Below are positions 1 to 64,000 of a stretch of 64,000 nucleotides of DNA, one piece after another. The stretch lies in assembly GCA_017934475.1 (NCBI GenBank), contig JAGBJN010000006.1, positions 64,437 to 128,436 of the forward strand, read 5' to 3'. A program made the position numbers and the translations under genes. The notes below the pieces were generated by a model. It worked only from the letters and a program-made list of their open reading frames with translations. It was not told the origin of the DNA and made no database searches. Source of the DNA: Clostridia bacterium (GTDB lineage Bacteria > Bacillota > Clostridia > TANB77 > CAG-508). Position 1 is the stretch's first letter. Every line of letters begins with the position of its first letter.

Positions 1-1247
1 GTTACGTCATCAACAATTATACATTTCCATTTATTAGTTTCAAGTCCAGGCGTATTTTTAGCAATAACATCAATTTGAGATGTTCCAAGTGACATTATAA
101 CCATATCTACATCTAAATCAAATTCTGAACCTTTTACTTCTATTGGACTTCTTCTTCCTGATTCATCAGGCTCACCAAGTTCCATTTTTACACAAGTAAT
201 GCTTGTTACATTTCCATTTTCATCTGAGTTTATTTTTATTGGATTTGTTAATAATTCAAACTTTACTCCCTCTTCCTCAGCATGATGAACTTCTTCTTTT
301 CTTGCAGGAAGTTCTTCTAAACTTCTTCTATAAATAATAGTAGTTTCTGCTCCAAGTCTTAATGAAGTTCTTGCTGCATCCATAGCAACATTTCCTCCAC
401 CAACTACTGCTACTTTCTTACCAATAGAAACAGGAGTATCATATTCATCTGAAGATGCTTTCATAAGATTAACTCTTGTTAAAAATTCATTTGCTGAAAA
501 TACATTGTTTAAGTTTTCTCCTGGTATGCCCATAAATTTAGGGTTTCCAGCACCAGATCCAATAAATATAGCCCTAAAGCCTTCATCTTTTATAAGTTGA
601 TCAATAGTAATTGTTTTTCCAACTATTACATTATATTCAAATTTAACACCTAATTTTTTTATTTTTTCTACTTCATTATTTACTACTGTATCTTTTGGAA
701 GACGGAACTCTGGTATACCATAAGTTAAAACTCCTCCTGCTTTATGAAGTGCTTCAAAAATAGTTACATCATATCCCATTTTAGCAAGATCACCTGCACA
801 AGTAAGGCCAGCAGGTCCTGATCCAACTACTGCAATTTTTATTCCATTCTTTTTAATTTCAGTATCAACATTTAAATTATGTTCTCTTGCATAATCTGCA
901 ACAAATCTTTCTAGTTTACCAATAGAAATTGCATCACCCATCATTCCTTTTATACATTTTCCCTCACATTGTGTTTCTTGAGGACAAACTCTTCCACAAA
1001 CAGCAGGCAAATTTGAATCTTCAGAAATAATTTGATATGCTTTTTCATAATTTCCTTCTTTTATTTCAGCGATAAATCCAGGAATATTTATAGATACAGG
1101 ACAACCTTTTCTACAATTTGGTACTTTACAATTTAAACATCTACATGCTTCTTTTTTAGCATCTTCTTCACTATATCCTAAGCAAACTTCTTTAAAGTTT
1201 TTTGCTCTTTCTTCAGGGCTTTGTTCTGGTACTTTAACTTTTTCCAT
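1..1247 (-). CDS. GltD/NfnB-like NAD(P)H oxidoreductase (glutamate synthase small-chain family); 3' end outside window
   Basis: Own translation from ATG at 1247: MEKVKVPEQSPEERAKNFKEV..CRCLNCKVPNCRKGCPV (Fe-S Cys clusters), then VVGSGPAGL and VVGGGNVAMD dinucleotide-binding motifs. Absent from the ORF track because it runs off the window. Confidence 0.8.
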   Translation of the reverse strand, partial: MEKVKVPEQSPEERAKNFKEVCLGYSEEDAKKEACRCLNCKVPNCRKGCPVSINIPGFIAEIKEGNYEKAYQIISEDSNLPAVCGRVCPQETQCEGKCIKGMMGDAISIGKLERFVADYAREHNLNVDTEIKKNGIKIAVVGSGPAGLTCAGDLAKMGYDVTIFEALHKAGGVLTYGIPEFRLPKDTVVNNEVEKIKKLGVKFEYNVIVGKTITIDQLIKDEGFRAIFIGSGAGNPKFMGIPGENLNNVFSANEFLTRVNLMKASSDEYDTPVSIGKKVAVVGGGNVAMDAARTSLRLGAETTIIYRRSLEELPARKEEVHHAEEEGVKFELLTNPIKINSDENGNVTSITCVKMELGEPDESGRRSPIEVKGSEFDLDVDMVIMSLGTSQIDVIAKNTPGLETNKWKCIIVDDV

Positions 1248-2134
1248 TATTTATCACCTCCACAATTTCCACATCCACCATGATGTGTATCACCTTCTTG
1301 TAATTTAAGCATAGCTCTTCCTTCTTCTGTTTGATATATTTTTGAACGAGCAATTACATTATCAAAATCAATTAAATGACCATCAAATTCAGGTCCATCA
1401 ACACATGCGAATTTTACTTCATCTCCAACATTAACTCTGCAACATCCACACATTCCTGTACCATCAACCATTATCGGATTCATACTAACTATTGTTTTTA
1501 AATTTAATGTTTTAGTTAATCTACAAACAAATTTCATCATTACAAGAGGACCTATTGAAATACAAACATCATATTTTTTCCCTTCATTATATAAATCTTG
1601 AATTACGTCTGTTACTAGTCCTTTTTTACCATAGCTTCCATCATCTGTTGCTATATATAAATTTTTACATACTTTTCTTATTTCATCTTCATATATAAGA
1701 ATGTCTTTTGACCTAGCCCCAACTATAACGTCACAATCTACTCCATTTTCATGAAGCCATTTTGCTTGAGGATAAATAGGTGCTATACCAACTCCTCCAC
1801 CTACAAATAGAATTTTCTTTTTCTTTAAATCTTCTATGCTCTCATTTGTTAGTTCTGATGCAAGCCCTATTGGCCCTGCAAAATCTTCTACATAATCTCC
1901 TTCATTTAAATAAGATAATTTTGTAGTTGAAGCTCCTACTTTTTGAACAACAATTGTTATAGTCCCTTTTTCTCTATCAAAATCAGCTATTGTAAGAGGT
2001 ATTCTTTCTCCTTTATCATCTAATTTCAAAATAATAAATTGTCCTGGCATGCAGTTTTTTGACACTCTTGGAGCATCAATTACCATTTCATAAGTATTTT
2101 CATTCAAGAATCTTTTTTTTAGAATTTTGTACAT
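1247..2134 (-). CDS. NfnA/SudB-like FAD/NAD-binding electron-transfer subunit (dihydroorotate dehydrogenase B electron-transfer subunit family)
   Basis: C-terminal GTGMCGCCRV..C 2Fe-2S motif and GGGVGIAP NAD-binding loop. Start moved to MYKILKK (AAGGAGG RBS upstream). Its stop overlaps the start of the downstream GltD-like gene. Confidence 0.8.
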   Translation of the reverse strand: MYKILKKRFLNENTYEMVIDAPRVSKNCMPGQFIILKLDDKGERIPLTIADFDREKGTITIVVQKVGASTTKLSYLNEGDYVEDFAGPIGLASELTNESIEDLKKKKILFVGGGVGIAPIYPQAKWLHENGVDCDVIVGARSKDILIYEDEIRKVCKNLYIATDDGSYGKKGLVTDVIQDLYNEGKKYDVCISIGPLVMMKFVCRLTKTLNLKTIVSMNPIMVDGTGMCGCCRVNVGDEVKFACVDGPEFDGHLIDFDNVIARSKIYQTEEGRAMLKLQEGDTHHGGCGNCGGDK

Positions 2135-2150
2135 TTTTTCCTCCTTTATT

Positions 2151-3446
2151 TTATGGATAAATAATATCATCCCTATTTTTTATTGAGTCTGTAATTTGAT
2201 TAGTCCTGATTTCTACTTTTATATTTTGTGATTTTAGAAAATCATAAAAGTACTTTTCAATATCGTTGTCATTTAATGCTGATGTAAATGTAAAGACAAC
2301 TGTATCTAAATATGTACAACTTGAACACTTGATTTTTTCTATATGTTCAGGTGCAATTAAAAATAAAAAATAATCTATGAGTCCTTGATATTTTCCTATA
2401 ATACCAACCTTGCCTATATTAGAATATGTTATTGTTGTATATTTCTGAATTTCTCTATATATGCTTCTAATTGCTAACTTTTTTAAAAATAGTGGCGTTG
2501 CACTAATAAATAAATTGTTTCCTATTTTAACGTTTCCTGACATTGTCTTTATAATTTCTTCTTTTGTAAGTTTTTTATCAAATTCATTTCTTACAAATTT
2601 AGTTATTTCTTCAAATGATGCACATGTTTTCATTTCAGTATCTACACTTATATATGAGAAAAAGTTAGACATTGTTTTTGATTTATAATATTTTTTCAAG
2701 TTAACTGGAATACATACCTTTATAGGTTTTTTATTGTTTGGTTTATATTTTAAAACATTAGCATTATATATTGACCATATAAGCACACTTGTTAAATATT
2801 GTGTAGTAGATAAATCATATTTTGTATATTCTCTTTTTAAATCATTATTATTTATTAATAGATGACTTACATTAATCTGTTTAGATCTAAATTCTTTTCC
2901 TTTTATTAGATACGCTCTTTTATCTCCACCATTTCTTTTAGATTTTCTATCATAATTAGCAATATAACTATCTTCAGTATCTAGTTCAATTCTTCTTGAT
3001 CTTCTTTCTTCTTTATCTACTAATTCTCTATGCTGCATTTCCAAATAATTATATATAATTTCTCTAAAAAAAATTAATCCTCCGTTACCATCTGTTAAAG
3101 AATGAAATATTTCTATGTTTATCTTTTTTTCAAAATATGTAACTGTAAAAAGATATCCATTATTATGTTTTGGATCAATTCTTTTACAAGGATAATATAT
3201 TTCTTTTTTTACTATTGGTTTATTTTCGTTTTCTTCTAGATAATTCCAGAAAAAACCTTTTTTCATTTTTACTTTAAATGCTTTGTATCTTAAGAGAGCT
3301 TTATGTACTGCTTTTTCAAGTACGGCTTCATCTATATCTTCTTTTAATATAGCAGAATATCTAAATACAGTACTATATTTATTACTTTCTTGAAGTGGAA
3401 ATATTTTAGCAGAATTATCAAGTTTTCTTCTTAATTTTTTATCCAT
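2151..3446 (-). CDS. condensation-domain-like acyltransferase (alcohol acetyltransferase-like)
   Basis: HSLTDGNGG matches the HxxxDG catalytic motif of the condensation/acyltransferase superfamily; 431 aa. Confidence 0.45.
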   Translation of the reverse strand: MDKKLRRKLDNSAKIFPLQESNKYSTVFRYSAILKEDIDEAVLEKAVHKALLRYKAFKVKMKKGFFWNYLEENENKPIVKKEIYYPCKRIDPKHNNGYLFTVTYFEKKINIEIFHSLTDGNGGLIFFREIIYNYLEMQHRELVDKEERRSRRIELDTEDSYIANYDRKSKRNGGDKRAYLIKGKEFRSKQINVSHLLINNNDLKREYTKYDLSTTQYLTSVLIWSIYNANVLKYKPNNKKPIKVCIPVNLKKYYKSKTMSNFFSYISVDTEMKTCASFEEITKFVRNEFDKKLTKEEIIKTMSGNVKIGNNLFISATPLFLKKLAIRSIYREIQKYTTITYSNIGKVGIIGKYQGLIDYFLFLIAPEHIEKIKCSSCTYLDTVVFTFTSALNDNDIEKYFYDFLKSQNIKVEIRTNQITDSIKNRDDIIYP

Positions 3447-3595
3447 TATTTCTAAACCTCATACTTTAATTTCAAAATCATTATACACATATTTTTTTTA
3501 TTTGTAAATTTATAAATTATTAATTTTGTTTATTTTTTATTCTTATTAATATATAATAAATAAAACAATTATTAAAATATTTGGAGGTTTGTATT

Positions 3596-4915
3596 ATGAA
3601 AATAAAAAAAATAGAAACAAATATAAAAAGAAACCTTTATTTTGATATAACAAATGATATAGAACTATCCCAAACAAAAGAAAATAATAATAAAATAAAA
3701 ATAAATGAGGATATTAAATATCAAGAATTTCTTGGTTTTGGAGGTGCATTTACAGAAAGTGCAGGCTATGCTATAAGCACTGTAAATAATGAAATATATA
3801 ATAATATAGTTGATGATTATTTTTCAAAAGAGGGATTAAATTATTCTTTTGGAAGATTGCCGATTGGAAGTTGTGACTTCTCATTAGATAGTTATTCTTA
3901 TTCTTACGAAAATGATTTATCAGACTTTTCCATACAAAGAGATATGAAATATATCATTCCATTTATTAAATCTGCTTTAAATAGAAATAATTCAATAAAA
4001 TTTATTTCTTCTCCATGGTCTCCTCCTGCTTTTATGAAAGATAATAATAGACTAGTAAGAGGTGGTAAATTAAAAGCAGAATTTAAACAAACATGGGCAG
4101 ATTATCTTGTTCAATATGTAAAGGAATATAATAAACAAGGAATAAATATTGATTTTATGACTTTACAAAATGAACCTGATGTTTCTCAATTTTGGGAATC
4201 ATGTAGATATACTGCAGAAGATGAATCAGATTTATTAGTTAATTATCTATTCCCTACTTTTAAGAAAAATAATTTAAACACAAAATTTCTAATATGGGAT
4301 CATAATAAAGATAAAATAGTTGATCGAGCAAAAGATTGTCTTATCAAGTATAATGCAAATGACTTTGCAGCAGGAATAGGATTTCATTGGTATACAGGAA
4401 GCTACTTTGAGAATTTAAAAAAAGTAAATGAATTATTTCCAGATAAACTATTAATTCATACAGAAGGATGCACTGGTTATTCTAAATTTAAACCTAAAGA
4501 TGAATTATTTAATGCAGAATTATATGCTAGTGAAATAATTGGAGACCTAAATTCCGGTGTGAATGCGTTTGTTGATTGGAATTTAGTTTTAGATTACAAA
4601 GGTGGTCCAAATCATAAAAGAAATTATTGCAATAGTCCAATAATGATTGATAAAAATAAAAATGGATATATAAAAACACCTTCATACTTTTATATCGGGC
4701 AATTTAGTAAATATATAAAACCAGGTGCAAAAAGAATAGAAATTACTTCAGATTACGATAATATAGATATAACTGCTTTTGAAAACAATGATAAATCAAT
4801 TGTACTAGTTCTTTTAAATAAAAATGATTATAATATTGAATATGATTTTTGCTACAAAAATTATTCATTCCATGACAATTTGGATAGTCATGCAATTGTA
4901 ACACTAGTATTATAA
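3596..4915 (+). CDS. glycoside hydrolase family 30 (glucosylceramidase-like)
   Basis: FGGAFTESA, LQNEPD (acid/base Glu) and IHTEGC (nucleophile Glu) motifs. ATG at 3596 follows a GGAGG RBS. Confidence 0.75.
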   Translation: MKIKKIETNIKRNLYFDITNDIELSQTKENNNKIKINEDIKYQEFLGFGGAFTESAGYAISTVNNEIYNNIVDDYFSKEGLNYSFGRLPIGSCDFSLDSYSYSYENDLSDFSIQRDMKYIIPFIKSALNRNNSIKFISSPWSPPAFMKDNNRLVRGGKLKAEFKQTWADYLVQYVKEYNKQGINIDFMTLQNEPDVSQFWESCRYTAEDESDLLVNYLFPTFKKNNLNTKFLIWDHNKDKIVDRAKDCLIKYNANDFAAGIGFHWYTGSYFENLKKVNELFPDKLLIHTEGCTGYSKFKPKDELFNAELYASEIIGDLNSGVNAFVDWNLVLDYKGGPNHKRNYCNSPIMIDKNKNGYIKTPSYFYIGQFSKYIKPGAKRIEITSDYDNIDITAFENNDKSIVLVLLNKNDYNIEYDFCYKNYSFHDNLDSHAIVTLVL

Positions 4916-4921
4916 ATAAAG

Positions 4922-4956
4922 AATACGAAGTATTTTGCCCTACTTCGTATTTTTTA
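4922..4956. terminator. bidirectional rho-independent terminator between convergent genes
   Basis: 11-bp stem aatacgaagta / tacttcgtatt with an 8-nt loop, followed by a T-run and preceded by an A-run. Confidence 0.7.
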
Positions 4957-4969
4957 TTTTATCAGTTTA

Positions 4970-6058
4970 TTATATATTGTTTTTAAGCCATTCAATATAT
5001 TCATTCATATAATGTTCTTGACTAAAACAATGATCTTGGTTTTGTGCTTCAACAACTGTTACATCTGTTCCTTCATTTTTGACATATTCAATATATTTCT
5101 TTGCTTCATCCATACCAACTATATTATCGTTTGTTCCATATGCAATAAACTGCTTAACATCTTGAGATGAAATATTTCTATACAAATCAGTCATCTCCAA
5201 TATCTCATTTCTCTTTTTCTCATCTCTTATATCATCATCATTAAATAAACAAAATAACATAGGAATATTTGATCTAAAACTTAGAAGCGGATAAATCATA
5301 GCAGCAGAATTAACTTTATCGTCAATTAAGTCTATCTCATCTTTTATATAATTTTCTGGAAAAAAGTCTTTTCCTTGAATCTTATTGATAAAAGTTCCTA
5401 TTTCATTTCCCCCTGCACTAAATCCTATTAAACTAATTTTATCTTTATTTATATGATAATCTTCTGAGTGAAATCTGATATATCTTATTGCTCTTTGTAA
5501 ATCTAAATATGGAATAGGATATTCATAAGGGTTTGATCTATAATGAAGTACAAATGCATTAAACCCATTTCGGTTTAATGTATCAGCAATTTCTTTTCCT
5601 TCATTTGTCGCTCCATCCATTGATTTATATCCAAATCCTCCACCACAAATTACAATTACAGCTAAGTCGCTATTGTCTACTAAATATGGAATAATATATG
5701 GTTCGTCCTCATAAGTTTCTTTTTCATACCCATTTTTTATTTCATATAAATATGTATAAGTATCCATTACTTGTTCAGCATCTTCATATTCTTTATTTAC
5801 CATTCCTCTTGAAAAATCATATGCTGATAGTAATAAATTTGTTTGATTATAATCAATATTCATTTCATCTAATTTACTTTTCGAGCTATTTCCTGCAACT
5901 GTATTTCCCCAGATATTAGCTTTTCTATCATAATCAACCACTTTATTTTTTCCAAATCCTATTATATCAGCTCCATTTAATAGCAATAAATAGCCTATAA
6001 AAGATATTACTAAAATAAATAATAATATTATTATTAAAAACTTTATAGTTTTTTTCAA
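4970..6058 (-). CDS. membrane-anchored alpha/beta hydrolase (esterase/lipase)
   Basis: N-terminal TM helix, GFSAGG nucleophile elbow, TTG start 9 nt after GGAGG. Confidence 0.6.
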   Translation of the reverse strand: MKKTIKFLIIILLFILVISFIGYLLLLNGADIIGFGKNKVVDYDRKANIWGNTVAGNSSKSKLDEMNIDYNQTNLLLSAYDFSRGMVNKEYEDAEQVMDTYTYLYEIKNGYEKETYEDEPYIIPYLVDNSDLAVIVICGGGFGYKSMDGATNEGKEIADTLNRNGFNAFVLHYRSNPYEYPIPYLDLQRAIRYIRFHSEDYHINKDKISLIGFSAGGNEIGTFINKIQGKDFFPENYIKDEIDLIDDKVNSAAMIYPLLSFRSNIPMLFCLFNDDDIRDEKKRNEILEMTDLYRNISSQDVKQFIAYGTNDNIVGMDEAKKYIEYVKNEGTDVTVVEAQNQDHCFSQEHYMNEYIEWLKNNI

Positions 6059-6176
6059 GTTGTGTTACCTCCATTTTTAAAATTAATTCTTGCCTTGTTA
6101 TAAATTATATAATAAATTTAAGAAAAAAGAAAGACTATCAAAATACTTTATGATAGTCTCTTATATCTTAATTAAT

Positions 6177-6716
6177 TTATAATAATTCTTTAATTTTTTC
6201 TTCCATATCTTCTGGTTTAAATGTTGGCGAATATCTTGCTACAACTTTTCCTTCTCTATCTACTAAGAACTTTGTAAAATTCCATTTAATATCTCCGTCT
6301 TTTTTACAAGTTGTACTTATTTTTTCAACTGCTTTCATAGACATCTTATTTTTCATTCCTTCAATGATATCTTCTTTTACTTCACTTTTTATATAAGTAT
6401 ATATAGGGCTTTCATTTTCTCCATTTACATCTATTTTTGCAAATTGATCAAAAGAAGTATTATATTTTAAAGCGCAAAATTCATGTATTTCATCATCACT
6501 TCCTGGTGCTTGATTTCCAAATTGATTACATGGAAAATCTAGTATTTCTAGTCCTTTATCATGATATTCTTTATATAGTTTTTCAAGTCCCTCGTATTGT
6601 GGTGTAAATCCACATCCAGTTGCAGTATTAACAATGATTAATACTTTTCCTTTATAATCAGATATTGATATTTCCTTACCTTTTCTATTTAAAACCTTAC
6701 AATCATAAATTGACAT
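6177..6716 (-). CDS. gpx: glutathione peroxidase
   Basis: TATGCGFTPQY, NQFGNQAPG and WNFTKFLVDREGKVV are classic GPx signatures. Confidence 0.9.
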   Translation of the reverse strand: MSIYDCKVLNRKGKEISISDYKGKVLIIVNTATGCGFTPQYEGLEKLYKEYHDKGLEILDFPCNQFGNQAPGSDDEIHEFCALKYNTSFDQFAKIDVNGENESPIYTYIKSEVKEDIIEGMKNKMSMKAVEKISTTCKKDGDIKWNFTKFLVDREGKVVARYSPTFKPEDMEEKIKELL

Positions 6717-6776
6717 ATATATATTTCCTCCTTTTTCAAAAAATAATAAATACTTTTCATTTTCAATACAATTATT

Positions 6777-7136
6777 TTATTTTGTTAAATCATAGCTAAT
6801 ATCAATTAATTCACATACCTTTTCTTTTGGAACAGTTCCATCTAATAAAACCGAAATCCAATGTTCTTTGTTCATGTGATAAGCAGGTAATATGCCTTCA
6901 ACTTTTCTTAAGCCTCCAATTAATTCTGGAATATTTTTTAAATTTATTACCTCTACTTTTCCTTCCTTATCTATATTAAGTTTTTCGTATGGAACATCCA
7001 TAATTAGTGCAAACCATTTTTTATTGTTTTGATGTTTGAATGTTGTAAAATTAGGATATTCTTTCCAAGGATGCTCTTCTAATATATCATAATTATTATT
7101 TATATATTCTTCTATTTCTTCTCTCATATTTTTCAC
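6777..7136 (-). CDS. MmcQ/YjbR family DNA-binding protein
   Basis: 119 aa; HWISVLLDG and KKWFALI patterns typical of YjbR-like proteins. Confidence 0.55.
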   Translation of the reverse strand: MKNMREEIEEYINNNYDILEEHPWKEYPNFTTFKHQNNKKWFALIMDVPYEKLNIDKEGKVEVINLKNIPELIGGLRKVEGILPAYHMNKEHWISVLLDGTVPKEKVCELIDISYDLTK

Positions 7137-7161
7137 CTATATCTTTATTATTAAACATATT

Positions 7162-8124
7162 TTAAAATAAAGTAACCTGTTCTATCTCATTATCTATTTT
7201 CCAACTTTTTTGTTTTGCTTGTGTTACTTTGTCTTCCAAAAGACTTTCACCAATTAAAAATGGAGAATTAGGATTATGTAGTTTATAATTTTCTTTCACT
7301 AATTCTTTGTTAAAATTAGCATAACAGTATTTACAAAGATGCATACAGCTATTATAATCACCAATATCATTTCCCATTAAACAGTTACAAATATTTTTTA
7401 CTTTATCAGTTACAATTCTTTTAGACTGTCCTCCTGGTGCATTTAATTTAAATCCAATTGCTTTTTCTACAATTTTTTGGCTCATACAACCTGTAATGTC
7501 AACTCCAAATTCTTTTAATTTTGGATTCTCACAGCACCCATGTATTATCATATTATTTTCTTTTCCGATTCTTACAAATTCTTTTGCAATTTTTATTTGC
7601 TGTTCATTTGTTGGCACTTTTATATCAGGTGCATTTCTTTTAACTTTTTCGTATAAATCTAAGAAACTAATAGTAACATCTTCTGTATAGCCTTTTAAAC
7701 ATTTAGCAAATTTATCAAACATTTCTATGTGTTTTTTTACTGTATATTCTTCATTTATAAGAATTGGGTCATATCGTAATGCAACTGCATTTTTCCCAAT
7801 TTTATTTGATAAAGTTTTAAAATCTTCAATCACTTTTTCATAAGATGGTACATTTGGTTCCAAGTCTTTTCCGTAAGGTGTTATAGTTACAAACCAAAAC
7901 ATATTATATTTTTCTTTAAGTTCATCTATATATTTAAGCATAGGATACGGATTTTTACTGCAAAAAGCCAAACAATCTACAATATCAGGAGATAAACTAT
8001 ATTTACTTACTTGTAATCTATTGTATGGATTTCTAACATAAACATAACCATCATGAATTCTATTCATTAACCATTCTGAATAAAATCCCGGTATGTCTGT
8101 TCTCATTCCCGTATTTATAATCAA
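7162..8124 (-). CDS. DUF1848-like protein with C-terminal Cys cluster
   Basis: N-terminal INTGMRTDIPGFYSEW and C-terminal CMHLCKYCYAN (CxxxCxxC). TTG start. Confidence 0.5.
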   Translation of the reverse strand: MIINTGMRTDIPGFYSEWLMNRIHDGYVYVRNPYNRLQVSKYSLSPDIVDCLAFCSKNPYPMLKYIDELKEKYNMFWFVTITPYGKDLEPNVPSYEKVIEDFKTLSNKIGKNAVALRYDPILINEEYTVKKHIEMFDKFAKCLKGYTEDVTISFLDLYEKVKRNAPDIKVPTNEQQIKIAKEFVRIGKENNMIIHGCCENPKLKEFGVDITGCMSQKIVEKAIGFKLNAPGGQSKRIVTDKVKNICNCLMGNDIGDYNSCMHLCKYCYANFNKELVKENYKLHNPNSPFLIGESLLEDKVTQAKQKSWKIDNEIEQVTLF

Positions 8125-8229
8125 TCTGATCGACCCCTTACTTTAAAACATTTCATATTCATTTGTAATTCTAAATTTTTTAATTCTTGTATTATTATAA
8201 TATAACATATTTTTGTATCATAATAGCAC

Positions 8230-8264
8230 AAAAGCAAGTAATTGTAAATAAATCACTTGCTTTT
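8230..8264 (-). terminator. rho-independent terminator after the beta-helix surface protein gene
   Basis: Stem aaaagcaagt / acttgctttt with a 15-nt loop, directly 3' of the stop at 8271. Confidence 0.6.
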
Positions 8265-8270
8265 GAATTA

Positions 8271-9809
8271 TTAGTTTTTCTTTTTATTATTTACTACAAT
8301 TACAACTGTTAAAACTATAGCTGTGAAAAGAAATATTCCTACTATTGCTGAAATTTTGAATAACATTGAATTATTATCTGTATTTACACCTTCACTTATT
8401 GCTGTAGTGTCATTCGTGTCTGTTATTACATTATTTCCATTAGTATTTGATGTAACAGCACCTTTATAGTTTGTAGAAGTTATTGCTGTACCATTTACAT
8501 ATAAAATATGTCCATTTAAATTTATATTGCTATTATCTGATACTGAGTTATTTAATGATGTTATATAACTATCTCCTGTTAATGTTAATGTAGAGTTACT
8601 ATCCAATGTTATAGAAACTGTTTTTGCTGTATTTTCTCCATTTATTGTTCCTGAATAACTACTTCCATTTGAAAGCATCATTACTAGTGTTGAAATATTA
8701 TCAACATATATATCTCCATCTATTTTTTGATTAGTAGCATTTAATGTAACATTTCCTCCATTTGAACCTGATGTTCCCCACTTAGCTGCTGCTACTCTTA
8801 AGAATCCACCTTCAGAATCATTATTAATTATTTCATTATTTTCTAAATCTATAGTAGTATTTGTATTTGTAACAAATATTATTTCACCTTTATTATTTAT
8901 TATCTTGGAATTCTTTGCAGTAAATGATGATGTCCCTACTTCAGCATCTCCAGACATTGATTGATATATAAATATTGATTTGTATGTTTCAGAATTTCCG
9001 TTTAATTTTGTATTTGTAGCTTCCATTGTTACATTATTTAAGGTAACAGAATTCTTTCCTTCTACTACAACTCCTTCTGAAGATGTAGATGTTAAAGTAG
9101 CATCATTTACTGTTATATCTGCTGTTGAGTAAATTACTGGTGAACCTGTTCCATGCGAAGTATAAGTTCCTCCATTTACAGTAAGAGTTCCTCCACCTCT
9201 ATCACTCCTAATTGGAGCAGATGAATTGCCGTCTGTTTCCGCTATAATGTTATTTGCTGTTAAAGTTCCACCACCTGTTACCATTATAGCACCTGAATTA
9301 TTACTTGAAGTTTTTATTGTAGCATCTGAAATATTTATTATTCCAGAATTATAGGCAAATACACCATTTGCATGTGAACCATTTGTTGTAACTGTTCCTC
9401 CATTAATATTTAGTGTACCTTCTTTTACAAGTACTGCTGCATTCGTTCCATAAAAGTCTGCTTCATCTCCACTTGAATCTCCCGACTTTGTTACATTTAT
9501 ATTAGAAATAGTAGAGTTTCCACCTGTAACAAGTAAAGCATTTTCTGAACCTGTATTACTTGTATATGTACTTCCACTATTATTTGTGTCAGATGATATT
9601 GTAGTTGCTCCTGTATATGTTACACTTGAAGCACTACTTCCACCTGGTGCATTCCCTCCTTGACCAAAACCATCTGGTGGTGTTCCCATCTGCCCTTGTG
9701 ACTGTTCTCCATCTGGTTTTGCTGGTGGTGTTGCATATACCATTCCTATATTAAATGTTAATAATGCAATCATTAGTATTGCAATTGTTATTTTAGTTAT
9801 TTTTTTCAT
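8271..9809 (-). CDS. secreted, C-terminally anchored parallel beta-helix protein (Cthe_2159-like carbohydrate-binding family)
   Basis: Signal peptide, G/T/N/S-rich repeats such as GGTLTxNG and NxTL, and a C-terminal TM helix plus basic tail. Confidence 0.5.
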   Translation of the reverse strand: MKKITKITIAILMIALLTFNIGMVYATPPAKPDGEQSQGQMGTPPDGFGQGGNAPGGSSASSVTYTGATTISSDTNNSGSTYTSNTGSENALLVTGGNSTISNINVTKSGDSSGDEADFYGTNAAVLVKEGTLNINGGTVTTNGSHANGVFAYNSGIINISDATIKTSSNNSGAIMVTGGGTLTANNIIAETDGNSSAPIRSDRGGGTLTVNGGTYTSHGTGSPVIYSTADITVNDATLTSTSSEGVVVEGKNSVTLNNVTMEATNTKLNGNSETYKSIFIYQSMSGDAEVGTSSFTAKNSKIINNKGEIIFVTNTNTTIDLENNEIINNDSEGGFLRVAAAKWGTSGSNGGNVTLNATNQKIDGDIYVDNISTLVMMLSNGSSYSGTINGENTAKTVSITLDSNSTLTLTGDSYITSLNNSVSDNSNINLNGHILYVNGTAITSTNYKGAVTSNTNGNNVITDTNDTTAISEGVNTDNNSMLFKISAIVGIFLFTAIVLTVVIVVNNKKKN

Positions 9810-9918
9810 AACTCTTCCTCCTTTGTTTTATATAATATTTTACTTTTCTTAAATCAAACTTAAAAAATTAAATATTTTTTTATTATTCTTTAATTATCTA
9901 TTTAAAAAAAATCTAAAC

Positions 9919-10614
9919 TTAATTTAATATCCATTTAATACCTTTTGCAATTCTATTTGTAACATCTTGAAAATGATTTCCCTCATTTTCTTCATAAATA
10001 GTTTTTATATTTTTATTATTATAATATTGTTCTAAATATTTTGTTTTTTCTTCAACTTTTGACATAAGCTCATTTTTTGTTTTACATTCTCTATTTCCTA
10101 ATGAAAAATATATTTTATCTGGTTTTGTTTTTAGTTCATTATTTTCTACATATTCGATAAAATTAGGATACCACAAAGAACCAGAGCAAGAAATTACACT
10201 TGTAAATATATTAGTTTTATATAAACTATAAATTGCAAATAAACCTGCTAATGAGTAACCAGCTATTATATAATTATCTATATCTTTTTCTAAATCTTGT
10301 TTTAATATTTTTTCTACTTTTGGAATAATTCTTTTAGATAATAATTCAATATATTCATCCGCTTTTCCTTCATAATTATCTTCACTCTTAAATAATTTAT
10401 CCATATACCAAGGTGACATTTCTTTATTCCAATTAATATTAGATATAGTAACTAAAACATATTCTTTATCTGTTATAGTCTTTACTTTATTCCAAATATC
10501 TTCTCCATCTTCATCAAATGTATTTAAGATAATCACAGGAATTTTTTCTTTCTTATTATTCTCATTATAAAATATAGTTATAGTCTTATTTTCTAAATTT
10601 ATTGTTTTCTCCAT
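9919..10614 (-). CDS. alpha/beta hydrolase (putative esterase)
   Basis: GYSLAG nucleophile elbow; 231 aa. Confidence 0.6.
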   Translation of the reverse strand: MEKTINLENKTITIFYNENNKKEKIPVIILNTFDEDGEDIWNKVKTITDKEYVLVTISNINWNKEMSPWYMDKLFKSEDNYEGKADEYIELLSKRIIPKVEKILKQDLEKDIDNYIIAGYSLAGLFAIYSLYKTNIFTSVISCSGSLWYPNFIEYVENNELKTKPDKIYFSLGNRECKTKNELMSKVEEKTKYLEQYYNNKNIKTIYEENEGNHFQDVTNRIAKGIKWILN

Positions 10615-10628
10615 AAAAAATCCTCATT

Positions 10629-11210
10629 TTATTTTTTATCAAGTATTTGTTCATGATGGCCATAGCATATTTTAGATATATTATGACTTAATATATTTTT
10701 CCAACTATTATTTATTTTTTCATCATTAAATTCTGATGCTGAATTTAAGTCATACAAATCTCCAACTAATACAATACCTTCATCTAGTATTAATGAAATA
10801 CTATCATCACTATGGCCAGGAGTGTAAATTATTTCTCCATCTATTCCTAATTCGTTTAGAAATTTTCTACTCTCTTCACATGAAATTATTAAAGGTTCCG
10901 TATTTATTGGATTAAAATGTACTTTATTATCTTTTACAAATATTTTATCTGAACTATGTATATAATCTTTTTGAACATCTATTACTAGTAGTTTTGTATT
11001 CATGTTCTTAATTATATCTTGTGCTATTCCCATATGATCAGGATGATAATGAGTAATTAAAAGATAATCTATTTGAGTTATATTTAGTTCTTTTATTTTT
11101 TTATAAAATGCTTGTAACGTACCCGCCCAATCTGTATCAACTAATATGCTTCCATTTCTACCTTTTATATAATAAGTATTAGTATTTCCATATTTTAATA
11201 GTTGTATCAT
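10629..11210 (-). CDS. MBL-fold metallo-hydrolase
   Basis: THYHPDH metal-binding motif and downstream TPGHSDDS. Confidence 0.8.
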   Translation of the reverse strand: MIQLLKYGNTNTYYIKGRNGSILVDTDWAGTLQAFYKKIKELNITQIDYLLITHYHPDHMGIAQDIIKNMNTKLLVIDVQKDYIHSSDKIFVKDNKVHFNPINTEPLIISCEESRKFLNELGIDGEIIYTPGHSDDSISLILDEGIVLVGDLYDLNSASEFNDEKINNSWKNILSHNISKICYGHHEQILDKK

Positions 11211-11243
11211 TTTTAACTCCTCTTGTTATTGTGTCCATATAAA

Positions 11244-11687
11244 TTACATATCTTTTATTTTTGTTAATTCTTCGATATTTTTCTTAGGTTCTTTTAATAC
11301 AATTGCATCTATTCCATATAAGTTCCTAATTTTCTCTTTTGCTTTTCCAGCATTACCACTTGCACTATATAAAACAAATGATAAATCTTTATCCTTAAAG
11401 TCCAATAAACTAATTACTTTATTAATAGGTGCACTTAATCTATCATTCCATATTGGAGATCCTATTACAATTTTGTCATAATTAGTAATGTCAGTATCAA
11501 AGTCTAATAATTTATCTTTCTTATTAAACGTTGATTTATAACCTCCAATCATCATTAATAAAAATTTACTTTTAGGGTATTTACATTTGCTAATTACTTT
11601 TCTTATATCATAATCTTTTTCTTTAAAAAAATCTGCAACTTTATCACCATTATTAGTTAAACTAAAATATATGAATATTTTTTTCAT
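11244..11687 (-). CDS. flavodoxin-like protein
   Basis: 147 aa; IFIYFSLTNNG and VIGSPIW patterns. Confidence 0.55.
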   Translation of the reverse strand: MKKIFIYFSLTNNGDKVADFFKEKDYDIRKVISKCKYPKSKFLLMMIGGYKSTFNKKDKLLDFDTDITNYDKIVIGSPIWNDRLSAPINKVISLLDFKDKDLSFVLYSASGNAGKAKEKIRNLYGIDAIVLKEPKKNIEELTKIKDM

Positions 11688-11717
11688 ATTATCATCTCCA
11701 CTATGGAATTTTATAAT

Positions 11718-12473
11718 TTATAATTTGTCATATTCTTCATCAGATACTGGCTCACACCATTCGTTTGAAGTATTTTCTCCTGGTATTTCAACAGCAATAT
11801 GACTAAACCAAAAATCTTTCTTAGCGCCATGCCAATGTTTTACATTAGAAGGTATTACAACAATATCTCCTACTTTTAAACTTCTTGCTTCTTTCCCCTC
11901 TTCTTGATACCATCCTTCTCCTTCAACACATATTAACACTTGTCCTCCGCCTTTACTTGCATGATGTATATGCCAATTATTTCTACATCTAGGTTCAAAA
12001 GTTACATTTGCAAAACTAACTTCTGAGTCTGTTTTATCTAGCATTTTTAAATATGAATTTCCAATAAAATATTGTGCATAGTTTACATTTGGTTCTCCCA
12101 TTCCAAATCCGCCACCATGTGTAGTGCCTCTGTCTATGTCTTTATTTTGTATTTCATCCGCATAAACTTCTTTTATAATATTAAATACTGCCCATGCATT
12201 TGGCCATCCTGCATAAAAAGCAGCATGTGTTACTATTTCTACCATTTCAGACAATGTTATTCCATTCTTTTTAGCATTTATTATATGATATTTTAAAGAA
12301 TTATCAACTAGTCCTTTTCCCATAAAAACACATATAGTAACTAAACTTCTATCTCTTAAAGATAATTTGTCTTCTCTTGACCATACCTCTCCAAATAATA
12401 CATCATCATTTAGTTCTGCAAATTTTTCAGCAAAATCACCTAATTGATCATGTCCAGCTGTTTGTCTGACCAT
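11718..12473 (-). CDS. carboxymuconolactone decarboxylase-family + cupin fusion protein
   Basis: The N-terminal half resembles the CMD/AhpD-like fold (GEVWSRE..LSLRDRSL). The C-terminal half has cupin His motifs (WHIHH..GDIV.IP..V.HWHGA). Confidence 0.65.
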   Translation of the reverse strand: MVRQTAGHDQLGDFAEKFAELNDDVLFGEVWSREDKLSLRDRSLVTICVFMGKGLVDNSLKYHIINAKKNGITLSEMVEIVTHAAFYAGWPNAWAVFNIIKEVYADEIQNKDIDRGTTHGGGFGMGEPNVNYAQYFIGNSYLKMLDKTDSEVSFANVTFEPRCRNNWHIHHASKGGGQVLICVEGEGWYQEEGKEARSLKVGDIVVIPSNVKHWHGAKKDFWFSHIAVEIPGENTSNEWCEPVSDEEYDKL

Positions 12474-12493
12474 TTCATATTCCTCCTTTTTAT

Positions 12494-12634
12494 TTATTTT
12501 TCTTCATATTCTATAAATTTTTCAACTCTCATTTTTAATTCATACTTATTTCTAAAATCTGCTATTTGTTTCATCATTTTAGATTTATGATGTAAAACTA
12601 ATGCTTCCTCATTTTTCCATTTATCAATTAACAT
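12494..12634 (-). pseudogene. 46-aa remnant of an ABM (antibiotic biosynthesis monooxygenase-like) domain
   Basis: Own translation: MLIDKWKNEEALVLHHKSKMMKQIADFRNKYELKMRVEKFIEYEEK. It looks like only the C-terminal half of an ABM domain, and there is no good RBS. Confidence 0.3.
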
Positions 12635-12656
12635 TACTGTTTCATTCTTCCTCTTT

Positions 12657-13319
12657 TTAGATATTTAGTGTTTTAACCCAACTTAATACATCATCTTTTG
12701 AATTTGTTAATCTTTTTCCTGAAATCCAATTAATTCCTTCATATTTTTTTAATGTATTTTCACTTTCTGTTATTGATGAACTACCAGATGTGCAAAAAGG
12801 TATAACTGTTTTTCCTTTTAGTTCATGGCTTTCCATAAAGGTTTGTATTATTCTTGGAGTATCTCCCCACCATATTGGATATCCTAAAAATATAACATTA
12901 TAATTTGATACATCTATATTATTTCCTATTTCAGGTCTTGCATTTTTATCATTTTGTTCTTTAGTTGCTCTACTATTGCTGTTATTATACGTTAAATCTT
13001 CGTCAGTATATTTTTCCTTAGGAATAATCTCAAATATATCTGCTTTCATTTCATCTTTTATAAATTCTGCTACATTTCTTGTTGTACCAGTTGCTGAAAA
13101 ATAAACAACAGCAACTTTTTTATCTAATGTATCCTCTTTTTTTACTGTATTTTGATTTTGTATATTATTATTTTCTTCTATTTTTGAAGAACTTGAAGTA
13201 TTTTCTTCTTTATTACTTTCTTCTTTATTTGAGCTTATAGAATTTATAATAAAATATCCTCCCACACTTAAAACTACTACTAAAACTGCAATAAGCAGAG
13301 CTATTATTTTCTTATCCAT
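12657..13319 (-). CDS. membrane-anchored flavodoxin
   Basis: N-terminal TM helix, low-complexity linker, then VAVVYFSATGTTRNVAEFI and GYPIWWG flavodoxin motifs. Confidence 0.7.
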   Translation of the reverse strand: MDKKIIALLIAVLVVVLSVGGYFIINSISSNKEESNKEENTSSSSKIEENNNIQNQNTVKKEDTLDKKVAVVYFSATGTTRNVAEFIKDEMKADIFEIIPKEKYTDEDLTYNNSNSRATKEQNDKNARPEIGNNIDVSNYNVIFLGYPIWWGDTPRIIQTFMESHELKGKTVIPFCTSGSSSITESENTLKKYEGINWISGKRLTNSKDDVLSWVKTLNI

Positions 13320-13488
13320 TTAAATTACCTCTTTTTTGTAAAATATTTTTTATATGGTTATTATATAATAACATTTTTAAAATTAAAATATTTTTTATGA
13401 TATTTCCCCAGTTCTTAAAATATTATTATTTTTAAAAAAATAAATGCATTCACTTTTTAGTAAATGCATTTACTTTATTTATATATTT

Positions 13489-13638
13489 TTATTTGTTCTC
13501 CATATATTTTTTTGCTTCTTCTTCTGAAATTTCTTTCATTGTCTCATTACAGCATTTTATGCCACAATTATCGCATTTGCATTCAATTAAAATCTTAACC
13601 ATAGCACCACATTTTTCGCATCTTGCATATTTTTCCAT
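13489..13638 (-). CDS. 49-aa desulforedoxin-like Cys-rich protein (below ORF-track cutoff)
   Basis: Own translation: MEKYARCEKCGAMVKILIECKCDNCGIKCCNETMKEISEEEAKKYMENK. It shows the CxxC...CC pattern of desulforedoxin, and AAAGGAG lies 8 nt upstream. Confidence 0.55.
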   Translation of the reverse strand: MEKYARCEKCGAMVKILIECKCDNCGIKCCNETMKEISEEEAKKYMENK

Positions 13639-13673
13639 ATTATATCACTCCTTTCTTATATTTATTCGATTTA

Positions 13674-13973
13674 TTATTTATTAAATCTTTTAAACAAACT
13701 AATTAATTCATCAATAGTATCAAAATCTCCATTTTCTAGATCTCTTGTTACACAATTATATAAATGATTTTCTAATATATGATTTGATAAACTTTGAATA
13801 GAATTTTGGGCTGCCTTTAGTTGTATTAAAACATCATTACAATAAGTGTCATTATCTATCATTTTCTTTATTCCTGTAATTTGTCCATTAATTCTATTTA
13901 ATCTATTAATTATTAGTTTCTTTTCATCTTCTCCTCTTTTAGTCTTTTTAGCACAACAATTATTTTCCTTCAT
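13674..13973 (-). CDS. CsoR/RcnR/FrmR-family metal-sensing transcriptional repressor
   Basis: 99 aa with the RLNRINGQI..I.KMI..D.YC.DVL.Q..A helical pattern and C..H..C ligand positions. Confidence 0.8.
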   Translation of the reverse strand: MKENNCCAKKTKRGEDEKKLIINRLNRINGQITGIKKMIDNDTYCNDVLIQLKAAQNSIQSLSNHILENHLYNCVTRDLENGDFDTIDELISLFKRFNK

Positions 13974-14127
13974 TTCATACCTCCAAAATAATTATATACC
14001 CTTACAGGTATTTTGTAAATAATAGGGTATATATTAAAATCTATTGATTTTTAGGTATATTTAAAACAAATAGAGAGTAATTATATAATTACTCTCTTAT
14101 TCTCTCTTATTTTCCTTTTTTTATTTA

Positions 14128-14775
14128 TTAGTCATTAAAAACTAAATTTTGCCAATAGATTTTAGCAACCTTACCATCTTTATCAATTGTAAAATCATAT
14201 GATCTATATACTTTGCTTGATTTATATGTATATTTTGTATATCCTAGGCCTTCAGCAAAATATGTATCCTCAGTTTTTCCAAATACTTTTTCAACATCTT
14301 CTAATGTAGAACCTAACTTTATTCCTCCAGCTACTTCTACATTTAAATCTAATACTTCTTGAGGAATTTTAGAATATTCATATTCTCCTACTTCACATCC
14401 ACCAATAACAGCATCTGCTACTGTAATTGTTTCTGTTGTTGCATTATATGGTGTTAAATTTAAAACTCTTTTTCCTGCATCATTTTGTATTGCACCAGCA
14501 CCAATCATATAAGTATGTGTTTTAACTTTTTCTTCTAAAACTTTATCTGATTGTTTTAATCCAATTTCTTTTAAAGTTGAAATTTTATCTCCTGCTTTGT
14601 ATTTTTTACCTTTAACTGAGATATAGTAATTATCGTTGTTATCAATTGCATTTACTTCTTTCTTTTCAGTAACTGCTGTTTCACCATTTCCTTTATTATT
14701 GTCACATCCTGTTAAAATAAATAATCCTGCACCTAATAATATAGCTATTAGTGCTACACTTAATATTTTTTTCAT
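14128..14775 (-). CDS. lipoprotein, unknown function
   Basis: Signal peptide ending in the LTGC lipobox. Confidence 0.7.
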   Translation of the reverse strand: MKKILSVALIAILLGAGLFILTGCDNNKGNGETAVTEKKEVNAIDNNDNYYISVKGKKYKAGDKISTLKEIGLKQSDKVLEEKVKTHTYMIGAGAIQNDAGKRVLNLTPYNATTETITVADAVIGGCEVGEYEYSKIPQEVLDLNVEVAGGIKLGSTLEDVEKVFGKTEDTYFAEGLGYTKYTYKSSKVYRSYDFTIDKDGKVAKIYWQNLVFND

Positions 14776-14813
14776 AATTTTCTCCTTTCATTAAAACATG
14801 ATTTTCTCAAGTT

Positions 14814-15446
14814 TTATTTAACTAATTTTATTGAATTTAATAGATATTGGAAATCATCTGAGTTAACATATTTAACTACATCAAAATCCTTAGCTGCTAA
14901 ATTATTTCCTTGTTCTATTTCTATTTGAACATAAGTGTAAACATCATCTTCTAGTTCCTCTAAGAATAGTTGTGTTCTATAAAATACAGTGTTGTCACTA
15001 AGGTGACTAAATACTTGCCATCCTTCATATCCATTTACCTTATATTTAGAGAAGTCAAAATATTTATCATCAGAAAAATCTTCCTTCTCTAATTTTCCTG
15101 AAGATCTGTTACTTGCATAAAGTTTTCCATTAGAAAAATCTAAACGAATAGATACACCATCTTTTGTTCTAAATAAATATTGATATGTTCTACCAGTTAA
15201 TATTTTTTCAAAATCAGAATCTTTAACAAATGAAAATGTAGCTTGTGCTTTATCATTTAATGATTTTAAATTATATGTTTGAACCTCTTTAGTATATTTG
15301 CTTGTATCAAACTTTAACTCTCTTATTGAGCTTTCTTTTGCTGAATTTTGATTTGTTTCTACTTGTTCATTTCCACATCCTGTTAAAACAAATAACCCTG
15401 TTACTAAAAGCATTACAACTAATACAAGATTTAATATTCTTTTCAT
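14814..15446 (-). CDS. lipoprotein, unknown function
   Basis: Signal peptide ending in the LTGC lipobox. Confidence 0.7.
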   Translation of the reverse strand: MKRILNLVLVVMLLVTGLFVLTGCGNEQVETNQNSAKESSIRELKFDTSKYTKEVQTYNLKSLNDKAQATFSFVKDSDFEKILTGRTYQYLFRTKDGVSIRLDFSNGKLYASNRSSGKLEKEDFSDDKYFDFSKYKVNGYEGWQVFSHLSDNTVFYRTQLFLEELEDDVYTYVQIEIEQGNNLAAKDFDVVKYVNSDDFQYLLNSIKLVK

Positions 15447-15583
15447 ATGTATCCCCCCTTTTTTTATTTTTAAACTATGTAATATTTTATATCATACAAT
15501 AAAAAATAATTCAATAAAAATAAATAATTCTATATTAAAATTTTGAATCGTTTTGACTTTTATTGCATCTTAAAGTATTGCAA

Positions 15584-16219
15584 TTAATCTTCTTTTATAT
15601 AAAAAGATCTTAATAAACCATAATTAAATAATTTATGTTTTTTAGGTACTTCTTTTAAAACATAGTAAATGTTTGATACATCTCCCATAGCGACAATTGT
15701 CATTAATAAGAAAATCATCACTACTGCAATATTATATGGCATTGGAATTATATTAGGTAATAAAAGCCATATTATAAACGGAATAATTCCTAATATGAAC
15801 ATTGGTGCTAAAACCATGATTATATATCTTTTTTTGCTAATAGCATCCTCACAATATACAAAATATGCTCCGTCTTTTTTAGATTTCCATATTTCTTTTT
15901 GACTTTTAAGTGGATAAAAAAGTGCATGAATAACTTCATGAACAAATGTTAATAAATAAACCGATATTATAACAATAAAAAAAGAAACTATAACTTCTAT
16001 ATTCATTGATAAATGATAATCTAAATCCTTAACTTTAAAATATATTAATACTATCATTAATATAAATAGTGGTAGTATCATTAGAAAACCTTTTCCTAAT
16101 TCATTTTTTATACTTTTAATTTTTCCAAATTCTTCAGCATTCTTAGGTATTTCCCTCTTTATAAGTTGTTCATCTGAAATATAATTTCCTTTGTATTTAA
16201 TATTAAACATATTCTTCAC
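15584..16219 (-). CDS. DUF3267-like membrane zincin (putative metalloprotease)
   Basis: HEVIHALF (HExxH) within a multi-TM protein. Confidence 0.55.
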   Translation of the reverse strand: MKNMFNIKYKGNYISDEQLIKREIPKNAEEFGKIKSIKNELGKGFLMILPLFILMIVLIYFKVKDLDYHLSMNIEVIVSFFIVIISVYLLTFVHEVIHALFYPLKSQKEIWKSKKDGAYFVYCEDAISKKRYIIMVLAPMFILGIIPFIIWLLLPNIIPMPYNIAVVMIFLLMTIVAMGDVSNIYYVLKEVPKKHKLFNYGLLRSFYIKED

Positions 16220-16278
16220 CTCGATAGCTATTATAACATAAAAATATGTCTATATATAAAATTCAATATTTACACATC

Positions 16279-16761
16279 TTATTTTACTAAATTACATACC
16301 ATTATGTATTCTTCTTCATTTTCATTAATTATTTCAAACCCAACTCTTTTATACATCTTAACAGCATAATTTTCTTTTTGAACTGCAAGAGAAGCTTGCT
16401 TATAACCTTTTTTCTTTAATAATTCCAACATTTTTAGCATCAGATTTGTTCCTATACCTTTTCCTCTATAATCTTCATATAAAGATATTGCAAAAGAAGG
16501 TGTAGAATTATCAATATGTCCATAGTCATTCATTATTCTTGTCCAACAAGCTCCTACAATTTTATTATTATATTCTGCTACAAGACAATTATCATCATTT
16601 TTATTTCCAAAATCTTCTATATAAACTTGTAAGTCCTTGTTTTTAATAATATCTTTTGATGGTTTCTCTACTCCTACCGGAATATAAATTGCTTCATATA
16701 AAAAGTCTTCTAAATATTTATATTCTTCTTTTTCTATCTCTCTAATTGTTATATTATTCAT
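16279..16761 (-). CDS. GNAT family N-acetyltransferase
   Basis: YRGKGIGTNLM acetyl-CoA-binding motif. Start moved to MNNITIRE. Confidence 0.8.
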   Translation of the reverse strand: MNNITIREIEKEEYKYLEDFLYEAIYIPVGVEKPSKDIIKNKDLQVYIEDFGNKNDDNCLVAEYNNKIVGACWTRIMNDYGHIDNSTPSFAISLYEDYRGKGIGTNLMLKMLELLKKKGYKQASLAVQKENYAVKMYKRVGFEIINENEEEYIMVCNLVK

Positions 16762-16776
16762 AATCTCAACTCCCAT

Positions 16777-17409
16777 TTAATTTTCAAAAACCTTAAATCC
16801 ATATATTCCTAAAATTCCTGTAAATATTACAGCACTATATGTACTAAACCTTTCAAATATACCAAATATTTCTTTTGAAACATTTTGACTTCCTACTGCA
16901 CCTATAAACATTAAAATTAAAGATATTATTGCAAGTATTCCTAATAATTTATGTTTATTTTCTCCTTTTAAAGATCCAATTGCAATTAATATTAAAGATA
17001 TAATTGATACTAATACAACTATTGCAGTTAAAACATAAACATGTATTATAGATTGAATACTGCCATCAAATCCACTACTTGATAATGGAAATAAAGCATA
17101 TCCAATTGCAGATATAAGATTCATTATTGAAAACAAATACACTCCAATTCTTAATGTCTTTTTCTTTTCATTTTTTACTAATATACATATAATAGCAGAG
17201 CATAAACAACTAAGTATTTTATATACCGTTACAAAACCACTCGCAATAACAAACGATGGAGCATCTGTCGCTGTTAAATCACTAACTGCTTGACCCATCC
17301 AGTTATAACTTGGATAATTCATTCCTCCTACTATATCATGCAATAAATAAAATATTATACTTAAAATTCCACTTAAACATAACCAGTTAATTAGATTTTT
17401 CTTTTTCAT
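16777..17409 (-). CDS. multi-pass membrane protein (DUF998-like)
   Basis: About six predicted TM helices; 210 aa. Confidence 0.4.
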   Translation of the reverse strand: MKKKNLINWLCLSGILSIIFYLLHDIVGGMNYPSYNWMGQAVSDLTATDAPSFVIASGFVTVYKILSCLCSAIICILVKNEKKKTLRIGVYLFSIMNLISAIGYALFPLSSSGFDGSIQSIIHVYVLTAIVVLVSIISLILIAIGSLKGENKHKLLGILAIISLILMFIGAVGSQNVSKEIFGIFERFSTYSAVIFTGILGIYGFKVFEN

Positions 17410-17414
17410 TTTTA

Positions 17415-18002
17415 TTACTCCTTACTATATTGATTACAAAACCATTCTATATAATTTTGTATCATTTTTTTATCAAATTTTTTATTTATATTTATACAAT
17501 CAAATTCATAATCAATTAAAGAATGAATTGTCATTGCAAATGAAGTAGCTGCAATATCAATATTTTCAAAATACATTTTTTTATTTTTTTGTAAGACATT
17601 AAATAATCCTTTGGTAGCTTCAATCATTTTATTAGTCTCATCAACAAGAATTTGTGTAGCTTCTAAATTTATTGATCTTTCAGAATAAATAACTTTGTAA
17701 AATTTAACCATTCTTTCATCAGTAACCATTTTTTTATAATTCATAACTGATTGAAATAATAGTTCTTTAGCACTTTTACTTTCTATATAATCAATATTAT
17801 TAAATGATATGTTTTCTTTTGATTTATCTCTAAGAAATTGATACATTTCTTTTATTAAAACTTCTTTTGATTTAAAATGATTATATAAAGAAGGCTTTTT
17901 TATTCCAACTTTTTCAGCGATTTGATTCATTGATAAACTTTTCAATCCATATTCTGACGCTAATTCTAGTGTTGCACATATGATTTCTTCTTTTCTACTC
18001 AT
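17415..18002 (-). CDS. TetR/AcrR family transcriptional regulator
   Basis: N-terminal HTH: LSMNQIAEKVGIKKPSLYNHFKSKE. Confidence 0.85.
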   Translation of the reverse strand: MSRKEEIICATLELASEYGLKSLSMNQIAEKVGIKKPSLYNHFKSKEVLIKEMYQFLRDKSKENISFNNIDYIESKSAKELLFQSVMNYKKMVTDERMVKFYKVIYSERSINLEATQILVDETNKMIEATKGLFNVLQKNKKMYFENIDIAATSFAMTIHSLIDYEFDCININKKFDKKMIQNYIEWFCNQYSKE

Positions 18003-18064
18003 ATAATCTCTCCTTTATTTTCGTCATTATACTACCGTTCGGTAGTATTGTCAATATAAAAAAA

Positions 18065-18090
18065 GAAGCTGATTTTTTTTAATCAACTTC
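18065..18090 (-). terminator. rho-independent terminator
   Basis: Stem gaagctgat / atcaacttc, with a T-run on the minus-strand transcript 3' of the stop at 18115. Confidence 0.6.
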
Positions 18091-18114
18091 AAAAATTTCT
18101 AAATAAGATTTTTA

Positions 18115-19116
18115 TTATTGCTCTTTATCTGGAATCAATAATACATCATCAGGTATAAATATTAAGGTTGCCTTTGTATTATTTACTTTACTTTGTCTAA
18201 TTCCTACACAAGTACAATATTCGTATTTGTAATTTCTTTTTTTATCTCTTATCTTTATTACATTATCATTTACACTATTTACAATTGCATGATAAGCTAT
18301 ATACTGACGTTTATGAACGATTCTAAGTTTATATATAGCATTTGTTATGTAATATGCAAATATTGGTATCCAAAAGGTGATAAGAAAAACTGAAATAAAG
18401 AATGCTGGTCCATCAGCTCTTTCTGCTTTTACATGTGCAATTGCTGTAACAATATTTCCTGGCTCTACACCTTCATTACCTCCTGACATATTAAAAAAAG
18501 TAATACCAAGAAAAAGTATAATACATACTGCAACAAACTGTATATTTAAAAGTTGTTCTTTAATAACTGCAAAATATATTTTTCTTTCAAGATTAGCAAC
18601 AGACTTCATTCTATAAAAATCTTTTGAATTATCAACACTTCCAAGATTTCCCCTCTTATAGAAAATCTTTTCCCAATCCTTCATATCATTTAATGCATAT
18701 TTAATAATATTTGGTGTAGTTATAATTCCAATAAAAAGATAAGTTATTATACCAAAAATCATACAATATGTTTCATCTTCTTCAAATGCAAATGAAATTA
18801 ATACAGTTGCAGAAGTCATCAATATCGGTATAAAATAAATTAATGTCTTATCCAGATACCATTTAAAATTTTTTTCTTTTTTATTATCATTATAATATTT
18901 AAGTAAAACCCTTAAACATATAAAACCAATTATTCCAATTACTAATGTAATAGACATTGAAATTACAAATTCAAACATAAATTCATTATTTTTAAATATA
19001 GTCCAAGATAAATACTTAAGTGAGAATGCCAAAAAGATTCCCGAAAAGATTAATGAACAACTTAAAAATAATATTGCAATAAACTTCTTTCCTGTTGAAA
19101 GTTCCTTTTTTTCCAA
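18115..19116 (-). CDS. multi-pass membrane protein, unknown function
   Basis: 333 aa with several hydrophobic segments. TTG start 9 nt after GGAGG. Confidence 0.5.
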   Translation of the reverse strand: MEKKELSTGKKFIAILFLSCSLIFSGIFLAFSLKYLSWTIFKNNEFMFEFVISMSITLVIGIIGFICLRVLLKYYNDNKKEKNFKWYLDKTLIYFIPILMTSATVLISFAFEEDETYCMIFGIITYLFIGIITTPNIIKYALNDMKDWEKIFYKRGNLGSVDNSKDFYRMKSVANLERKIYFAVIKEQLLNIQFVAVCIILFLGITFFNMSGGNEGVEPGNIVTAIAHVKAERADGPAFFISVFLITFWIPIFAYYITNAIYKLRIVHKRQYIAYHAIVNSVNDNVIKIRDKKRNYKYEYCTCVGIRQSKVNNTKATLIFIPDDVLLIPDKEQ

Positions 19117-19221
19117 TTAAAAATACCTCCATTCATATAAGCCAAATTTCTCTCGTTTCTGTATAATGTCACAAAACCAAATTTTCCCTCAATTTTTTAT
19201 AAATACTTTATATATGATTTT

Positions 19222-20730
19222 TTACTGTCCTTTATTAATCTTTATTCTATTTGGTAATATTCCAATTGCAGATTGTGGACAAACTAATCTGCACAACTGA
19301 CATCCAACACATTTTGAACCATCTATTGTTGGCTTCCTATCCTCATTAAATTTAATTGCGTTATGTCCACCATCCCTACATGAAATAAAGCATCTACCGC
19401 ATCCTATGCATTTTTCATAATTAAATTTTGGAAATTCAACTGTATCTTTTTCTAATTCATCATTATTAATTACATTAGCTTTAGATTTTCCAACAAAATC
19501 ACTAACTTTCTTAAAGTTTTTTTCTCTCATAAAGATTTTTAATCCTAATAATAAGTCTTCAATTATTCTATAGCCATATTCCATTATTGCAGTTGTTACT
19601 TGCACATTAGTACAACCAAGTAGCATAAATTCGACAGCATCTTTCCAAGTATAAATTCCTCCCATTCCACTATAGCATATACCATCAAGTTCATTACAAT
19701 TTACCATTTCCGCAATAAATCTTAGAGCTATTGGTTTTACTGCTTGACCAGAATATCCTCCTAATGCTGATTTACCATTTACTTGTGGTTCTGGAACAAA
19801 TGAATCTGTATCTATATTAGTTATGCTCTTAATTGTATTAATAGCGGCTATTCCATTTGCTCCGCCTTTTTTTGCTGCAATTGCAGGTTCACGCATATCT
19901 GTGATATTAGGTGTCATTTTGGCTAAAATTGGTATATTGGTATTTTCTCTAACTATTCTAGTATAATGTTCCACTAAATCTGGGTTTTGTCCAACATCGG
20001 AACCTGTACCTTTATGTTTCATATTTGGGCAAGAAAAATTAAGTTCTATTAAATCAGCACCTGCTTTTGTAACTTCTTTAGTTAAATACTCCCATTCTTT
20101 TTCATCTCTTCCCATAATAGATGCAATTATAACTTTAGTTGGAAATTCTTCTTTTAACATTTTAATCATATTCATATTTTCTTCTACTGAATGTTCTGAT
20201 AATTGTTCAATGTTCTTGAATCCTAAAAAAGTTCCATCCCAATCTTTCACAGCTGAAAATCTAGGAGAAGATTCATAAATTGGCATCATACAAATTGTCT
20301 TTGTTACAACGCCAGCCCATCCAAACTCAAGTGCTCTTTTGCACATTTCATATGTACTTCCAACTATAGAAGATGATAACATAAAAGGATTTTCAAGTTT
20401 TACTCCACATATCTCTGTACTTACATCAATATCTTCTATATTTTCTATTTTATCTGTTTCATTTATAAGATCTTTTATAATTTTATCAATATTAACATTT
20501 AATGGGCATTTTTGATTGCAAGTAGAATCTTTTTCAAAGCATTTTTCTTCATTTCTAATTAAACTACGAGCACCCTTTATATTATCAAACTTTATGGCTC
20601 TTATAATTCTTTCAGGGTTAATATTTTTATATAATTTTGAACATGGTGCATCATAGCAACATATGCATTTATGAACTTCCAACTTATTATATAGATTTTC
20701 ATCTATTACTTGATTCTTATTTTCATTCAT
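19222..20730 (-). CDS. PreA-like dihydropyrimidine/dihydroorotate dehydrogenase-family flavoprotein with N- and C-terminal Fe-S domains
   Basis: TIM-barrel DHOD/DPD core (ELNFSCPN, GGIAAINT), C-terminal 2x CxxCxxCxxxCP ferredoxin motifs and an N-terminal Cys-rich segment. Start moved to MNENKNQ (GGAGG RBS). Confidence 0.7.
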   Translation of the reverse strand: MNENKNQVIDENLYNKLEVHKCICCYDAPCSKLYKNINPERIIRAIKFDNIKGARSLIRNEEKCFEKDSTCNQKCPLNVNIDKIIKDLINETDKIENIEDIDVSTEICGVKLENPFMLSSSIVGSTYEMCKRALEFGWAGVVTKTICMMPIYESSPRFSAVKDWDGTFLGFKNIEQLSEHSVEENMNMIKMLKEEFPTKVIIASIMGRDEKEWEYLTKEVTKAGADLIELNFSCPNMKHKGTGSDVGQNPDLVEHYTRIVRENTNIPILAKMTPNITDMREPAIAAKKGGANGIAAINTIKSITNIDTDSFVPEPQVNGKSALGGYSGQAVKPIALRFIAEMVNCNELDGICYSGMGGIYTWKDAVEFMLLGCTNVQVTTAIMEYGYRIIEDLLLGLKIFMREKNFKKVSDFVGKSKANVINNDELEKDTVEFPKFNYEKCIGCGRCFISCRDGGHNAIKFNEDRKPTIDGSKCVGCQLCRLVCPQSAIGILPNRIKINKGQ

Positions 20731-20860
20731 ATAAATACCTCCATTAATATTATTTATAAATTTATTTTTTTCATTATACCCTATGTTAAAAAAAAATAAA
20801 AGATTGTTCTTGAATAATAAAGTATTACAGTAATATTTTTTCGTTGATAGCATGAAAACA

Positions 20861-20898
20861 AACCAAAACTATTAAACTTTTGTTTAATAGTTTTGGTT
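20861..20898 (-). terminator. perfect 17-bp hairpin (terminator or attenuator)
   Basis: aaccaaaactattaaac tttt gtttaatagttttggtt. It sits between the acyltransferase operon and the PreA-like gene. Confidence 0.6.
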
Positions 20899-20950
20899 CA
20901 CTTCATTTAATTATCTTTTTCTAATACCTTAATCATTATTTATAAAACAA

Positions 20951-20985
20951 ACTTGTATGCAATATTACAAAATTGTTAACATCAC
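20951..20985. repeat. copy 1 of a recurrent 35-nt intergenic element
   Basis: acttgtatgcaatattacaaaattgttaacatcac; 29/35 identical to the copy at 22468-22502. Confidence 0.6.
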
Positions 20986-21051
20986 CAAAATGTTGTTAAC
21001 AAGTTAGAATCTTTTACTTGTTCTGAATATCAAAATATTCTCTACATCCTC

Positions 21052-22128
21052 TTATTTATTTTTTATTCCTAATAATAACTTGTTTATTATAGGTATTCTT
21101 TTTAATATTTCAGTAATTATAGGTAAAACAATAATTGTTCCAATTATTAATATTATATAATTTAGTATAAAGTAAGGTAACTTGATATATTCTACTAAAA
21201 CAAAAGCTATAATAATTTGTATAGTATAATGTAATACATAAAAACAAAAATTATTTTTATTCATATACTTTGTAAATTTATTATCAAAATTCAAAAATTT
21301 CTTACCAAAACCAAAAGCCGATAAAATTACAAGCCATATATAAATATTAGTAAATATATTAGTTAAAAATTCATTTGAACCAAAATTAGCTCCATAGTTC
21401 ATTATTGTAAATGCAATTCCAAAAATAAATGTTATTATTCCTAGTGGTATTGATATTTTTTCTATACTTTCAATAATCTTGTCATTTGAAAATACATAAT
21501 ATCCTAATACAAACATTAATAAATATATTCCCCATCTATATACAGTAACAACTGGTGTATTTAATATAAATGAAGATCCCCAAACTATTAAAAATAATAA
21601 GAATAAAATTGGTAAATTTATTTTATTAAATAGTTTATCAATTTTTTGTTTCTTGTCTATTTTTGTAATTAAAACAATTAATAGTGAAGCTACAAACAAT
21701 ACATGAGCATACCAAAGTGGTCCAGTACCTATTAAAGAATAAATTATATATTTAACAGGAGCTGGAATCATCTCTCCATTCCCTGCAAATATATCTCCAT
21801 AATAATTTGTTGTCCATCCACTTATCCAACCATATGCAAAAATTCCTATAACACTTGGTACTAATATCCTTTTTGCTCTATCTCTGATAAATTCCTTGTT
21901 TGTTTTATTCTTTAATGAATATTTTGTAGCAACTCCTGATACCACAAACAATAAGCACATAATCCAAGGATAAATAAATACACATATACTATCTAATTCT
22001 TTTATTCCAGTTACTCCAATATTTGAGATTACACCACTTGAATTAAATATATAAAACACATGATATAAAATAACAAAACATAGTGTAATCCATCTTATAT
22101 TATCTAAATAATGTTTTCTTTCATTCAT
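21052..22128 (-). CDS. acyltransferase-3 family integral membrane protein
   Basis: N-terminal YLDNIRWITLCFVILYHV motif and about 10 TM helices. Confidence 0.75.
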   Translation of the reverse strand: MNERKHYLDNIRWITLCFVILYHVFYIFNSSGVISNIGVTGIKELDSICVFIYPWIMCLLFVVSGVATKYSLKNKTNKEFIRDRAKRILVPSVIGIFAYGWISGWTTNYYGDIFAGNGEMIPAPVKYIIYSLIGTGPLWYAHVLFVASLLIVLITKIDKKQKIDKLFNKINLPILFLLFLIVWGSSFILNTPVVTVYRWGIYLLMFVLGYYVFSNDKIIESIEKISIPLGIITFIFGIAFTIMNYGANFGSNEFLTNIFTNIYIWLVILSAFGFGKKFLNFDNKFTKYMNKNNFCFYVLHYTIQIIIAFVLVEYIKLPYFILNYIILIIGTIIVLPIITEILKRIPIINKLLLGIKNK

Positions 22129-22129
22129 T

Positions 22130-22333
22130 TTATTTATCTCCTTTTGGTAATATTTTGTCTGTTAAGTCTTCAATTATATCAGCTTTTACAAGTGCAATTC
22201 CTCTTTCTTTATCGCATAAAACAATTATAGAATCCCCAGACTTTATATTAAACATATCTCTTGCCTCTTTTGGTATTACAATTTGTCCTTTTTCTCCAAC
22301 TTTACTTATTCCAACATATTTATCTTTTTCCAT
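22130..22333 (-). CDS. AbrB/MazE/SpoVT-fold DNA-binding protein
   Basis: VGEKGQIVIPKEARDMFNIKSGD is the swapped-hairpin signature. Its stop lies 1 nt before the acyltransferase ATG. Confidence 0.75.
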   Translation of the reverse strand: MEKDKYVGISKVGEKGQIVIPKEARDMFNIKSGDSIIVLCDKERGIALVKADIIEDLTDKILPKGDK

Positions 22334-22467
22334 AAATTACACCTCACAATCCAACTTGTTATACTTTTCGTACTTATTATACTTCGAAAAAATAAAAAAA
22401 GCAATAGAATTTTTTTGTAATTCCATCACTTTTATTTGTTTGACATCTCAAAATATTATGAATATCT

Positions 22468-22502
22468 ACTTGTTTACAATACCAAAATATTGTTAACATC
22501 AC
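22468..22502. repeat. copy 2 of the recurrent 35-nt intergenic element
   Basis: acttgtttacaataccaaaatattgttaacatcac, 25 nt 3' of the stop at 22527. Confidence 0.6.
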
Positions 22503-22526
22503 AATAAATTATAATACTAATTAACA

Positions 22527-22952
22527 TTACAAAGAACTTAATACATATTTTACAATTTCTCTAGCATTTTCTGAAAGTGTTGGTGTATTAGCAATTATTT
22601 TTATTTCGGCATGTGGTTCTATTTTTTCTACTAAACACTCTGCAACACTTATCAATTTTTCATCTTCAGAATATAGCCTAATCATAACATATTTATCTTC
22701 TAATGTTTTATCAGTCTTGTTAACAATTGTACCTTCAACAATATATTTATCTTTCGTTTCATTATAATAGCCTTTATGGTTTTTTAATATAAAATTATTA
22801 TTTTCTTGAGAATTATCACTAATTTCTTCTTCATTTTTTACATCATTTGTATTATTCTCTTTATTTTCATTATTACCACATCCAGTTAAAACAAACAATC
22901 CTGCTATCAACATTAAAATTATTAAACTAACTAATATAATTTTTTTATTCAT
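22527..22952 (-). CDS. lipoprotein (possible FxLYD-like C-terminal domain)
   Basis: Signal peptide LIAGLFVLTGC; C-terminal VMIRLYSEDEKLI resembles the FxLYD motif. Confidence 0.6.
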   Translation of the reverse strand: MNKKIILVSLIILMLIAGLFVLTGCGNNENKENNTNDVKNEEEISDNSQENNNFILKNHKGYYNETKDKYIVEGTIVNKTDKTLEDKYVMIRLYSEDEKLISVAECLVEKIEPHAEIKIIANTPTLSENAREIVKYVLSSL

Positions 22953-22969
22953 ATAAATATTCCTCTATG

Positions 22970-23443
22970 CTAAAATTCTATATTTCTGATAAATCTTTCA
23001 AATTCTTCTTGAAATTTATCTATTCCATTTAATTCAATATAATATAAAGCATCATTATGTATAGTGTAGTAAAAACGACTTTTTACGCCTGTACTATCAT
23101 CATTCATTACTCTCCATGTTGTTCCGTTAATTTCTTCATCTCTATGTTCAGAATAATATAAATCTTCTATTTCAGAATATCCTTTTCCTTTAAGATAATT
23201 TAAACTAATGCTACCATCAAGATCCTTATATGTATAATTTAATATTTTAGTGTCACTTGAATCTTTTAAGTTTAAAGTATTTTCATACCCTTTTGGTTCT
23301 TCATATTTTAATTCAACAAATGATTTTTTATCATTTTGAACTTTTGATAAATCTTCGTTATCAGATGCACAACCTGTTAGAATAAATAATCCTGCTATTA
23401 ACATCAAAACTATTAAAACTACTAAAAATATTTTTCTTTTCAT
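22970..23443 (-). CDS. lipoprotein, unknown function
   Basis: Signal peptide LIAGLFILTGC. Confidence 0.7.
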   Translation of the reverse strand: MKRKIFLVVLIVLMLIAGLFILTGCASDNEDLSKVQNDKKSFVELKYEEPKGYENTLNLKDSSDTKILNYTYKDLDGSISLNYLKGKGYSEIEDLYYSEHRDEEINGTTWRVMNDDSTGVKSRFYYTIHNDALYYIELNGIDKFQEEFERFIRNIEF

Positions 23444-23470
23444 TTTATTTCCTCCAAATCTTAAATTATA

Positions 23471-24010
23471 TTATTTTTCTATAAAAGTATATTGCTTTTT
23501 CTCCATAACTTTCTTATAATTTTCTAAATCAAAAATATAATCATCACTCAAATTGTCCTTTAACTCAGCATTTGGTAAATTATTCTTTGATTCTATTTTA
23601 GATATATCGTATAAATCTTTTATTGCAACTTCTTTAGAATCACTGTTAACTTCTACAGTTTCTGTTAAATATTTATAAGTTCTATTATTTAATTCTGCTT
23701 CATCATATGCACCTTCACTAATCATCTTATAATTATCATCATCAGTAAATTCAAAATACTTTTCAATATGCTCATACTTTATTAATTTATTATCTTTATT
23801 TAAGTAAAAAACGTGTTCAACATATTTCTTTGATTTAAATAAATAACCTTCATTATAACATGATATTATAGTTGTAATTTCATTTTCCATATTTGAAGTT
23901 ACATTTTCTGAACTATCATTTGAATTTGTATTGTTTCCACAGCCTGTTAAAACAAATAATCCTGCAATTAGTATTAAAACAATCAAAATACTAACTATAA
24001 TCTTTTTCAT
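23471..24010 (-). CDS. lipoprotein, unknown function
   Basis: Signal peptide LIAGLFVLTGC. Start moved to MKKIIVS (GGGGAG RBS). Confidence 0.7.
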   Translation of the reverse strand: MKKIIVSILIVLILIAGLFVLTGCGNNTNSNDSSENVTSNMENEITTIISCYNEGYLFKSKKYVEHVFYLNKDNKLIKYEHIEKYFEFTDDDNYKMISEGAYDEAELNNRTYKYLTETVEVNSDSKEVAIKDLYDISKIESKNNLPNAELKDNLSDDYIFDLENYKKVMEKKQYTFIEK

Positions 24011-24093
24011 ATAAACTCCCCTTTTACAATTATTATACAATTCATTATATTTATATCATAAAATGTATTTTTTTACAATAAAAAACATTATAT

Positions 24094-24267
24094 TTATATG
24101 TCTAATTTTTTAGAGCTAATAAATTTTTCCAAATACTCATTATTAGATATTTCATTATCATTAGAATCTAATCTTTTGTAAAGTGTTTCGTTTAATTTAG
24201 ACATTTGATAATTGTTCAAATATCGATTCATTTCTGAACATATCGTTTTAATAATGTTCTCACTCAT
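24094..24267 (-). pseudogene. 57-aa N-terminal remnant of a tyrosine recombinase
   Basis: Own translation: MSENIIKTICSEMNRYLNNYQMSKLNETLYKRLDSNDNEISNNEYLEKFISSKKLDI. It parallels the N-terminus of the recombinase at 37848-38849 (EMSNNLTNYQLELLKNVL ... NEKYINSFLSAKEVEG). Confidence 0.45.
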
Positions 24268-24356
24268 TATTCATTCCTCCTTATAAATTAGAATGAATAT
24301 ATTATAAAACATAAAATAGCAGGTATCCAAACCCGCTATTAAAAATTTATAATAAA

Positions 24357-24391
24357 ATTTGTTTACAATTCCAAAACCTTGTTAATATCTT
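24357..24391. repeat. copy 3 of the recurrent 35-nt intergenic element
   Basis: atttgtttacaattccaaaaccttgttaatatctt; 28/35 identical to copy 2 and 27 nt 3' of the stop at 24418. Confidence 0.6.
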
Positions 24392-24417
24392 GATAAATTG
24401 TAATTTATTGTTCTATT

Positions 24418-25512
24418 TTATTGTGCTTCTAAAGGAAAAGTAATTTTCCAATTTCCTTCTGTATTAAGTCCACCAGCGACAAAATCTCCATAAATATTAT
24501 AATCTTTTAATTCTTCTTGTGAAATATCAAATACATATTCTGTAAAATCTCTCCTATTTTCATTATTAGTATAATATTCTGATGAATATTCATATTTATC
24601 ACCTTTTTTACCTAATATAAAGCTTAAATTATAATCGGATGCTATCTTTTCGTTCGTTTCTTTATTCTTTAAATATATCTCCCCGTGATTATCTATTTTT
24701 AAATTATTCTTTGCTGATACTTGTATATGAAGTCTATTGTCAAAATATGCAATTCCTGTAACACTCATATCGGTTACTCCAAAATCAATATCTTTATTTG
24801 GTACGATAACAAATTCCTCATTTTTCCCATTTATAATATACATATTTTCATATTTGTCATTAGTTGTTGAAAATCCACTTAGCCATATTTTCTGTGTTTT
24901 TATATTACTTTCTGTTTGTTCTGTTGATATTGGTAATTTAATTTCATCCCATTTTTCCTTATGGCTTATAAAATTACTCATCATAAATGTTAATTTTTCT
25001 CCAGTAATATTCTTATTCTCATTACTTGTTATTGTTATTAAAAAGGTGGCTTTTCCAGTATTCTCATCATATCCTATATTTTCACAATGTCCTATCGAAC
25101 AATCAAAAGCTCTATTTATATTGTAACTATCATTCAAGTCAGTAGTTTCATCTACTCTATTTTCTTTCAAATCTTTCAAAGTAACATATATCTGTGCTGT
25201 ATTATCTTTAATGTATGCAGAAACAACTTCCATTTCAATTCCATTGCTTTCACATTTTTTTTGAACTGGCATAAAATATTGAGCAACTGATGGAGATACT
25301 TGATACATCAAATCATAAATAATTGGTACATTTGCAGCTAAAACAGGCATACTACAATAAGTTATAATAAGTGTCATCATAACAATAGCAGGTTTTAATA
25401 AAACTATATTGTATTTATTATTCTTTGTGTTAGATAGATTTTTAACTTTATTTACTAATTCTGGACTTGGACTTACATAATTATTTAATCTTTCATATCT
25501 TTGCCTAAACAT
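24418..25512 (-). CDS. anti-sigma factor-like membrane protein (DUF4179-like)
   Basis: Short cytoplasmic N-terminus, one TM helix and a large extracytoplasmic domain. It overlaps the sigma gene by 8 nt. Confidence 0.55.
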   Translation of the reverse strand: MFRQRYERLNNYVSPSPELVNKVKNLSNTKNNKYNIVLLKPAIVMMTLIITYCSMPVLAANVPIIYDLMYQVSPSVAQYFMPVQKKCESNGIEMEVVSAYIKDNTAQIYVTLKDLKENRVDETTDLNDSYNINRAFDCSIGHCENIGYDENTGKATFLITITSNENKNITGEKLTFMMSNFISHKEKWDEIKLPISTEQTESNIKTQKIWLSGFSTTNDKYENMYIINGKNEEFVIVPNKDIDFGVTDMSVTGIAYFDNRLHIQVSAKNNLKIDNHGEIYLKNKETNEKIASDYNLSFILGKKGDKYEYSSEYYTNNENRRDFTEYVFDISQEELKDYNIYGDFVAGGLNTEGNWKITFPLEAQ

Positions 25513-25996
25513 TAAAATCTTCCTCCTTAATTTGATTTTTCAATAATTTTCTAGCTCTAGTTAACCAAGTTCTTATTGTTGACTCTTTCTGATCTAAAAC
25601 TTTACTAATATCTTTTATTGAATATTGCTCATAATAAAATAAATGTATGACTGCTCTATATTTTTTGGGAAGTTTCTTTATCTCATTATATAATCCAATA
25701 TCTTCTTCCATTTCAAATTTTATTTCATTATCATTCAGAGAAACGATTTTTCTTTTCCAAGAAGAAAGCCACACTTTTTTACAACTGTTAATAGTAACTT
25801 TGATTAACCAAGCTTTTTTGTGTTCTTCATTTTCATATTGTTTTTTATTTTGTAAATATTTCAAAAATACATCTTGATATATATCATCTGCATCATATTT
25901 TGAATTTGTATAAAAATATGCTAGTCTATATACCATATTGCTGTATTTTTCTACAGTCTTTTGGTAATTCATTTCTTCATTTGCTTGCAAGCTCAT
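25505..25996 (-). CDS. ECF-type sigma-70 family RNA polymerase sigma factor
   Basis: Region 2 (DADDIYQDVFLKY) and region 4 HTH (YSIKDISKVLDQKESTIRTWLTRARKLL). Confidence 0.85.
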   Translation of the reverse strand: MSLQANEEMNYQKTVEKYSNMVYRLAYFYTNSKYDADDIYQDVFLKYLQNKKQYENEEHKKAWLIKVTINSCKKVWLSSWKRKIVSLNDNEIKFEMEEDIGLYNEIKKLPKKYRAVIHLFYYEQYSIKDISKVLDQKESTIRTWLTRARKLLKNQIKEEDFNV

Positions 25997-26343
25997 ATAA
26001 AAAACTCCTTTCTACTATTAACATCTTTTAACTTCTAAAAAAGCTACAATAATTTTATATTTTTTATAAAAAATGAGCAAGTATTGTTTACTTGCCCTAT
26101 AAATTACTATTTATCTTTTTATTTAATCTGCAATTTTGAAGATTTAAGTCTCCTACATTCAAAACTGCAAATTTTACTATTTTTATATTATTCTTGTTCT
26201 TAATACCAAAATCTTCTGCACAAGTTGATATGTTAATTTCATTATAAAAGAAGCAAATCAGTTGACTTGCTTCTTTATCATTTTATAAATAGTCAAGTAA
26301 AATCTTTAGTATTGTTTATTACAAAATTTCATGTTATCCCTTA

Positions 26344-27321
26344 CTATTGAACAGGCATATATTTTTCTAAGTATTCATCAACTGTTTCCATAAATTCCTC
26401 CATTACTGCATCATCATTTTGAACACCATGTCCAGAATGAGGTGCAACAAATAATTTATAATCAACTCCGTTATCTTTTAATGCTTTTTCTAAATGTCTT
26501 ACTCCATTATATGGTTGCATCTTATCTTTTTCTCCATAAAGAAGAACACTAGGCACAGAATTTTCATTTACAAAGCTATATGCTGAAATTGGTTGCATAT
26601 ATTCTTGATATGAGCCATCTTTAATCATGTCTTTTGTTAGCTCTGCTCCTGACATTGCACCAAATAATGATACTGCTGCTTCACGAGCTTGGTCTGTATC
26701 TCTATCTAATCCATAAATTCCCCAATCTTCTACATAGAAACTAGAAGGTCCGACCATCTCAAACAACATTTTTAATGGTACTGGAGATTCTTCGCTATCT
26801 CTATAAGCATATAACATCGCTAAACATCCTCCTGCTGAACCACCACTAATTGTCATTTCATTGATGTTATATCCTAATTTTTTAGCTTCTTCAATTACAA
26901 CGGGCATAGCTTGTTTTATTTCCATACTTTGAGTATAAACACTTGCATTATTTGTTTCATCTCTTAAAGTATAATTAATTCCACAAGCCACATATCCTTT
27001 TGAACATAACCAAGCAAGAGTGCTTTTGTCATCAGATTTATCTCCCATTGTAAATCCTCCTGCATGAAGATATACAACTAAACCATAATTAGCTTTTGAA
27101 TTATCTTTTGGAAAATATAGATCGAACTTATTTGAATCCTTTTCTCCATAAGAAATATCGCTTACAAGAGTTCCTATTTCATCACTCCATTCAATACTAT
27201 ATTTTTTACTCCATGCTGGTTTAATAGTCATTTTTGTTACTACACCAATGGCAAATGAAATAATAAATACTAATATGCAAATAAATACAAACATACCTTT
27301 TCCTCTTTTCTTTTCACTCAT
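26344..27321 (-). CDS. membrane-anchored alpha/beta hydrolase (HSL-type esterase/lipase)
   Basis: LHAGGF oxyanion motif, GGSAGG nucleophile elbow and an N-terminal TM helix. Confidence 0.7.
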   Translation of the reverse strand: MSEKKRGKGMFVFICILVFIISFAIGVVTKMTIKPAWSKKYSIEWSDEIGTLVSDISYGEKDSNKFDLYFPKDNSKANYGLVVYLHAGGFTMGDKSDDKSTLAWLCSKGYVACGINYTLRDETNNASVYTQSMEIKQAMPVVIEEAKKLGYNINEMTISGGSAGGCLAMLYAYRDSEESPVPLKMLFEMVGPSSFYVEDWGIYGLDRDTDQAREAAVSLFGAMSGAELTKDMIKDGSYQEYMQPISAYSFVNENSVPSVLLYGEKDKMQPYNGVRHLEKALKDNGVDYKLFVAPHSGHGVQNDDAVMEEFMETVDEYLEKYMPVQ

Positions 27322-27449
27322 AGTATATTACCTCCAAACATAGTGCCTCCTAGCATAAAATTCAATACGGCTCTTACTGCTAAACGACCTAAAATAATCC
27401 CTAAAACTGCAATAACAATGAGAATAATAATTCTTTTTTTGTCAAACAT
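27318..27449 (-). CDS. 43-aa small membrane protein (below ORF-track cutoff)
   Basis: Own translation: MFDKKRIIILIVIAVLGIILGRLAVRAVLNFMLGGTMFGGNIL. GGAGG RBS upstream; its stop overlaps the hydrolase start (ATGA). Confidence 0.45.
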   Translation of the reverse strand: MFDKKRIIILIVIAVLGIILGRLAVRAVLNFMLGGTMFGGNIL

Positions 27450-27577
27450 AGTTTATACCTCCTTGACTAATTTTAAAAATAATGTTATATTTCTAACAAA
27501 AGTATTATACAAAATTTTGCAAATTATGACAATACTTTTTTAAGAAGTGTTAGAAAAAGAAAGGTTTTATAACAAAA

Positions 27578-28093
27578 GTGGATACAAGAATAGAACAATC
27601 AAAACAGGAAATAGCTGAAAGTTTAATTTATTTAATGAAAAAGAAAGATTTTGCTTCTATTACAAATAAAGATATTACTGATAAAGCAGGTCTTTCTCAT
27701 ATTACTATTTATCGTCATTTCAAAACTAAAGATGAAATTATTAAATATTATCTTGATGATATTACTGATAATTTTATAAGAACAAGTAAGATTTTATATG
27801 TTCCTAATGATTTTAAAGGATATATAATTAAACTATTTACTCATCTTGAAAACAAAAAGGATATAGGGATTTTATTATACAAATCAAATATGATTCATTA
27901 TTTAAAAGATGAATTTGATAGAATCTTTCTAGCCAAAGCAAATAATAGAAAAGAAGAATATCATTATGCTTTTATTTCTGGTGGATTATATAATCTTTAC
28001 TATTATTGGATTAAAAATAATTGCAAAGAAAACTCAACAGAATTAGCTAATATGTTTAATGAATTTTATATTTTAAAAGGAGATAGCAATTAA
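27578..28093 (+). CDS. TetR family transcriptional regulator
   Basis: HTH ITNKDITDKAGLSHITIYRHFKTKDEI. GTG start as given in the track. Confidence 0.8.
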   Translation: MDTRIEQSKQEIAESLIYLMKKKDFASITNKDITDKAGLSHITIYRHFKTKDEIIKYYLDDITDNFIRTSKILYVPNDFKGYIIKLFTHLENKKDIGILLYKSNMIHYLKDEFDRIFLAKANNRKEEYHYAFISGGLYNLYYYWIKNNCKENSTELANMFNEFYILKGDSN

Positions 28094-28142
28094 ACTATCT
28101 CCTAATTCTGTTTGTATGTAACATCAAGAGTTTATGAACAAC

Positions 28143-28697
28143 TTATAACTCTTTTATAACTTTACAAGGATTTCCAACTGCTACTACATTTGATGGAATA
28201 TCTTTTGTAACAACACTCCCTGCTCCTATTGTTACATTATCTCCAATAGTAACACCAGGTAATACTGTAACATTTCCACCAATCCAGACATTATTGCCAA
28301 CTTTTATAGGTTTAGCATATTCTAATCCTTTATTTCTTGTTTCGTAATCTAAAGGATGTCCTGCTGTATAAAAACTACAATTAGGTGCAATAAAAACATT
28401 GTCGCCAAACTCCACTTTTGCACCATCTAATATGATACAATTATGATTCATATAAAAGTTTTCTCCAACTGAAATATTATATCCATAATCACACCAAAAG
28501 TTTTGTTCTACTATAATTTGTTTCCCTGTTTTAGCAAATAAACTTTTAATAATCTTATCCTTACCCTCTATATCAGATGGTTTTAAATTATTGTATTCAT
28601 AGCAAATATCTTTTGCTTTATATCTATCATTTATTAACTCTTTATCATAGTTAGCATCATATAATTCTCCTGCTAACATTTTATCTTTTTCAGACAT
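28143..28697 (-). CDS. maa: maltose/galactoside O-acetyltransferase (hexapeptide-repeat)
   Basis: MLAGELY N-terminus and left-handed beta-helix hexapeptides (GNNVWIGGNVTVLPGVTIGDNVTIGAGSVV). Start moved to MSEKDK. Confidence 0.85.
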   Translation of the reverse strand: MSEKDKMLAGELYDANYDKELINDRYKAKDICYEYNNLKPSDIEGKDKIIKSLFAKTGKQIIVEQNFWCDYGYNISVGENFYMNHNCIILDGAKVEFGDNVFIAPNCSFYTAGHPLDYETRNKGLEYAKPIKVGNNVWIGGNVTVLPGVTIGDNVTIGAGSVVTKDIPSNVVAVGNPCKVIKEL

Positions 28698-28773
28698 ACT
28701 TACCTCCAACATATATGCATTAACAAGTTAACAATATTACTTATCTTGTTAACAAATTAGTTTTATTGCTTTA

Positions 28774-29154
28774 TTAGTAATATCTACATTTTTTACAAAC
28801 TTCAGCACTCTTTAATTTATATCCTTTATATTTATTTTTTAATGCTGTATAGTTTTTGCAGTCTTTCTTTAAAATGCAGCCACTTTGCATTATAAGACAG
28901 TCATTTATATATTCTATTAGTTCCATATTTTCATCAAACTCTTTATTGCAATTATGACATATATAACAACTATCTCTATCATCTCCAAATATGATTCCAA
29001 AAGAATCTATTTTAAGATTTTCATGCTTTACTATATCAACGAATTCTTTAGCCTTATTTCCAAAGAGTTCTCCTAATTTAACAGTTGAAACTTCATTATT
29101 ACAATAAGGGCATTTGTGATGTTTCCTTGCTCTTTCAATAGCTATATCTTTCAT
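28774..29154 (-). CDS. Cys-rich zinc-ribbon protein, unknown function (last gene of the R-M-linked module)
   Basis: CPYC at residues 15-18, CYICHNC at 63-69 and CKKC near the C-terminus; 126 aa. Confidence 0.6.
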   Translation of the reverse strand: MKDIAIERARKHHKCPYCNNEVSTVKLGELFGNKAKEFVDIVKHENLKIDSFGIIFGDDRDSCYICHNCNKEFDENMELIEYINDCLIMQSGCILKKDCKNYTALKNKYKGYKLKSAEVCKKCRYY

Positions 29155-29169
29155 TAAAATCCCTACTTT

Positions 29170-31116
29170 TTATATAAATAATTTTGAAATCAAGTTTAAT
29201 AACTGCGTTGTTAAATGCTTCATATCATCAACATCTATAACTCGATCATAAACTTCTTTTAATGCTTCATAGCATTCTGTATCCCCTTTTTCTTCTTCCA
29301 ATGCAACACCTATAATACTTATTCCCTCTTTTTCAATTTTTCTTGCTGTATTATGAGTGTCTTTTGTAGAAACAGGAGGACTATAATCATCATTGTCGTT
29401 TGCTGTATGACATGGATAACCATCTGAAATGCAAATAATTACTTTGTATTCTGCGTGAGAATGCTCTATTAAGTATTTTTTTGCCCACATTAAAGATAGA
29501 CCTTCTCTTGTTCCTTCATCTGCATCTAACAATAAAATATTGTACTTGTCATTTTTAGAATAATTAAAATCTACTAAAATTTTATGTTTTACTAATGGCT
29601 CATCAAATATAGCTCTATGTTCAACAATAGCATGTTCAATACCGTTTTTAGATAATACCTCGTGAAGTATTACTGAAGATTTAATTGCATTTTCGTTTTT
29701 AGCTCCTGCCATAGATCCTGATCCGTCTATTAAAAATAGAATTGCTATATCTGGTACATCTATTCCTTGAACTTTTCTATACCAATAGCGCTTTTTCAAG
29801 TCGCCTAATCTTTTAGATTCTATTCCACTTCCAAAGCTAAACTTATCTTCTTTTGAGTCAACATTTCCTTTTAGAAGTTGACTAAATTTAGCATTATAGG
29901 AATTTATATTAAGCTTATATCTATTGTAGATATTATCATAAGCTTTTTTCATATTTATATTTGGTTTAGGATATGTAACTTTTATTTTTATATCTTTGTG
30001 CATTGCACTAGCCTTTAAATCTCCGCCTGTATATTCCCAATGTTGAGTAGTTTTTGAAGCTTGTCTTATACTTTGTCGTTTATCTTCTTCAAATTTTTCT
30101 AATTCATAAATATACTGTTCTGAATAATCATCATCAATTTTATTTCCTTCTAAATCAGTAAATAATCTTCTTGTTATTACTGCTTTTCTTCCTTTAGATT
30201 CAAATTGATTTATAGACATATCCTTTCCAGAGTGAGTTTTTTCATCTCCTACTAAAACAGAAATGAATTTCTTTACATATTCGTATTTCTCAATGTCTTT
30301 ATCATTTATTTTAGGGATTAAAGGTTCTATAATGTCAAAAATTTTACTTGTATATTCGTATCTTTGGTCTGGATCTCCGCAAATACTTCCTTCAAGCCAT
30401 AGTTCTTTTGTCTTATCTACATATTCTTTTATATCTTCTGAAGGTTCTTCAAGTTTTACCATAGGATATAAAAGCATTGTAGTAAAATAATCAATTAGTT
30501 CCATTATTAAACTTATTTTTCTTTGTATTTTAAGTTCTTCTTCAGAAGGTTTTGTTTCTTGTTCTTCTTCTGGTTTTGTAAATTCTTCAAATTTTCTTTG
30601 TATTGTTCCTTTAGCAGGTGTAGTTGAAAATAACCTTGAAACTCTTCCAAAGGTTAAGAAAAGATTCATATTATCAAATTCACTAGCTCCTGCGGCTTCA
30701 ATAAAGCAATCTTCTATTACATTTGATATACTGCTTAATATCATTTGATTAAATTTATTATTCCCTCTAGGATCTTTTAATAAATCTGGAGGAAAGTTAG
30801 TATAGATTATATGTAATGCTTCATGTATGTTTTGCGCTCTAGTAATCATTTTTAAAGCTATAAATCGATCAACAGAAAAAGTTTGAGGAAGACCTAAAAA
30901 TTCTTCTGTGTTTTTTAATGCGATATAATCGCAAAATAATTCATCGTTTGCAGGATCTACAACTATATTTTTTCCATCAGTATAAGCTTGATTTTCATTT
31001 ATAAAAAACAACCTTAAATTTGGATTTTCTGAAAGCATTGAGGCAAAGTCTTCTTCAATTTTTCTATTATCTTCAGTTTGAAATATCTTTAAAATTTCTC
31101 TATCTTGCTTTTGCAT
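29170..31116 (-). CDS. vWA-domain protein with N-terminal HExxH (zincin-like) region
   Basis: MIDAS LIDGSGSM (DNA 29710-29727), ICISDGYP, HEALH at residues 98-102 (DNA 30811-30825), and an acidic linker. Confidence 0.75.
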   Translation of the reverse strand: MQKQDREILKIFQTEDNRKIEEDFASMLSENPNLRLFFINENQAYTDGKNIVVDPANDELFCDYIALKNTEEFLGLPQTFSVDRFIALKMITRAQNIHEALHIIYTNFPPDLLKDPRGNNKFNQMILSSISNVIEDCFIEAAGASEFDNMNLFLTFGRVSRLFSTTPAKGTIQRKFEEFTKPEEEQETKPSEEELKIQRKISLIMELIDYFTTMLLYPMVKLEEPSEDIKEYVDKTKELWLEGSICGDPDQRYEYTSKIFDIIEPLIPKINDKDIEKYEYVKKFISVLVGDEKTHSGKDMSINQFESKGRKAVITRRLFTDLEGNKIDDDYSEQYIYELEKFEEDKRQSIRQASKTTQHWEYTGGDLKASAMHKDIKIKVTYPKPNINMKKAYDNIYNRYKLNINSYNAKFSQLLKGNVDSKEDKFSFGSGIESKRLGDLKKRYWYRKVQGIDVPDIAILFLIDGSGSMAGAKNENAIKSSVILHEVLSKNGIEHAIVEHRAIFDEPLVKHKILVDFNYSKNDKYNILLLDADEGTREGLSLMWAKKYLIEHSHAEYKVIICISDGYPCHTANDNDDYSPPVSTKDTHNTARKIEKEGISIIGVALEEEKGDTECYEALKEVYDRVIDVDDMKHLTTQLLNLISKLFI

Positions 31117-31140
31117 AGAAGAACCATACCTCCTTTTAAA

Positions 31141-32694
31141 CTAATTCCATTTATATAATAATAAAAATCCTCTAATTACATTTTCAAGTGTTCTATCACA
31201 TTTTGCAATAGGTATAATTGTTTTTTCAGCAGCTTTTAAATAACCTTCATATTTAGCTTGTCTAGCCCAATTTTCAAGATTTCTAGGAGAAATAACTATA
31301 TCTAATTCTTCAGCCTCTATTTTATTTTTTAATTTATGATATACTCCTAAAATTTTTGTAACATATTCTTTGCATTCTGGAACTCTTGTTATTAGCATTT
31401 TCTTAATTGCTGCATCTGATAGTGAAGCAATTTCAACAATAGTATTAAATCTGTTATATAATGCTTGATTCAACTCTTTTGTTCCAAAGTATCCTAAATT
31501 CATAGTTGCAAAGAATCTAAAATTAGGATTTCTTCTAACTATTTCTCCGTTATCTAATCTAACAAATCCATTGTCATCTAATAATGAATTCAAGAAAGCT
31601 AAATATGCAGGTTTAGCAAAGTTTATTTCTTCAAATACTACTGCTCCCCCATCTCTTATTGCTTTTGTTACAAAGCTTTCTTTAAAGACTATCTGATCTC
31701 CTTCTGGAATAAATTTACCTAAAATAAATTCATCTAAATTTTCGCTACAATTTACTGTATCCATAATAGGAAGTCCAATATCTCTACAAATTAGCTTACA
31801 AGAAATTGTTTTACCAGTCCCAGCAGGACCATGAAGTAAAACAGTTTTTGAATCTCCATTTACTACTGCATTACATATTGGCTTTAATTGTTCTGGAAGT
31901 TCAAATTCTTCTCCTAAATTTGGTATTAGTTGTTTTTGTTCTTCTGTAAATACATTATCTTCAAATTTTGTAACTACTATATCTAATGTTTCTTGTAATT
32001 GCTCTTTGTTTTGTCTTATAACTCCGTAAACATCTTTATAAGAAACGAATTCTCTTAAGTCATAATTAAGAAGATCTTCATCAGTTGTAAAATTGTATTC
32101 TTCCATCTTATGCTCTTGATAGAAGTCTTCATGAATATTTACAAAAGTATCAGCAGTTGGATTTTCTATGTAATTAAAGACAACTCTATTAAATTCATCA
32201 TCGTTACTTGTATCTCTTGCAAGTAATGCAGCAAACGAAACAAAATACCAATAAATCATATCTATTAGTTCGCCGTCTTCGGGATATTCTTTACTTTCTG
32301 TTGGCAATATACTTTGATTTTCGTCATAGAAGGTTAGGTTTATTTCATTATTCTCTAATAATACAACAGCTTGATCTACTCTATTGTCAATTATTCCGTT
32401 ATCTTTCCAATCTTCTGGAAATTTAACTTTGAAATACAGTTTTGATTTATCACTATTTACTAAAATATCTCCAGAGATTCCATCTTCGTTTGAAATTAAG
32501 CTTCTTAATACTAGAGAGAATAAAGTTATCCCCTCTCCTATTGGCTGACAAAGTGTTGTTGTTCCTCTATAAGATTGATTATTTGGATGTACATAGTATT
32601 GTGTAGCATCAGACAAATGTCTGAATCCAAATCCTTTATATATTTCATCGCTATTTTCCCTTACAATTTTGTAAGAATCTTTAAATATATTCAT
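31141..32694 (-). CDS. MoxR/CobS/AAA_5-type AAA+ ATPase with a ~280-aa unique N-terminal domain
   Basis: Walker A LLHGPAGTGKT (DNA 31807-31830), Walker B-like AVVFEEINFAKP, FFATMN sensor. Start moved to MNIFKD (AGAGGTG RBS). Confidence 0.75.
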   Translation of the reverse strand: MNIFKDSYKIVRENSDEIYKGFGFRHLSDATQYYVHPNNQSYRGTTTLCQPIGEGITLFSLVLRSLISNEDGISGDILVNSDKSKLYFKVKFPEDWKDNGIIDNRVDQAVVLLENNEINLTFYDENQSILPTESKEYPEDGELIDMIYWYFVSFAALLARDTSNDDEFNRVVFNYIENPTADTFVNIHEDFYQEHKMEEYNFTTDEDLLNYDLREFVSYKDVYGVIRQNKEQLQETLDIVVTKFEDNVFTEEQKQLIPNLGEEFELPEQLKPICNAVVNGDSKTVLLHGPAGTGKTISCKLICRDIGLPIMDTVNCSENLDEFILGKFIPEGDQIVFKESFVTKAIRDGGAVVFEEINFAKPAYLAFLNSLLDDNGFVRLDNGEIVRRNPNFRFFATMNLGYFGTKELNQALYNRFNTIVEIASLSDAAIKKMLITRVPECKEYVTKILGVYHKLKNKIEAEELDIVISPRNLENWARQAKYEGYLKAAEKTIIPIAKCDRTLENVIRGFLLLYKWN

Positions 32695-32711
32695 AAATCC
32701 CACCTCTAAAT

Positions 32712-33425
32712 TTAATGTGATATTTTTAATCCTTTATTTTCATCTAAATCAAATCCTACTTGCCAGAAACAGCTGTCTAATATTTTCATTTGAGGATATT
32801 CCATTCCGTTTACAGTCATTTGACTTCTTGCATCTTCAAACTCTTTATAGTATTCATTATAAAAATCGACCAATTCTAGTATAGATTTTATATTAAAATT
32901 ACCAGAAGCAGCTTTCTCATTTCGTACTCCTGAAACAAAATATCTATCATAAGCAGGAACACAACCTAAAGTTCCCATTAAAACCTTTGTAACTAAAGTA
33001 TCAGATAATTCATTTTTAGGAATAGATTCTTTTACGCTTAATCTAATTTTATTATATACTTCTTTAATTCTACTTACTAAATCTTTTAATTTTTCTTGGT
33101 TTTCTATATTCTTATATTGATTTATTTCTATTCCCCATAATGAGTTATATTTATCTTCAAGTAATATTTTTATTACTGGTTTATGTACTTTATAATCTCT
33201 CTGTAATAAGAACGAAGAGCCTCTATACATTCCCCAACTCGCTAGATAAAAAGATAAATGCAAACATAAATAGTCTATAAATTCGTCATCTACAAAGCTT
33301 GAATTATGGGCATCATAAAATATTTTATAGCAATATTCCCATGATCTATATCTTCCATTTTCATCTTCTCTTAATTTATTATAAAATTTTAAACCTTGAT
33401 TTATTATTTCTTTAATATCACTCAT
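32712..33425 (-). CDS. 237-aa protein, unknown function (first gene after hsdR)
   Basis: Long ORF 20 nt after the hsdR stop. I recognise no motif. Conserved-looking core: RYRSWEYCY...FYLASWGMYRGSSFLL. Confidence 0.6.
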   Translation of the reverse strand: MSDIKEIINQGLKFYNKLREDENGRYRSWEYCYKIFYDAHNSSFVDDEFIDYLCLHLSFYLASWGMYRGSSFLLQRDYKVHKPVIKILLEDKYNSLWGIEINQYKNIENQEKLKDLVSRIKEVYNKIRLSVKESIPKNELSDTLVTKVLMGTLGCVPAYDRYFVSGVRNEKAASGNFNIKSILELVDFYNEYYKEFEDARSQMTVNGMEYPQMKILDSCFWQVGFDLDENKGLKISH

Positions 33426-33445
33426 TATAGTACCTTCTTTTTACT

Positions 33446-36400
33446 TTAGTTATTATCATTAGGATTATAATCTTCATCTTCTTCAGCAACTTGTAATAAT
33501 TCATTATTATTATTTGCTAAATTATATAATTCTTCTTCATTTCTAAATCCATTAGTTTTTATGTATGTATGCTCTGTTTGAGTATCATCATCTCTTTTTT
33601 TACTTACTTCTATATTTTCTCCCATCAATTCAGCTTGTAATACAACTGTTTGAACTGCTTCATCTGCTTTTGTTGGTGGATAATGATATTTTCTTAATAA
33701 TCTCTTTATTTCTCTTCTCATGAAAGCTCTAGCTGATTCTTTCTTATCCCAATCAACAGTCCTATTCTTTCTAACTGTTTCAGTAAGTTCATGAGCTAAT
33801 TGTATTAAAACTTCGTCTTGCATTTCTTTTAATACATTTGGATCTTTAACAAGAGCATCATAGAAAGCATATTCATCGTCTGTTAATCCTTTTTCTTTTC
33901 CTTCATTTTTAGCATCTACAACTTCTTTTGAAAGATTTAATAATTCTTCAATAACTTCTGCACTTGTTATTAAACGATTATTATATTTTTTCATTATTTC
34001 AGCCATTTTTTGTGAGAATAATTCTGCTTTTACTAAATTAGTTCTTTTGAAAACTCTAATATTTCCATCGATAAGTCTTTTTAATAATTCAGCTGCAATA
34101 TTTTTATTTTTCGATTTCTTTATACTTTCAAGATATTCTTCTGAAAGTATAGAAATTTCTGGATTACTTCTATCTGCTGCTTTAAATATATCAATTATTC
34201 CATCCTCTTGAATAGCTTGTTCTAATACATTTAAGATTCTTTGATTTACTTCTGTTGTAGTTAAATGTCCTTTTCCTGTTATTTTATTAACGCCAACTTT
34301 TACGCCTTTAAAGAATTCAACTTCTAATTTTGTTTGTTCATCTAATATACTTCTTGCAAGTGTTTCAGCTTGAGATAAAGCTGTTGCTTCAGCGATAAAA
34401 TCTTTCTTTTCATCTTCGTCTTTAGAAAGTACATAGTTAATTCCATCAGCTAAAGTTCTTAATCTTAATTGATTTGAACTACTGAAGAAACCTTGATAAT
34501 CAAATCCATAGAAGAAATCTCTCATTACTTCTAGTTTCTCTCTAACTATTACATACGCTGCTGTAATATCTGGAACTTTATCTCTATCTCTATTTGTATA
34601 TTCATTTAAAGCGTTTCTTAAGTCTGCTCCTATACCTATATAATCAACAATAAGTCCTGCTTCTTTGTCTTTGTAAACTCTATTAACACGAGCTATTGCT
34701 TGCATTAAGTTATGACCTCTCATAGGCTTGTCTATGTACATTGTAGCAAGGTCTGGAACATCAAATCCAGTAAGCCACATATCAACAACAATAACAATTT
34801 TTAGCTTACTTTTTTCATCTTTAAATTCAGTTGCAAGGTCATCTCTATACTTTTTATTTCCAACTATTTCATGCCAATCAGTAGGATCATCATTATTATC
34901 TGTTAAAACAACTTTAATTTTATCATTCCATTCTGGTCTTTTTTCTATAATTTCTTTATATAAATCTATTGCTATTTTTCTAGTCATACAAACAATCATA
35001 GCTTTTCCATTTAGTATATCTTCTCTTTGCTCGTAATGTTCAATAATATCTTTAGATAACATTTCTAAACGATCTTGTGCGCCAATAACTGTTTCAAGTT
35101 TTGCAAGTTCTTCTTTAGATTTAGTTACAGTTTCAACATCAGCTTCGTCATTTTCAATTATGTAGTTATACTCGTCATCAATTTCTTTAAGAACATTTTC
35201 GTCAAGTTTTAATTTTGCAACTCTATTTTCATAATAAATAGGAACAGTAGCATTATCTAATACAGCTTGAGTCATATCATATACATCTATGTAATCTCCG
35301 AAAAGTATTCTTGTGTTTTTATCTGCATATTCTATTGGAGTTCCAGTAAAAGCTATGAAAGTAGCTTTAGGAAGACTATCTCTCATCTTTTTAGCATAGC
35401 CTGTTTGGAATTCTCCAGTTTTTCTATTAAATTTCTTCTCTGTACTATATTGACTTCTATGTGCTTCATCAACGATAAATATAATATTTTCACGATCAGA
35501 AATTATATCATCGCCTTCTTCAAATTTTTGTATAGTTGTAAATATAATTCCACCTGCATTTACGCTTAATAGCTCTTTTAATTTCTTTCTACTTGCAGCA
35601 TGTTGAGTTTTTTGAGGAAGTATTTCTCTATTTGTATTCGCAAATGTTTCATATAATTGGTTATCTAAATCGTTTCTGTCTGTTAGTACAACAATAGTAG
35701 GATTGTTTAAGTCTTGTATTTTAGAAATTTTTCCAGTATAAAATACCATTGCGAAACTTTTTCCAGAACCTTGAGTATGCCATACAACACCTGCTTTTCC
35801 AGTATGTTCATCTAAAGCTTTTAATGTGCTTTTTATTGATTTATCTACTGCAAAATATTGATGGTATCCTGCTAGTATCTTTATTCTTCCTTTTTCTTTA
35901 TTTTGAAATAATATAAAGTTTGTAATAATGTCAATTAGTCTATCTTTTCTGAAAACACCATTTAATAATACATCTATTTGATTTATATTATCTTCTGGCT
36001 TCTCCCCATCTTTAGATTTCCATGTCATAAATCTATTAAAGTCTGCTGTAATAGTTCCTATTCTTGCATTTATTCCATCACTTATTACGCTAAAAACATT
36101 GTAATAAAATAAGCTCTTAATGTCTTCTTGATAATTTTTTATTTGATTATATGCGTTTTCAATAGTTGTATCTTCATTTATTGCATTTTTAAGTTCAAAT
36201 ACAATTAGAGGGATTCCGTTTATAAATACAACAACATCAGGTCTTTTTTCTTTATATTCAATAACGGTGTATTGATTTAAGACTTGGAATAGGTTATTTT
36301 CTATATTATCTCTATCAATTAACTTTGCAACAAAAGTTTTATCTCCTTCAATAGGAACTTCAACTCCTGCATAAAACATGTGATAAAATTCGTAGTTTGC

Positions 36401-36622
36401 TTCTACAAGATCTACTGCATGAAAGTTTCTTATTTTTCTATATACTTCATCTGCAATATCTTCAGTTATTCCTTCATTTATTTTATATAAGGATTCATAA
36501 AATACATCTTTTAGTATTGCTTCTTTATAATCTCTTTCAACATCAGGTGCATACTGATATTCATAACCTAATTCCTTTAATTGTTCAATTATGGCTTGTT
36601 CTACATTATCCTCTCTGAACAT
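33446..36622 (-). CDS. hsdR: type I restriction enzyme, R (endonuclease/translocase) subunit
   Basis: N-terminal PD-(D/E)xK region (VVFINGIPLIVFELK), helicase motif I HTQGSGKS and motif II IVDEAHRSQ; 1058 aa. Confidence 0.95.
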   Translation of the reverse strand: MFREDNVEQAIIEQLKELGYEYQYAPDVERDYKEAILKDVFYESLYKINEGITEDIADEVYRKIRNFHAVDLVEANYEFYHMFYAGVEVPIEGDKTFVAKLIDRDNIENNLFQVLNQYTVIEYKEKRPDVVVFINGIPLIVFELKNAINEDTTIENAYNQIKNYQEDIKSLFYYNVFSVISDGINARIGTITADFNRFMTWKSKDGEKPEDNINQIDVLLNGVFRKDRLIDIITNFILFQNKEKGRIKILAGYHQYFAVDKSIKSTLKALDEHTGKAGVVWHTQGSGKSFAMVFYTGKISKIQDLNNPTIVVLTDRNDLDNQLYETFANTNREILPQKTQHAASRKKLKELLSVNAGGIIFTTIQKFEEGDDIISDRENIIFIVDEAHRSQYSTEKKFNRKTGEFQTGYAKKMRDSLPKATFIAFTGTPIEYADKNTRILFGDYIDVYDMTQAVLDNATVPIYYENRVAKLKLDENVLKEIDDEYNYIIENDEADVETVTKSKEELAKLETVIGAQDRLEMLSKDIIEHYEQREDILNGKAMIVCMTRKIAIDLYKEIIEKRPEWNDKIKVVLTDNNDDPTDWHEIVGNKKYRDDLATEFKDEKSKLKIVIVVDMWLTGFDVPDLATMYIDKPMRGHNLMQAIARVNRVYKDKEAGLIVDYIGIGADLRNALNEYTNRDRDKVPDITAAYVIVREKLEVMRDFFYGFDYQGFFSSSNQLRLRTLADGINYVLSKDEDEKKDFIAEATALSQAETLARSILDEQTKLEVEFFKGVKVGVNKITGKGHLTTTEVNQRILNVLEQAIQEDGIIDIFKAADRSNPEISILSEEYLESIKKSKNKNIAAELLKRLIDGNIRVFKRTNLVKAELFSQKMAEIMKKYNNRLITSAEVIEELLNLSKEVVDAKNEGKEKGLTDDEYAFYDALVKDPNVLKEMQDEVLIQLAHELTETVRKNRTVDWDKKESARAFMRREIKRLLRKYHYPPTKADEAVQTVVLQAELMGENIEVSKKRDDDTQTEHTYIKTNGFRNEEELYNLANNNNELLQVAEEDEDYNPNDNN

Positions 36623-36658
36623 TTTTAATTCCCCCTATCTTGTTTTGTTCCTTTGTGC

Positions 36659-36745
36659 TAACAAATAACAATTTGTATGACTAAATTTCAATTTTATCTA
36701 GGTCTATTTCTCCATTCATAAGTTTTGGTAGTAAAGTATCTCTGA
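36659..36745. repeat. 87-bp direct repeat, copy A (3' end of the hsdS cassette plus 22 nt of 3' flank)
   Basis: Identical to 38887-38973 except for one base (a/t at repeat position 76). Confidence 0.9.
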
Positions 36746-37274
36746 GCTTAATTAAATTTATATTTTCAGAATTATTATGTTGTATCTTTTTTAAAATATT
36801 TTTATATTTTAATTGCTGCTCAATACTAATAATTGGTAATCCCAGTGTATTAACAAAAGCTTTATCTGTATGAGGTATAGCCGAACCTGTATTTTTATTT
36901 TTTATAAGTTCTGAATATTTTTTTAGTATAAAAAATATATATTCTTTGGTATAGCTTTCGTTGATTATATCTATTTTAGCTAATGTTGAGCCAACAATAC
37001 CATAATCTGAAAAATATACTTCTCCACTGCTAGCCCCATCCATTACCATTAAAATATCTTTCTCTGAAATTATTGTTTTTGTTGGATTAGCGTATGTAAT
37101 TTCTTGATTATTCAAACAGGCTATTGTTAAATATTTGATATAATCTTTTTCTTCTTTATTACTAATATTTAATGGTTTTTTCCCTTTTGTAAATTTTATT
37201 ATGTTATTAAGTAATTCTATTTCTGCATTATTCTCAAAATCATTTTGTAATAAGCTATTTGCTATTTCGTACAA
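36681..37274 (-). CDS. half hsdS cassette: TRD2' + C-terminal conserved region (probably silent)
   Basis: It ends with LPKLMNGEIDLDKIEI, matching the full-length hsdS C-terminus (same last 16 aa). It has only a TTG start and no RBS, and an in-frame stop lies 6 codons upstream. Confidence 0.7.
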   Translation of the reverse strand: MYEIANSLLQNDFENNAEIELLNNIIKFTKGKKPLNISNKEEKDYIKYLTIACLNNQEITYANPTKTIISEKDILMVMDGASSGEVYFSDYGIVGSTLAKIDIINESYTKEYIFFILKKYSELIKNKNTGSAIPHTDKAFVNTLGLPIISIEQQLKYKNILKKIQHNNSENINLIKLRDTLLPKLMNGEIDLDKIEI

Positions 37275-37303
37275 ATTATTATTTATGTGCGTTTATTTGT
37301 AAA

Positions 37304-37837
37304 TTAAGCTACTTGCAAATTATTATTTGTATGAATATTTAAATCTATTTTTCTATCTAATATATTTAAGATATATGCAATCTTTCTTTGATTTTTCAAG
37401 TCTGGAATCATTATTTTTGTTTTTGAAAGTTCGTTAAAAGTTATTTGAGGAAATGTTCCAGATCTTGTTTCTGCTACATGTTGAAGGTAGTTTATTACAT
37501 TATCACTTTTTAATATTTGATATAAATAGTCATTATCTATATTTCCTTTATTTCTTAATACCATAAGTTTTGTACTAGCGATATAGTCATCGGAATCAAA
37601 ATTTATATATGCAAATCTTTTATTTTTTGGTCTTATTTCGCTATATAAAATATCATTCTTTTTAAATCTTTTTTTGAATTGCCCTTTCAAATTCTTATTA
37701 CTTACATACTCATGGTTTAAAACTTTTCCATTTTCTATATCAGAAGTGTTAATAAGTATAACTTCAGATTTATTTATTTTAGTTGTATCTGTTATACTTT
37801 CAACAAATTCTCCTAATTCTCTTTCATATAAGTTCAT
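37304..37837 (-). CDS. half hsdS: TRD1' + central conserved region, own RBS
   Basis: It ends with HTNNNL, the same central motif as full-length hsdS (KHTNNNLYKIL). GGTGG RBS, 10 nt after the recombinase stop. Confidence 0.7.
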   Translation of the reverse strand: MNLYERELGEFVESITDTTKINKSEVILINTSDIENGKVLNHEYVSNKNLKGQFKKRFKKNDILYSEIRPKNKRFAYINFDSDDYIASTKLMVLRNKGNIDNDYLYQILKSDNVINYLQHVAETRSGTFPQITFNELSKTKIMIPDLKNQRKIAYILNILDRKIDLNIHTNNNLQVA

Positions 37838-37847
37838 ATAATTCCAC

Positions 37848-38849
37848 CTATCCTATATATTTTCTGTGTGAATTTTTCACATTATTTTGATTAACCATAG
37901 CGTAATGCATTGTTGTTTCTATTTTTACATGTCCTAATAACTTCTGAACTTGTTCTATTGGCATTCCTTTATCTATTGCCATTGTAGCTAAAGTTCTCCT
38001 AAATTTATGAGGATGTACTTTATTTATATTTGTTTCAAATCCTAAATTTCTAACTATTCTCTCGACTCCAGATATTGAAAGTCTTTGATGAGGTTTATTC
38101 TTTGAAACAAATAAGGCATTATTATTATCTTTTCTTGATTCGAGATATTGCTTCGAATGTATTTTGGTTCTAGCATCAAAATATACCTCTCTTTGTTTAT
38201 TTCCTTTTCCTTGTACTATACAAGATCTATCTTCAAAGTTTATATCTTCTATATTTAAGTTTACAAGTTCTCCTACTCTTATTCCAGTTGAATATAACAG
38301 CTCAATCATTGCTAGATCACGAATAAACTTACATTCATCTCGCATAGTTTCTATGTTTTCATCAGAAAATGTTTCTTTCACTAAAGTTGCTGTTTTAACT
38401 CTATGAATTCTTCTAACTGGACTTTTTATAATATAATCTTCATCTTCTAACCATGAGAAGAAGCTTGAAAATATTCTTCTTAAATTGTCTATTGTTACGC
38501 TGCTACATTTGTTTAAATCTTTATAATCTGATAAATATTTCCTAATGTCTTCAGTTGTAATTATTTTTATAGGTTTATCAAGTTTTAATATTAGATTTTC
38601 AATATTTTCCCTATAATATTTTATTGTTCTTACAGAGCAACCTTCGACTTCTTTAGCTGATAAAAAGGAATTTATGTATTTTTCATTAGTGTTTTGTTCT
38701 TCTTTTTTCTTTATTTCATCAGTTAATACTGTTATTTCAATATTTTTAAACTGAATTATTAGTACATTTTTCAATAATTCTAGCTGATAATTAGTCAAAT
38801 TATTGGACATTTCATTTGTGATTGTTAAAATTACTTGTTCTTTTTCCAT
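37848..38849 (-). CDS. tyrosine site-specific recombinase (XerC/D-like) embedded between hsdS genes
   Basis: C-terminal catalytic pattern: GIRVGEL (Arg), HPHKFRRT (HxxR), LLGHVKIETTMHY (His, Tyr). Confidence 0.9.
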   Translation of the reverse strand: MEKEQVILTITNEMSNNLTNYQLELLKNVLIIQFKNIEITVLTDEIKKKEEQNTNEKYINSFLSAKEVEGCSVRTIKYYRENIENLILKLDKPIKIITTEDIRKYLSDYKDLNKCSSVTIDNLRRIFSSFFSWLEDEDYIIKSPVRRIHRVKTATLVKETFSDENIETMRDECKFIRDLAMIELLYSTGIRVGELVNLNIEDINFEDRSCIVQGKGNKQREVYFDARTKIHSKQYLESRKDNNNALFVSKNKPHQRLSISGVERIVRNLGFETNINKVHPHKFRRTLATMAIDKGMPIEQVQKLLGHVKIETTMHYAMVNQNNVKNSHRKYIG

Positions 38850-38886
38850 ATAATATTGCTCCTTTCAGCAATATTATACTTCGCTA

Positions 38887-38973
38887 TAACAAATAACAAT
38901 TTGTATGACTAAATTTCAATTTTATCTAGGTCTATTTCTCCATTCATAAGTTTTGGTAGTATAGTATCTCTGA
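38887..38973. repeat. 87-bp direct repeat, copy B
   Basis: See 36659-36745; same orientation. Confidence 0.9.
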
Positions 38974-40114
38974 TTTGTTCTAAATTCTCAATTTGCTTTG
39001 TTTTATTATATATTCTATCTATTATTGGTTTAATAATATCAGTAAAACTTTGCATTTCATTTTTAGTTGGAAGCTTCAATTTGAATTGTTTTAAATCAGC
39101 CATTCTTATACCTTTTTGAACGCTACCACTTGCCTTATTTACTGCATAATTTTGCATATTTTTATTCAAAAGTAATAAATATAAGAATTCCGATGAACAT
39201 TTTTCATTTGGTCTAATAGTAAATATAGATTCGCTGATATTCCAATTATCTGGAATATCTTTTATTAAATAAACTCTTCCTATTGTTCCTATTCCTGAAA
39301 AAAGTAAATCTCCTACTTTTAGATCTGATCTTTTATTTATTTTTAGTATTGCTTCGTCATCTACTTTATCGCATTTATCATTTAGAATAACATCATTATT
39401 TTGCATATTTTTTATGGTTACATAATAATTAGAGCCATGACCTAAAACAAAGTTTTTTCTTGGGTTAAGCCCTGTTGCAAATTTTGAAGTTATATCATCT
39501 AAAGTTACTTCTTCCCATAGGTCGTATCTTTCATTATTTAGATATTTTTCTTTAAATATATTGTCGAGTATTTTATACAAATTATTATTTGTATGCTTAT
39601 TTTGAGCTATTTTTTTTGTAATGCTCTCTAGTAGCATTACGATTTTGTCTTGGTATTCTCTATTTGGCAAATCAATCTCTAAATCTCCATACATTTTTGC
39701 ATTTATATTTCCTCTTGTACTTCCTGTTTGAATTTCTTTTACCCAATTTTTATATTTATTTGTCATCGTATAATATTTGATATATTTAGGGTTTACTTTT
39801 GATTCATCTAAACTGAATTTTATTAAGAATCCTGCATACACTAAATCTTTTATAGTTCCATCATAAAAGTATGTTTTTCCTGTACTGTTTCCAGTTCTTG
39901 CAAAACAAATATCATTTTCTTCAAGAAGATATTCTTTAGAATTTGGATCATTTACAGATTTCAATTCATTTTCGTTTATTGTGCCATCTTCAGAAATATC
40001 TGTTATTCTTAAATATTTATATAAATCCTTATTAAAATCAACTGCTGCTGCTCCAATTCCGTAATTACCTTGCCCTTTTGAAATATCTTTTAATTTAATT
40101 TTATTAAATTTCAT
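38909..40114 (-). CDS. hsdS: type I R-M specificity subunit, full length (two TRDs)
   Basis: 401 aa with central HTNNNLYKILD and C-terminal RDTILPKLMNGEIDL conserved regions. It overlaps hsdM by 11 nt. Confidence 0.9.
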   Translation of the reverse strand: MKFNKIKLKDISKGQGNYGIGAAAVDFNKDLYKYLRITDISEDGTINENELKSVNDPNSKEYLLEENDICFARTGNSTGKTYFYDGTIKDLVYAGFLIKFSLDESKVNPKYIKYYTMTNKYKNWVKEIQTGSTRGNINAKMYGDLEIDLPNREYQDKIVMLLESITKKIAQNKHTNNNLYKILDNIFKEKYLNNERYDLWEEVTLDDITSKFATGLNPRKNFVLGHGSNYYVTIKNMQNNDVILNDKCDKVDDEAILKINKRSDLKVGDLLFSGIGTIGRVYLIKDIPDNWNISESIFTIRPNEKCSSEFLYLLLLNKNMQNYAVNKASGSVQKGIRMADLKQFKLKLPTKNEMQSFTDIIKPIIDRIYNKTKQIENLEQIRDTILPKLMNGEIDLDKIEI

Positions 40115-41624
40115 ATCCTATCGCTCCTAACACTTTCTTTAACTCTATATTAAGAGCTTCTTCTTCTTTTAATTGTTCTGATAATTCTGCTGTAAGTTTT
40201 TGCATTTTTTCTTCAAAAGGAATTCCATCTCCTTCATCCTCTGGAGTTCCAACATATCTACCTGGAGTTAGAGCATAATCGTTTTCTTTTACTTCTTCAA
40301 TAGTTGCTGATTTGCAGAATCCTAATTCATCTTCATAATTTGATTCGTTTCTCCAATTATGATATGTTGTAGCTATTTTTGAAATATCTTCTTCAGTTAA
40401 TTCTCTTACTTTTCTGTCAATCATTGAACCTAAATTTCTAGCATCTATAAATAATACTTTGTTTCTTGTCTTTTCATCTCTGTTTCTCCTCATAATCCAA
40501 AGAGAACAAGGAATTCCAGTAGCGTAGAATAATTGACTAGGCATAGCAACTATACATTCAACTACTCTACCTTCTATCATATTCTTTCTTATTTCGCCTT
40601 CTCCGCTTGAATCACTTGCCAATGCTCCATTAGCTAATACTGTTCCTGCAACTCCGTTTTCTGGGTTTAAATGATGTATCATGTGTTGAAGCCATGCATA
40701 ATTTGCGTTTCCTACTGGAGGAATTCCATATTTCCATCTAACATCATCTCTTAATTTATCTCCGCCCCAATCTGAAATGTTAAAAGGTGGATTTGCTAAT
40801 ATAAAATTAGCTTTAAGTGATTTATGTAGGTCATTATGAAATGTGTCAGCATTTCTATCTCCTAAATTTCCTTCTATTTGTCTAATAGCTAGGTTCATTT
40901 TAGCTAGTTTCCATGTTGTAGGATTTAACTCTTGACCATATACAGAAACTTCTCTTGAATTTCCTTGATGTTCTTTTACAAATTTATATGATTGTACGAA
41001 CATTCCTCCAGATCCACAACAAGGATCATAAACGATTCCTTTATATGGTTCTATCATTGAAACTAAAGTTCTAACTATGCAAGAAGGTGTATAGAATTCT
41101 CCTCCATTCTTTCCTTCAGCTGAAGCAAATTTACTTAAAAAATATTCATATACTCTTCCTAACATATCTACTTCTTTAGCTCTATCTGTTCCAATCTCTA
41201 AATTAGTAAACAGTGTAACAAGTTCTCCTAATCTTGTTTTATCTATTTCTGGTCTTGAATAGTTTTTATTTAATACATTTTTTAATCTAGGATTTTCTTT
41301 TTCAATTAAATCCATAGCCTTATCAATTACTTGTCCTATTTCTGGACTATTTGTATATTTTACTATTTCTTCCCATCTTGCTTCTTTAGGAATCCAGAAA
41401 ACATTTTCAGAAAGATATTCATCCTTATCTTCTGAATCTGCATATTCGTCTTGAGCTATTTGTTGTTGTCTTACTTCAAATGCATCAGAAACATATTTTA
41501 AGAATATCAAACCTAAAGCAACATGTTTGTACTCTGAAGAATCCATACTTCCTCTTAATTTATCTGCTGCAAGCCATAGCTTGTCTTCACATCCTAACAT
41601 TGTACTTGATTCTTTCTTTGCCAT
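40104..41624 (-). CDS. hsdM: type I R-M N6-adenine DNA methyltransferase subunit
   Basis: Motif I VYDPCCGSGGM, motif IV ILANPPFN and the N-terminal HsdM helix bundle (LWLAADKLRG). Confidence 0.95.
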   Translation of the reverse strand: MAKKESSTMLGCEDKLWLAADKLRGSMDSSEYKHVALGLIFLKYVSDAFEVRQQQIAQDEYADSEDKDEYLSENVFWIPKEARWEEIVKYTNSPEIGQVIDKAMDLIEKENPRLKNVLNKNYSRPEIDKTRLGELVTLFTNLEIGTDRAKEVDMLGRVYEYFLSKFASAEGKNGGEFYTPSCIVRTLVSMIEPYKGIVYDPCCGSGGMFVQSYKFVKEHQGNSREVSVYGQELNPTTWKLAKMNLAIRQIEGNLGDRNADTFHNDLHKSLKANFILANPPFNISDWGGDKLRDDVRWKYGIPPVGNANYAWLQHMIHHLNPENGVAGTVLANGALASDSSGEGEIRKNMIEGRVVECIVAMPSQLFYATGIPCSLWIMRRNRDEKTRNKVLFIDARNLGSMIDRKVRELTEEDISKIATTYHNWRNESNYEDELGFCKSATIEEVKENDYALTPGRYVGTPEDEGDGIPFEEKMQKLTAELSEQLKEEEALNIELKKVLGAIGYEI

Positions 41625-41644
41625 TCTTATCCCTCCACTTTTGT

Positions 41645-41860
41645 TTATAATGAGCCTTTAAGAGTTAATCCTAATAACTCTAATTCAACTTCAATCTTAT
41701 TTATTTCGTTTTGTAATAATCCCATATCTTTTAGTTGAGATTTTTTATAACTACTTAACTGTCCTAAAGTATTTATTTCATTTTCTTTTAATGTATCTAG
41801 TGCTTTTTGATTTACATCTAGTCTATCTACGAATTGACTAAAATACTTATTTTCTTGCAT
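41645..41860 (-). CDS. 71-aa stand-alone RNAP alpha-CTD-like helix-hairpin-helix protein
   Basis: VDRLDVNQKALDTLKENEINTLGQLSSYKKSQLKDMGLLQNEINKIEVELELLGLTL follows the alpha-CTD pattern (L.V..ra.n.Lk...I.t.G.L......L....g....eI...L...GL.L). Confidence 0.5.
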   Translation of the reverse strand: MQENKYFSQFVDRLDVNQKALDTLKENEINTLGQLSSYKKSQLKDMGLLQNEINKIEVELELLGLTLKGSL

Positions 41861-42134
41861 TTTTTACACCCCTTTGTTTTATTGCTATCAATAATTGATT
41901 TTGTTCTACTTCATATTTTTGTCCTTCGTAGTTATATTTTTGACCTGTTCTATAAATTTTGTAGTTATTATTTTCTAATTTTATACTTACTAAATGAAGA
42001 AAATTTAATGTTTCTTCTGAAGATAAATTAAGCTTTACTCTTAATTCATAGAAAGTAAAAATTATGTAATTTTCATTCTGTTTTAGCTTATTTTCTAGGT
42101 ATAAATCAATTTGCTGTAAACTCATTAAATTCAC
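41847..42134 (-). CDS. 95-aa protein, unknown function; first ORF of the R-M block
   Basis: ORF overlapping the next gene by 14 nt. No motif recognised. Confidence 0.45.
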   Translation of the reverse strand: MNLMSLQQIDLYLENKLKQNENYIIFTFYELRVKLNLSSEETLNFLHLVSIKLENNNYKIYRTGQKYNYEGQKYEVEQNQLLIAIKQRGVKNARK

Positions 42135-42290
42135 TCCATTCCGTCTTACAATAATTCAGAATAAATTATATCAAAAAATGAAAAAAATGTCGATAGTTTT
42201 TTACCTACGAATTCTTGTTCTTATAAGCGTTTCAGACAAATAAAAATAACAAAACCTTATCAATCAAGAATGATCAATAAGGTTATTTAA

Positions 42291-42950
42291 CTATTTATTC
42301 ATTTTGCCATTTAAAAATTGATACATGTAAGAACATTCTAACATGTGATTCTTTAGTTGTAATTCTGCATATCTTCTAAATTTTTCTCTAAATCTTTTAG
42401 GAATTTTATCTAAATCACTAAATAATTGTGCCAATTCATTATTAACCTCTTTATAATATGGATCATATATATATTGCATAGCATTTTTATTCATTATATC
42501 TACTGTTACATTTATATTTTGTTCGCTAAAACTATAATATAAATGTTTTGTTAATTTTGTTTCTTCCCCTTTAGCAATATTTCCAATTTCATTTGCTAGA
42601 TCAACTTCTTTATCTAAAATGAAATAAGAATATACATGTATTCCTTTTTGACTACAAACTCTTTCAATATCATAAGTAGGATATCCAGAATGTATTATAA
42701 AGATAGGCTGAAATCTTGTTACATCGTCTTGTATTTCCTTTATTATATCAGAAGCAGGTTTGTCTTGTTTAAGCTCATTCGTTAAAACAATAGAAGGATT
42801 ATATTTTTCTATTGCTTCTCTCATTTCTTCGCTATTATTAGTTTCAACATCTAAAACTTCTATGTCTATATTCTTTTTTATTAAATCATCTTTTAGCCAT
42901 CCTGCTTGTTCTTTATGAGTATTTGCAATTAAAATCGTTTGTTTTTCCAT
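42291..42950 (-). CDS. pseudo-receiver (REC-like, no acidic pocket) + helical C-terminal domain protein
   Basis: N-terminal beta-alpha pattern TILIANTH..IDIEVLDV..PSIVLTNE resembles CheY-like REC, but the DD and phospho-Asp positions are replaced. Confidence 0.35.
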   Translation of the reverse strand: MEKQTILIANTHKEQAGWLKDDLIKKNIDIEVLDVETNNSEEMREAIEKYNPSIVLTNELKQDKPASDIIKEIQDDVTRFQPIFIIHSGYPTYDIERVCSQKGIHVYSYFILDKEVDLANEIGNIAKGEETKLTKHLYYSFSEQNINVTVDIMNKNAMQYIYDPYYKEVNNELAQLFSDLDKIPKRFREKFRRYAELQLKNHMLECSYMYQFLNGKMNK

Positions 42951-43108
42951 TTATTTCTACCACCTTTTTAAAACTTTATTCATTATAGCACATCTGTTTA
43001 ATATTATCAACCCATTTATGCTCATATTTCGAGTAAATGTATCTAGTATTAAAAGTCGAATAATACTTATATAATTTACTCATAATACGAGTGTAAGGAG
43101 GTTTAACT

Positions 43109-43444
43109 ATGAGTGCGATAGATAGGTTATATAATATCAACAATAGAACTACAAAAAAATCTGTAAATATAGATGATTCTCTTTATAGAAAACTTATCCA
43201 TTTTACACAGAATAAATTTGACGCTACTGTTAGCGATTTAATAAATGTTGCTATTGAAGATTATTCGACAAAAAACAACCCTAATTTTTACGGAAAACCT
43301 GAAAATGAATCTGTTACTTACAGAAGTATAATGCTTCGTGAAGATAATATCGACTGGCTTTTTAAAATTTCAAAGAAGTCAGGTATTTCTGTAACAAGAT
43401 TAGTAAATGCAGCTATAAAAGAATTTATAGACAAGGTCAAGTAA
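43109..43444 (+). CDS. tandem ribbon-helix-helix (CopG/Arc-like) protein
   Basis: Two RHH-like units: KSVNIDDSLYRKL..VSDLINVAIEDY and YRSIMLREDNIDWL..VTRLVNAAIKEFI. AAGGAGG RBS. Confidence 0.45.
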   Translation: MSAIDRLYNINNRTTKKSVNIDDSLYRKLIHFTQNKFDATVSDLINVAIEDYSTKNNPNFYGKPENESVTYRSIMLREDNIDWLFKISKKSGISVTRLVNAAIKEFIDKVK

Positions 43445-43527
43445 TTTTTATAACTGATTATACTACAATTTATTTGTCGAAATTTGTCATAATTTGTAAC
43501 AAAAATAAAAAAAGAGTCTAACTCAAG

Positions 43528-43722
43528 CTATAAGCTCAAGTTAGACTTATTTTGTTTTGTATATATCACTTCTTTTATTTCTGAATTAGTAATTTCTTTA
43601 AATTCTAAAGTTTTACCTTCTTCAGTTAAAATTTCTGCTCTATAAGTATTTTTATTTATTCCTAAAATAGTAGCATTATTGCCATTATTTAATTTTACAA
43701 CATCAAATAATTTAATTTTCAT
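43528..43722 (-). CDS. 64-aa small protein (DUF4926-like)
   Basis: Start moved to MKIKLFDVVKL (GGGAG RBS), which removes the overlap with the CHAP gene. Confidence 0.4.
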   Translation of the reverse strand: MKIKLFDVVKLNNGNNATILGINKNTYRAEILTEEGKTLEFKEITNSEIKEVIYTKQNKSNLSL

Positions 43723-43772
43723 TTTCTTTAGCTCCCTCTTTATATTAAATATTTTATCATATTTTGTCAATT

Positions 43773-45029
43773 TTAGTGATGACCTTTCCATGCTTCCATT
43801 GTTTTTTCATAGTCATTACCTTTTGGCTGTTGAACTGCTCTAGGATTCATTTCTTGAAGTGCTTGTACTCTATTAGATCCAAAACCTAAAATTTGAACAT
43901 CATCTTTATCGTAAGTTCTTTCTTTACACTCATCTCCTGAATTTCCCTCTATTGTATGTATTGTATGGCTTTCTACATCATACACTTTTATAATTCCAAC
44001 ATGATCTGAAAGACCATCTTGCGTTCCTGTTTCTTTATCTTTCCAATCAAAGAATATAATGTCGCCTGGTACTGGGAAAAAGTCTTCAGTATTATCGAAC
44101 CATAATCCTTTTTCTTTATACCATTCTACTCCATTAACACATCCTGAAAATTTAGGAGTTTTACCTTCTTCTATATACCCTACTTGATCAGCGCACCACG
44201 AAACAAAACAAGCGCACCATTCAACTCTTGAATCAAATCCGTACCAACTCCAATATGGATCTCCTCCAGTTACTCCTATTTGAGTTTGCGCTACTGCAAC
44301 TATATCGCTATTCCATAATTCTTTTGTATCTGCATCTCCACCAGAGTTAAATATAGCTAAAATTCCTCCAAATAAACATACTACTAATATTATAATTACT
44401 GAAACCCATCCACCTGCAATTAGTAATTTAATTAGAGCAGAAGTTGCTTTTACCATTGCCTTAATTATTTGTATCATTGCTTTAATCGCTGCTTTTGTTG
44501 CTTTTGCTGTTGCTTGAGCTGCCTTTTTTGCCATTTGTACTGCTCTTCTTGTATTTTTTGCTGTTTCTTTAGCAACTTTAGCAGAATTCTTTGCAACTTT
44601 TTCAGTAGTTTTTATAGATTTTCCAGTTAATTTAACACCTTCTTTTGATGTCTTAATACTTCCTTTAACTCTTTTTAAATTATCTTTTGATTTTATTGTA
44701 CCTTTTAATTTTTTAGCTGCTGCTTTTTCTTTAGCTCGTGTTTTATATGCTTCAACTTGATTCTTTGCTTTTCTAAAATTTTCTTTTGTATCTTTAACAG
44801 ATTTAATCCCTTGTCTATTAAATTCTTCAGTTCCTCTTTTAGCAATTTGCTTTTCTGTATTTTTAACTTTATTTGTTGCATATTCATTACTAGAATAAGA
44901 ATCATCTTTATAAGCATTTTCAGACTTGTCTTTAATATTAACAATGTTGTCTTTTATTCTTTCTGTTCCTATTCTAGCTCTATCTAATGTTTTAACTGTT
45001 CCTCTTACTTTAGTTTTAATATCAGCCAT
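43773..45029 (-). CDS. conjugation-associated cell-wall hydrolase, CHAP domain, with Lys-rich coiled-coil and TM helix
   Basis: C-terminal CHAP: catalytic Cys in VEWCACFVSWC and His in LSDHVGII. TM helix LLIAGGWVSVIIILVVCLFGGILAIF. Confidence 0.8.
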   Translation of the reverse strand: MADIKTKVRGTVKTLDRARIGTERIKDNIVNIKDKSENAYKDDSYSSNEYATNKVKNTEKQIAKRGTEEFNRQGIKSVKDTKENFRKAKNQVEAYKTRAKEKAAAKKLKGTIKSKDNLKRVKGSIKTSKEGVKLTGKSIKTTEKVAKNSAKVAKETAKNTRRAVQMAKKAAQATAKATKAAIKAMIQIIKAMVKATSALIKLLIAGGWVSVIIILVVCLFGGILAIFNSGGDADTKELWNSDIVAVAQTQIGVTGGDPYWSWYGFDSRVEWCACFVSWCADQVGYIEEGKTPKFSGCVNGVEWYKEKGLWFDNTEDFFPVPGDIIFFDWKDKETGTQDGLSDHVGIIKVYDVESHTIHTIEGNSGDECKERTYDKDDVQILGFGSNRVQALQEMNPRAVQQPKGNDYEKTMEAWKGHH

Positions 45030-45087
45030 TATATTCTCCTTTCCAACAAAAAAGAAGCCGATTACTCGACTTCAAATTTGTTTGATA

Positions 45088-45702
45088 TTAAATTTTATCT
45101 AATATATTTAAAATTTGTTTTCTATATTCTTCTTGACCTATCTGCGAAGAATAGTGCATGATTTTTACTATTTTATATTCTTTGCTTAAGTAGTTATCTA
45201 ATATCTCATAAGCAAATCCACCCATAGCAATCAGAACTGGTTTATCATGAGATAAAATTCTTAATTCATTTCTAAAATCATTTATATTCGATTCTACAAT
45301 ATCAGGATTATTTTTTAAATAATTCTTTACTTTAGCAGAATCAACTTCAGGATATTTTTTTATAATATCTGTAATATATCCTCCCCAATACTTCGTACCT
45401 AATAAAGCATACCTCAATTTATAATCCTGTTGATAAGCATAATCACTATGAAAATTAAGCCATGAACCATATTTGCCATCTCGTCTTTTTCCATGTGTAC
45501 TTGAAGCGTTTAACCCAACAAATACATATTTATCATTTAATTTGTCTAGTAAATTTTCATCGTCAAATACACTCATATCACTTGTATTTGATTTAGGTCT
45601 TTCATCTGGCTCTTTCCATATTGCCCAACTAGAAACATCTCCATATAGTCTTTCTAATTTATCATAACTTGATTTAGCAACCAAAGCAATCAATCCTTTC
45701 AT
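45088..45702 (-). CDS. 204-aa protein with a UDG-superfamily-like motif order (tentative)
   Basis: YVFVGLNAS (motif-A position), VLIAMGGFAY and VKIMHYSS (motif-B position) occur in the order and spacing seen in uracil-DNA-glycosylase-fold proteins. Confidence 0.3.
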   Translation of the reverse strand: MKGLIALVAKSSYDKLERLYGDVSSWAIWKEPDERPKSNTSDMSVFDDENLLDKLNDKYVFVGLNASSTHGKRRDGKYGSWLNFHSDYAYQQDYKLRYALLGTKYWGGYITDIIKKYPEVDSAKVKNYLKNNPDIVESNINDFRNELRILSHDKPVLIAMGGFAYEILDNYLSKEYKIVKIMHYSSQIGQEEYRKQILNILDKI

Positions 45703-45721
45703 ATACTTATTCTTTTATTGG

Positions 45722-46048
45722 TTAAGAATTTATATTCTTTTGTTCTTCAATATATTTTTCTGGATCATATACTTCATAACAATCAGGAAAATAATTGTTA
45801 TCACGAACTAAAATATATCCCCACCATTCGTCATACTTTTCTTTAATTTCAATCTTTTTAGCAATAAGATCTTTATATGTTATTTCTTTATCTCTATTTT
45901 CTTGAAGAAACTTTAAAAATTCTAACTCTCTCTTTTTGCCTCTAAAATCATAGACTATACTTTTTATAGTTTTTTCATCTGCTCCCTGTAATTTTAGTTC
46001 TTCTATAATTTCTTTTTCATGAGGCTTTAAATTAATTGGTAAAGACAT
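45722..46048 (-). CDS. 108-aa protein, unknown function
   Basis: ORF with coding-like composition within the conjugation module. Confidence 0.45.
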   Translation of the reverse strand: MSLPINLKPHEKEIIEELKLQGADEKTIKSIVYDFRGKKRELEFLKFLQENRDKEITYKDLIAKKIEIKEKYDEWWGYILVRDNNYFPDCYEVYDPEKYIEEQKNINS

Positions 46049-46136
46049 TTTTCCACTTCCTATATAAACCTATTTATGCTCGTATTATATCAAAAAAGTT
46101 CAATTTTTACAAGCTACGCAGACATTTTATGACCAA

Positions 46137-46883
46137 CTATATTTTCTTTGCTACTACTACCATTCTTCCATTATTTAACGAATATTCACAAGTAGAAAGA
46201 GTTATAAGTCTATCTCCATAACTTGCTGATTCTTCAGTATTGTAAAAAGATAATTTTTGGCATTGTTCGACAAAAGAATTATAATCCGCTTCTGAAGTAG
46301 CATTATAAAAGTTATAGTATTTGAATCCACCTTTGTTTACTGTTGTTTTAAAACAAAATACAACTTTATATTCTTCTTCTATTGTTTCAGTACCTTGTAA
46401 TTTATATAATTTAATTATTTTGTGATTCAAATAATAATTATAATTTTTATATTTATCTAAATCAGCGAACATCATACCACTTTTAATATGATGACCATAT
46501 ATAATTAAATTATCGCTTGTGTTTATATTACAATATTCAGCTAAAAAAGGTGTTCCATAACTAGAATATTCTTTATAAATATTTCGTCTTAAATAGTATT
46601 CTCCATTTTGCATTATAGGATAATCTATATTTGAGTCTTTTAACTTAATCCACCCTACTACATCATTATTCATTAAATATAAATTATATAAGTCTATTTT
46701 ATCTTCAGCCTCTTCTTGATTTTCTTCTGAAGTATCTATAACTATTTCTTTTATGTCTTCAAAATCATCTTCTTGTTTTTTCTCTTGTAATAAATTACTT
46801 AATATATAATAACTGCTAGCGACTATAATAGCCACTAGCAGAATAAAAAAGAATACTTTCATATACTTATTGACTTTCATCAA
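46137..46883 (-). CDS. srtB: class B sortase
   Basis: N-terminal TM helix, NNDVVGWIKL..IDYPIMQ, YGHH and the catalytic TLSTCEY. Confidence 0.85.
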   Translation of the reverse strand: MMKVNKYMKVFFFILLVAIIVASSYYILSNLLQEKKQEDDFEDIKEIVIDTSEENQEEAEDKIDLYNLYLMNNDVVGWIKLKDSNIDYPIMQNGEYYLRRNIYKEYSSYGTPFLAEYCNINTSDNLIIYGHHIKSGMMFADLDKYKNYNYYLNHKIIKLYKLQGTETIEEEYKVVFCFKTTVNKGGFKYYNFYNATSEADYNSFVEQCQKLSFYNTEESASYGDRLITLSTCEYSLNNGRMVVVAKKI

Positions 46884-49224
46884 ATTCCTCTCCAGGTTTT
46901 GTGGTCATCAATTTATATAATTCAGTATTCTTTGGAAATCTATTTACAAAAGGAACTAAACTACTTCCAACTTTTATAAGTCCTTCTCCTGCTCCTACAT
47001 TTGTTATATAGCTCATTTGTAAATCAGAAATATTAAGTAATTTTGCTAGTTCAATTCTATCCGTACTAGCTTGATTTAACATTACAATAAATTCACTATT
47101 TGCTAGCATGGTTCTAGCTGTATGACTCTGTAATAAATCCTCGACATTTTGAGTTATACCAGTACAATATGCTCCGTATTTTCTAACACGCTTCCATAGA
47201 GTAAATAAAAAATTAGCTGAATATTCATATTGGAATAGTAAGTATATTTCATCTATGAATATATAAGTATTTCTTCCTTTAGCTCTGTTAGAAGTTATTC
47301 TATTTAATATTGAATCTAGTACAACTAACATTCCTATTGGCTGTAATTGTTTTCCTAGATCTAAAATATCATAACATATTAAGCTATTTGAAGTATCAAC
47401 ATTAGTATTCATTGCAAAAGTATTTAAACTTCCGTTAGTGAATAATTCTATTGCAAGAGCTATTTCTTTAGCTTCTGGTTCATCTTGCTTTAATAACTCT
47501 TCTCTAAAGTCTTGTAATGTTGGTGGTATTCCCTGATAGTTTCCTTGTTGATATATTCTATATACATTAGCAGTACAACGATCTATTATAGATTTTTGTT
47601 TTGCTCCTAAATTTGAACTACCGATTAACTGTTCGCATAACGACAAAATGAATTCCGATTTTAGGATTACTGGATTTGCTCCATCTCCATATTCAGAATT
47701 CATATCCATTGCGTTTATATGATTTTTAGAAGTTGCTGAAATTTTAATTACTTCTCCTCCAAATGATTTTACAAGTTTTGAATACTCTCTTTCTGGATCT
47801 ATAATTATAATATCAGCTTTAGGATCTTTTAATTTGATTCCTGCAATTTCTTCTTTACCTGTAAATGATTTACCACTTCCAGATACTCCTAAAATAAACG
47901 AGTTTCCATTTAGAAGTTGTTTTCTGTCTGCAATAATCATGTTCTTGCTTATTACATTTTGACCATAGAATATTCCATTCTCGTGCCTTATTTCTTGAAC
48001 TTTAAAAGGCATAAATACTGCAAGACTTTCAGTAGTAAGAGTTCTTAAAGCATCTATCTTTCTTACTCCTAAAGGAAGAACTGTATTAAGTCCATCTAAT
48101 TGTTGAAATCTTAATATACCTAACTGGCATAAATGTTTCCTTGCTGTTTGCATTACTGTTTCTGTATCGTTATCTAGCTCTTTTTTAGAATTTGCTGTAA
48201 TAACCATAGTTAATACTGATAGAAACATTCTTTGATCTCTAGTAGTTAAATCGTCCAAAAACTCTTTACTTTCGTTTCTTTGCTGTTCCATATCATAAGG
48301 AATAATAGCACTAAAATTGTTGTTCGCATTTTGTTTTCTCTGCCAATTAGTTATATTAGTTTCTATTCCTAATCTTCTATTTTCCGCTTCCTTTACTGCT
48401 TCATCCATAGGAATAGGAATTATATCTATTGAAAGCATCATATTTCTATTTAATTCAGTTAGTTCTGTTACAATACTATCTTTTATAAAACTAGGATATT
48501 CTTTTAAAAATAATACTCTTGCGTATCTATCTCCCATTTTAAAATGGTCATTCTCAAGTTCTACTGTATCAGGACAAATAAAATCTTTGAAATTATGTCC
48601 TTTTCTCATAGTTTTACTTAATTCAAAATTAAAAGATGTTTCTTCTCCTGTTCTATAAAAGTCATGTAATATTCTTAATCTTTCTGTTGTATCTAGCTCT
48701 ATACATCTAGATCCTAAATTATTAAAATGATTTATTAAGTCTGCTCCTGCTCTTGAGAAATAATTACGAGCTTCTTCTATACTTCTTTTATATACTGATA
48801 TAGTAATAATTTTTTCTTGAATAATTTCATTTGCATTTTTTGCTTGTGCTACTAGCATTTGATTATATTCTTTTCTGTATTTATCTAAATCATCATTTGC
48901 CATATCAAGTAATATAGTTTTTTCAAAATCAACTTTATTGATTCTTCTGTTGTTAATTGTTATTTTAGCAGTTGCTCCAGAGTCTAAACTATTTAATAAT
49001 TCAGAATAATCTAAAAACATTGATTCTTTATCCTCTCTACTTGCTACTGCGTAATTTATATCTATAAATTTATAAGACTTTGAATATTTGTTATTACCTA
49101 CTAGGAATATTCCATCTTCCCATAATGCTTTTATAGGAATAATATCTTGAGAACTTCTAGGAACAACAAATTTCTCTTTGTCTAGTTTAAATATTTTATT
49201 AAGTGTTTTCATCTGATTTATCAC
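46867..49224 (-). CDS. VirB4-like conjugative T4SS ATPase
   Basis: Walker A GVSGSGKS and IIIDPEREY; 785 aa. The exact start is uncertain (MINQM vs MKTLNK). Confidence 0.9.
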   Translation of the reverse strand: MINQMKTLNKIFKLDKEKFVVPRSSQDIIPIKALWEDGIFLVGNNKYSKSYKFIDINYAVASREDKESMFLDYSELLNSLDSGATAKITINNRRINKVDFEKTILLDMANDDLDKYRKEYNQMLVAQAKNANEIIQEKIITISVYKRSIEEARNYFSRAGADLINHFNNLGSRCIELDTTERLRILHDFYRTGEETSFNFELSKTMRKGHNFKDFICPDTVELENDHFKMGDRYARVLFLKEYPSFIKDSIVTELTELNRNMMLSIDIIPIPMDEAVKEAENRRLGIETNITNWQRKQNANNNFSAIIPYDMEQQRNESKEFLDDLTTRDQRMFLSVLTMVITANSKKELDNDTETVMQTARKHLCQLGILRFQQLDGLNTVLPLGVRKIDALRTLTTESLAVFMPFKVQEIRHENGIFYGQNVISKNMIIADRKQLLNGNSFILGVSGSGKSFTGKEEIAGIKLKDPKADIIIIDPEREYSKLVKSFGGEVIKISATSKNHINAMDMNSEYGDGANPVILKSEFILSLCEQLIGSSNLGAKQKSIIDRCTANVYRIYQQGNYQGIPPTLQDFREELLKQDEPEAKEIALAIELFTNGSLNTFAMNTNVDTSNSLICYDILDLGKQLQPIGMLVVLDSILNRITSNRAKGRNTYIFIDEIYLLFQYEYSANFLFTLWKRVRKYGAYCTGITQNVEDLLQSHTARTMLANSEFIVMLNQASTDRIELAKLLNISDLQMSYITNVGAGEGLIKVGSSLVPFVNRFPKNTELYKLMTTKPGEEFDESQ

Positions 49225-49642
49225 TCCTTTTTTTCTTGTTTTTATCTTTTTTTGGCTTTAAGTTTTTACGCTCTTTTTTCTTGTTTTGAGGTTTTATTAG
49301 TCCTTGCTTTAAATCAATAATTGGCTTGAACATTTCATAGTAAATGTTTTGAGCTTTAAAAGTTAATCTTTTAGGAATAATAAAATTGCTCTTAACCCAT
49401 GCAGCTACAAATTTTTCAGCAGTCATTCCGTTATATTTAACAAATCCCAATACTGCGAATGGAGCTGCACCTAATATACAAACCCATGAGAGAGTTTCTA
49501 AACCGAAAAAAGGCTTAAGTAAAAAGTATAGAATTACTGCAACTACACAAGCCGATACAGAAAAAATGAACTGTCGCATTGACAGTCCAAAAAATATATT
49601 TTCTGTAAAATCCCTTATGTCTTTATTTATTTTTACTTCCAT
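49199..49642 (-). CDS. PrgI/TcpE-like T4SS membrane protein
   Basis: FFGLSMRQF followed by two TM helices and a basic tail, positioned directly upstream of VirB4. Confidence 0.7.
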   Translation of the reverse strand: MEVKINKDIRDFTENIFFGLSMRQFIFSVSACVVAVILYFLLKPFFGLETLSWVCILGAAPFAVLGFVKYNGMTAEKFVAAWVKSNFIIPKRLTFKAQNIYYEMFKPIIDLKQGLIKPQNKKKERKNLKPKKDKNKKKRSDKSDENT

Positions 49643-50548
49643 CTACCTTGCCTCCTTATCTAAAGGCTTATAGTATTTCATAACATCTGAAAGATTTTCT
49701 AAATGCGTTTCCTCTTCAATCTTATCTTTAGTTATGTTATTTTCTTTACAGTATTTTAAATATTGCTGCATACCTTTTTTGTTTTGTATTTCGTCTGGTG
49801 TTACATCTTCTATATAACTCCAAATACCATGATGTGCTTTCATACTTACATAAGCTAAATTGTTTTCTTCTAATTTGCCGAATATATCTTCATCTGCATT
49901 AAATTGCCATTCTGCTGAAGGTGTAATCTCTTTAGTAAAAGGATTAACTAAAACTACTTCATCATAATCAGTTGCTACTGCATAAGAATCAGTAATTTCA
50001 GCTTTATTTTCAAATATACAATCAACTTCCTTTATTCTATGTTCATGATGATCCTTCAATATTTCTTTTGTTATTTCCAATACAGCTTTTGTATCGAACT
50101 CAATACCTTTTGTTAAGCCTCTTGAAATTGCCCATTTTAGACAATAAGAATGTATTTCTTCTTTTGATAATTGTTCTTCTTTAGGTTGTTTTTCATTTAA
50201 GTAATTTAGATTATCCTCTAAATCAGCAACAGACTCAATTTCCTCATCTTTATAATGCTGAAATTCTCTTCCTACAATTTTCCATTTATTGATTATATAG
50301 ACTCCATTGTCATAGTTATCTCTGTCTAATTGATTGTATCTGTCTATTCCTATTGAAGTTGATCCTCCAAAGAAATTGCCTATTACTTGACACATTCTAG
50401 CCCATCCATAACAATCTGTTTCTGGTGGTCTATAATTCTTCATGTCGCAATAAGCTAAAAATGTTTCTATACTTTCTCTTCCTCCATTCCAATGAACATA
50501 GATTCCTATTTGTTTCTCTTCAGTTGTAATAACTGCTCTATTTCCCAT
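49643..50548 (-). CDS. 301-aa ICE protein, unknown function
   Basis: Long ORF with an AAAGGAG RBS. No motif recognised. Confidence 0.5.
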   Translation of the reverse strand: MGNRAVITTEEKQIGIYVHWNGGRESIETFLAYCDMKNYRPPETDCYGWARMCQVIGNFFGGSTSIGIDRYNQLDRDNYDNGVYIINKWKIVGREFQHYKDEEIESVADLEDNLNYLNEKQPKEEQLSKEEIHSYCLKWAISRGLTKGIEFDTKAVLEITKEILKDHHEHRIKEVDCIFENKAEITDSYAVATDYDEVVLVNPFTKEITPSAEWQFNADEDIFGKLEENNLAYVSMKAHHGIWSYIEDVTPDEIQNKKGMQQYLKYCKENNITKDKIEEETHLENLSDVMKYYKPLDKEAR

Positions 50549-50565
50549 AAATTGCTCCTTTCTTG

Positions 50566-50847
50566 CTATCTAGCATCTCTATTTTTCTTTAAATTTTTAA
50601 TTTTATCTTTTAAATCAAATTGCGGATATGATATATATTCTCTTGTATAATAATTTTTGAAATAATCCTTATTCTTTTCAGAATACATATACATCCAATC
50701 ATCTGGATTTTTCATTCCTCGTTTTATAGCATTTTCAAATGCATCATCTGTATTTTCTCTCATCTTAATGCCTTCAAATATACTTCCTTTAGGGTGTACC
50801 AAATATTTAATTCCGTTTTCTTCTGTATGTATAAAATCAGAACTCAT
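50566..50847 (-). CDS. 93-aa ICE protein with a basic ...KKNRDAR C-terminal tail
   Basis: ORF whose tail is shared with the RadC-like protein at 58954-59895. Confidence 0.5.
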   Translation of the reverse strand: MSSDFIHTEENGIKYLVHPKGSIFEGIKMRENTDDAFENAIKRGMKNPDDWMYMYSEKNKDYFKNYYTREYISYPQFDLKDKIKNLKKNRDAR

Positions 50848-50861
50848 ATACTACTCCTTTC

Positions 50862-51692
50862 TTATATTCCCATCATTTCTTTAACAACTCGATCTGACAT
50901 TCTAATAGTTCCTACCAGAACTAACATATTGAAAATAATTTCTCCTATGTATTTCCAAACCATAGTTGTTGCAGAATCTCCTGAATTTACAGCAGGCTGA
51001 CTCGTTGCAAAGAGTGAGAATATAACACAAGCTAATACTATAATTGCTCCTTCTAAACAAACTCCCATATAACTTTTTAAAAAGCTTCTTCCAATTTGTT
51101 CAGTAGGTTGTCCTGCAAAGCTTGAAAGTGGTATAGGAGCTATTGCAGTATATAAATATAATTTAAAAAACCTTCCATAAACAGTTAAAATCATTATGAA
51201 TGACAATACTGTTATGAAAAGTCCTCCTATAATTGTTACAGCTCCAAGTGGAATTTTGTCGAAAAATCCTACTTTTCCTATTGCATCAATTATTTCTTGT
51301 GGTAGAGTCATCGTACTTGCTCCGCCTATACCTGCGGAACTCATAATAGTAGAAACAACTCCTTGTACTATTTTAAATATTGCAAGCATTAGTTCCATTC
51401 CATAAGTTACTATGCCTTTAGCAATAACAAATCTTATAAATAGTTTTAATGCTTGCTCTGGTCTTTTTATTTCTGCAAAATTTCCCATAGTTCTCATTAC
51501 TCCTACTACAAAGAAGAGAACTAACAAAGCAAGTCCTATGGCTTGCATAGCTCCATTTATTCCTACAATAGCGTTCCATATTCCGCCACCTTTAAATTGT
51601 TGAGGAGATTGTGAAACTAAACTCCATATTTCTTGCATTTTACTGTTCCATGTATCAAGTGAATTTTGCAAATTTCCTTGAATCCAATCCAA
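50862..51692 (-). CDS. VirB6/TrbL-like polytopic T4SS membrane protein
   Basis: 276 aa with about 6 TM helices, in the position typical of Firmicute ICEs. Confidence 0.65.
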   Translation of the reverse strand: MDWIQGNLQNSLDTWNSKMQEIWSLVSQSPQQFKGGGIWNAIVGINGAMQAIGLALLVLFFVVGVMRTMGNFAEIKRPEQALKLFIRFVIAKGIVTYGMELMLAIFKIVQGVVSTIMSSAGIGGASTMTLPQEIIDAIGKVGFFDKIPLGAVTIIGGLFITVLSFIMILTVYGRFFKLYLYTAIAPIPLSSFAGQPTEQIGRSFLKSYMGVCLEGAIIVLACVIFSLFATSQPAVNSGDSATTMVWKYIGEIIFNMLVLVGTIRMSDRVVKEMMGI

Positions 51693-51694
51693 GC

Positions 51695-52264
51695 TTAAGC
51701 ACCTCCATTCTTATATGCTTCCATATCAATGTCGCTATTTATTTCATTACCCCAAGCTTTCCATCCATCAAATTTTTGTCTTGCAAATAATTCAATTCGT
51801 GGAATATCTCCAAAAAGCTCAACAATCTTATCTCTAATTTCGTCTGGCTTTCTGCTGTGTTCTCTTCGCTCTGAAATAATAACGCTTGAAACTTTATTAC
51901 TAACTGGCTTCATTTGTCCTTTTATTCCTAATAAGCAAACTTCACAATTAGATTTAGTGTAATAACCTACACCGAAACAAGGCTTCTTATCATTCTTATT
52001 TGTTTTTATCCAACTAAATCCTAAAGTCTTATAAGTAAAGCCCCATTCTTTAAACATTTTTATTTGTTCATCTAATAAAGGAAATGTAACCCATAGAAAT
52101 AAAGCACAATTTTCAGCAGCCAGTTCTTTTATAGGAAGATTCTTTATTTCTTCCATAGTCATTAAGTTATAATGTGCAGCTGCACCGCCTCCGAATTTAC
52201 TATGAACATTTCTGCTTCTATATTTCCAAGGCGGATCAGCATAAATAATATTGAATTTTTCCAT
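51695..52264 (-). CDS. MT-A70 family N6-adenine DNA methyltransferase (orphan)
   Basis: IYADPPWKY (DPPW catalytic motif) and EHSRKPDE; 189 aa. Confidence 0.85.
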   Translation of the reverse strand: MEKFNIIYADPPWKYRSRNVHSKFGGGAAAHYNLMTMEEIKNLPIKELAAENCALFLWVTFPLLDEQIKMFKEWGFTYKTLGFSWIKTNKNDKKPCFGVGYYTKSNCEVCLLGIKGQMKPVSNKVSSVIISERREHSRKPDEIRDKIVELFGDIPRIELFARQKFDGWKAWGNEINSDIDMEAYKNGGA

Positions 52265-52301
52265 AATACTTTAAAGGCGAGTTTATATACTCGCCCTTCT
52301 T

Positions 52302-52643
52302 CTACCCTCCTGTTATTAGTGATAATATTTCTTTTGCAAATGTAATAACGATTCCTCCTGCAAGTGTCATTATTCCATTAGCTCTTTGTGTTGGATCGTG
52401 AGATTTTAAGCTCATACCTACTTGAACTATTCCAAATCCTAGAATAATCATTCCAACAGCTCTAATTAAACCGAATACAAAATTCGACAAATTATTTACA
52501 ACCGCAATAGGATCATCAGCTGCAAATACATTACTTGCTTGTAAAACAAATAGCAATACCACATAAAATACTATAAATGCTATTTTCCAACCTAGATTTT
52601 TTACTTTAAATTTATTTTTTATATTTTCTTTCTTCATCTTCAA
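52302..52643 (-). CDS. Maff2-family small membrane protein (VirB2/pilin-like position)
   Basis: Signal/TM region, then two hydrophobic helices and a ...LITGG C-terminus. Confidence 0.6.
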   Translation of the reverse strand: MKMKKENIKNKFKVKNLGWKIAFIVFYVVLLFVLQASNVFAADDPIAVVNNLSNFVFGLIRAVGMIILGFGIVQVGMSLKSHDPTQRANGIMTLAGGIVITFAKEILSLITGG

Positions 52644-54444
52644 TAATCTCCTTTACAAATTTTTCTAATTCTTCTTCAGATACAAGTTCGTAATCTGACT
52701 TTATCTCATGTACTTGTTTTGATTTATTAACATTTTCAATATCACTATAATTAAATGTAACGCTAGCAATAGCGTTTTCAGTTATTCCATGCTCATAAGG
52801 TTTTGCTTTTCCATTTGCTGTTAGTACAATATTAGGGTGTTTTAGCATGTTGTATTTAAAATCCTTTACTGGTCTTTCTCCACGAATAAAAAGTAAGGCA
52901 TACTTGTTATCAAGCATCCTTACTTCATCTGGAGTCATAAGTTCTCTTCCTGTATTTTGAATATTAGTCGTATAATTTCCATGATTACCATAGCTTCTGC
53001 TATAAGTATCCATATCTATTGTTTCTTTACCGAGCAATTCACTACAATACTTATGTGTAGATTGTTCGTTTCCTCCTAAATACAAAAATGTGTCGCAGTT
53101 ACCTACTATTGATTCCCATTGTTTTTCAAATAAGGCTTTAAGTTGCGCTAAATTTTGTAGAATAATTGAAACAGAAACATTTCTAGATCTCATAACTGAT
53201 AATATTTTGTCGAAATCATCAGGAAGAGAAACATTTGCGAATTCATCCATTACAAAGTGAACATGAATAGGAAGACTACCGCCATACTTATAATCTGCGG
53301 TATAAAATAATTGTTGAAATAATTGAGTATATAAAATGCTAACTAAAAAATTAAACGAAGTATCGTTGTCTGGAATTATTGCAAATAGAGCAGTTTTCTT
53401 TTCTCCCAAAGTAGAAAGTTCCATCTCATCTGTACAAGTAATTCCTGCAAGACTCTCTAAATTAAACTTCTCTAAACGAGATTGTAGAGTTACTTGTATT
53501 GACTTTAATGTTTTAGCAGATCCACTATGATAGCTTCTATAATATTTTAAAGCTATATGATTTGGCTCTTCATCTTCTAACCTATTAAATAAGGTGTCTA
53601 AAGGGCTTTCTTCAGTATCATCTTCTCCGCTTACTTCTCCTTCTCGTAGCATTTCCATAACCATACTAAAGTTTTGTTCTTCTGGAGGAGCTTTATATAC
53701 TAAATAAAAAATAAGAGCTAATAATAACATACTAGCTGCTGTATCCCAGAATGGATCGTTTGTTTGTGAACCTTTTGGAGTAGTTGACTTGAATAAATTT
53801 GTTACTAATCTTTGAACATCGTTATCACTCTTTAAATAAACAAAAGGATTATAACAATGAGATTTCTCCATATTTATTAAGTCTAAAACTTTAACATCAT
53901 AGCCTTTAAGTTTTAATAAATAACCTGTATCACGCAATATCTCGCCTTTTGGGTCTAATATTACATAAGACGAATTTGCTTGCATTACATTTGGCTTACA
54001 ATATGAAAAAGTTTTACCTGCTCCAGATCCACCAACAACTAGAACATTGACATTTCTTTTATGTTTACGACCATTAAGACCTAATTCGACATTTTCTGTC
54101 AAAGTCTTATTCATGTTTTCTGGAAATTGTTTATATTTTTTATTAAGCATATTTGCAGTTCCCCATCTTGCTGATCCATGTTCTTCTTTTCTTCTATAAT
54201 TTTTTTTGGAAGATTCGTAAAATAAGATTACAAAAATATAAATGAGTAAAAAAATTAGAATAGTTTTTATACTATTCTCTGACCATAAAATATTAAAAGG
54301 ATTGTTAAATACATTCCCAAAGTTATTAAAAATACTAACTAATCCACCTTCAGTAATAGGCGCAATTAGTAAAGCTAACCATACAACTGGGATAACTCCA
54401 ATAAAGTATAATAAATAATTATACTTTTTATCTTGTGTGTTCAA
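52612..54444 (-). CDS. VirD4/TraG-type coupling protein
   Basis: Two N-terminal TM helices and Walker A VVGGSGAGKT; 610 aa. TTG start. Confidence 0.9.
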   Translation of the reverse strand: MNTQDKKYNYLLYFIGVIPVVWLALLIAPITEGGLVSIFNNFGNVFNNPFNILWSENSIKTILIFLLIYIFVILFYESSKKNYRRKEEHGSARWGTANMLNKKYKQFPENMNKTLTENVELGLNGRKHKRNVNVLVVGGSGAGKTFSYCKPNVMQANSSYVILDPKGEILRDTGYLLKLKGYDVKVLDLINMEKSHCYNPFVYLKSDNDVQRLVTNLFKSTTPKGSQTNDPFWDTAASMLLLALIFYLVYKAPPEEQNFSMVMEMLREGEVSGEDDTEESPLDTLFNRLEDEEPNHIALKYYRSYHSGSAKTLKSIQVTLQSRLEKFNLESLAGITCTDEMELSTLGEKKTALFAIIPDNDTSFNFLVSILYTQLFQQLFYTADYKYGGSLPIHVHFVMDEFANVSLPDDFDKILSVMRSRNVSVSIILQNLAQLKALFEKQWESIVGNCDTFLYLGGNEQSTHKYCSELLGKETIDMDTYSRSYGNHGNYTTNIQNTGRELMTPDEVRMLDNKYALLFIRGERPVKDFKYNMLKHPNIVLTANGKAKPYEHGITENAIASVTFNYSDIENVNKSKQVHEIKSDYELVSEEELEKFVKEIIEDEERKYKK

Positions 54445-54604
54445 CGCTACTCTTTTGCATTTTGCCCTTATCGATTATATATAGTAATAATTCGTTAATA
54501 TCTGTTGTATCAATATTTTTTTCTATACATTTTGTTCTTAAGTCGTTAAGGGCATTTATAATCAAGTGATATTGATCTTCTGTTACAATTAAAACTCTTT
54601 TCAT
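54428..54604 (-). CDS. 58-aa small protein upstream of VirD4 (below ORF-track cutoff)
   Basis: Own translation: MKRVLIVTEDQYHLIINALNDLRTKCIEKNIDTTDINELLLYIIDKGKMQKSSVEHTR. GGAGG RBS upstream. Confidence 0.45.
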   Translation of the reverse strand: MKRVLIVTEDQYHLIINALNDLRTKCIEKNIDTTDINELLLYIIDKGKMQKSSVEHTR

Positions 54605-54613
54605 CGCTACCTC

Positions 54614-55339
54614 CTACTTTACTTTATCTTTTTTTGATTTATTTTTAGTTTTAGTAACTGTTTTATCTTTAGATTTCAAGTCTTTCTTTTCTTCTTTTAT
54701 CTCATGAAGTGTTTCTCTAACAGATTTACGATTTTCGCTTCTGTTTACTTCCTTTGATATTTTTGAGTAAGGCTCTGACGGACGACTTGTTTCCGTTTTC
54801 GCCATACTGAAATTTGAGGTATCAATCTCCTCTTTTTGAAGAGGCTTTTTAAAGCTTATATCTTGCTCAAGTTCTTCTTTTGATTTTGTTTGAATTCCTA
54901 TATTGTTTTCTTCTTTTTCTGCTATTTCTTTTTGAATTTCAGTTTCAATTTCAGCAGGATTTGAAGTTGTTAGTTTAAATCTTTCAACTATACGATCTAT
55001 TTTACTAGCATCTTCTTGTCTAACTAAAATATCAACTACATTGTCATATTTTTTATTCTTTCTATCTACTAATGCACAATATAGAACTCCATAGCTTTTT
55101 GCAGCTCTTGTAAATTTAATTAAATCTTTTTGTTGTAATGTAAATATTTTTAAAGGTTTACCAGATTTAAGCATAGAATTTAATCTTGCTTTTCCTTTAG
55201 TTTGTTTATGATTCTTCATTTCATTAAGAAGAATACCTAAAGCATGTTCTGCGCCTTTACCTGTAATTGTAGCTGCGCATTTAATAGCTTCAAAATAATA
55301 TTGAACCATTTCATTTGCAGCATCTCCTCCAGTATTCAT
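54614..55339 (-). CDS. PcfB/DUF3801-like relaxosome accessory protein
   Basis: KGKARLNSMLKSGKPLKIF..DLIKFTRAAKSYGVLY pattern, with a Lys-rich tail. Confidence 0.6.
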   Translation of the reverse strand: MNTGGDAANEMVQYYFEAIKCAATITGKGAEHALGILLNEMKNHKQTKGKARLNSMLKSGKPLKIFTLQQKDLIKFTRAAKSYGVLYCALVDRKNKKYDNVVDILVRQEDASKIDRIVERFKLTTSNPAEIETEIQKEIAEKEENNIGIQTKSKEELEQDISFKKPLQKEEIDTSNFSMAKTETSRPSEPYSKISKEVNRSENRKSVRETLHEIKEEKKDLKSKDKTVTKTKNKSKKDKVK

Positions 55340-56694
55340 AAGCGTTTCTCCTTTCTTTTATTTTTCTTTAATTCTTGCTCTTCTTTTTGAGCTTGTTCTT
55401 CTTTCTTTAGTTGTTCAAGATTTTCTTTTATCTTTGGTATTCTTGTTTTAATATCTTCGCATAACAACACCTCTTTTCTTAATCTATTTATTATTTCAGT
55501 TTTTGCTGAAATTTGATTACATATTTCTTGTCTAATATCTTCATTTTTCTTTGAAGCTCTTCTATCCCATAAAACGCCTCGTTCTCCTAATGCTAATTTT
55601 AATTCTTCATTCTTTTTTAAATAATATTTTTCTAAATCAGAAGCGGTTTCTATTTTATTATTTGAAAGTAGCTTTGCCTCTTCAGAATATTTATCCATCT
55701 TTGCAATATCTGCTTTCATTTCTGGAGTAAGCTTTATATATGGATTTCTATTGTTTAGTCTTAATAAATACATATAATGAAAATATATAGCCATAAATCC
55801 TTTAACTTTGAATTTTCTTTTTGAAACAGTAAATTCATGTTTAAAAGGTTTATTATATTCTTCTATAAATGGAATTCTAATATCTTGTTCTGATAAGATT
55901 CTTTTCTTAATATTCTCTATTGTATAATCCTCTCCGAATCTTCTTTCAATTCTTATATTTCTTTTATAGTTTTTATGTCTTATACTTAATTTGTCATATC
56001 TTTCAGTAACTTCATAATCCATCTTATTCATAATTTTAATAAACTCTTTATATGAAAAAGCTTGTCTAATTGCGAAGTCTAAATCTCTTTTTGCTCTGGA
56101 AGCTTCTGTATTATAAATTCGTTCATAATTTTTATAAAAATTGTCATAGTTAATTCCTTTTTTAGTAGATTTTTCTTCTCTAGTTTTTAATCCATATTCC
56201 TTACAAAGTTCATCAGATTCATGTCGCATAAAACCGTAACTACTTCTATTATCATAAAATCTTTTACCATCTTTAAAAGAAACTGAATTGAGAACGAAAT
56301 GATTATGTAGGTGTCCTGTGTTAAGATGTGTTGTTACAACAACTTGAAATCTATCTCCCCATAATTGCTCTGCAAGTTTTACTCCAATTTCATGAGCTAT
56401 TTCTGGAGTTAAATTCTTTTCTTCTTTAGTTTCTTCAAAAGACTGGTATGCATGAAATCCTAGTATGCCATCAGTCTTATTGAATTGCAACTTTACAAGA
56501 TTCATTTCATCTGAAGCAATTTTTGCATTACAATTTATTCCTGTAACAAAAAATTGTTTTTCAGTTTTATCTTTATTCATTGCATAGTCTAATGTATCAT
56601 CTAAAGAAGTTCTTTTTGTCTTTTTACCATTTTCAGAATAGTTAATTACTTTTCCTAAATTGTTTGTTACTTTCCAAATCTTTGTAACAGCCAT
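55336..56694 (-). CDS. relaxase / mobilisation nuclease
   Basis: His-triad HLNTGHLHNHFVLN and the N-terminal MAVTKIW...Y region; follows MobC. Confidence 0.85.
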   Translation of the reverse strand: MAVTKIWKVTNNLGKVINYSENGKKTKRTSLDDTLDYAMNKDKTEKQFFVTGINCNAKIASDEMNLVKLQFNKTDGILGFHAYQSFEETKEEKNLTPEIAHEIGVKLAEQLWGDRFQVVVTTHLNTGHLHNHFVLNSVSFKDGKRFYDNRSSYGFMRHESDELCKEYGLKTREEKSTKKGINYDNFYKNYERIYNTEASRAKRDLDFAIRQAFSYKEFIKIMNKMDYEVTERYDKLSIRHKNYKRNIRIERRFGEDYTIENIKKRILSEQDIRIPFIEEYNKPFKHEFTVSKRKFKVKGFMAIYFHYMYLLRLNNRNPYIKLTPEMKADIAKMDKYSEEAKLLSNNKIETASDLEKYYLKKNEELKLALGERGVLWDRRASKKNEDIRQEICNQISAKTEIINRLRKEVLLCEDIKTRIPKIKENLEQLKKEEQAQKEEQELKKNKRKEKRL

Positions 56695-56707
56695 ATCTTA
56701 TTACCTC

Positions 56708-57079
56708 CTATAAATATTCAGATTCTAATCTTTTCTTTAAGTTTAATAAATTTGCTCTTAACCTTTTTAACTGTCTAATAAACTCTTTAGGATCTGTATC
56801 TTCTTCTTCCCAATCTTCAATTTTTATAATTGTATTTATTCTTTCTGCTATTTGATTAAGATTAGATCCCATTAAAGAAAATTCCTTCATATATTTGTAA
56901 AATTCATCTGGTGGTTTTTCTTTAATTTGAGTTCCTACTATAAGTTTTCTCAAATATTCAGATTTATTTGTTTCCATTTTAGAAATTGTATCTTCTAACT
57001 TGAAATATTCCTCGTCATTGAGTCGTACTTCAATTTTATGCTGTCTTATTCTTCCATGTGGTACATATTTCTTCTTCAT
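56708..57079 (-). CDS. MobC-family relaxosome protein (RHH)
   Basis: LSNLNQIA-like GSNLNQIAERIN motif; 123 aa; directly upstream of the relaxase. Confidence 0.75.
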   Translation of the reverse strand: MKKKYVPHGRIRQHKIEVRLNDEEYFKLEDTISKMETNKSEYLRKLIVGTQIKEKPPDEFYKYMKEFSLMGSNLNQIAERINTIIKIEDWEEEDTDPKEFIRQLKRLRANLLNLKKRLESEYL

Positions 57080-57084
57080 AATCT

Positions 57085-57185
57085 TACCTCCTTAAAATCG
57101 ATTCTAGGGGTTTGGGGTGTCCCCATAATTTAGAATTTGATAGGGCGATTTCCGACCGACCAAATTCAGTGCTTGCTTAAAACTA
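57085..57185 (-). promoter_or_regulatory. candidate oriT
   Basis: Locally GC-rich patch in AT-rich DNA (ggggtttggggtgtcccc; gatttccgaccgacc). It has the small hairpin ggggtgtcccc (57114-57124) and an imperfect IR aatcgattcta / tagaatttgat, immediately upstream of mobC-relaxase. Confidence 0.35.
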
Positions 57186-57210
57186 AAAAACAAATACAAA
57201 AATTGCGTAT

Positions 57211-58197
57211 TTATCTTTCACTTTCAGCTATTAGAAATTGCTTATATTTTTCAATTTCCTCTTTGTTTTTTAAACCTAATGTATAGCATAAATAGTCGTT
57301 ATAATCTTTGCCAATAGGAGCAGGAATATCTCGAACTTTATACTTTTCTCCCAACAAAAAAAGAAACGCTTTTGTTGCATTTCTTCCTGCATTATCATTA
57401 TCAAAATGTAGAATAATTTCTTCAATGTTATTATTCTTTTTTAAGAAATTTTCTATTGTTATAGGTAGCTTACTTTCAGATATTTCCTTTTGAGTTTGAT
57501 ATACTCCAGACAAAGCTATCATATTATTTTCTTTCCAATTATAGCCTTTTTCTTTTAATAAAGTAGCATATGATAATAAATCTATACTGCTTTCAAAAAG
57601 GTGTATTGTATTGATTTTATTATTTACTATTCTAAAAGAAAACTCTTTACTACTTCCTTTAGCTTCTTTCATAAATCGTTCAGAATTTGTTGATCTTAAA
57701 CCTGCATATTTAATATTTTTATTATCATCATAGCCTAAAAAAACGACATTGTTTGTTGTTTCTTCTTGATAGATTAAATTGTTAATTATACAATAATTTA
57801 TTATACTTTCATCAATTCCTCTATTCATTAAGTAGTCAACAACTTGCTCATTTGTACTTGCTTTTTTAGGAAGAATAATATGTTTTTCTTTTGATTTTGA
57901 TTCTTGTTTTATATATCGTGGAGGACTTATTTCAGATTTATTTAATACTCTTTTGACTGCTTGAGGTAGTGTATAACCTTCAACTTTTATTAAATAATCT
58001 ATTGCACTTTTACCACCAATATTAGTAGAAAATCTATGCCATAATCCGTTATTTATCCTAACGCTATCGTGCTTTTTTGTTGTATAAGTATCTCCAGAAA
58101 CCTTAACTAATTCGTAAGGTTCATAGTTCTTTAAATATGTTAATAAATCCATTTTTCTTGCCTCTTCAAGCATTTCTTTTGTAACATATTCACTCAT
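57211..58197 (-). CDS. DUF3991 + Toprim domain protein (primase/TraC-like)
   Basis: C-terminal Toprim DxD (ILHFDNDNAG) and an N-terminal domain with LLTYL..Y..V; 328 aa. Confidence 0.7.
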   Translation of the reverse strand: MSEYVTKEMLEEARKMDLLTYLKNYEPYELVKVSGDTYTTKKHDSVRINNGLWHRFSTNIGGKSAIDYLIKVEGYTLPQAVKRVLNKSEISPPRYIKQESKSKEKHIILPKKASTNEQVVDYLMNRGIDESIINYCIINNLIYQEETTNNVVFLGYDDNKNIKYAGLRSTNSERFMKEAKGSSKEFSFRIVNNKINTIHLFESSIDLLSYATLLKEKGYNWKENNMIALSGVYQTQKEISESKLPITIENFLKKNNNIEEIILHFDNDNAGRNATKAFLFLLGEKYKVRDIPAPIGKDYNDYLCYTLGLKNKEEIEKYKQFLIAESER

Positions 58198-58220
58198 TTT
58201 CCTTGCTCCTTTCTCTTAAA

Positions 58221-58556
58221 TTATCTGGTGTTTTCTATTGTATTTTTTACTTTTTTAATGTAAGCGCTTGTTAATGAATTTACAGACTTATCAATAGAAA
58301 AGTTAAGATCAGCTCTTAAATTTCCATCTTGAGTAAGCCAATCTTCATACATTTTTTGAAGCGGTTTTTTGCAAGATAAAATTGCGTTTATTTCTTTCTT
58401 TGATAAGTTGGTATCATATAATAAACCATCAATTATTTCTTGTTTTACAGTTAATTCATAAGCTTTATCAACCGCAATATCAACGCCCATTTCTTTTACT
58501 TCTTGCTTAAAATCTTTAAGCTCTTGTTCTAATTTTTCTTGTAATTTATCTTCCAT
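58221..58556 (-). CDS. DUF3848-like ICE protein
   Basis: 111 aa, helical, with a YEDWLTQDG motif. Confidence 0.4.
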   Translation of the reverse strand: MEDKLQEKLEQELKDFKQEVKEMGVDIAVDKAYELTVKQEIIDGLLYDTNLSKKEINAILSCKKPLQKMYEDWLTQDGNLRADLNFSIDKSVNSLTSAYIKKVKNTIENTR

Positions 58557-58570
58557 AAAATGCTCCTTTC

Positions 58571-58942
58571 TTAAATTTTATTTTCATAATAAATTTGTCT
58601 AGTGTCGAAACCATTCGCAACTTTTGGAATAAGTTTTTCAGTAATAACATTGTTTTCTAAATAATTTCCAATACAATATTTATGAATCATTTTTTTATTA
58701 TTTAATTCATAATATTTATCGTTATTTGTTATTATTTCATTACAAAAACAACAAGTTCCAATACTTGCTTCTCTTAATCTACAAGTTGCAAGTTTAATAT
58801 GTTTTGCAAGTTTTTCAGCATCTTCAATAGATAAAAAACTATGACTATATTTACGATCTATTTCGCCTTTTAATCTTATATAAATGCCTTTTCCTTGTAC
58901 TTCTGCTCCAACTTCCCATTCACTATTTAGCATAAAAATCAC
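58571..58942 (-). CDS. 123-aa protein, unknown function
   Basis: ORF with a CCFC..C cluster. Confidence 0.45.
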   Translation of the reverse strand: MIFMLNSEWEVGAEVQGKGIYIRLKGEIDRKYSHSFLSIEDAEKLAKHIKLATCRLREASIGTCCFCNEIITNNDKYYELNNKKMIHKYCIGNYLENNVITEKLIPKVANGFDTRQIYYENKI

Positions 58943-58953
58943 TTCCTTTACTT

Positions 58954-59895
58954 TTACCTTGCATCCCTATTTCTTCGAGATTTTTCTCTTTTTTCTTTAT
59001 CAAATAAATTAGGGCTGTCCTTCATTTTTTGAGTAATTATTCTATTGTAATTATCAATAAATACCATATCTTTAAAAGTTCCATATCTTTGGTGTTCTAT
59101 AATTTTAAAATAAGTTTTTTGATCGTGCGTACCAATAAATACTTTATTTGCTCCTAAATTTCTTCCTAAATTTTTAAAGAATCCATTCAGATTTTCTATG
59201 CTTTGATTTAACATTTTATTTGGAATATCAACTACCATTCTAATATTATTTTGTGTGTCTGTTAGTATTGCTGTTGAATATTCTTTATCATTTTGTATTT
59301 TCATAAATAAAGCAATTAGTTCATCACGACTTGATATTTTCATATTATAAAATGAATTATCTATGAGTTTTTCATCAATGTTATTTAACAAAGAATCATC
59401 TAAAATTTGTTCTTTTGGCATTAGAATTCTACCTTCAGAGTCTTCTTCAATAAATGAATATCTATTAGCACTTCCTATAATAATATGACCTAAAAAGCCC
59501 TCAACATTTGCAGCAAAATTCTTTGTTACTTCCATATCTTCTTTAGAAGCTTTTGCTATTCCAGAAGGATGATTATGTGCTAAATAATATCCATCAGCTC
59601 CTAATCTTTCCATTCTATTAGTCATTTTTTCATAAGTTCTAATTGGATCTCCAGTCTTTTCATTGAATACATATACTCCATCTGGAAGTTTGCTTGTAAT
59701 TGCTTCCTGACCGACAATTCTATTATCTTTCATATAGAAAATTCTAAATGTTTCGTAGCGTGGATCTCTAAAGATATTACAAACATCGACTAAATCATTT
59801 TTGCTCTGAATACTTGAACTACTTAAATCAACATAGCCTTGATTCAACTTTATATTTTCTAATTTGTTATAAATAACTTTAATATTTTTATCCAA
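58954..59895 (-). CDS. RadC-like JAB/MPN domain protein
   Basis: LAHNHPSG JAMM motif. The C-terminal tail is ...SRRNRDAR. Confidence 0.75.
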   Translation of the reverse strand: MDKNIKVIYNKLENIKLNQGYVDLSSSSIQSKNDLVDVCNIFRDPRYETFRIFYMKDNRIVGQEAITSKLPDGVYVFNEKTGDPIRTYEKMTNRMERLGADGYYLAHNHPSGIAKASKEDMEVTKNFAANVEGFLGHIIIGSANRYSFIEEDSEGRILMPKEQILDDSLLNNIDEKLIDNSFYNMKISSRDELIALFMKIQNDKEYSTAILTDTQNNIRMVVDIPNKMLNQSIENLNGFFKNLGRNLGANKVFIGTHDQKTYFKIIEHQRYGTFKDMVFIDNYNRIITQKMKDSPNLFDKEKREKSRRNRDAR

Positions 59896-59908
59896 GATTA
59901 TCTCCTTT

Positions 59909-60055
59909 CTATGCGTATTCTAATTGTTCTTTTATTCTTGTATATTTGTTTATAATATTTTGTAATTCTTCCCTTCTTACTAAATCTAAATAGTCTAAAT
60001 CATAAATTTTTTGCATTTGTAAATAAGGAATTTCTTCTGTATTTTTATTGTTCAT
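59909..60055 (-). CDS. 48-aa small protein
   Basis: Start moved to MNNKNTEE (AAAGGAG RBS). The longer track ORF would run through the upstream terminator hairpin. Confidence 0.4.
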   Translation of the reverse strand: MNNKNTEEIPYLQMQKIYDLDYLDLVRREELQNIINKYTRIKEQLEYA

Positions 60056-60131
60056 ACAAACTCCTTTCCAACAAAAAAAGAAGCTGATATTTTCTATCAA
60101 CTTCAATATTGTTTATAAAAAGCAGGAACTT

Positions 60132-60444
60132 TTATAATTCCTGCTTTAACTTTTCTCTATTCTCATAACCATGTACTATTCCATATTTATAAAACAGAAA
60201 ACATACATAATCTTGTTCTGCTGCATAATTTTTTATGAGTGCTTGTACTTTACTTTCAAAGTCATCATTGAATTCTTTACTTGTATTGTGTTTCTTTAAG
60301 ATTTGATATAATTCATACAAGCTCGTCAACGATCTTTCCGACAATACGCCGAAGTCTTTTGTTCTTTTCGTAAATATGTTGTTCAATCTTCTTTGAGTTT
60401 TCCTCGAACATTTTATCAAGAATAGGATAATCAATCTTATTCAT
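60132..60444 (-). pseudogene. ~100-aa ICE gene with an apparent 1-nt frameshift
   Basis: A strong RBS and ATG at 60444 open MNKIDYPILDKMFEENSKKIEQHIYEKNKRLRRIVGKIVDELV*. The sensible C-terminal part (LYELYQILKKHN...) continues in another frame. Confidence 0.45.
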
Positions 60445-60506
60445 ATTCTACCACTCCTTCCACCAAATAATATAATAAAAGAAGCGGAACAAATCAAATG
60501 TGCAAA

Positions 60507-60791
60507 TTATCTTTCCTGTTTTTCTTTATTTTTGTTTTTTAGCTGCTTTTCTTTTTCAGATAACAAGTTACTCAACTCATCTATAAAGCCTTCTAATTTT
60601 TGACATAATTCGTCATCAGAACCTTCTTCAGCAACTAATACTAAATTATAATAGTTAATGTACTGTTTAATATCTTCAGGAGTTTTTAATTCTTCTTTAA
60701 CATGTTCAACTGTACGATCATATTCAGAAGTATCAAATATATCATTATCTAATTCAAACTCTAATAATCTATTGTATAGATCTTTCTCCAT
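60507..60791 (-). CDS. 94-aa acidic helical protein, unknown function
   Basis: ORF within the ICE. Confidence 0.45.
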   Translation of the reverse strand: MEKDLYNRLLEFELDNDIFDTSEYDRTVEHVKEELKTPEDIKQYINYYNLVLVAEEGSDDELCQKLEGFIDELSNLLSEKEKQLKNKNKEKQER

Positions 60792-61014
60792 CTCGCTCTT
60801 CCTCCTTCATTTTTATTATAAATTCTAATTCATTATTTCTTTTTTCTGTTAAGTGATAGCATAATTCAGTAAGCATCTTATCTTCTTCCCTTGTTAATTT
60901 AAGTCTTTTACCTTGTTCATAAGTAATATTTATAATTTGCTTTGCATTTATAATATTGTTATTTCTTAATTTTTGAAATAAATTAGCTTTAATTTTTAAA
61001 TCTTTATCTAGCAT
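60769..61014 (-). CDS. 81-aa protein, unknown function
   Basis: ORF within the ICE, directly downstream of the adhesin gene. Confidence 0.4.
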   Translation of the reverse strand: MLDKDLKIKANLFQKLRNNNIINAKQIINITYEQGKRLKLTREEDKMLTELCYHLTEKRNNELEFIIKMKEEERDGERSIQ

Positions 61015-61068
61015 TTTAGACTCCCTTCTATAAAATAGTAAAGCGACTATATTTCAAGTCGCTATTAC

Positions 61069-64000
61069 TTATTTATTTTTGTTATCTTTATGAGATTTAT
61101 ATATTTTAATTCCTAAATATGCTAATCCTAAAGTAGCTAATAACAATATTCCTAAAGCTAATTTAACATGTGAATTATCTCCAGTTTGAGGAACTTCAAT
61201 TTTCTTATTTTCAAAATTAAATGTTACTGTACTATCTGATTCTTCAGTTAGTTCATTGTCAATGAACACGCCTTTATCGTTGATTTCAACTTTAACAACT
61301 CTATCAGATAATTCATAACCTTTTGGAGCTTTTGTTTCTTTTACGAAATATGTTCCAAATCTTAAATCTTCAAAAATTGCTATTCCTTCTTCTTTATCCG
61401 ATTTAACTTCTTTAATTAGTTTAGTACATTCTTGATCTTCATATATTGCAAAAATAAATTTATCTTTAATTACTTCTTTTGATTCTGCATCTACTTTAAC
61501 AATTTTAACATTCTTAAGTATAGGCATATCTTTCATTTCTATTATTTGTGTTTCTTTATCAGTTGTAACTGTGAAAGTAATACTTTCAGTCATCTCATAT
61601 CCATAAGGAGCTGTTTTTTCTGTTAGTATATAAGTTTTACCTTCTTCTAATCCATTTACAATATGAGATTCTTTAGTTGAAGTCCAATTTTCAATAATAT
61701 TGCCTTCCTCATCAGTAATTTCTAGTTCAGCGCCTTCTAATTCTTCTCCATTTGTTAGGTCAGTTTTAGAAACTCTAACAATTTTATTTACCAATTTCTC
61801 ATGTTGAGTTTCCTTGTCAGTAGTAACAGTAAATTCAACATCAGTAGCTTTTACATATCCGTCTGGAGCGACTTCTTCATGAAGTGTATAAGTTTTGCCT
61901 TCTTCTAGTCCATTGATTTTGTGAGCTTCTTTGCCAGAAGTCCATTCGTCAATGACTTCTTCTCCGTTCAAAACTTGTATTTTAGCTCCTTCGACCTCTT
62001 CGCCGCCAACATCTACTTTAGTCATTTCAACTACTTTGTTAATTAAGACTAAATGTTCAGTTTCTTTATCATAAGAAACAGTAAATTCAACATCAGTAGC
62101 TTTTACATATCCTTCTGGAGCAACTTCTTCATGAAGTATATAAGTTTTGCCTTCCTCTAATCCATTGATTTTATGAGCTTCTTTACCAGAAGTCCATTCA
62201 TCAACGATTTCTTCTCCGTCTAAAACTTGTATTTTAGCTCCTTCGACTTCTTCTCCTCCTATATCTGTTTTTGTTAATTCAACTATTTTATCTATCATTG
62301 TTACTTTTTGAATTTCTTTAGTATTTTCAACTTTAAATTCAATGTCTGTTGCTTTTACAAATCCGTCTGGAGTAATTTCTTCTCTTAAAGTATATTCTTT
62401 TCCTACTACTAAACCTTCAATTTTATGTGCTTTATCTGAAGAAGTCCATGTATCAATTACTCTATCTCCATCTAATACTGTTAATTTAGCACCTTCTAAT
62501 TCAGCTTCTCCAGTAATATCTGTTTTGCTAAATTCAAATATAGTTGTATCATTTGAAATATCTCTATTTTCAGTATAGACTTTTGTAACATCATCTGCTT
62601 TAACAAATTTAACTTCGTATTTTTTATTGTTTAAAACTAATCCATCTAATGTTTTAATTTCCTGCAATTCATAAGTTCCCATAGGAAGATTATCTATTGT
62701 TAATTTTCCTTCTTTTGTAAGGTTATAAGTTCCAACTTCTTGTCCTTCAGTATAATATTTAGAACCATCAGCCATATCAATTATATCTTCTTTTGCTGTA
62801 AGTTTAAATTGAATACCGCTTAAGTCGCTAATATCTATAAGAGATGTATCTACATTTTCTCTTAAAGCAACTGTTTTATTTAATTTTAAAGTTCCTGTTG
62901 GTTGCTCATTTTTAATTACAACTTCTTTAATAAAATCTCCATCTTTGTCTGTATCAAAATCTTTTAAGTTTTTGATTTCAAATTTTACTGGAGCTTCTAA
63001 TTGTAAGAATCCTGTTGGAATTTTAATTTCAGTTATTTCATATTTTCCGACTGGAAGTGATAAAGGTGTTATAGTAATACCTTTTCCATCGTTGTCTGAA
63101 TTATAACTATAATCTGGAATTACTTCGTTATCTGCATTTGTTGTAAATGAAGAATAAGTTGTACTTCCTATTTTTTGTGTAATTCTATCGCCTTTTCTAT
63201 ATAAAGTTTTGCCATTACCACGATCTATAATATCGCTTGCAGCTTTAATTTCAAAAGTTGCACTATTTAAAGTAACAATCTTATTTGATTTTAAATCTTT
63301 CTTTACAAGTTTTATATAGCTTTCAAATTGCTCATCATTTACAACTAAATGAATAGCTTTTTGAGGTATTTCTTTAACTTCAGATTCATCTTTTGTAATA
63401 GAAAAACTAAAGTCAACTGCTGTTCTAAAATCAGTAGGAGTTTTAGTTTCTTTTACAATGTATTTTCCAAAAGGAAGTTTATTTTGAGTATAAGCATTTC
63501 CATTACTATCCGTTGTTATTATTTCATAAGTCGGAGCTATAACTTGAGCTTGTGAAACTCTGTTAGCATCAACATCAACAGTATTACCTTCTTCATCAAT
63601 ACCGCCCCATACTTCAGCGTAAGTATATCCTTTAGAATATGCTTTCTCTACTGCTGAATTTAATTTTATAGTAAATTCAGCACCTTCTAAACCTTGTACT
63701 AATCCAGATTGTACTTTGATTCCACTTTTAAAAACATGTAATTGCATTTTCTTTGCATCTTCATTACTTGTTGTTTTATTAGTAATAACTTTAGTATATT
63801 GATCTTTATATACTAGATTAGCTTCATATTCTTTCTTATCAATTAAGTAACCTTTTGAAGCTGTTTTTTCTTTAAGAATGTACTTACCTAAAGGAAGTTC
63901 TGTAATATCTTCAGTTTCTCCTTTTTCATTCATTGTACGAGTAGCAACTAAATCGCCTTTTGAATAGTATTTTTTTGTTTTAGCTTTATTATATATATCT
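61069..64000 (-). CDS. Cna-B/SpaA-type repeat surface adhesin with PQTG sorting signal; 5' end outside window
   Basis: The reading frame stays open upstream of the track Met to the window edge. Repeated G(K/T)Y.L.E...P.GY units. C-terminal EVPQTGD (DNA 61180-61191) followed by a TM helix and basic tail. Confidence 0.85.
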   Translation of the reverse strand, partial: DIYNKAKTKKYYSKGDLVATRTMNEKGETEDITELPLGKYILKEKTASKGYLIDKKEYEANLVYKDQYTKVITNKTTSNEDAKKMQLHVFKSGIKVQSGLVQGLEGAEFTIKLNSAVEKAYSKGYTYAEVWGGIDEEGNTVDVDANRVSQAQVIAPTYEIITTDSNGNAYTQNKLPFGKYIVKETKTPTDFRTAVDFSFSITKDESEVKEIPQKAIHLVVNDEQFESYIKLVKKDLKSNKIVTLNSATFEIKAASDIIDRGNGKTLYRKGDRITQKIGSTTYSSFTTNADNEVIPDYSYNSDNDGKGITITPLSLPVGKYEITEIKIPTGFLQLEAPVKFEIKNLKDFDTDKDGDFIKEVVIKNEQPTGTLKLNKTVALRENVDTSLIDISDLSGIQFKLTAKEDIIDMADGSKYYTEGQEVGTYNLTKEGKLTIDNLPMGTYELQEIKTLDGLVLNNKKYEVKFVKADDVTKVYTENRDISNDTTIFEFSKTDITGEAELEGAKLTVLDGDRVIDTWTSSDKAHKIEGLVVGKEYTLREEITPDGFVKATDIEFKVENTKEIQKVTMIDKIVELTKTDIGGEEVEGAKIQVLDGEEIVDEWTSGKEAHKINGLEEGKTYILHEEVAPEGYVKATDVEFTVSYDKETEHLVLINKVVEMTKVDVGGEEVEGAKIQVLNGEEVIDEWTSGKEAHKINGLEEGKTYTLHEEVAPDGYVKATDVEFTVTTDKETQHEKLVNKIVRVSKTDLTNGEELEGAELEITDEEGNIIENWTSTKESHIVNGLEEGKTYILTEKTAPYGYEMTESITFTVTTDKETQIIEMKDMPILKNVKIVKVDAESKEVIKDKFIFAIYEDQECTKLIKEVKSDKEEGIAIFEDLRFGTYFVKETKAPKGYELSDRVVKVEINDKGVFIDNELTEESDSTVTFNFENKKIEVPQTGDNSHVKLALGILLLATLGLAYLGIKIYKSHKDNKNK
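61525..62538 (-). repeat. four tandem 252-bp (84-aa) Cna-B-like units; the middle two (61783-62286) are nearly identical
   Basis: cagtaaattcaacatcagtagcttttacatatcc recurs at 61827 and 62079 (offset 252). Protein units VELTKTDIGGEEVEGAKIQVLDGEE... and VEMTKVDVGGEEVEGAKIQVLNGEE... Confidence 0.85.

What the first reader, a model, noticed from the sequence alone, without database searches (positions are those of the whole stretch)
28774..33425. Four-gene MoxR-type AAA+ / HExxH-vWA / Zn-ribbon module appended to a type I R-M operon: candidate uncharacterised defence system
Four co-directional ORFs follow directly after the hsdR stop (33446), with gaps of about 20, 17, 24 and 15 nt and no terminator hairpin.

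(1) A 237-aa protein with no motif I can name.
(2) A 517-aa protein whose C-terminal half is a MoxR/CobS/AAA_5-type ATPase (GPAGTGKT, VVFEEIN, FFATMN) behind a ~280-aa unique N-domain.
(3) A 648-aa protein with a C-terminal vWA domain (MIDAS DGSGSM) and an N-terminal HEALH.
(4) A 126-aa Cys-rich Zn-ribbon protein.

MoxR-type ATPases and vWA proteins are established functional partners (CobS/CobT, NorQ/NorD, RavA/ViaA), and MoxR-vWA pairs have been proposed computationally as NTP-dependent conflict systems. I know of no experimentally characterised anti-phage system with this four-gene composition. The tight packing behind hsdR, inside an island next to an ICE, is classic guilt by association for defence.
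Basis: partly seen in the sequence, partly recalled or inferred. Interest (0 to 1): 0.85.

Follow-up and report, generated by a model that had tools for sequence, protein, structure and literature searches.

The report
Mobile AAA+ ATPase / protease-vWA gene pair
Behind a type I restriction operon lies a mobile two-gene cassette, not the four-gene module reported: a CobS/midasin-like ATPase plus a CobT-like protein that joins an intact zinc-protease motif to a vWA domain, which sits beside restriction genes in some genomes, is a plausible but untested defence or proteolysis system, and has a gene-pair type already described in phages.

Summary
The four ORFs, their motifs and the tight spacing are real. 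They are not a four-gene unit.

- **Conserved unit.** Only the ATPase (B, 31141-32694) and the HExxH-vWA protein (C, 29170-31116) travel together. They are adjacent in about 70 of 80 loci from different species. Nucleotide similarity to relatives starts at the B start codon and stops at the C stop codon.
- **The other two ORFs.** The 237-aa protein belongs to a large independent family of stand-alone genes. The Zn-ribbon ORF is strain-specific and is missing even from a 96%-identical relative.
- **What B-C is.** It is a cellular branch of the CobS/CobT-like pair. B is an AAA_5 motor closest to midasin, CobS, NorQ and CbbQ. C has the architecture of CobT and phage "CobT-like" proteins, with HExxH, a downstream Glu and the MIDAS motif almost always kept.
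- **Third gene.** A Sel1-repeat gene is often inserted between B and C.
- **Context.** Flanks are highly variable. Type I R-M or GmrSD genes lie next to the pair in several clades, but in only about 10-15% of species-level loci.
- **Negative searches.** There is no PADLOC match, and no family member in 2.9 million viral contigs.

Best reading: an ATP-driven, MIDAS-targeted protease cassette, possibly defensive. It is a new variant of a known kind.

The parts
31141..32694 (-). Gene B: 517-aa AAA+ ATPase of the AAA_5 / CobS-midasin class, with a conserved N-terminal domain of about 265 aa.
   Evidence: Pfam AAA_5 at 1.5e-18 and phrog_249 (phage CobS-like) at 7e-37. The profile against PDB sequences hits midasin at 1.6e-57, CobS at 5e-15, then NorQ and CbbQ. 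Foldseek hits CbbQ 6l1q at 3.6e-12 and NorQ. Homologues are about 60% identical over the full length in Clostridia, Synergistaceae, Treponema and a Methanomassiliicoccaceae archaeon.
31903..32694 (-). N-terminal domain of B, residues 1-264. Function unknown. It contains an almost invariant stretch (residues about 22-54, GFGF.H.SDATQYYVHPNNQ...GTTTLCQPIGE) that the model leaves disordered.
   Evidence: Invariant columns in alignment A4. pLDDT is below 50 for residues 23-47 while the flanking parts are confident. By analogy only: the small N-domain of CobS binds the N-domain of CobT (bioRxiv 10.64898/2026.07.21.739949).
31807..31830 (-). Walker A motif of B (GPAGTGKT).
   Evidence: Translation. 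G289, P290, G292, T293, G294, K295 and T296 are invariant in A4.
31621..31641 (-). Walker B region of B (VVFEEIN).
   Evidence: Translation. F354, E355 and E356 are invariant in A4.
29170..31116 (-). Gene C: 648-aa CobT-like protein with an N-terminal HExxH domain, a helical linker and a C-terminal vWA/MIDAS domain.
   Evidence: AlphaFold model with mean pLDDT 85.7. The vWA part matches NorD in NorQD complexes at 8e-12. Full-length matches to phage CobT-like proteins in BFVD reach 1e-17. Homologues are 42-50% identical over 100% of the length across phyla.
30811..30825 (-). HEALH, the putative zinc-binding catalytic motif of C (residues 98-102).
   Evidence: H98, E99 and H102 are invariant in 73 and in 47 aligned sequences. 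An N-terminal HExxH is kept in 87 of 96 full-length 50%-cluster representatives.
30697..30714 (-). EDCFIE (residues 135-140), on the helix after the HExxH helix. It is the candidate third zinc ligand, as in gluzincins.
   Evidence: E135, D136 and E140 are invariant. They lie in predicted helix 121-146. Their assignment as a zinc ligand is inferred.
29713..29727 (-). MIDAS motif DGSGS of the vWA domain (residues 464-468), completed by D565.
   Evidence: D464, S466, S468 and D565 are invariant. DxSxS is kept in 95 of 96 full-length representatives.

Best explanation
**What it is.** The functional unit is a mobile two-gene cassette, B plus C. In many genomes a Sel1-repeat gene is inserted between them.

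**How it most likely works.**
- B forms a MoxR/CobS-type AAA+ ring.
- C docks on that ring through its vWA domain and linker, as NorD does on NorQ and CobT does on CobS.
- The MIDAS site of C captures an acidic residue of a target protein.
- ATP hydrolysis by B remodels the target or delivers it to C's N-terminal M48-like zinc protease, which cleaves it.
- The cassette acts as an accessory conflict (defence) module. It is carried in variable islands and on conjugative-element cargo, often next to type I R-M and GmrSD restriction genes.
- The target is unknown. It could be an invader protein or a host protein, the latter giving abortive infection.

**Shown.** The domain identities, the conservation of the motifs, the two-gene linkage, the cassette boundaries, the patchy distribution and the variable context.

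**Inferred.** Complex formation, protease activity, the nature of the target and the defence role.

The 237-aa gene and the Zn-ribbon gene are neighbours, not components.
For: 1. **Linkage.** B and C are adjacent and co-directional in about 70 of 80 loci from different GTDB species.
2. **Cassette boundaries.** blastn similarity to ten relatives spans 29170 to about 32700 only.
3. **Catalytic and binding motifs are under selection.** Walker A and B, HExxH, E135/D136/E140 and the MIDAS residues are invariant. 87 of 96 distant full-length representatives keep HExxH and 95 of 96 keep DxSxS.
4. **Structural precedent for the motor-adaptor pair.** Foldseek matches B to NorQ and CbbQ, and C to NorD within solved NorQD complexes. 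B hits CobS and C hits CobT by sequence profile. The N-domain of true CobT has a peptidase M48C-like fold.
5. **Conflict-type context in separate clades.**
   - The window: hsdMSR - A - B - C on the cargo side of a conjugative element.
   - L093: hsdR-hsdM-hsdS-GmrSD-B-C.
   - L088: Eco57I, HATPase_c_3, HNH, GmrSD, B-Sel1-C, HNH, two Dcm genes.
   - L091: two GmrSD genes, then B-x-Sel1-C.
   - L096: B-Sel1-C-hsdR fragment-recombinase.
   - L003 and L071: GmrSD-B-C.
6. **Patchy distribution suggesting horizontal transfer.** The pair occurs in gut, rumen and termite anaerobes of several phyla and one archaeon, with B about 60% identical throughout.
7. **No conserved metabolic partner.** No cobalamin or denitrification genes appear in the annotated contexts.
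Against: - There is no experimental evidence, and no model in PADLOC-DB 2.0.
- Most neighbours in the 76 species-level loci are not recognisable defence genes. They include NUDIX, acetyltransferases, ABC transporters and oxidoreductases.
- Only 6 of 52 loci of at least 9 kb hold type I R-M or GmrSD by a BLAST panel. My rough expectation of about 3% for a random 20-kb stretch is an estimate, not a measured background.
- One locus (L089) is flanked by housekeeping genes such as tyrS, rho and mutS.
- Both proteins are unusually well conserved for an immune sensor.
- The zincin fold of C's N-domain was not tested on its own. The whole-protein Foldseek search was dominated by the vWA domain, and a sequence profile of residues 1-330 found nothing in the PDB.
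- Related pairs (CobST, NorQD, CbbQO) are cofactor or enzyme-maturation machines, not immune systems.
Confidence: 0.45

Rival explanations
1. B-C is a maturation or cofactor-insertion chaperone for a host enzyme. It would work like CobST (cobalt chelatase), NorQD (iron insertion into NO reductase) or CbbQO (Rubisco activase). The HExxH site would serve metal handling or processing of the client protein, with no role in conflict.
For: The closest solved relatives are exactly these machines: CobS, CobT, NorQ, NorD and CbbQ. Both proteins are highly conserved across phyla. Many loci have metabolic neighbours. One locus has housekeeping flanks.
Against: No client gene is conserved next to the pair; neighbour families number 126 and 207 in the two sets of 150 and 140 neighbours. 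B scores 48 bits against the CobS equivalog cut-off of 558. No CobN, nor or cbb genes appear in the annotated contexts. The precise two-gene cassette boundaries and the sporadic distribution fit an accessory gene pair, not a pathway component.
Confidence: 0.2
2. B-C serves the mobile element that carries it, or general stress proteolysis. Examples would be processing or removal of host or element proteins during transfer, or regulated degradation of damaged proteins. In that case its position beside restriction genes only reflects shared residence in cargo regions.
For: In the window the pair lies beside conjugation genes. Other loci carry recombinases, integrases, a reverse transcriptase or FtsK/TrwB-like ATPases nearby. 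Phages carry a homologous pair with the same architecture, for which a role in virion assembly or cobalamin supply has been proposed.
Against: No member of this family was found in 2.9 million viral contigs, and none in the phage collection. In the plasmid collection the best hit is a 29%-identical protein on an Alkaliphilus replicon. Most loci show no conjugation or phage genes next to the pair.
Confidence: 0.15
3. One reading: all four genes (the 237-aa protein, the ATPase, HExxH-vWA and the Zn-ribbon protein) form one defence system coupled to the type I R-M operon.
For: The genes are tightly packed and co-directional with RBS-like spacers, and no terminator lies between hsdM and the Zn-ribbon gene. 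The same order hsdR-A-B-C recurs in L001 and in contigs of the same strain.
Against: A and D do not accompany B-C in any other species. D is missing from the 96%-identical L001, and its exact sequence occurs only in same-strain contigs. A is a separate family with thousands of members. It occurs alone at a prophage end, beside cas9 and near IS elements.
Confidence: 0.03

Closest known systems
Viral cobST-like pair: a MoxR-type AAA+ ATPase plus a metallopeptidase-vWA protein, found in jumbo phages, cyanophages and archaeal tailed viruses (PMC7824862, PMC8651126)
   Same: The two-gene arrangement is the same. The protein architecture is the same: phage proteins of 600-700 aa have HExxH at residues about 80-100 and a vWA domain from about residue 460, against 98 and about 455 in C. 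There are full-length Foldseek matches. B matches phrog_249 at 7e-37.
   Different: Sequence identity is only 23-33% for most hits and is confined to the vWA domain. No member of the window's family occurs in viral contigs. B carries about 200 extra N-terminal residues compared with phage CobS. The cellular pair sits in variable islands, often next to restriction genes. The functions proposed for the phage pair (virion assembly, cobalamin supply) are themselves untested.
Aerobic cobaltochelatase CobS/CobT (PDB 9uj*/9uk*; bioRxiv 10.64898/2026.07.21.739949)
   Same: An AAA_5 motor is paired with a protein of about 640 aa made of an N-domain, a linker and a vWA/MIDAS domain. The CobT N-domain has a peptidase M48C-like fold. 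Sequence profiles hit CobS at 5e-15 and CobT at 5e-5.
   Different: B is far below the CobS equivalog cut-off (48 against 558 bits). No CobN or cobalamin genes are nearby. The hosts are anaerobes. C keeps an intact, strongly conserved HExxH...E set, which points to real protease activity.
NorQ/NorD and CbbQ/CbbO, MoxR-vWA remodelling pairs (PDB 9qh4-9qhg, 6l1q)
   Same: These are the best structural matches for B's AAA+ module and C's vWA domain. They are solved examples of one vWA adaptor docked on an AAA+ hexamer.
   Different: NorD and CbbO have no HExxH protease domain. Those pairs are always encoded with their client enzyme, whereas no conserved client is found here.
Ternary vWA-MoxR-VMAP / iSTAND conflict systems (Kaur et al. 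2020, PMC7159879; PMC12839542)
   Same: A MoxR-class ATPase is paired with a vWA protein that can carry a peptidase effector. The systems are predicted to act in counter-invader conflict. Sel1 repeats are seen in some iSTAND systems.
   Different: No VMAP or iSTAND third component is present. Those systems are concentrated in multicellular actinobacteria and cyanobacteria, and a metallopeptidase is rare among their effectors. Here the system is binary, or ternary with a soluble Sel1-repeat protein, and occurs in gut anaerobes. The AAA+ module belongs to the CobS/midasin branch.

Membership tests
AAA_5 (MoxR / CobS / midasin class) AAA+ ATPase | Pfam AAA_5 match above the curated cut-off, with Walker A, Walker B and sensor-1 motifs | tested here: met
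   67.5 bits against a cut-off of 22. GPAGTGKT, VVFEEIN and ATMN are invariant. Foldseek hits CbbQ and NorQ, and the profile hits midasin and CobS.
vWA domain with a functional MIDAS site | vWA fold plus DxSxS...T...D metal-site residues | tested here: met
   The fold matches NorD at 8e-12, and also integrin I-domains. D464, S466, S468 and D565 are invariant; the middle position is T or N. The Pfam VWA and CobT_C scores are below the cut-offs.
Zincin (gluzincin, M48-like) metallopeptidase | HExxH on an active-site helix, a third zinc ligand (Glu) on the following helix, and a small beta-sheet before them | tested here: inconclusive
   HExxH and E135/D136/E140 are invariant. The predicted secondary structure (strands 35-38 and 50-53, helices 84-105 and 121-146) fits. 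No fold search of the domain alone was possible. The sequence profile of residues 1-330 found nothing in the PDB, and Pfam has no peptidase hit. The M48C likeness rests on true CobT.
Cobaltochelatase CobS/CobT (true members) | Scores above the CobS equivalog cut-off, and a CobN or cobalamin pathway context | tested here: not met
   TIGR01650 gives 48.4 bits against a cut-off of 558.55. No CobN or cobalamin genes appear in the annotated contexts or among the common neighbour families.
Viral cobST-like pair (MoxR plus metallopeptidase-vWA) | An adjacent AAA_5 gene and a protein of about 650 aa with an N-terminal HExxH and a C-terminal vWA domain | tested here: met
   The architecture coincides with that of the phage proteins. 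Full-length structural matches exist. phrog_249 scores 7e-37.
Viral cobST-like pair (MoxR plus metallopeptidase-vWA) | Encoded in a virus genome | tested here: not met
   No family member is found in IMG/VR. The phage collection gives only two weak vWA-only hits. The loci lack phage genes.
Ternary vWA-MoxR conflict systems (VMAP / iSTAND) | A third component with a VMAP or inactive STAND module next to the MoxR and vWA genes | tested here: not met
   A, D and the inserted genes have no such matches. The inserted genes are Sel1-repeat proteins or unknowns.
Any named anti-phage system in PADLOC-DB 2.0 | A significant match of the components to system models | tested here: not met
   A, C and D have no hits. 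B has only P-loop-level matches to IetA, at 2e-5 over about 60 residues. Newer DefenseFinder or PADLOC releases were not available.
   Only B and C co-occur. The similarity boundaries exclude D everywhere. They include A and hsdR only in the same-species locus L001.

The most novel reading that the evidence does not exclude
The B-C pair, with an optional Sel1-repeat adaptor, is a new proteolytic immune system of anaerobic gut bacteria and archaea. A CobS/midasin-like AAA+ motor would feed a MIDAS-captured invader or host protein into an M48-like zinc protease. The widespread phage 'cobST' genes would then be its evolutionary source, or a viral counterpart used in the same conflict, not cobalamin genes.
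Probability: 0.3. Interest if true: 0.75.

Novelty: new variant of a known kind. Interest (0 to 1): 0.55.

Why it matters
MoxR-vWA pairs are among the most widespread ATPase-adaptor pairs. Several have been predicted to act in conflict systems, but I found no report of a binary protease-vWA form tested experimentally.

This family is compact and sharply bounded: 3.55 kb, two genes, and about 156 clusters at 50% identity. It has three obvious point mutants: the Walker A Lys, the HExxH Glu and the MIDAS Asp. Whether it protects against phages or plasmids is therefore directly testable.

A positive result would add a proteolytic AAA+/vWA mechanism to the list of known immune systems. It would also bear on the long-unclear role of the 'cobS/cobT' genes that are core to many phages.

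A negative result would still define a new client-less relative of the CobST, NorQD and CbbQO remodelling machines.

Tried and rejected
- **PADLOC, NCBIfam, PHROGs and Pfam on all four proteins.** No named defence system matched. A and D had no meaningful family.
- **Four-gene co-occurrence.** Rejected.
- **Zn-ribbon partner.** I looked for any small Cys-rich ORF after C in other loci. Only L055 has one, so it is not a conserved partner.
- **Close relatives on phages or plasmids and in IMG/VR.** None found; only distant vWA matches.
- **Identity of C's N-domain.** A sequence profile of residues 1-330 against the PDB gave nothing. The whole-protein Foldseek search was dominated by the vWA domain.
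- **The ~236-aa gene that flanks C in Treponema loci.** No Pfam or PDB match.
- **The 237-aa protein against the PDB.** Nothing.
- **Literature.** I searched for an experimentally tested AAA+/vWA/metalloprotease defence system and found none.
- **Defence enrichment.** It could only be estimated roughly. The aggregated family scans give counts for the commonest families, not per-protein tables. The BLAST panel is insensitive. No background set of random loci was available.
Full report
**1.

On the - strand, hsdR (33446-36622) is followed by four ORFs:
- A, 32712-33425, 237 aa.
- B, 31141-32694, 517 aa from the ATG that all homologues use. The ORF lister extends it to a GTG at 32703.
- C, 29170-31116, 648 aa.
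- D, 28774-29154, 126 aa.

The spacers are 20, 17, 24 and 15 nt, and each holds a purine-rich, RBS-like run. The consensus scan finds no terminator-like site on the - strand between 42253 and 27500. The best promoter-like site lies upstream of hsdM, at 42193-42165.

The upstream genes are a type I R-M locus: hsdM, a full hsdS, a tyrosine recombinase, two hsdS half-genes and hsdR. Beyond 43.7 kb lie conjugation genes: CHAP, sortase, a VirB4-like ATPase, a coupling protein, a relaxase and Toprim/DUF3991.

**2. The unit is two genes, not four**

A scan of one genome per GTDB species, using an alignment of C homologues, returned 80 loci. They come from Clostridia, Erysipelotrichaceae, Negativicutes, Treponema and other spirochaetes, Desulfovibrionaceae and Succinivibrio.

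tblastn with the window's proteins gave these results:
- B lies next to C, on the same strand, in about 70 of the 80 loci. The remainder are mostly loci cut at a contig end.
- A was found only in L001, the same species, and as a fragment in L074.
- D was found in no locus.

At the nucleotide level, similarity between the window and ten relatives runs from 29170 (the C stop) to about 32700 (the B start) and no further. L001 is 96% identical and shares C, B, A, hsdR and part of hsdS, but its similarity stops at the C stop, so it lacks D. D's exact sequence occurs only in contigs of the same strain. Among the other loci, only one (L055) has any small Cys-rich ORF after C.

A is a member of a separate, much larger family: 6637 hits, about 234-237 aa, with no Pfam domain. 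Its members stand alone in unrelated places:
- after the lysin and recombinases at the end of a Streptococcus suis prophage;
- beside cas9 in an island;
- near IS elements in Clostridium algifaecis.

A and D are therefore neighbours of the cassette, not components.

**3. What B and C are**

*B.* Residues about 265-517 form an AAA_5 module (Pfam 1.5e-18).
- A profile of 50 homologues hits midasin AAA modules (1.6e-57), CobS (5e-15), NorQ and CbbQ among solved structures.
- The model (mean pLDDT 77.5) matches CbbQ and NorQ by Foldseek.
- The roughly 265-residue N-domain has no match.
- It is nevertheless conserved across the whole family. A nearly invariant segment (residues about 22-54) is left disordered in the monomer model, which suggests a partner-binding element.

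*C.* The model is confident (mean pLDDT 85.7).
- The C-terminal 190 residues are a vWA domain, most similar to NorD in NorQD complexes (8e-12). Its MIDAS residues D464, S466, S468 and D565 are invariant.
- In the N-terminal part, H98-E99-x-x-H102 on one helix and E135/D136/E140 on the next helix are invariant in 73 sequences.
- Against predicted viral structures, C aligns over its full length with phage 'CobT-like' proteins.
- In 34 viral contigs that carry such proteins, the ORFs are 600-700 aa. Most have HExxH at residues about 80-100 and a vWA domain starting near residue 460, the same layout as C. Several have a B-like ATPase gene nearby.
- A 2026 preprint reports that the N-domain of true CobT has a peptidase M48C-like fold and binds a small N-domain of CobS.

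C is therefore a CobT-architecture protein in which the zincin site is intact. Across the wider family, an exhaustive HMMER search of 1.84 billion representatives found 156 with E ≤ 1e-30 and 1442 with E ≤ 1e-10. Of 96 full-length representatives, 87 keep the N-terminal HExxH and 95 keep DxSxS. That argues that both proteolysis and MIDAS binding matter.

**4. Third genes**

In 17 of the 80 loci, and in L088, L091 and L096, one to four Sel1-repeat genes sit between B and C (Pfam Sel1 1.8e-28).

In Treponema loci, an unknown gene of about 236 aa takes that place and is often repeated after C. Two loci have an unknown gene of about 145 aa there instead. The window has none of these.

**5. Context**

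The flanks are extremely variable. The 290 nearest neighbours in 76 species-level loci fall into hundreds of Pfam families, and no partner is conserved.

Recognisable conflict genes do recur:

| Locus | Gene order |
|---|---|
| L093 | hsdR-hsdM-hsdS-GmrSD-B-C |
| L088 | Eco57I, HATPase_c_3, HNH, GmrSD, B-Sel1-C, HNH, two Dcm |
| L091 | two GmrSD genes, then B-x-Sel1-C |
| L096 | B-Sel1-C-hsdR fragment-recombinase |
| L003, L071 | GmrSD-B-C |
| L094 | a reverse transcriptase, a DUF87 ATPase and an AAA_21 ATPase around B-C |

These examples come from clades that share roughly 45-88% identity with the window's C.

The association is nonetheless a minority pattern:
- In the aggregated scans, GmrSD_N matched 3 neighbours, ResIII 5 and SWI2_SNF2 2. 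These sit among many metabolic families such as NUDIX, acetyltransferases, ABC transporters and dehydrogenases.
- A BLAST panel found type I R-M or GmrSD within 10 kb in 6 of 52 loci of at least 9 kb.
- L089 has housekeeping flanks.

I estimate a several-fold enrichment over a rough 3% expectation. That expectation is my own approximation, not a measured background.

The family is absent from 2.9 million viral contigs and from the phage collection. The plasmid collection holds only a 29%-identical relative.

**6. Mechanism**

By analogy with the solved NorQD and CobST assemblies, the most likely arrangement is as follows:
- B forms a hexameric motor.
- One C docks on it through its vWA domain and linker.
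- The MIDAS site captures a target.
- The intact M48-like site cleaves that target.

Sel1-repeat proteins would act as optional adaptors.

Three observations favour an accessory conflict role over a housekeeping one: the island and conjugative-element cargo location, the precise cassette boundaries, and the patchy cross-phylum distribution. This remains inference, and I put it at about 0.45.

The main rival is a client-specific maturation chaperone of the CobST/NorQD/CbbQO kind (0.2). It is weakened by the lack of any conserved client gene nearby and by the CobS equivalog score of 48 against a cut-off of 558 bits. A role serving the mobile element, or general proteolysis, is possible (0.15). 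The four-gene reading is essentially excluded (0.03).

**7. Comparison with what is known**

The gene-pair type is not new.
- Iyer et al. noted a MoxR ATPase plus metallopeptidase-vWA pair in group 2.2 jumbo phages and proposed a role in virion assembly.
- Kaur et al. defined ternary vWA-MoxR conflict systems with VMAP or iSTAND components, in which metallopeptidase effectors are rare.

The family here differs from all of these. It is cellular, it is binary or joined by a Sel1-repeat gene, it lacks VMAP and iSTAND, it belongs to the CobS/midasin branch, and it carries a conserved extra N-domain on the ATPase. I found no experimental test of any such pair in defence.

I therefore rate it a new variant of a known kind and of moderate interest. 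It is a well-delimited and easily testable candidate, but the evidence for defence is circumstantial and the four-gene claim was wrong.

Noticed in passing
window 32712-33425 (- strand); L081, L083, L085: The 237-aa protein belongs to a large family (6637 hits) of proteins of about 234-237 aa with no Pfam, NCBIfam, PADLOC or PDB match. Its members occur alone after hsdR (here), at the end of a Streptococcus suis prophage after the lysin and recombinases, directly upstream of cas9, and near IS elements. That pattern is typical of single-gene accessory or defence-related cargo, and the family deserves its own study.
   Followed up: partly
window 36600-40200: The type I R-M locus has a full hsdS gene (38909-40114), a tyrosine recombinase (37848-38849) and two hsdS half-genes (37304-37837, 36681-37274). 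A 100-nt repeat, 93% identical, links the 3' end of the full hsdS (38887-38986) to the last half-gene (36659-36758). The repeat is direct, not inverted, so any recombinase-driven switching of specificity would work by exchange or deletion, not by simple inversion.
   Followed up: partly
window 43773-63933: A set of conjugative-element genes lies on the - strand: a CHAP-domain protein, sortase, a VirB4-like ATPase, a VirD4-type coupling protein, a MobA/VirD2 relaxase, Toprim/DUF3991, RadC and a 954-aa SpaA-repeat surface protein. The R-M locus and the B-C cassette lie directly downstream, so they may be cargo of this element. Its ends were not mapped.
   Followed up: partly
L045, L047-L049, L052-L054, L073 (Treponema and related loci): An unknown protein of about 236 aa (starting MKLYVLRWNP...) is encoded between B and C and often again after C. 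It takes the place held by Sel1-repeat genes in Clostridia. It has no Pfam or PDB match.
   Followed up: partly
window 32554-32628 (B residues 23-47): The most conserved stretch of the ATPase N-domain (GFGF.H.SDATQYYVHPNNQ...GTTT) is the only part of the model with pLDDT below 50. An invariant segment that is predicted to be disordered suggests a peptide that folds only on binding a partner.
   Followed up: no
P0187 (726 aa) and L055 (ORF after C): One B homologue is fused to a Cys_rich_CPCC domain (PF14206), and in L055 a small CxxC-rich ORF follows C. These are the only hints of a zinc-ribbon partner outside the window, and neither resembles the window's 126-aa ORF by BLAST.
   Followed up: no
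window 28143-28712 and 27578-28093: Directly after the Zn-ribbon ORF come a maltose/galactoside-type O-acetyltransferase (Mac plus hexapeptide repeats) and a divergent TetR regulator. A hairpin at 28078-28103 lies between the convergent gene ends and is the first terminator-like structure downstream of the long co-directional gene run.
   Followed up: no

Follow-up and report, generated by a model that had tools for sequence, protein, structure and literature searches.

A TvrR-family recombinase embedded among directly repeated hsdS cassettes suggests excision-reintegration phase variation at a restriction-modification locus of type I in a Clostridia bacterium

The tvr locus of Streptococcus pneumoniae shuffles the TRD cassettes of a type I restriction-modification (R-M) system through the excision of a circle and its reintegration (Kwun 2018, PMC6265443). 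This shuffling takes place at ∼18-bp mid-point and ∼70-bp tail-end repeats, which lie in one orientation and share a core of ∼11 bp (PMC6265443). TvrR-clade recombinases have already been catalogued in hundreds of type I loci, and for these Clade-2 loci Huang et al. 2020 predicted inversion and/or excision-reintegration; the sole direct-repeat locus that they noted is that of Sphaerochaeta halotolerans (PMC7672463). The initial annotation of the DNA analyzed here, a 64-kb stretch (hereafter, the window), contrasted its R-M locus with inverting systems only (ivr/SpnD39III and Mycoplasma pulmonis), a contrast that overlooked tvr/SpnIV, which works in exactly the manner it had proposed (PMC6265443). 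We conclude, with a probability of roughly 0.8, that the window contains a TvrR-family, tvr/SpnIV-like phase-variable type I R-M locus in which TRDs are shuffled by excision-reintegration and not by inversion. This reading builds on three observations: the architecture of the locus, the homology of its recombinase to TvrR, and the arrangements, with junctions in the core, that occur among close relatives.

Gene order and Pfam matches place hsdM, a full hsdS, a tyrosine recombinase, an N-type half-hsdS, a C-type half-hsdS, and hsdR in this order on the minus strand, with the complete type I set (hsdM, hsdS, and hsdR) surrounding the cassette array. The start of the full-length hsdS (38909..40114, 401 aa, two Methylase_S domains) overlaps the stop of hsdM (40104..41624, 506 aa, Pfam HsdM_N and N6_Mtase, E = 1e-109), and its N-type TRD cassette, N1 (39593-40114), is joined at a mid-point repeat to its C-type cassette, Ca (38909-39576). 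The recombinase gene (37848..38849, 333 aa, Pfam Phage_integrase and SAM_4) is followed by N2 (37304..37837), a truncated hsdS of 177 aa with one Methylase_S domain (one TRD), which has its own ribosome-binding site (AGGTGG) and ends in a spacer (...HTNNNL-QVA-stop). The next cassette, the C-type Cb (36681..37274, a 197-aa ORF with one Methylase_S domain), has no Shine-Dalgarno sequence, its sole candidate start is a TTG within mid-point core d, and it is probably silent in the window's arrangement. The array is closed by hsdR (33446..36622, 1058 aa, Pfam HSDR_N, SWI2_SNF2, and T1RH-like_C). Both Pfam and a TRD profile HMM find four TRD domains, all on this strand and ordered N, C, N, C, with the spare cassettes keeping their 5'/3' positions. 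This layout, including one half-hsdS with a ribosome-binding site and one without, bears out the gene order given in the initial annotation. The best promoter-like site 5' of the operon, a weak match from a consensus scan only (TCGACA-17-TATAAT with an extended TG, 42165..42193, minus strand), is preceded by a terminator-like hairpin (42284-42253), and between there and the end of hsdR a simple consensus scan found no terminator-like site on the minus strand.

As the initial annotation had described, the two hsdS 3' ends share an 87-nt repeat in the same orientation (tail-end repeats T1, 38887..38973, and T2, 36659..36745, both minus strand; one mismatch, E = 5e-42, blastn), which spans the last 65 nt of each ORF, stop codon included, and 22 nt past the stop. 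The central motif that it had reported in three direct copies is likewise present, and it is a palindrome, ACAAAT-N4-ATTTGT, a feature that had gone unnoticed. The three mid-point cores on the minus strand are a (39577..39592, ACAAATAATAATTTGT, encoding T-N-N-N-L of the central helix), c (37315..37330), and d (37271..37286, ATAAATAATAATTTGT, a crossover site in relatives, as seen in L017 versus L019). Cores c and d enclose a 28-nt spacer, x (37287..37314, minus strand), with an in-frame stop that splits the downstream hsdS. The palindromic core also occurs inside both 87-nt repeats just 3' of the hsdS stops, as ACAAATTGTTATTTGT at 38889-38904 in T1 (directly 3' of the stop) and at 36661-36676 in T2, with a different 4-nt spacer: AATA is found in mid-point cores a, c, and d, and TGTT in tail-end cores T1 and T2. 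Matches to the core with at most one mismatch number 8 in the window, compared with 1.47 expected, and 5 of the 8 lie in the R-M locus. Among 124 sites in 32 loci, the spacer is AATA in 73 and TGTT in 50; no hybrids occur, and the single remaining site (ATGT) lies outside the R-M locus. The lack of hybrid core sites suggests that the two site classes would be orthogonal. Spacers homologous to x, 24-30 nt long and ending in ...(V/A)A-TAA, are present in all related loci, some in the upstream hsdS and others in the downstream one.

A scan of both strands for inverted hsdS sequences, proposed in the initial annotation, found no inverted hsdS fragment in the 64 kb (tblastn, blastn-short, and an iterated TRD profile HMM), and a repeat search of the same 64 kb found no significant inverted repeat; every repeat and cassette of the locus is direct. 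One plus-strand TRD HMM match (22089-22493) was rejected as an inverted hsdS, being weak and having neither Pfam support nor a core repeat.

The S. pneumoniae TvrR used as reference is the recombinase of the pneumococcal tvr locus, which was located via the published Rcirc primer. The window's recombinase is 60% identical to it over 285 aa (E = 1e-128); its ORF is intact, and the alignment shows no variation at the catalytic residues R191, K215/218, H281, R284, H307, and Y316. The Pfam model MrpR_C_cat matches it only weakly, and the NCBIfam label "XerA/integron integrase" was set aside as a sign of general Xer-like similarity and not of an integron. Recombinase clusters at least 81% identical to that of the window number at least 120. 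Homologues include one that is 98% identical in a pig-gut metagenome and one that is 88% identical in a "Clostridia bacterium" MAG.

The distance from the hsdS stop to the recombinase start is only 59 nt, and no tvrAT toxin-antitoxin pair lies there; locus L029 carries the pair, with proteins of 78 aa and 137 aa. This pair is an accessory regulator that stands outside the recombination mechanism. The window has a hairpin at the recombinase start (38849..38878, minus strand; -14.1 kcal/mol, z = -6.35), with a 13-bp stem, the Shine-Dalgarno sequence in its loop, and the A and U of the AUG paired. This hairpin covers the start codon and has no U-tract, and it is therefore not a terminator-like attenuator. 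It is kept in relatives with two double-sided changes and is enriched family-wide.

In the mechanism that we propose, the recombinase would bind the palindromic core (C)ACAAAT-N4-ATTTGT in two classes separated by their spacers. Because all sites are direct, recombination between two sites of the same class would excise a circle, predicted to be 2262 bp for a × c, 2306 bp for a × d, and 2228 bp for T1 × T2, and every such circle would contain N2 and the recombinase gene together with a single site from each class. Re-insertion via the other site class would make the C cassettes trade the hsdM-proximal and recombinase-distal places and would also relocate the stop-containing spacer x. Four arrangements are thereby predicted: N1-Ca / N2-x-Cb (that of the window), N1-Cb / N2-x-Ca, N1-x-Cb / N2-Ca, and N1-x-Ca / N2-Cb. 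Each would have one intact hsdS with a different TRD pair in an apparently single operon, the spacer between the two tandem mid-point repeats would set which hsdS is split, and an intact downstream hsdS would presumably be expressed. The initial annotation had predicted excision of a 2.2-2.3-kb circle, hybrid specificities, and reversal by re-integration, and the TvrR homology and the shuffled relatives support all three.

A more tentative proposal, which we hold to be possible but rather doubtful, is that in the gut-metagenome family the recombinase relocates, besides TRD cassettes, a conserved 24-30-nt "splitter" (...(V/A)A-stop between two tandem mid-point sites). If this is true, the switch would choose which of two co-transcribed hsdS genes stays intact, and four full-length specificities, N2-based ones included, would be available. 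An OFF or half-subunit state would result where two splitters are present, as in L044, and the whole would be a combined specificity and ON/OFF switch borne on conjugative elements. One recombinase would then serve two spacer-defined orthogonal site classes, and the start-codon hairpin would substitute for tvrAT plus attenuator control.

Among metagenome contigs, those with identical recombinase proteins hold identical cassettes in differing arrangements. In one set, in which the cassettes are 100% identical, L017 is N1-Cb / N2-x-Cc and L019, L020, and L021 are N1-Cc / N2-x-Cb; L017 and L020 come from one and the same assembly. In another pair with identical cassettes, L024 is fused upstream and split downstream, and L023 is split upstream and fused downstream. 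Both C cassettes were found in every position in the P0007 lineage, and shuffled cassettes occur in this lineage as well as in P0055 (recombinases 91% and 85% identical to that of the window, respectively). P0123, an N1-like TRD that is ∼90% identical and ends in ...HTNNNLLAA, represents the split form of another lineage. In relatives, the mid-point crossover maps inside the 16-nt core, as excision-reintegration predicts, and the tail-end crossover maps to 41 nt that include the core. N1 never moves in these relatives, and recombinase-N2 is a constant block of ∼1575-1600 nt, both of which the excision-reintegration model requires. All 32 of the 32 window-type loci are all-direct in orientation. 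Counting against the model, the arrangements of two short contigs (L008 and L009) and a long-read contig (L018) are unexplained by a single conservative event, and in L044 both hsdS positions are split, which counts against a simple role for the spacer. A further contig, L022, was rejected as a case of circle transfer between strains, because over its full extent it is 3-4% divergent from each of the two lineages.

The locus comparison across strains that the initial annotation had recommended thus found shuffled arrangements in related lineages and a single one in the window's own. The same arrangement is present in 9 of 9 contigs with an identical recombinase and in 6 of 6 with an identical HsdM, which counts against activity; these samples are a handful of consensus assemblies, which mask minor variants. 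None of the five recombinant products that the model predicts (N1Cb, N2Ca, N2Cb, N1x, and the Ca-half) had an exact match in a collection of 15 billion proteins; the only related entry was P0123. Two Logan contigs of 2201 and 2213 nt (L004 and L005) were rejected as excised circles and attributed to assembly breaks at the 87-nt repeat: both termini of each contig fall within this repeat, with overlaps of k-1 size, and share no overlap with one another. Because only one arrangement is seen among the few own-lineage contigs, we infer, and do not observe, switch activity at the window locus.

These data could also mean that the locus belongs to a tvr-like family but is locked in the window's lineage, with a silent or too weakly expressed recombinase, two half-hsdS genes as inert spares, and the fixed specificity N1-Ca. 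The invariant arrangement and the missing recombinant proteins would fit this explanation, as would occlusion of the recombinase start codon by a stable predicted hairpin, and naturally locked tvr alleles have been described (Kwun 2018, PMC6265443). We nevertheless regard it as unlikely: no catalytic residue is missing from the intact recombinase ORF, the five cores are all preserved, as are the two 87-nt repeats (one mismatch), minor variants could be hidden in so few consensus assemblies, and variation is clear in relatives whose recombinases are 85-91% identical.

It is much less probable that the variants arise by RecA-dependent homologous recombination or gene conversion between repeats, with no direct part for the recombinase. 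At 87 nt, the tail-end repeat has sufficient length for some homologous recombination, and TvrR-independent excision across long repeats was found at tvr (Kwun 2018, PMC6265443). However, the mid-point exchanges are limited to a 16-nt core with differing flanks, which is too short for RecA, and the tail-end exchange involves the 41 nt adjoining the core and not the whole repeat. The palindromic core shape is also common to tvr and the window family despite unrelated coding contexts, and the array invariably has a TvrR orthologue within it. Gene conversion, which the initial annotation had raised, is superfluous for explaining the variants. We give practically no weight to a conventional inverting shufflon with missed or outside-window inverted parts, or to a recombinase that serves the surrounding conjugative element as its integrase or resolvase, since, despite the single inverted half-hsdS adjoining the ∼60%-identical TvrR-clade recombinases of L. 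salivarius pR1 and L. cremoris pJM2A, the mixed orientation of many metagenome loci of this clade, and the placement of the R-M locus within an ICE-like region, the 64 kb contain no inverted TRD or significant inverted repeat, the 32 window-type loci are all-direct, the variants seen are translocations and not inversions, and recombinase and hsdS array move together between differing genomic surroundings.

The R-M locus is situated in an ICE-like region. The module 3' of hsdR encodes a 237-aa protein of unknown kind, CobS-like AAA+ and CobT/vWA-like proteins, and a protein of 126 aa, and a simple scan found no terminator-like site between it and hsdR. The initial annotation had linked this four-gene module to the switch, a link that is not upheld: the module is absent from beside the R-M locus in relatives, and no PADLOC system matched it. 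We also rejected it as part of the R-M system, as it has only weak IetA and CobS similarity and is not conserved in relatives.

The locus most likely changes its DNA target by a switch that is real but of a kind already known from pneumococcal tvr. Excision-reintegration phase variation of type I systems is here extended beyond pneumococcus, the sole place of experimental proof, to a window-type family that is abundant in gut metagenomes and carried on mobile elements. The natural variants, as read from their contigs, indicate that the switch operates in the gut, where it would diversify phage defence, gene-transfer barriers, and methylomes within strains. The structure of the locus accounts for the fragmentation of such loci in short-read assemblies, and the palindromic core, together with its two presumably non-interacting spacers, provides a compact candidate target definition for TvrR-family recombinases.

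The window locus resembles tvr in having an orthologous recombinase between hsdS cassettes and, in a single orientation, hsdM, hsdS, the recombinase, spare N- and C-type cassettes, and hsdR. Direct repeats of two kinds, short at the mid-point and long at the tail end, are common to both, the tvr cores CAAATCCCGATTTA and CAAATCACAATTTG have the CAAAT-N4-ATTT shape of the window's, both have a hairpin 5' of the recombinase gene, and in both four arrangements are possible with the hsdM-proximal N cassette fixed. Unlike tvr, the window lacks the tvrAT pair, its hairpin lies on the start codon without a U-tract, and its tail-end core follows the stop codon, whereas that of tvr lies within the ORF. 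Because the window family lacks a mid-point repeat separating the recombinase from N2, the N2 cassette never moves; the place of that repeat is taken by the 24-30-nt stop-containing spacer flanked by two mid-point repeats. The window's host, a bacterium with 27% GC, is known through metagenome assemblies alone, and the locus lies on an ICE-like element.

The Clade-2 (TvrR) loci of Huang et al. 2020 (PMC7672463) have recombinases of the same clade, about 60% identical, that are embedded among hsdS halves as in the window, but most described members, such as L. salivarius pR1 and L. cremoris pJM2A, mix hsdS orientations, and none outside pneumococcus has been experimentally tested. The ivr/SpnD39III (CreX/PsrA) and M. 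pulmonis hsd (HvsR/MrpR) systems likewise alter type I specificity with recombinase-linked spare TRDs and have repeats at the hsdS center and 3' end. In contrast to the all-direct window, they have inverted repeats and oppositely oriented silent hsdS genes, and their recombinases belong to a different clade; the inverted repeats in oppositely oriented hsdS that mark inverting shufflons, also in B. fragilis, were not found in the 64 kb. As a functional analogy only, the heterospecific sites of Cre/lox also combine one tyrosine recombinase with palindromic arms and two site classes that are set apart by the spacer alone and do not cross-react (presumably so in the window family), and direct sites there also lead to excision and reintegration; the two systems have no sequence relationship, and the window's 4-nt "spacer" is only the non-palindromic center of its core.

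Both strands of the R-M region were read, and the encoded proteins were scanned against Pfam. On the minus strand, hsdM (41624-40104) is followed by a 401-amino acid hsdS with two Methylase_S domains (40114-38909), a 333-amino acid tyrosine recombinase (38849-37848), two single-TRD hsdS fragments, and hsdR (36622-33446). The first fragment (177 amino acids, 37837-37304) has its own ribosome-binding site, AGGTGG, and the second (197 amino acids, 37274-36681) has a TTG start without a Shine-Dalgarno sequence. This layout had been described in the initial annotation, as had three copies of a central motif in direct orientation and an 87-nt direct repeat with one mismatch (36659-36745 and 38887-38973), which includes the final 65 nt of each hsdS open reading frame and 22 nt past the stop codon; all of these features are present as described. 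In the 64 kb, no inverted hsdS was found by tblastn, by blastn-short, or with an iterated profile HMM of the TRD. A marginal plus-strand match to the TRD HMM at 22.1 kb was rejected, as it had no Pfam support.

The central motif is a palindrome, ACAAAT-N4-ATTTGT, a detail absent from the earlier description. Its three mid-gene copies (a, 39577-39592; c, 37315-37330; and d, 37271-37286) have the minus-strand spacer AATA, and identical core arms with the spacer TGTT directly follow each of the two hsdS stop codons, at the edge of the 87-nt repeat that faces the recombinase or hsdR. The two copies of this repeat (T1 and T2) cease to be identical 2 nt past the tail-end core. With one mismatch at most, the core has 8 matches in the window compared with 1.47 expected, and five of the eight are inside the R-M locus. 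Among 124 core sites in 32 loci, the spacer is AATA in 73 and TGTT in 50, and hybrids of the two are not found. In DNA of the pneumococcal phase-variable type I R-M locus tvr (SpnIV), the mid-point repeat is CAAATCCCGATTTA and the tail-end core is CAAATCACAATTTG. Because the tvr and window cores have a common CAAAT-N4-ATTT(G/A) shape in quite different coding contexts, the palindromic core is a candidate target of the recombinase, for which these comparisons provide good indirect evidence.

The initial annotation had proposed that the direct repeats lead to excision of a circle and to hybrid specificities. This proposal is supported at the family level by relatives with shuffled cassettes, but the window's own lineage is found in one arrangement, N1-Ca | rec-N2-x-Cb (N and C are cassette types, rec is the recombinase, and x is a short stop-containing spacer between tandem mid-point cores). 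The relatives' contigs were obtained by exact-protein look-ups of close homologs, their cores were marked, and their cassette sequences were clustered. One set of contigs encodes an identical recombinase, P0055, that is 85% identical to that of the window. Within this set, L016 and L017 have the arrangement N1-Cb | rec-N2-x-Cc, and L019, L020, and L021 have N1-Cc | rec-N2-x-Cb; these three match the L017 cassettes at 100% identity. A single assembly (ERZ21549408) contains both L017 and L020, whose flanks are 99.8-100% identical. Other P0055 contigs have N1'-Cb' | N2'-x-Cd (L024) or N1'-x-Cd | N2'-Cb' (L023), and another contains N2'-x-Cb' (L025). In contigs encoding P0007, a recombinase 91% identical to that of the window, both C cassettes occur in an N2 fusion and behind x at both the downstream and the upstream positions; an upstream fusion is also seen for one of them.

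In the mid-point exchanges, the flanks switch exactly at the 16-nt core. For the tail-end exchange, the marker is a C/T difference situated 25 nt upstream of the core: it moves with the cassette, and the sequence past the core stays, which places the crossover in a core-containing interval of no more than 41 nt. In the relatives' loci, N1 invariably adjoins hsdM and the recombinase-N2 block is constant; as judged from these sequences, the two fixed elements and the lack of hybrid spacers fit an excision-reintegration model. Two irregular patterns were also observed. The long-read contig L018 has an aberrant N2 junction (7539-7620) that consists of 7 nt of spacer, 19 novel nt, and a C cassette minus its first 11 nt, explained either by an imprecise event or by mixed reads merged into a consensus. 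In two short contigs with the P0007 recombinase (L008 and L009), the same C cassette, or the spacer, flanks the recombinase on both sides, a pattern that could reflect forms that are circular or tandem, or an assembly path through a mixed population.

On sequence grounds, a single excision and a single reintegration suffice to derive all observed states, as in Fig. 5 of Kwun et al. (PMC6265443). Recombination between two mid-point cores (a with c or a with d) would release a circle containing C-T-rec-N2, with or without x; excision between the tail-end cores would yield the same content, and reinsertion of the circle via the other site class would produce a swap. The circles predicted for the window are 2262 bp (a with c), 2306 bp (a with d), and 2228 bp (T1 with T2). 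Cores c and d are only 44 bp apart, probably too near to synapse, which would make x stable. In a simple scan, hsdM is preceded by one strong promoter-like site (42193-42165), with no terminator-like site found from there through hsdR. N2 also carries a dedicated ribosome-binding site, so expression of an intact hsdS downstream of the recombinase is plausible, in which case four states would yield N1Ca, N1Cb, N2Ca, and N2Cb.

Spacer x (window 37287-37314) is homologous across the family (L006, L016-L025, and L038-L044). It is 24-30 nt long, is bounded by a mid-point core on either side, and reads core-TTG, 3-5 codons ending in (V/A)A, and TAA. Its position varies, being in the upstream hsdS, the downstream hsdS, or both (as in L044, 4259-4318 and 6540-6599), and no complete locus without it was found among the family loci compared.

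The window arrangement is present in 9 of 9 contigs with an identical recombinase and in 6 of 6 with an identical HsdM, and none of five predicted recombinant proteins was found in a collection of 15 billion proteins. Logan contigs of 2.2 kb, considered as excised circles, are actually repeat-bounded fragments. With this lone arrangement and neither recombinant proteins nor circles, a locus that is locked, with no switching in its lineage, stays a real alternative, which we consider unlikely. In the nearest lineages (recombinase 97-98% identical), the TRDs differ from those of the window; L038, L039, and L043 are in a split-upstream, fused-downstream state, and both hsdS positions are split in L044. 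The sole difference between L003, from another metagenome assembly, and the window is a 1-nt deletion in a T6 run (39298-39303) that truncates HsdS to 274 amino acids (P0122); the deletion may be an assembly error, or the tract may be prone to slippage.

A metagenome scan with the recombinase alignment returned more than 570 related stretches, 80 of which were kept (59-98% identical; from human gut metagenomes wherever a source is named). Their architectures include all-direct M-S-S-X-S-S-R, M-X-S-S-R, and mixed-orientation forms; the core shape is also found in several other all-direct loci and is absent from the mixed-orientation loci inspected. In the plasmid loci of cultured L. salivarius and L. 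cremoris, one half-hsdS is inverted.

Upstream of the R-M operon, and on the same minus strand, are conjugation and surface genes (43773-63933) that encode a CHAP hydrolase (43773-45029), a VirB4/TraG-like ATPase (46867-49224), a coupling protein (52612-54444), a relaxase (55336-56694), and a SpaA-fold protein with 8 repeats (61069-63933); the sortase of this region was called in L126. The relatives' R-M loci adjoin different mobile-element genes, so the R-M array appears, from this gene context, to be mobile-element cargo, in the window that of an ICE-like element. Ahead of hsdM are two small open reading frames (41645-42134) of 95 and 71 amino acids, the latter with an RNA polymerase alpha-CTD-like helix-hairpin-helix, that may be operon regulators; upstream of them (42165-42284) are the region's strongest promoter-like site and a terminator-like hairpin. 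Downstream of hsdR, four genes (28774-33425) encode a 237-amino acid protein, a 520-amino acid AAA_5/CobS-like ATPase with weak IetA similarity, a 648-amino acid CobT/vWA-like protein, and a 126-amino acid protein. This CobS/CobT-like module was rejected as part of the R-M system, as it matched no PADLOC system and is not linked to R-M in relatives.

The recombinase start is within a 13-bp minus-strand hairpin (38849-38878; -14.1 kcal/mol, z -6.35); its loop contains the Shine-Dalgarno sequence, and two bases of the AUG, A and U, are paired. The hairpin is retained in relatives, where two changes are double-sided (G-C to A-T and C-G to T-A). The mean folding energy of 53 distinct TvrR-like leaders (50 nt ending at the ATG) is -8.3 kcal/mol, compared with -3.7 and -3.2 kcal/mol for the leaders that these loci have at hsdM and hsdR, and z is below -2 for 45% of the recombinase leaders versus 0% of these controls. 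Relative to the same controls, TvrR-family genes, including those in L006-L123, are enriched in structured leaders that end within 0-3 nt of the ATG, and the stem sequences of these leaders differ among subfamilies. By analogy, the start-codon hairpin may take the role of the tvr attenuator, of which it is a candidate counterpart.

At tvr, TRD-encoding sequences are shuffled by recombinase-mediated excision and reintegration with circular intermediates (Kwun et al. 2018, PMC6265443). TvrR belongs to clade 2 of the hsdS-associated recombinases, which spans 10 phyla and 267 Firmicutes loci in NCBI; that survey, which included no experimental test of the clade, called its arrangements peculiar and reported a single locus with direct repeats, found in Sphaerochaeta (Huang et al. 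2020, PMC7672463). The novelty that the initial annotation saw in the contrast with known systems therefore does not hold, because this kind of system was already reported in 2018, and a catalog of the recombinase clade followed in 2020. For direct comparison, tvr loci were retrieved from Streptococcus genomes via Rcirc, a primer published by Kwun et al. In one of these, L029, the recombinase (3368-4333) is placed after the toxin-antitoxin pair tvrAT; it is 60% identical to the window recombinase over 285 amino acids (E 1e-128), and aligning the two proteins with five relatives showed no variation at the catalytic Arg, Lys, His, Arg, His, and Tyr. In contrast to tvr, the window locus has no tvrAT, and its hsdS-recombinase gap is just 59 nt. 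A mid-point repeat between tvrR and N2 makes N2 mobile in tvr (the "3+1" forms), whereas in the window family N2 is fixed and the conserved spacer x is in the equivalent slot. The tail-end core is past the stop codon in the window locus but within the open reading frame in tvr, so that the upstream tvr copy has a C-terminal tail unlike that of the downstream copy. The window locus is a further member of the tvr-type kind; its spacer, fixed N2, absent toxin-antitoxin pair, and start-codon hairpin are variant features that could reward experiment.
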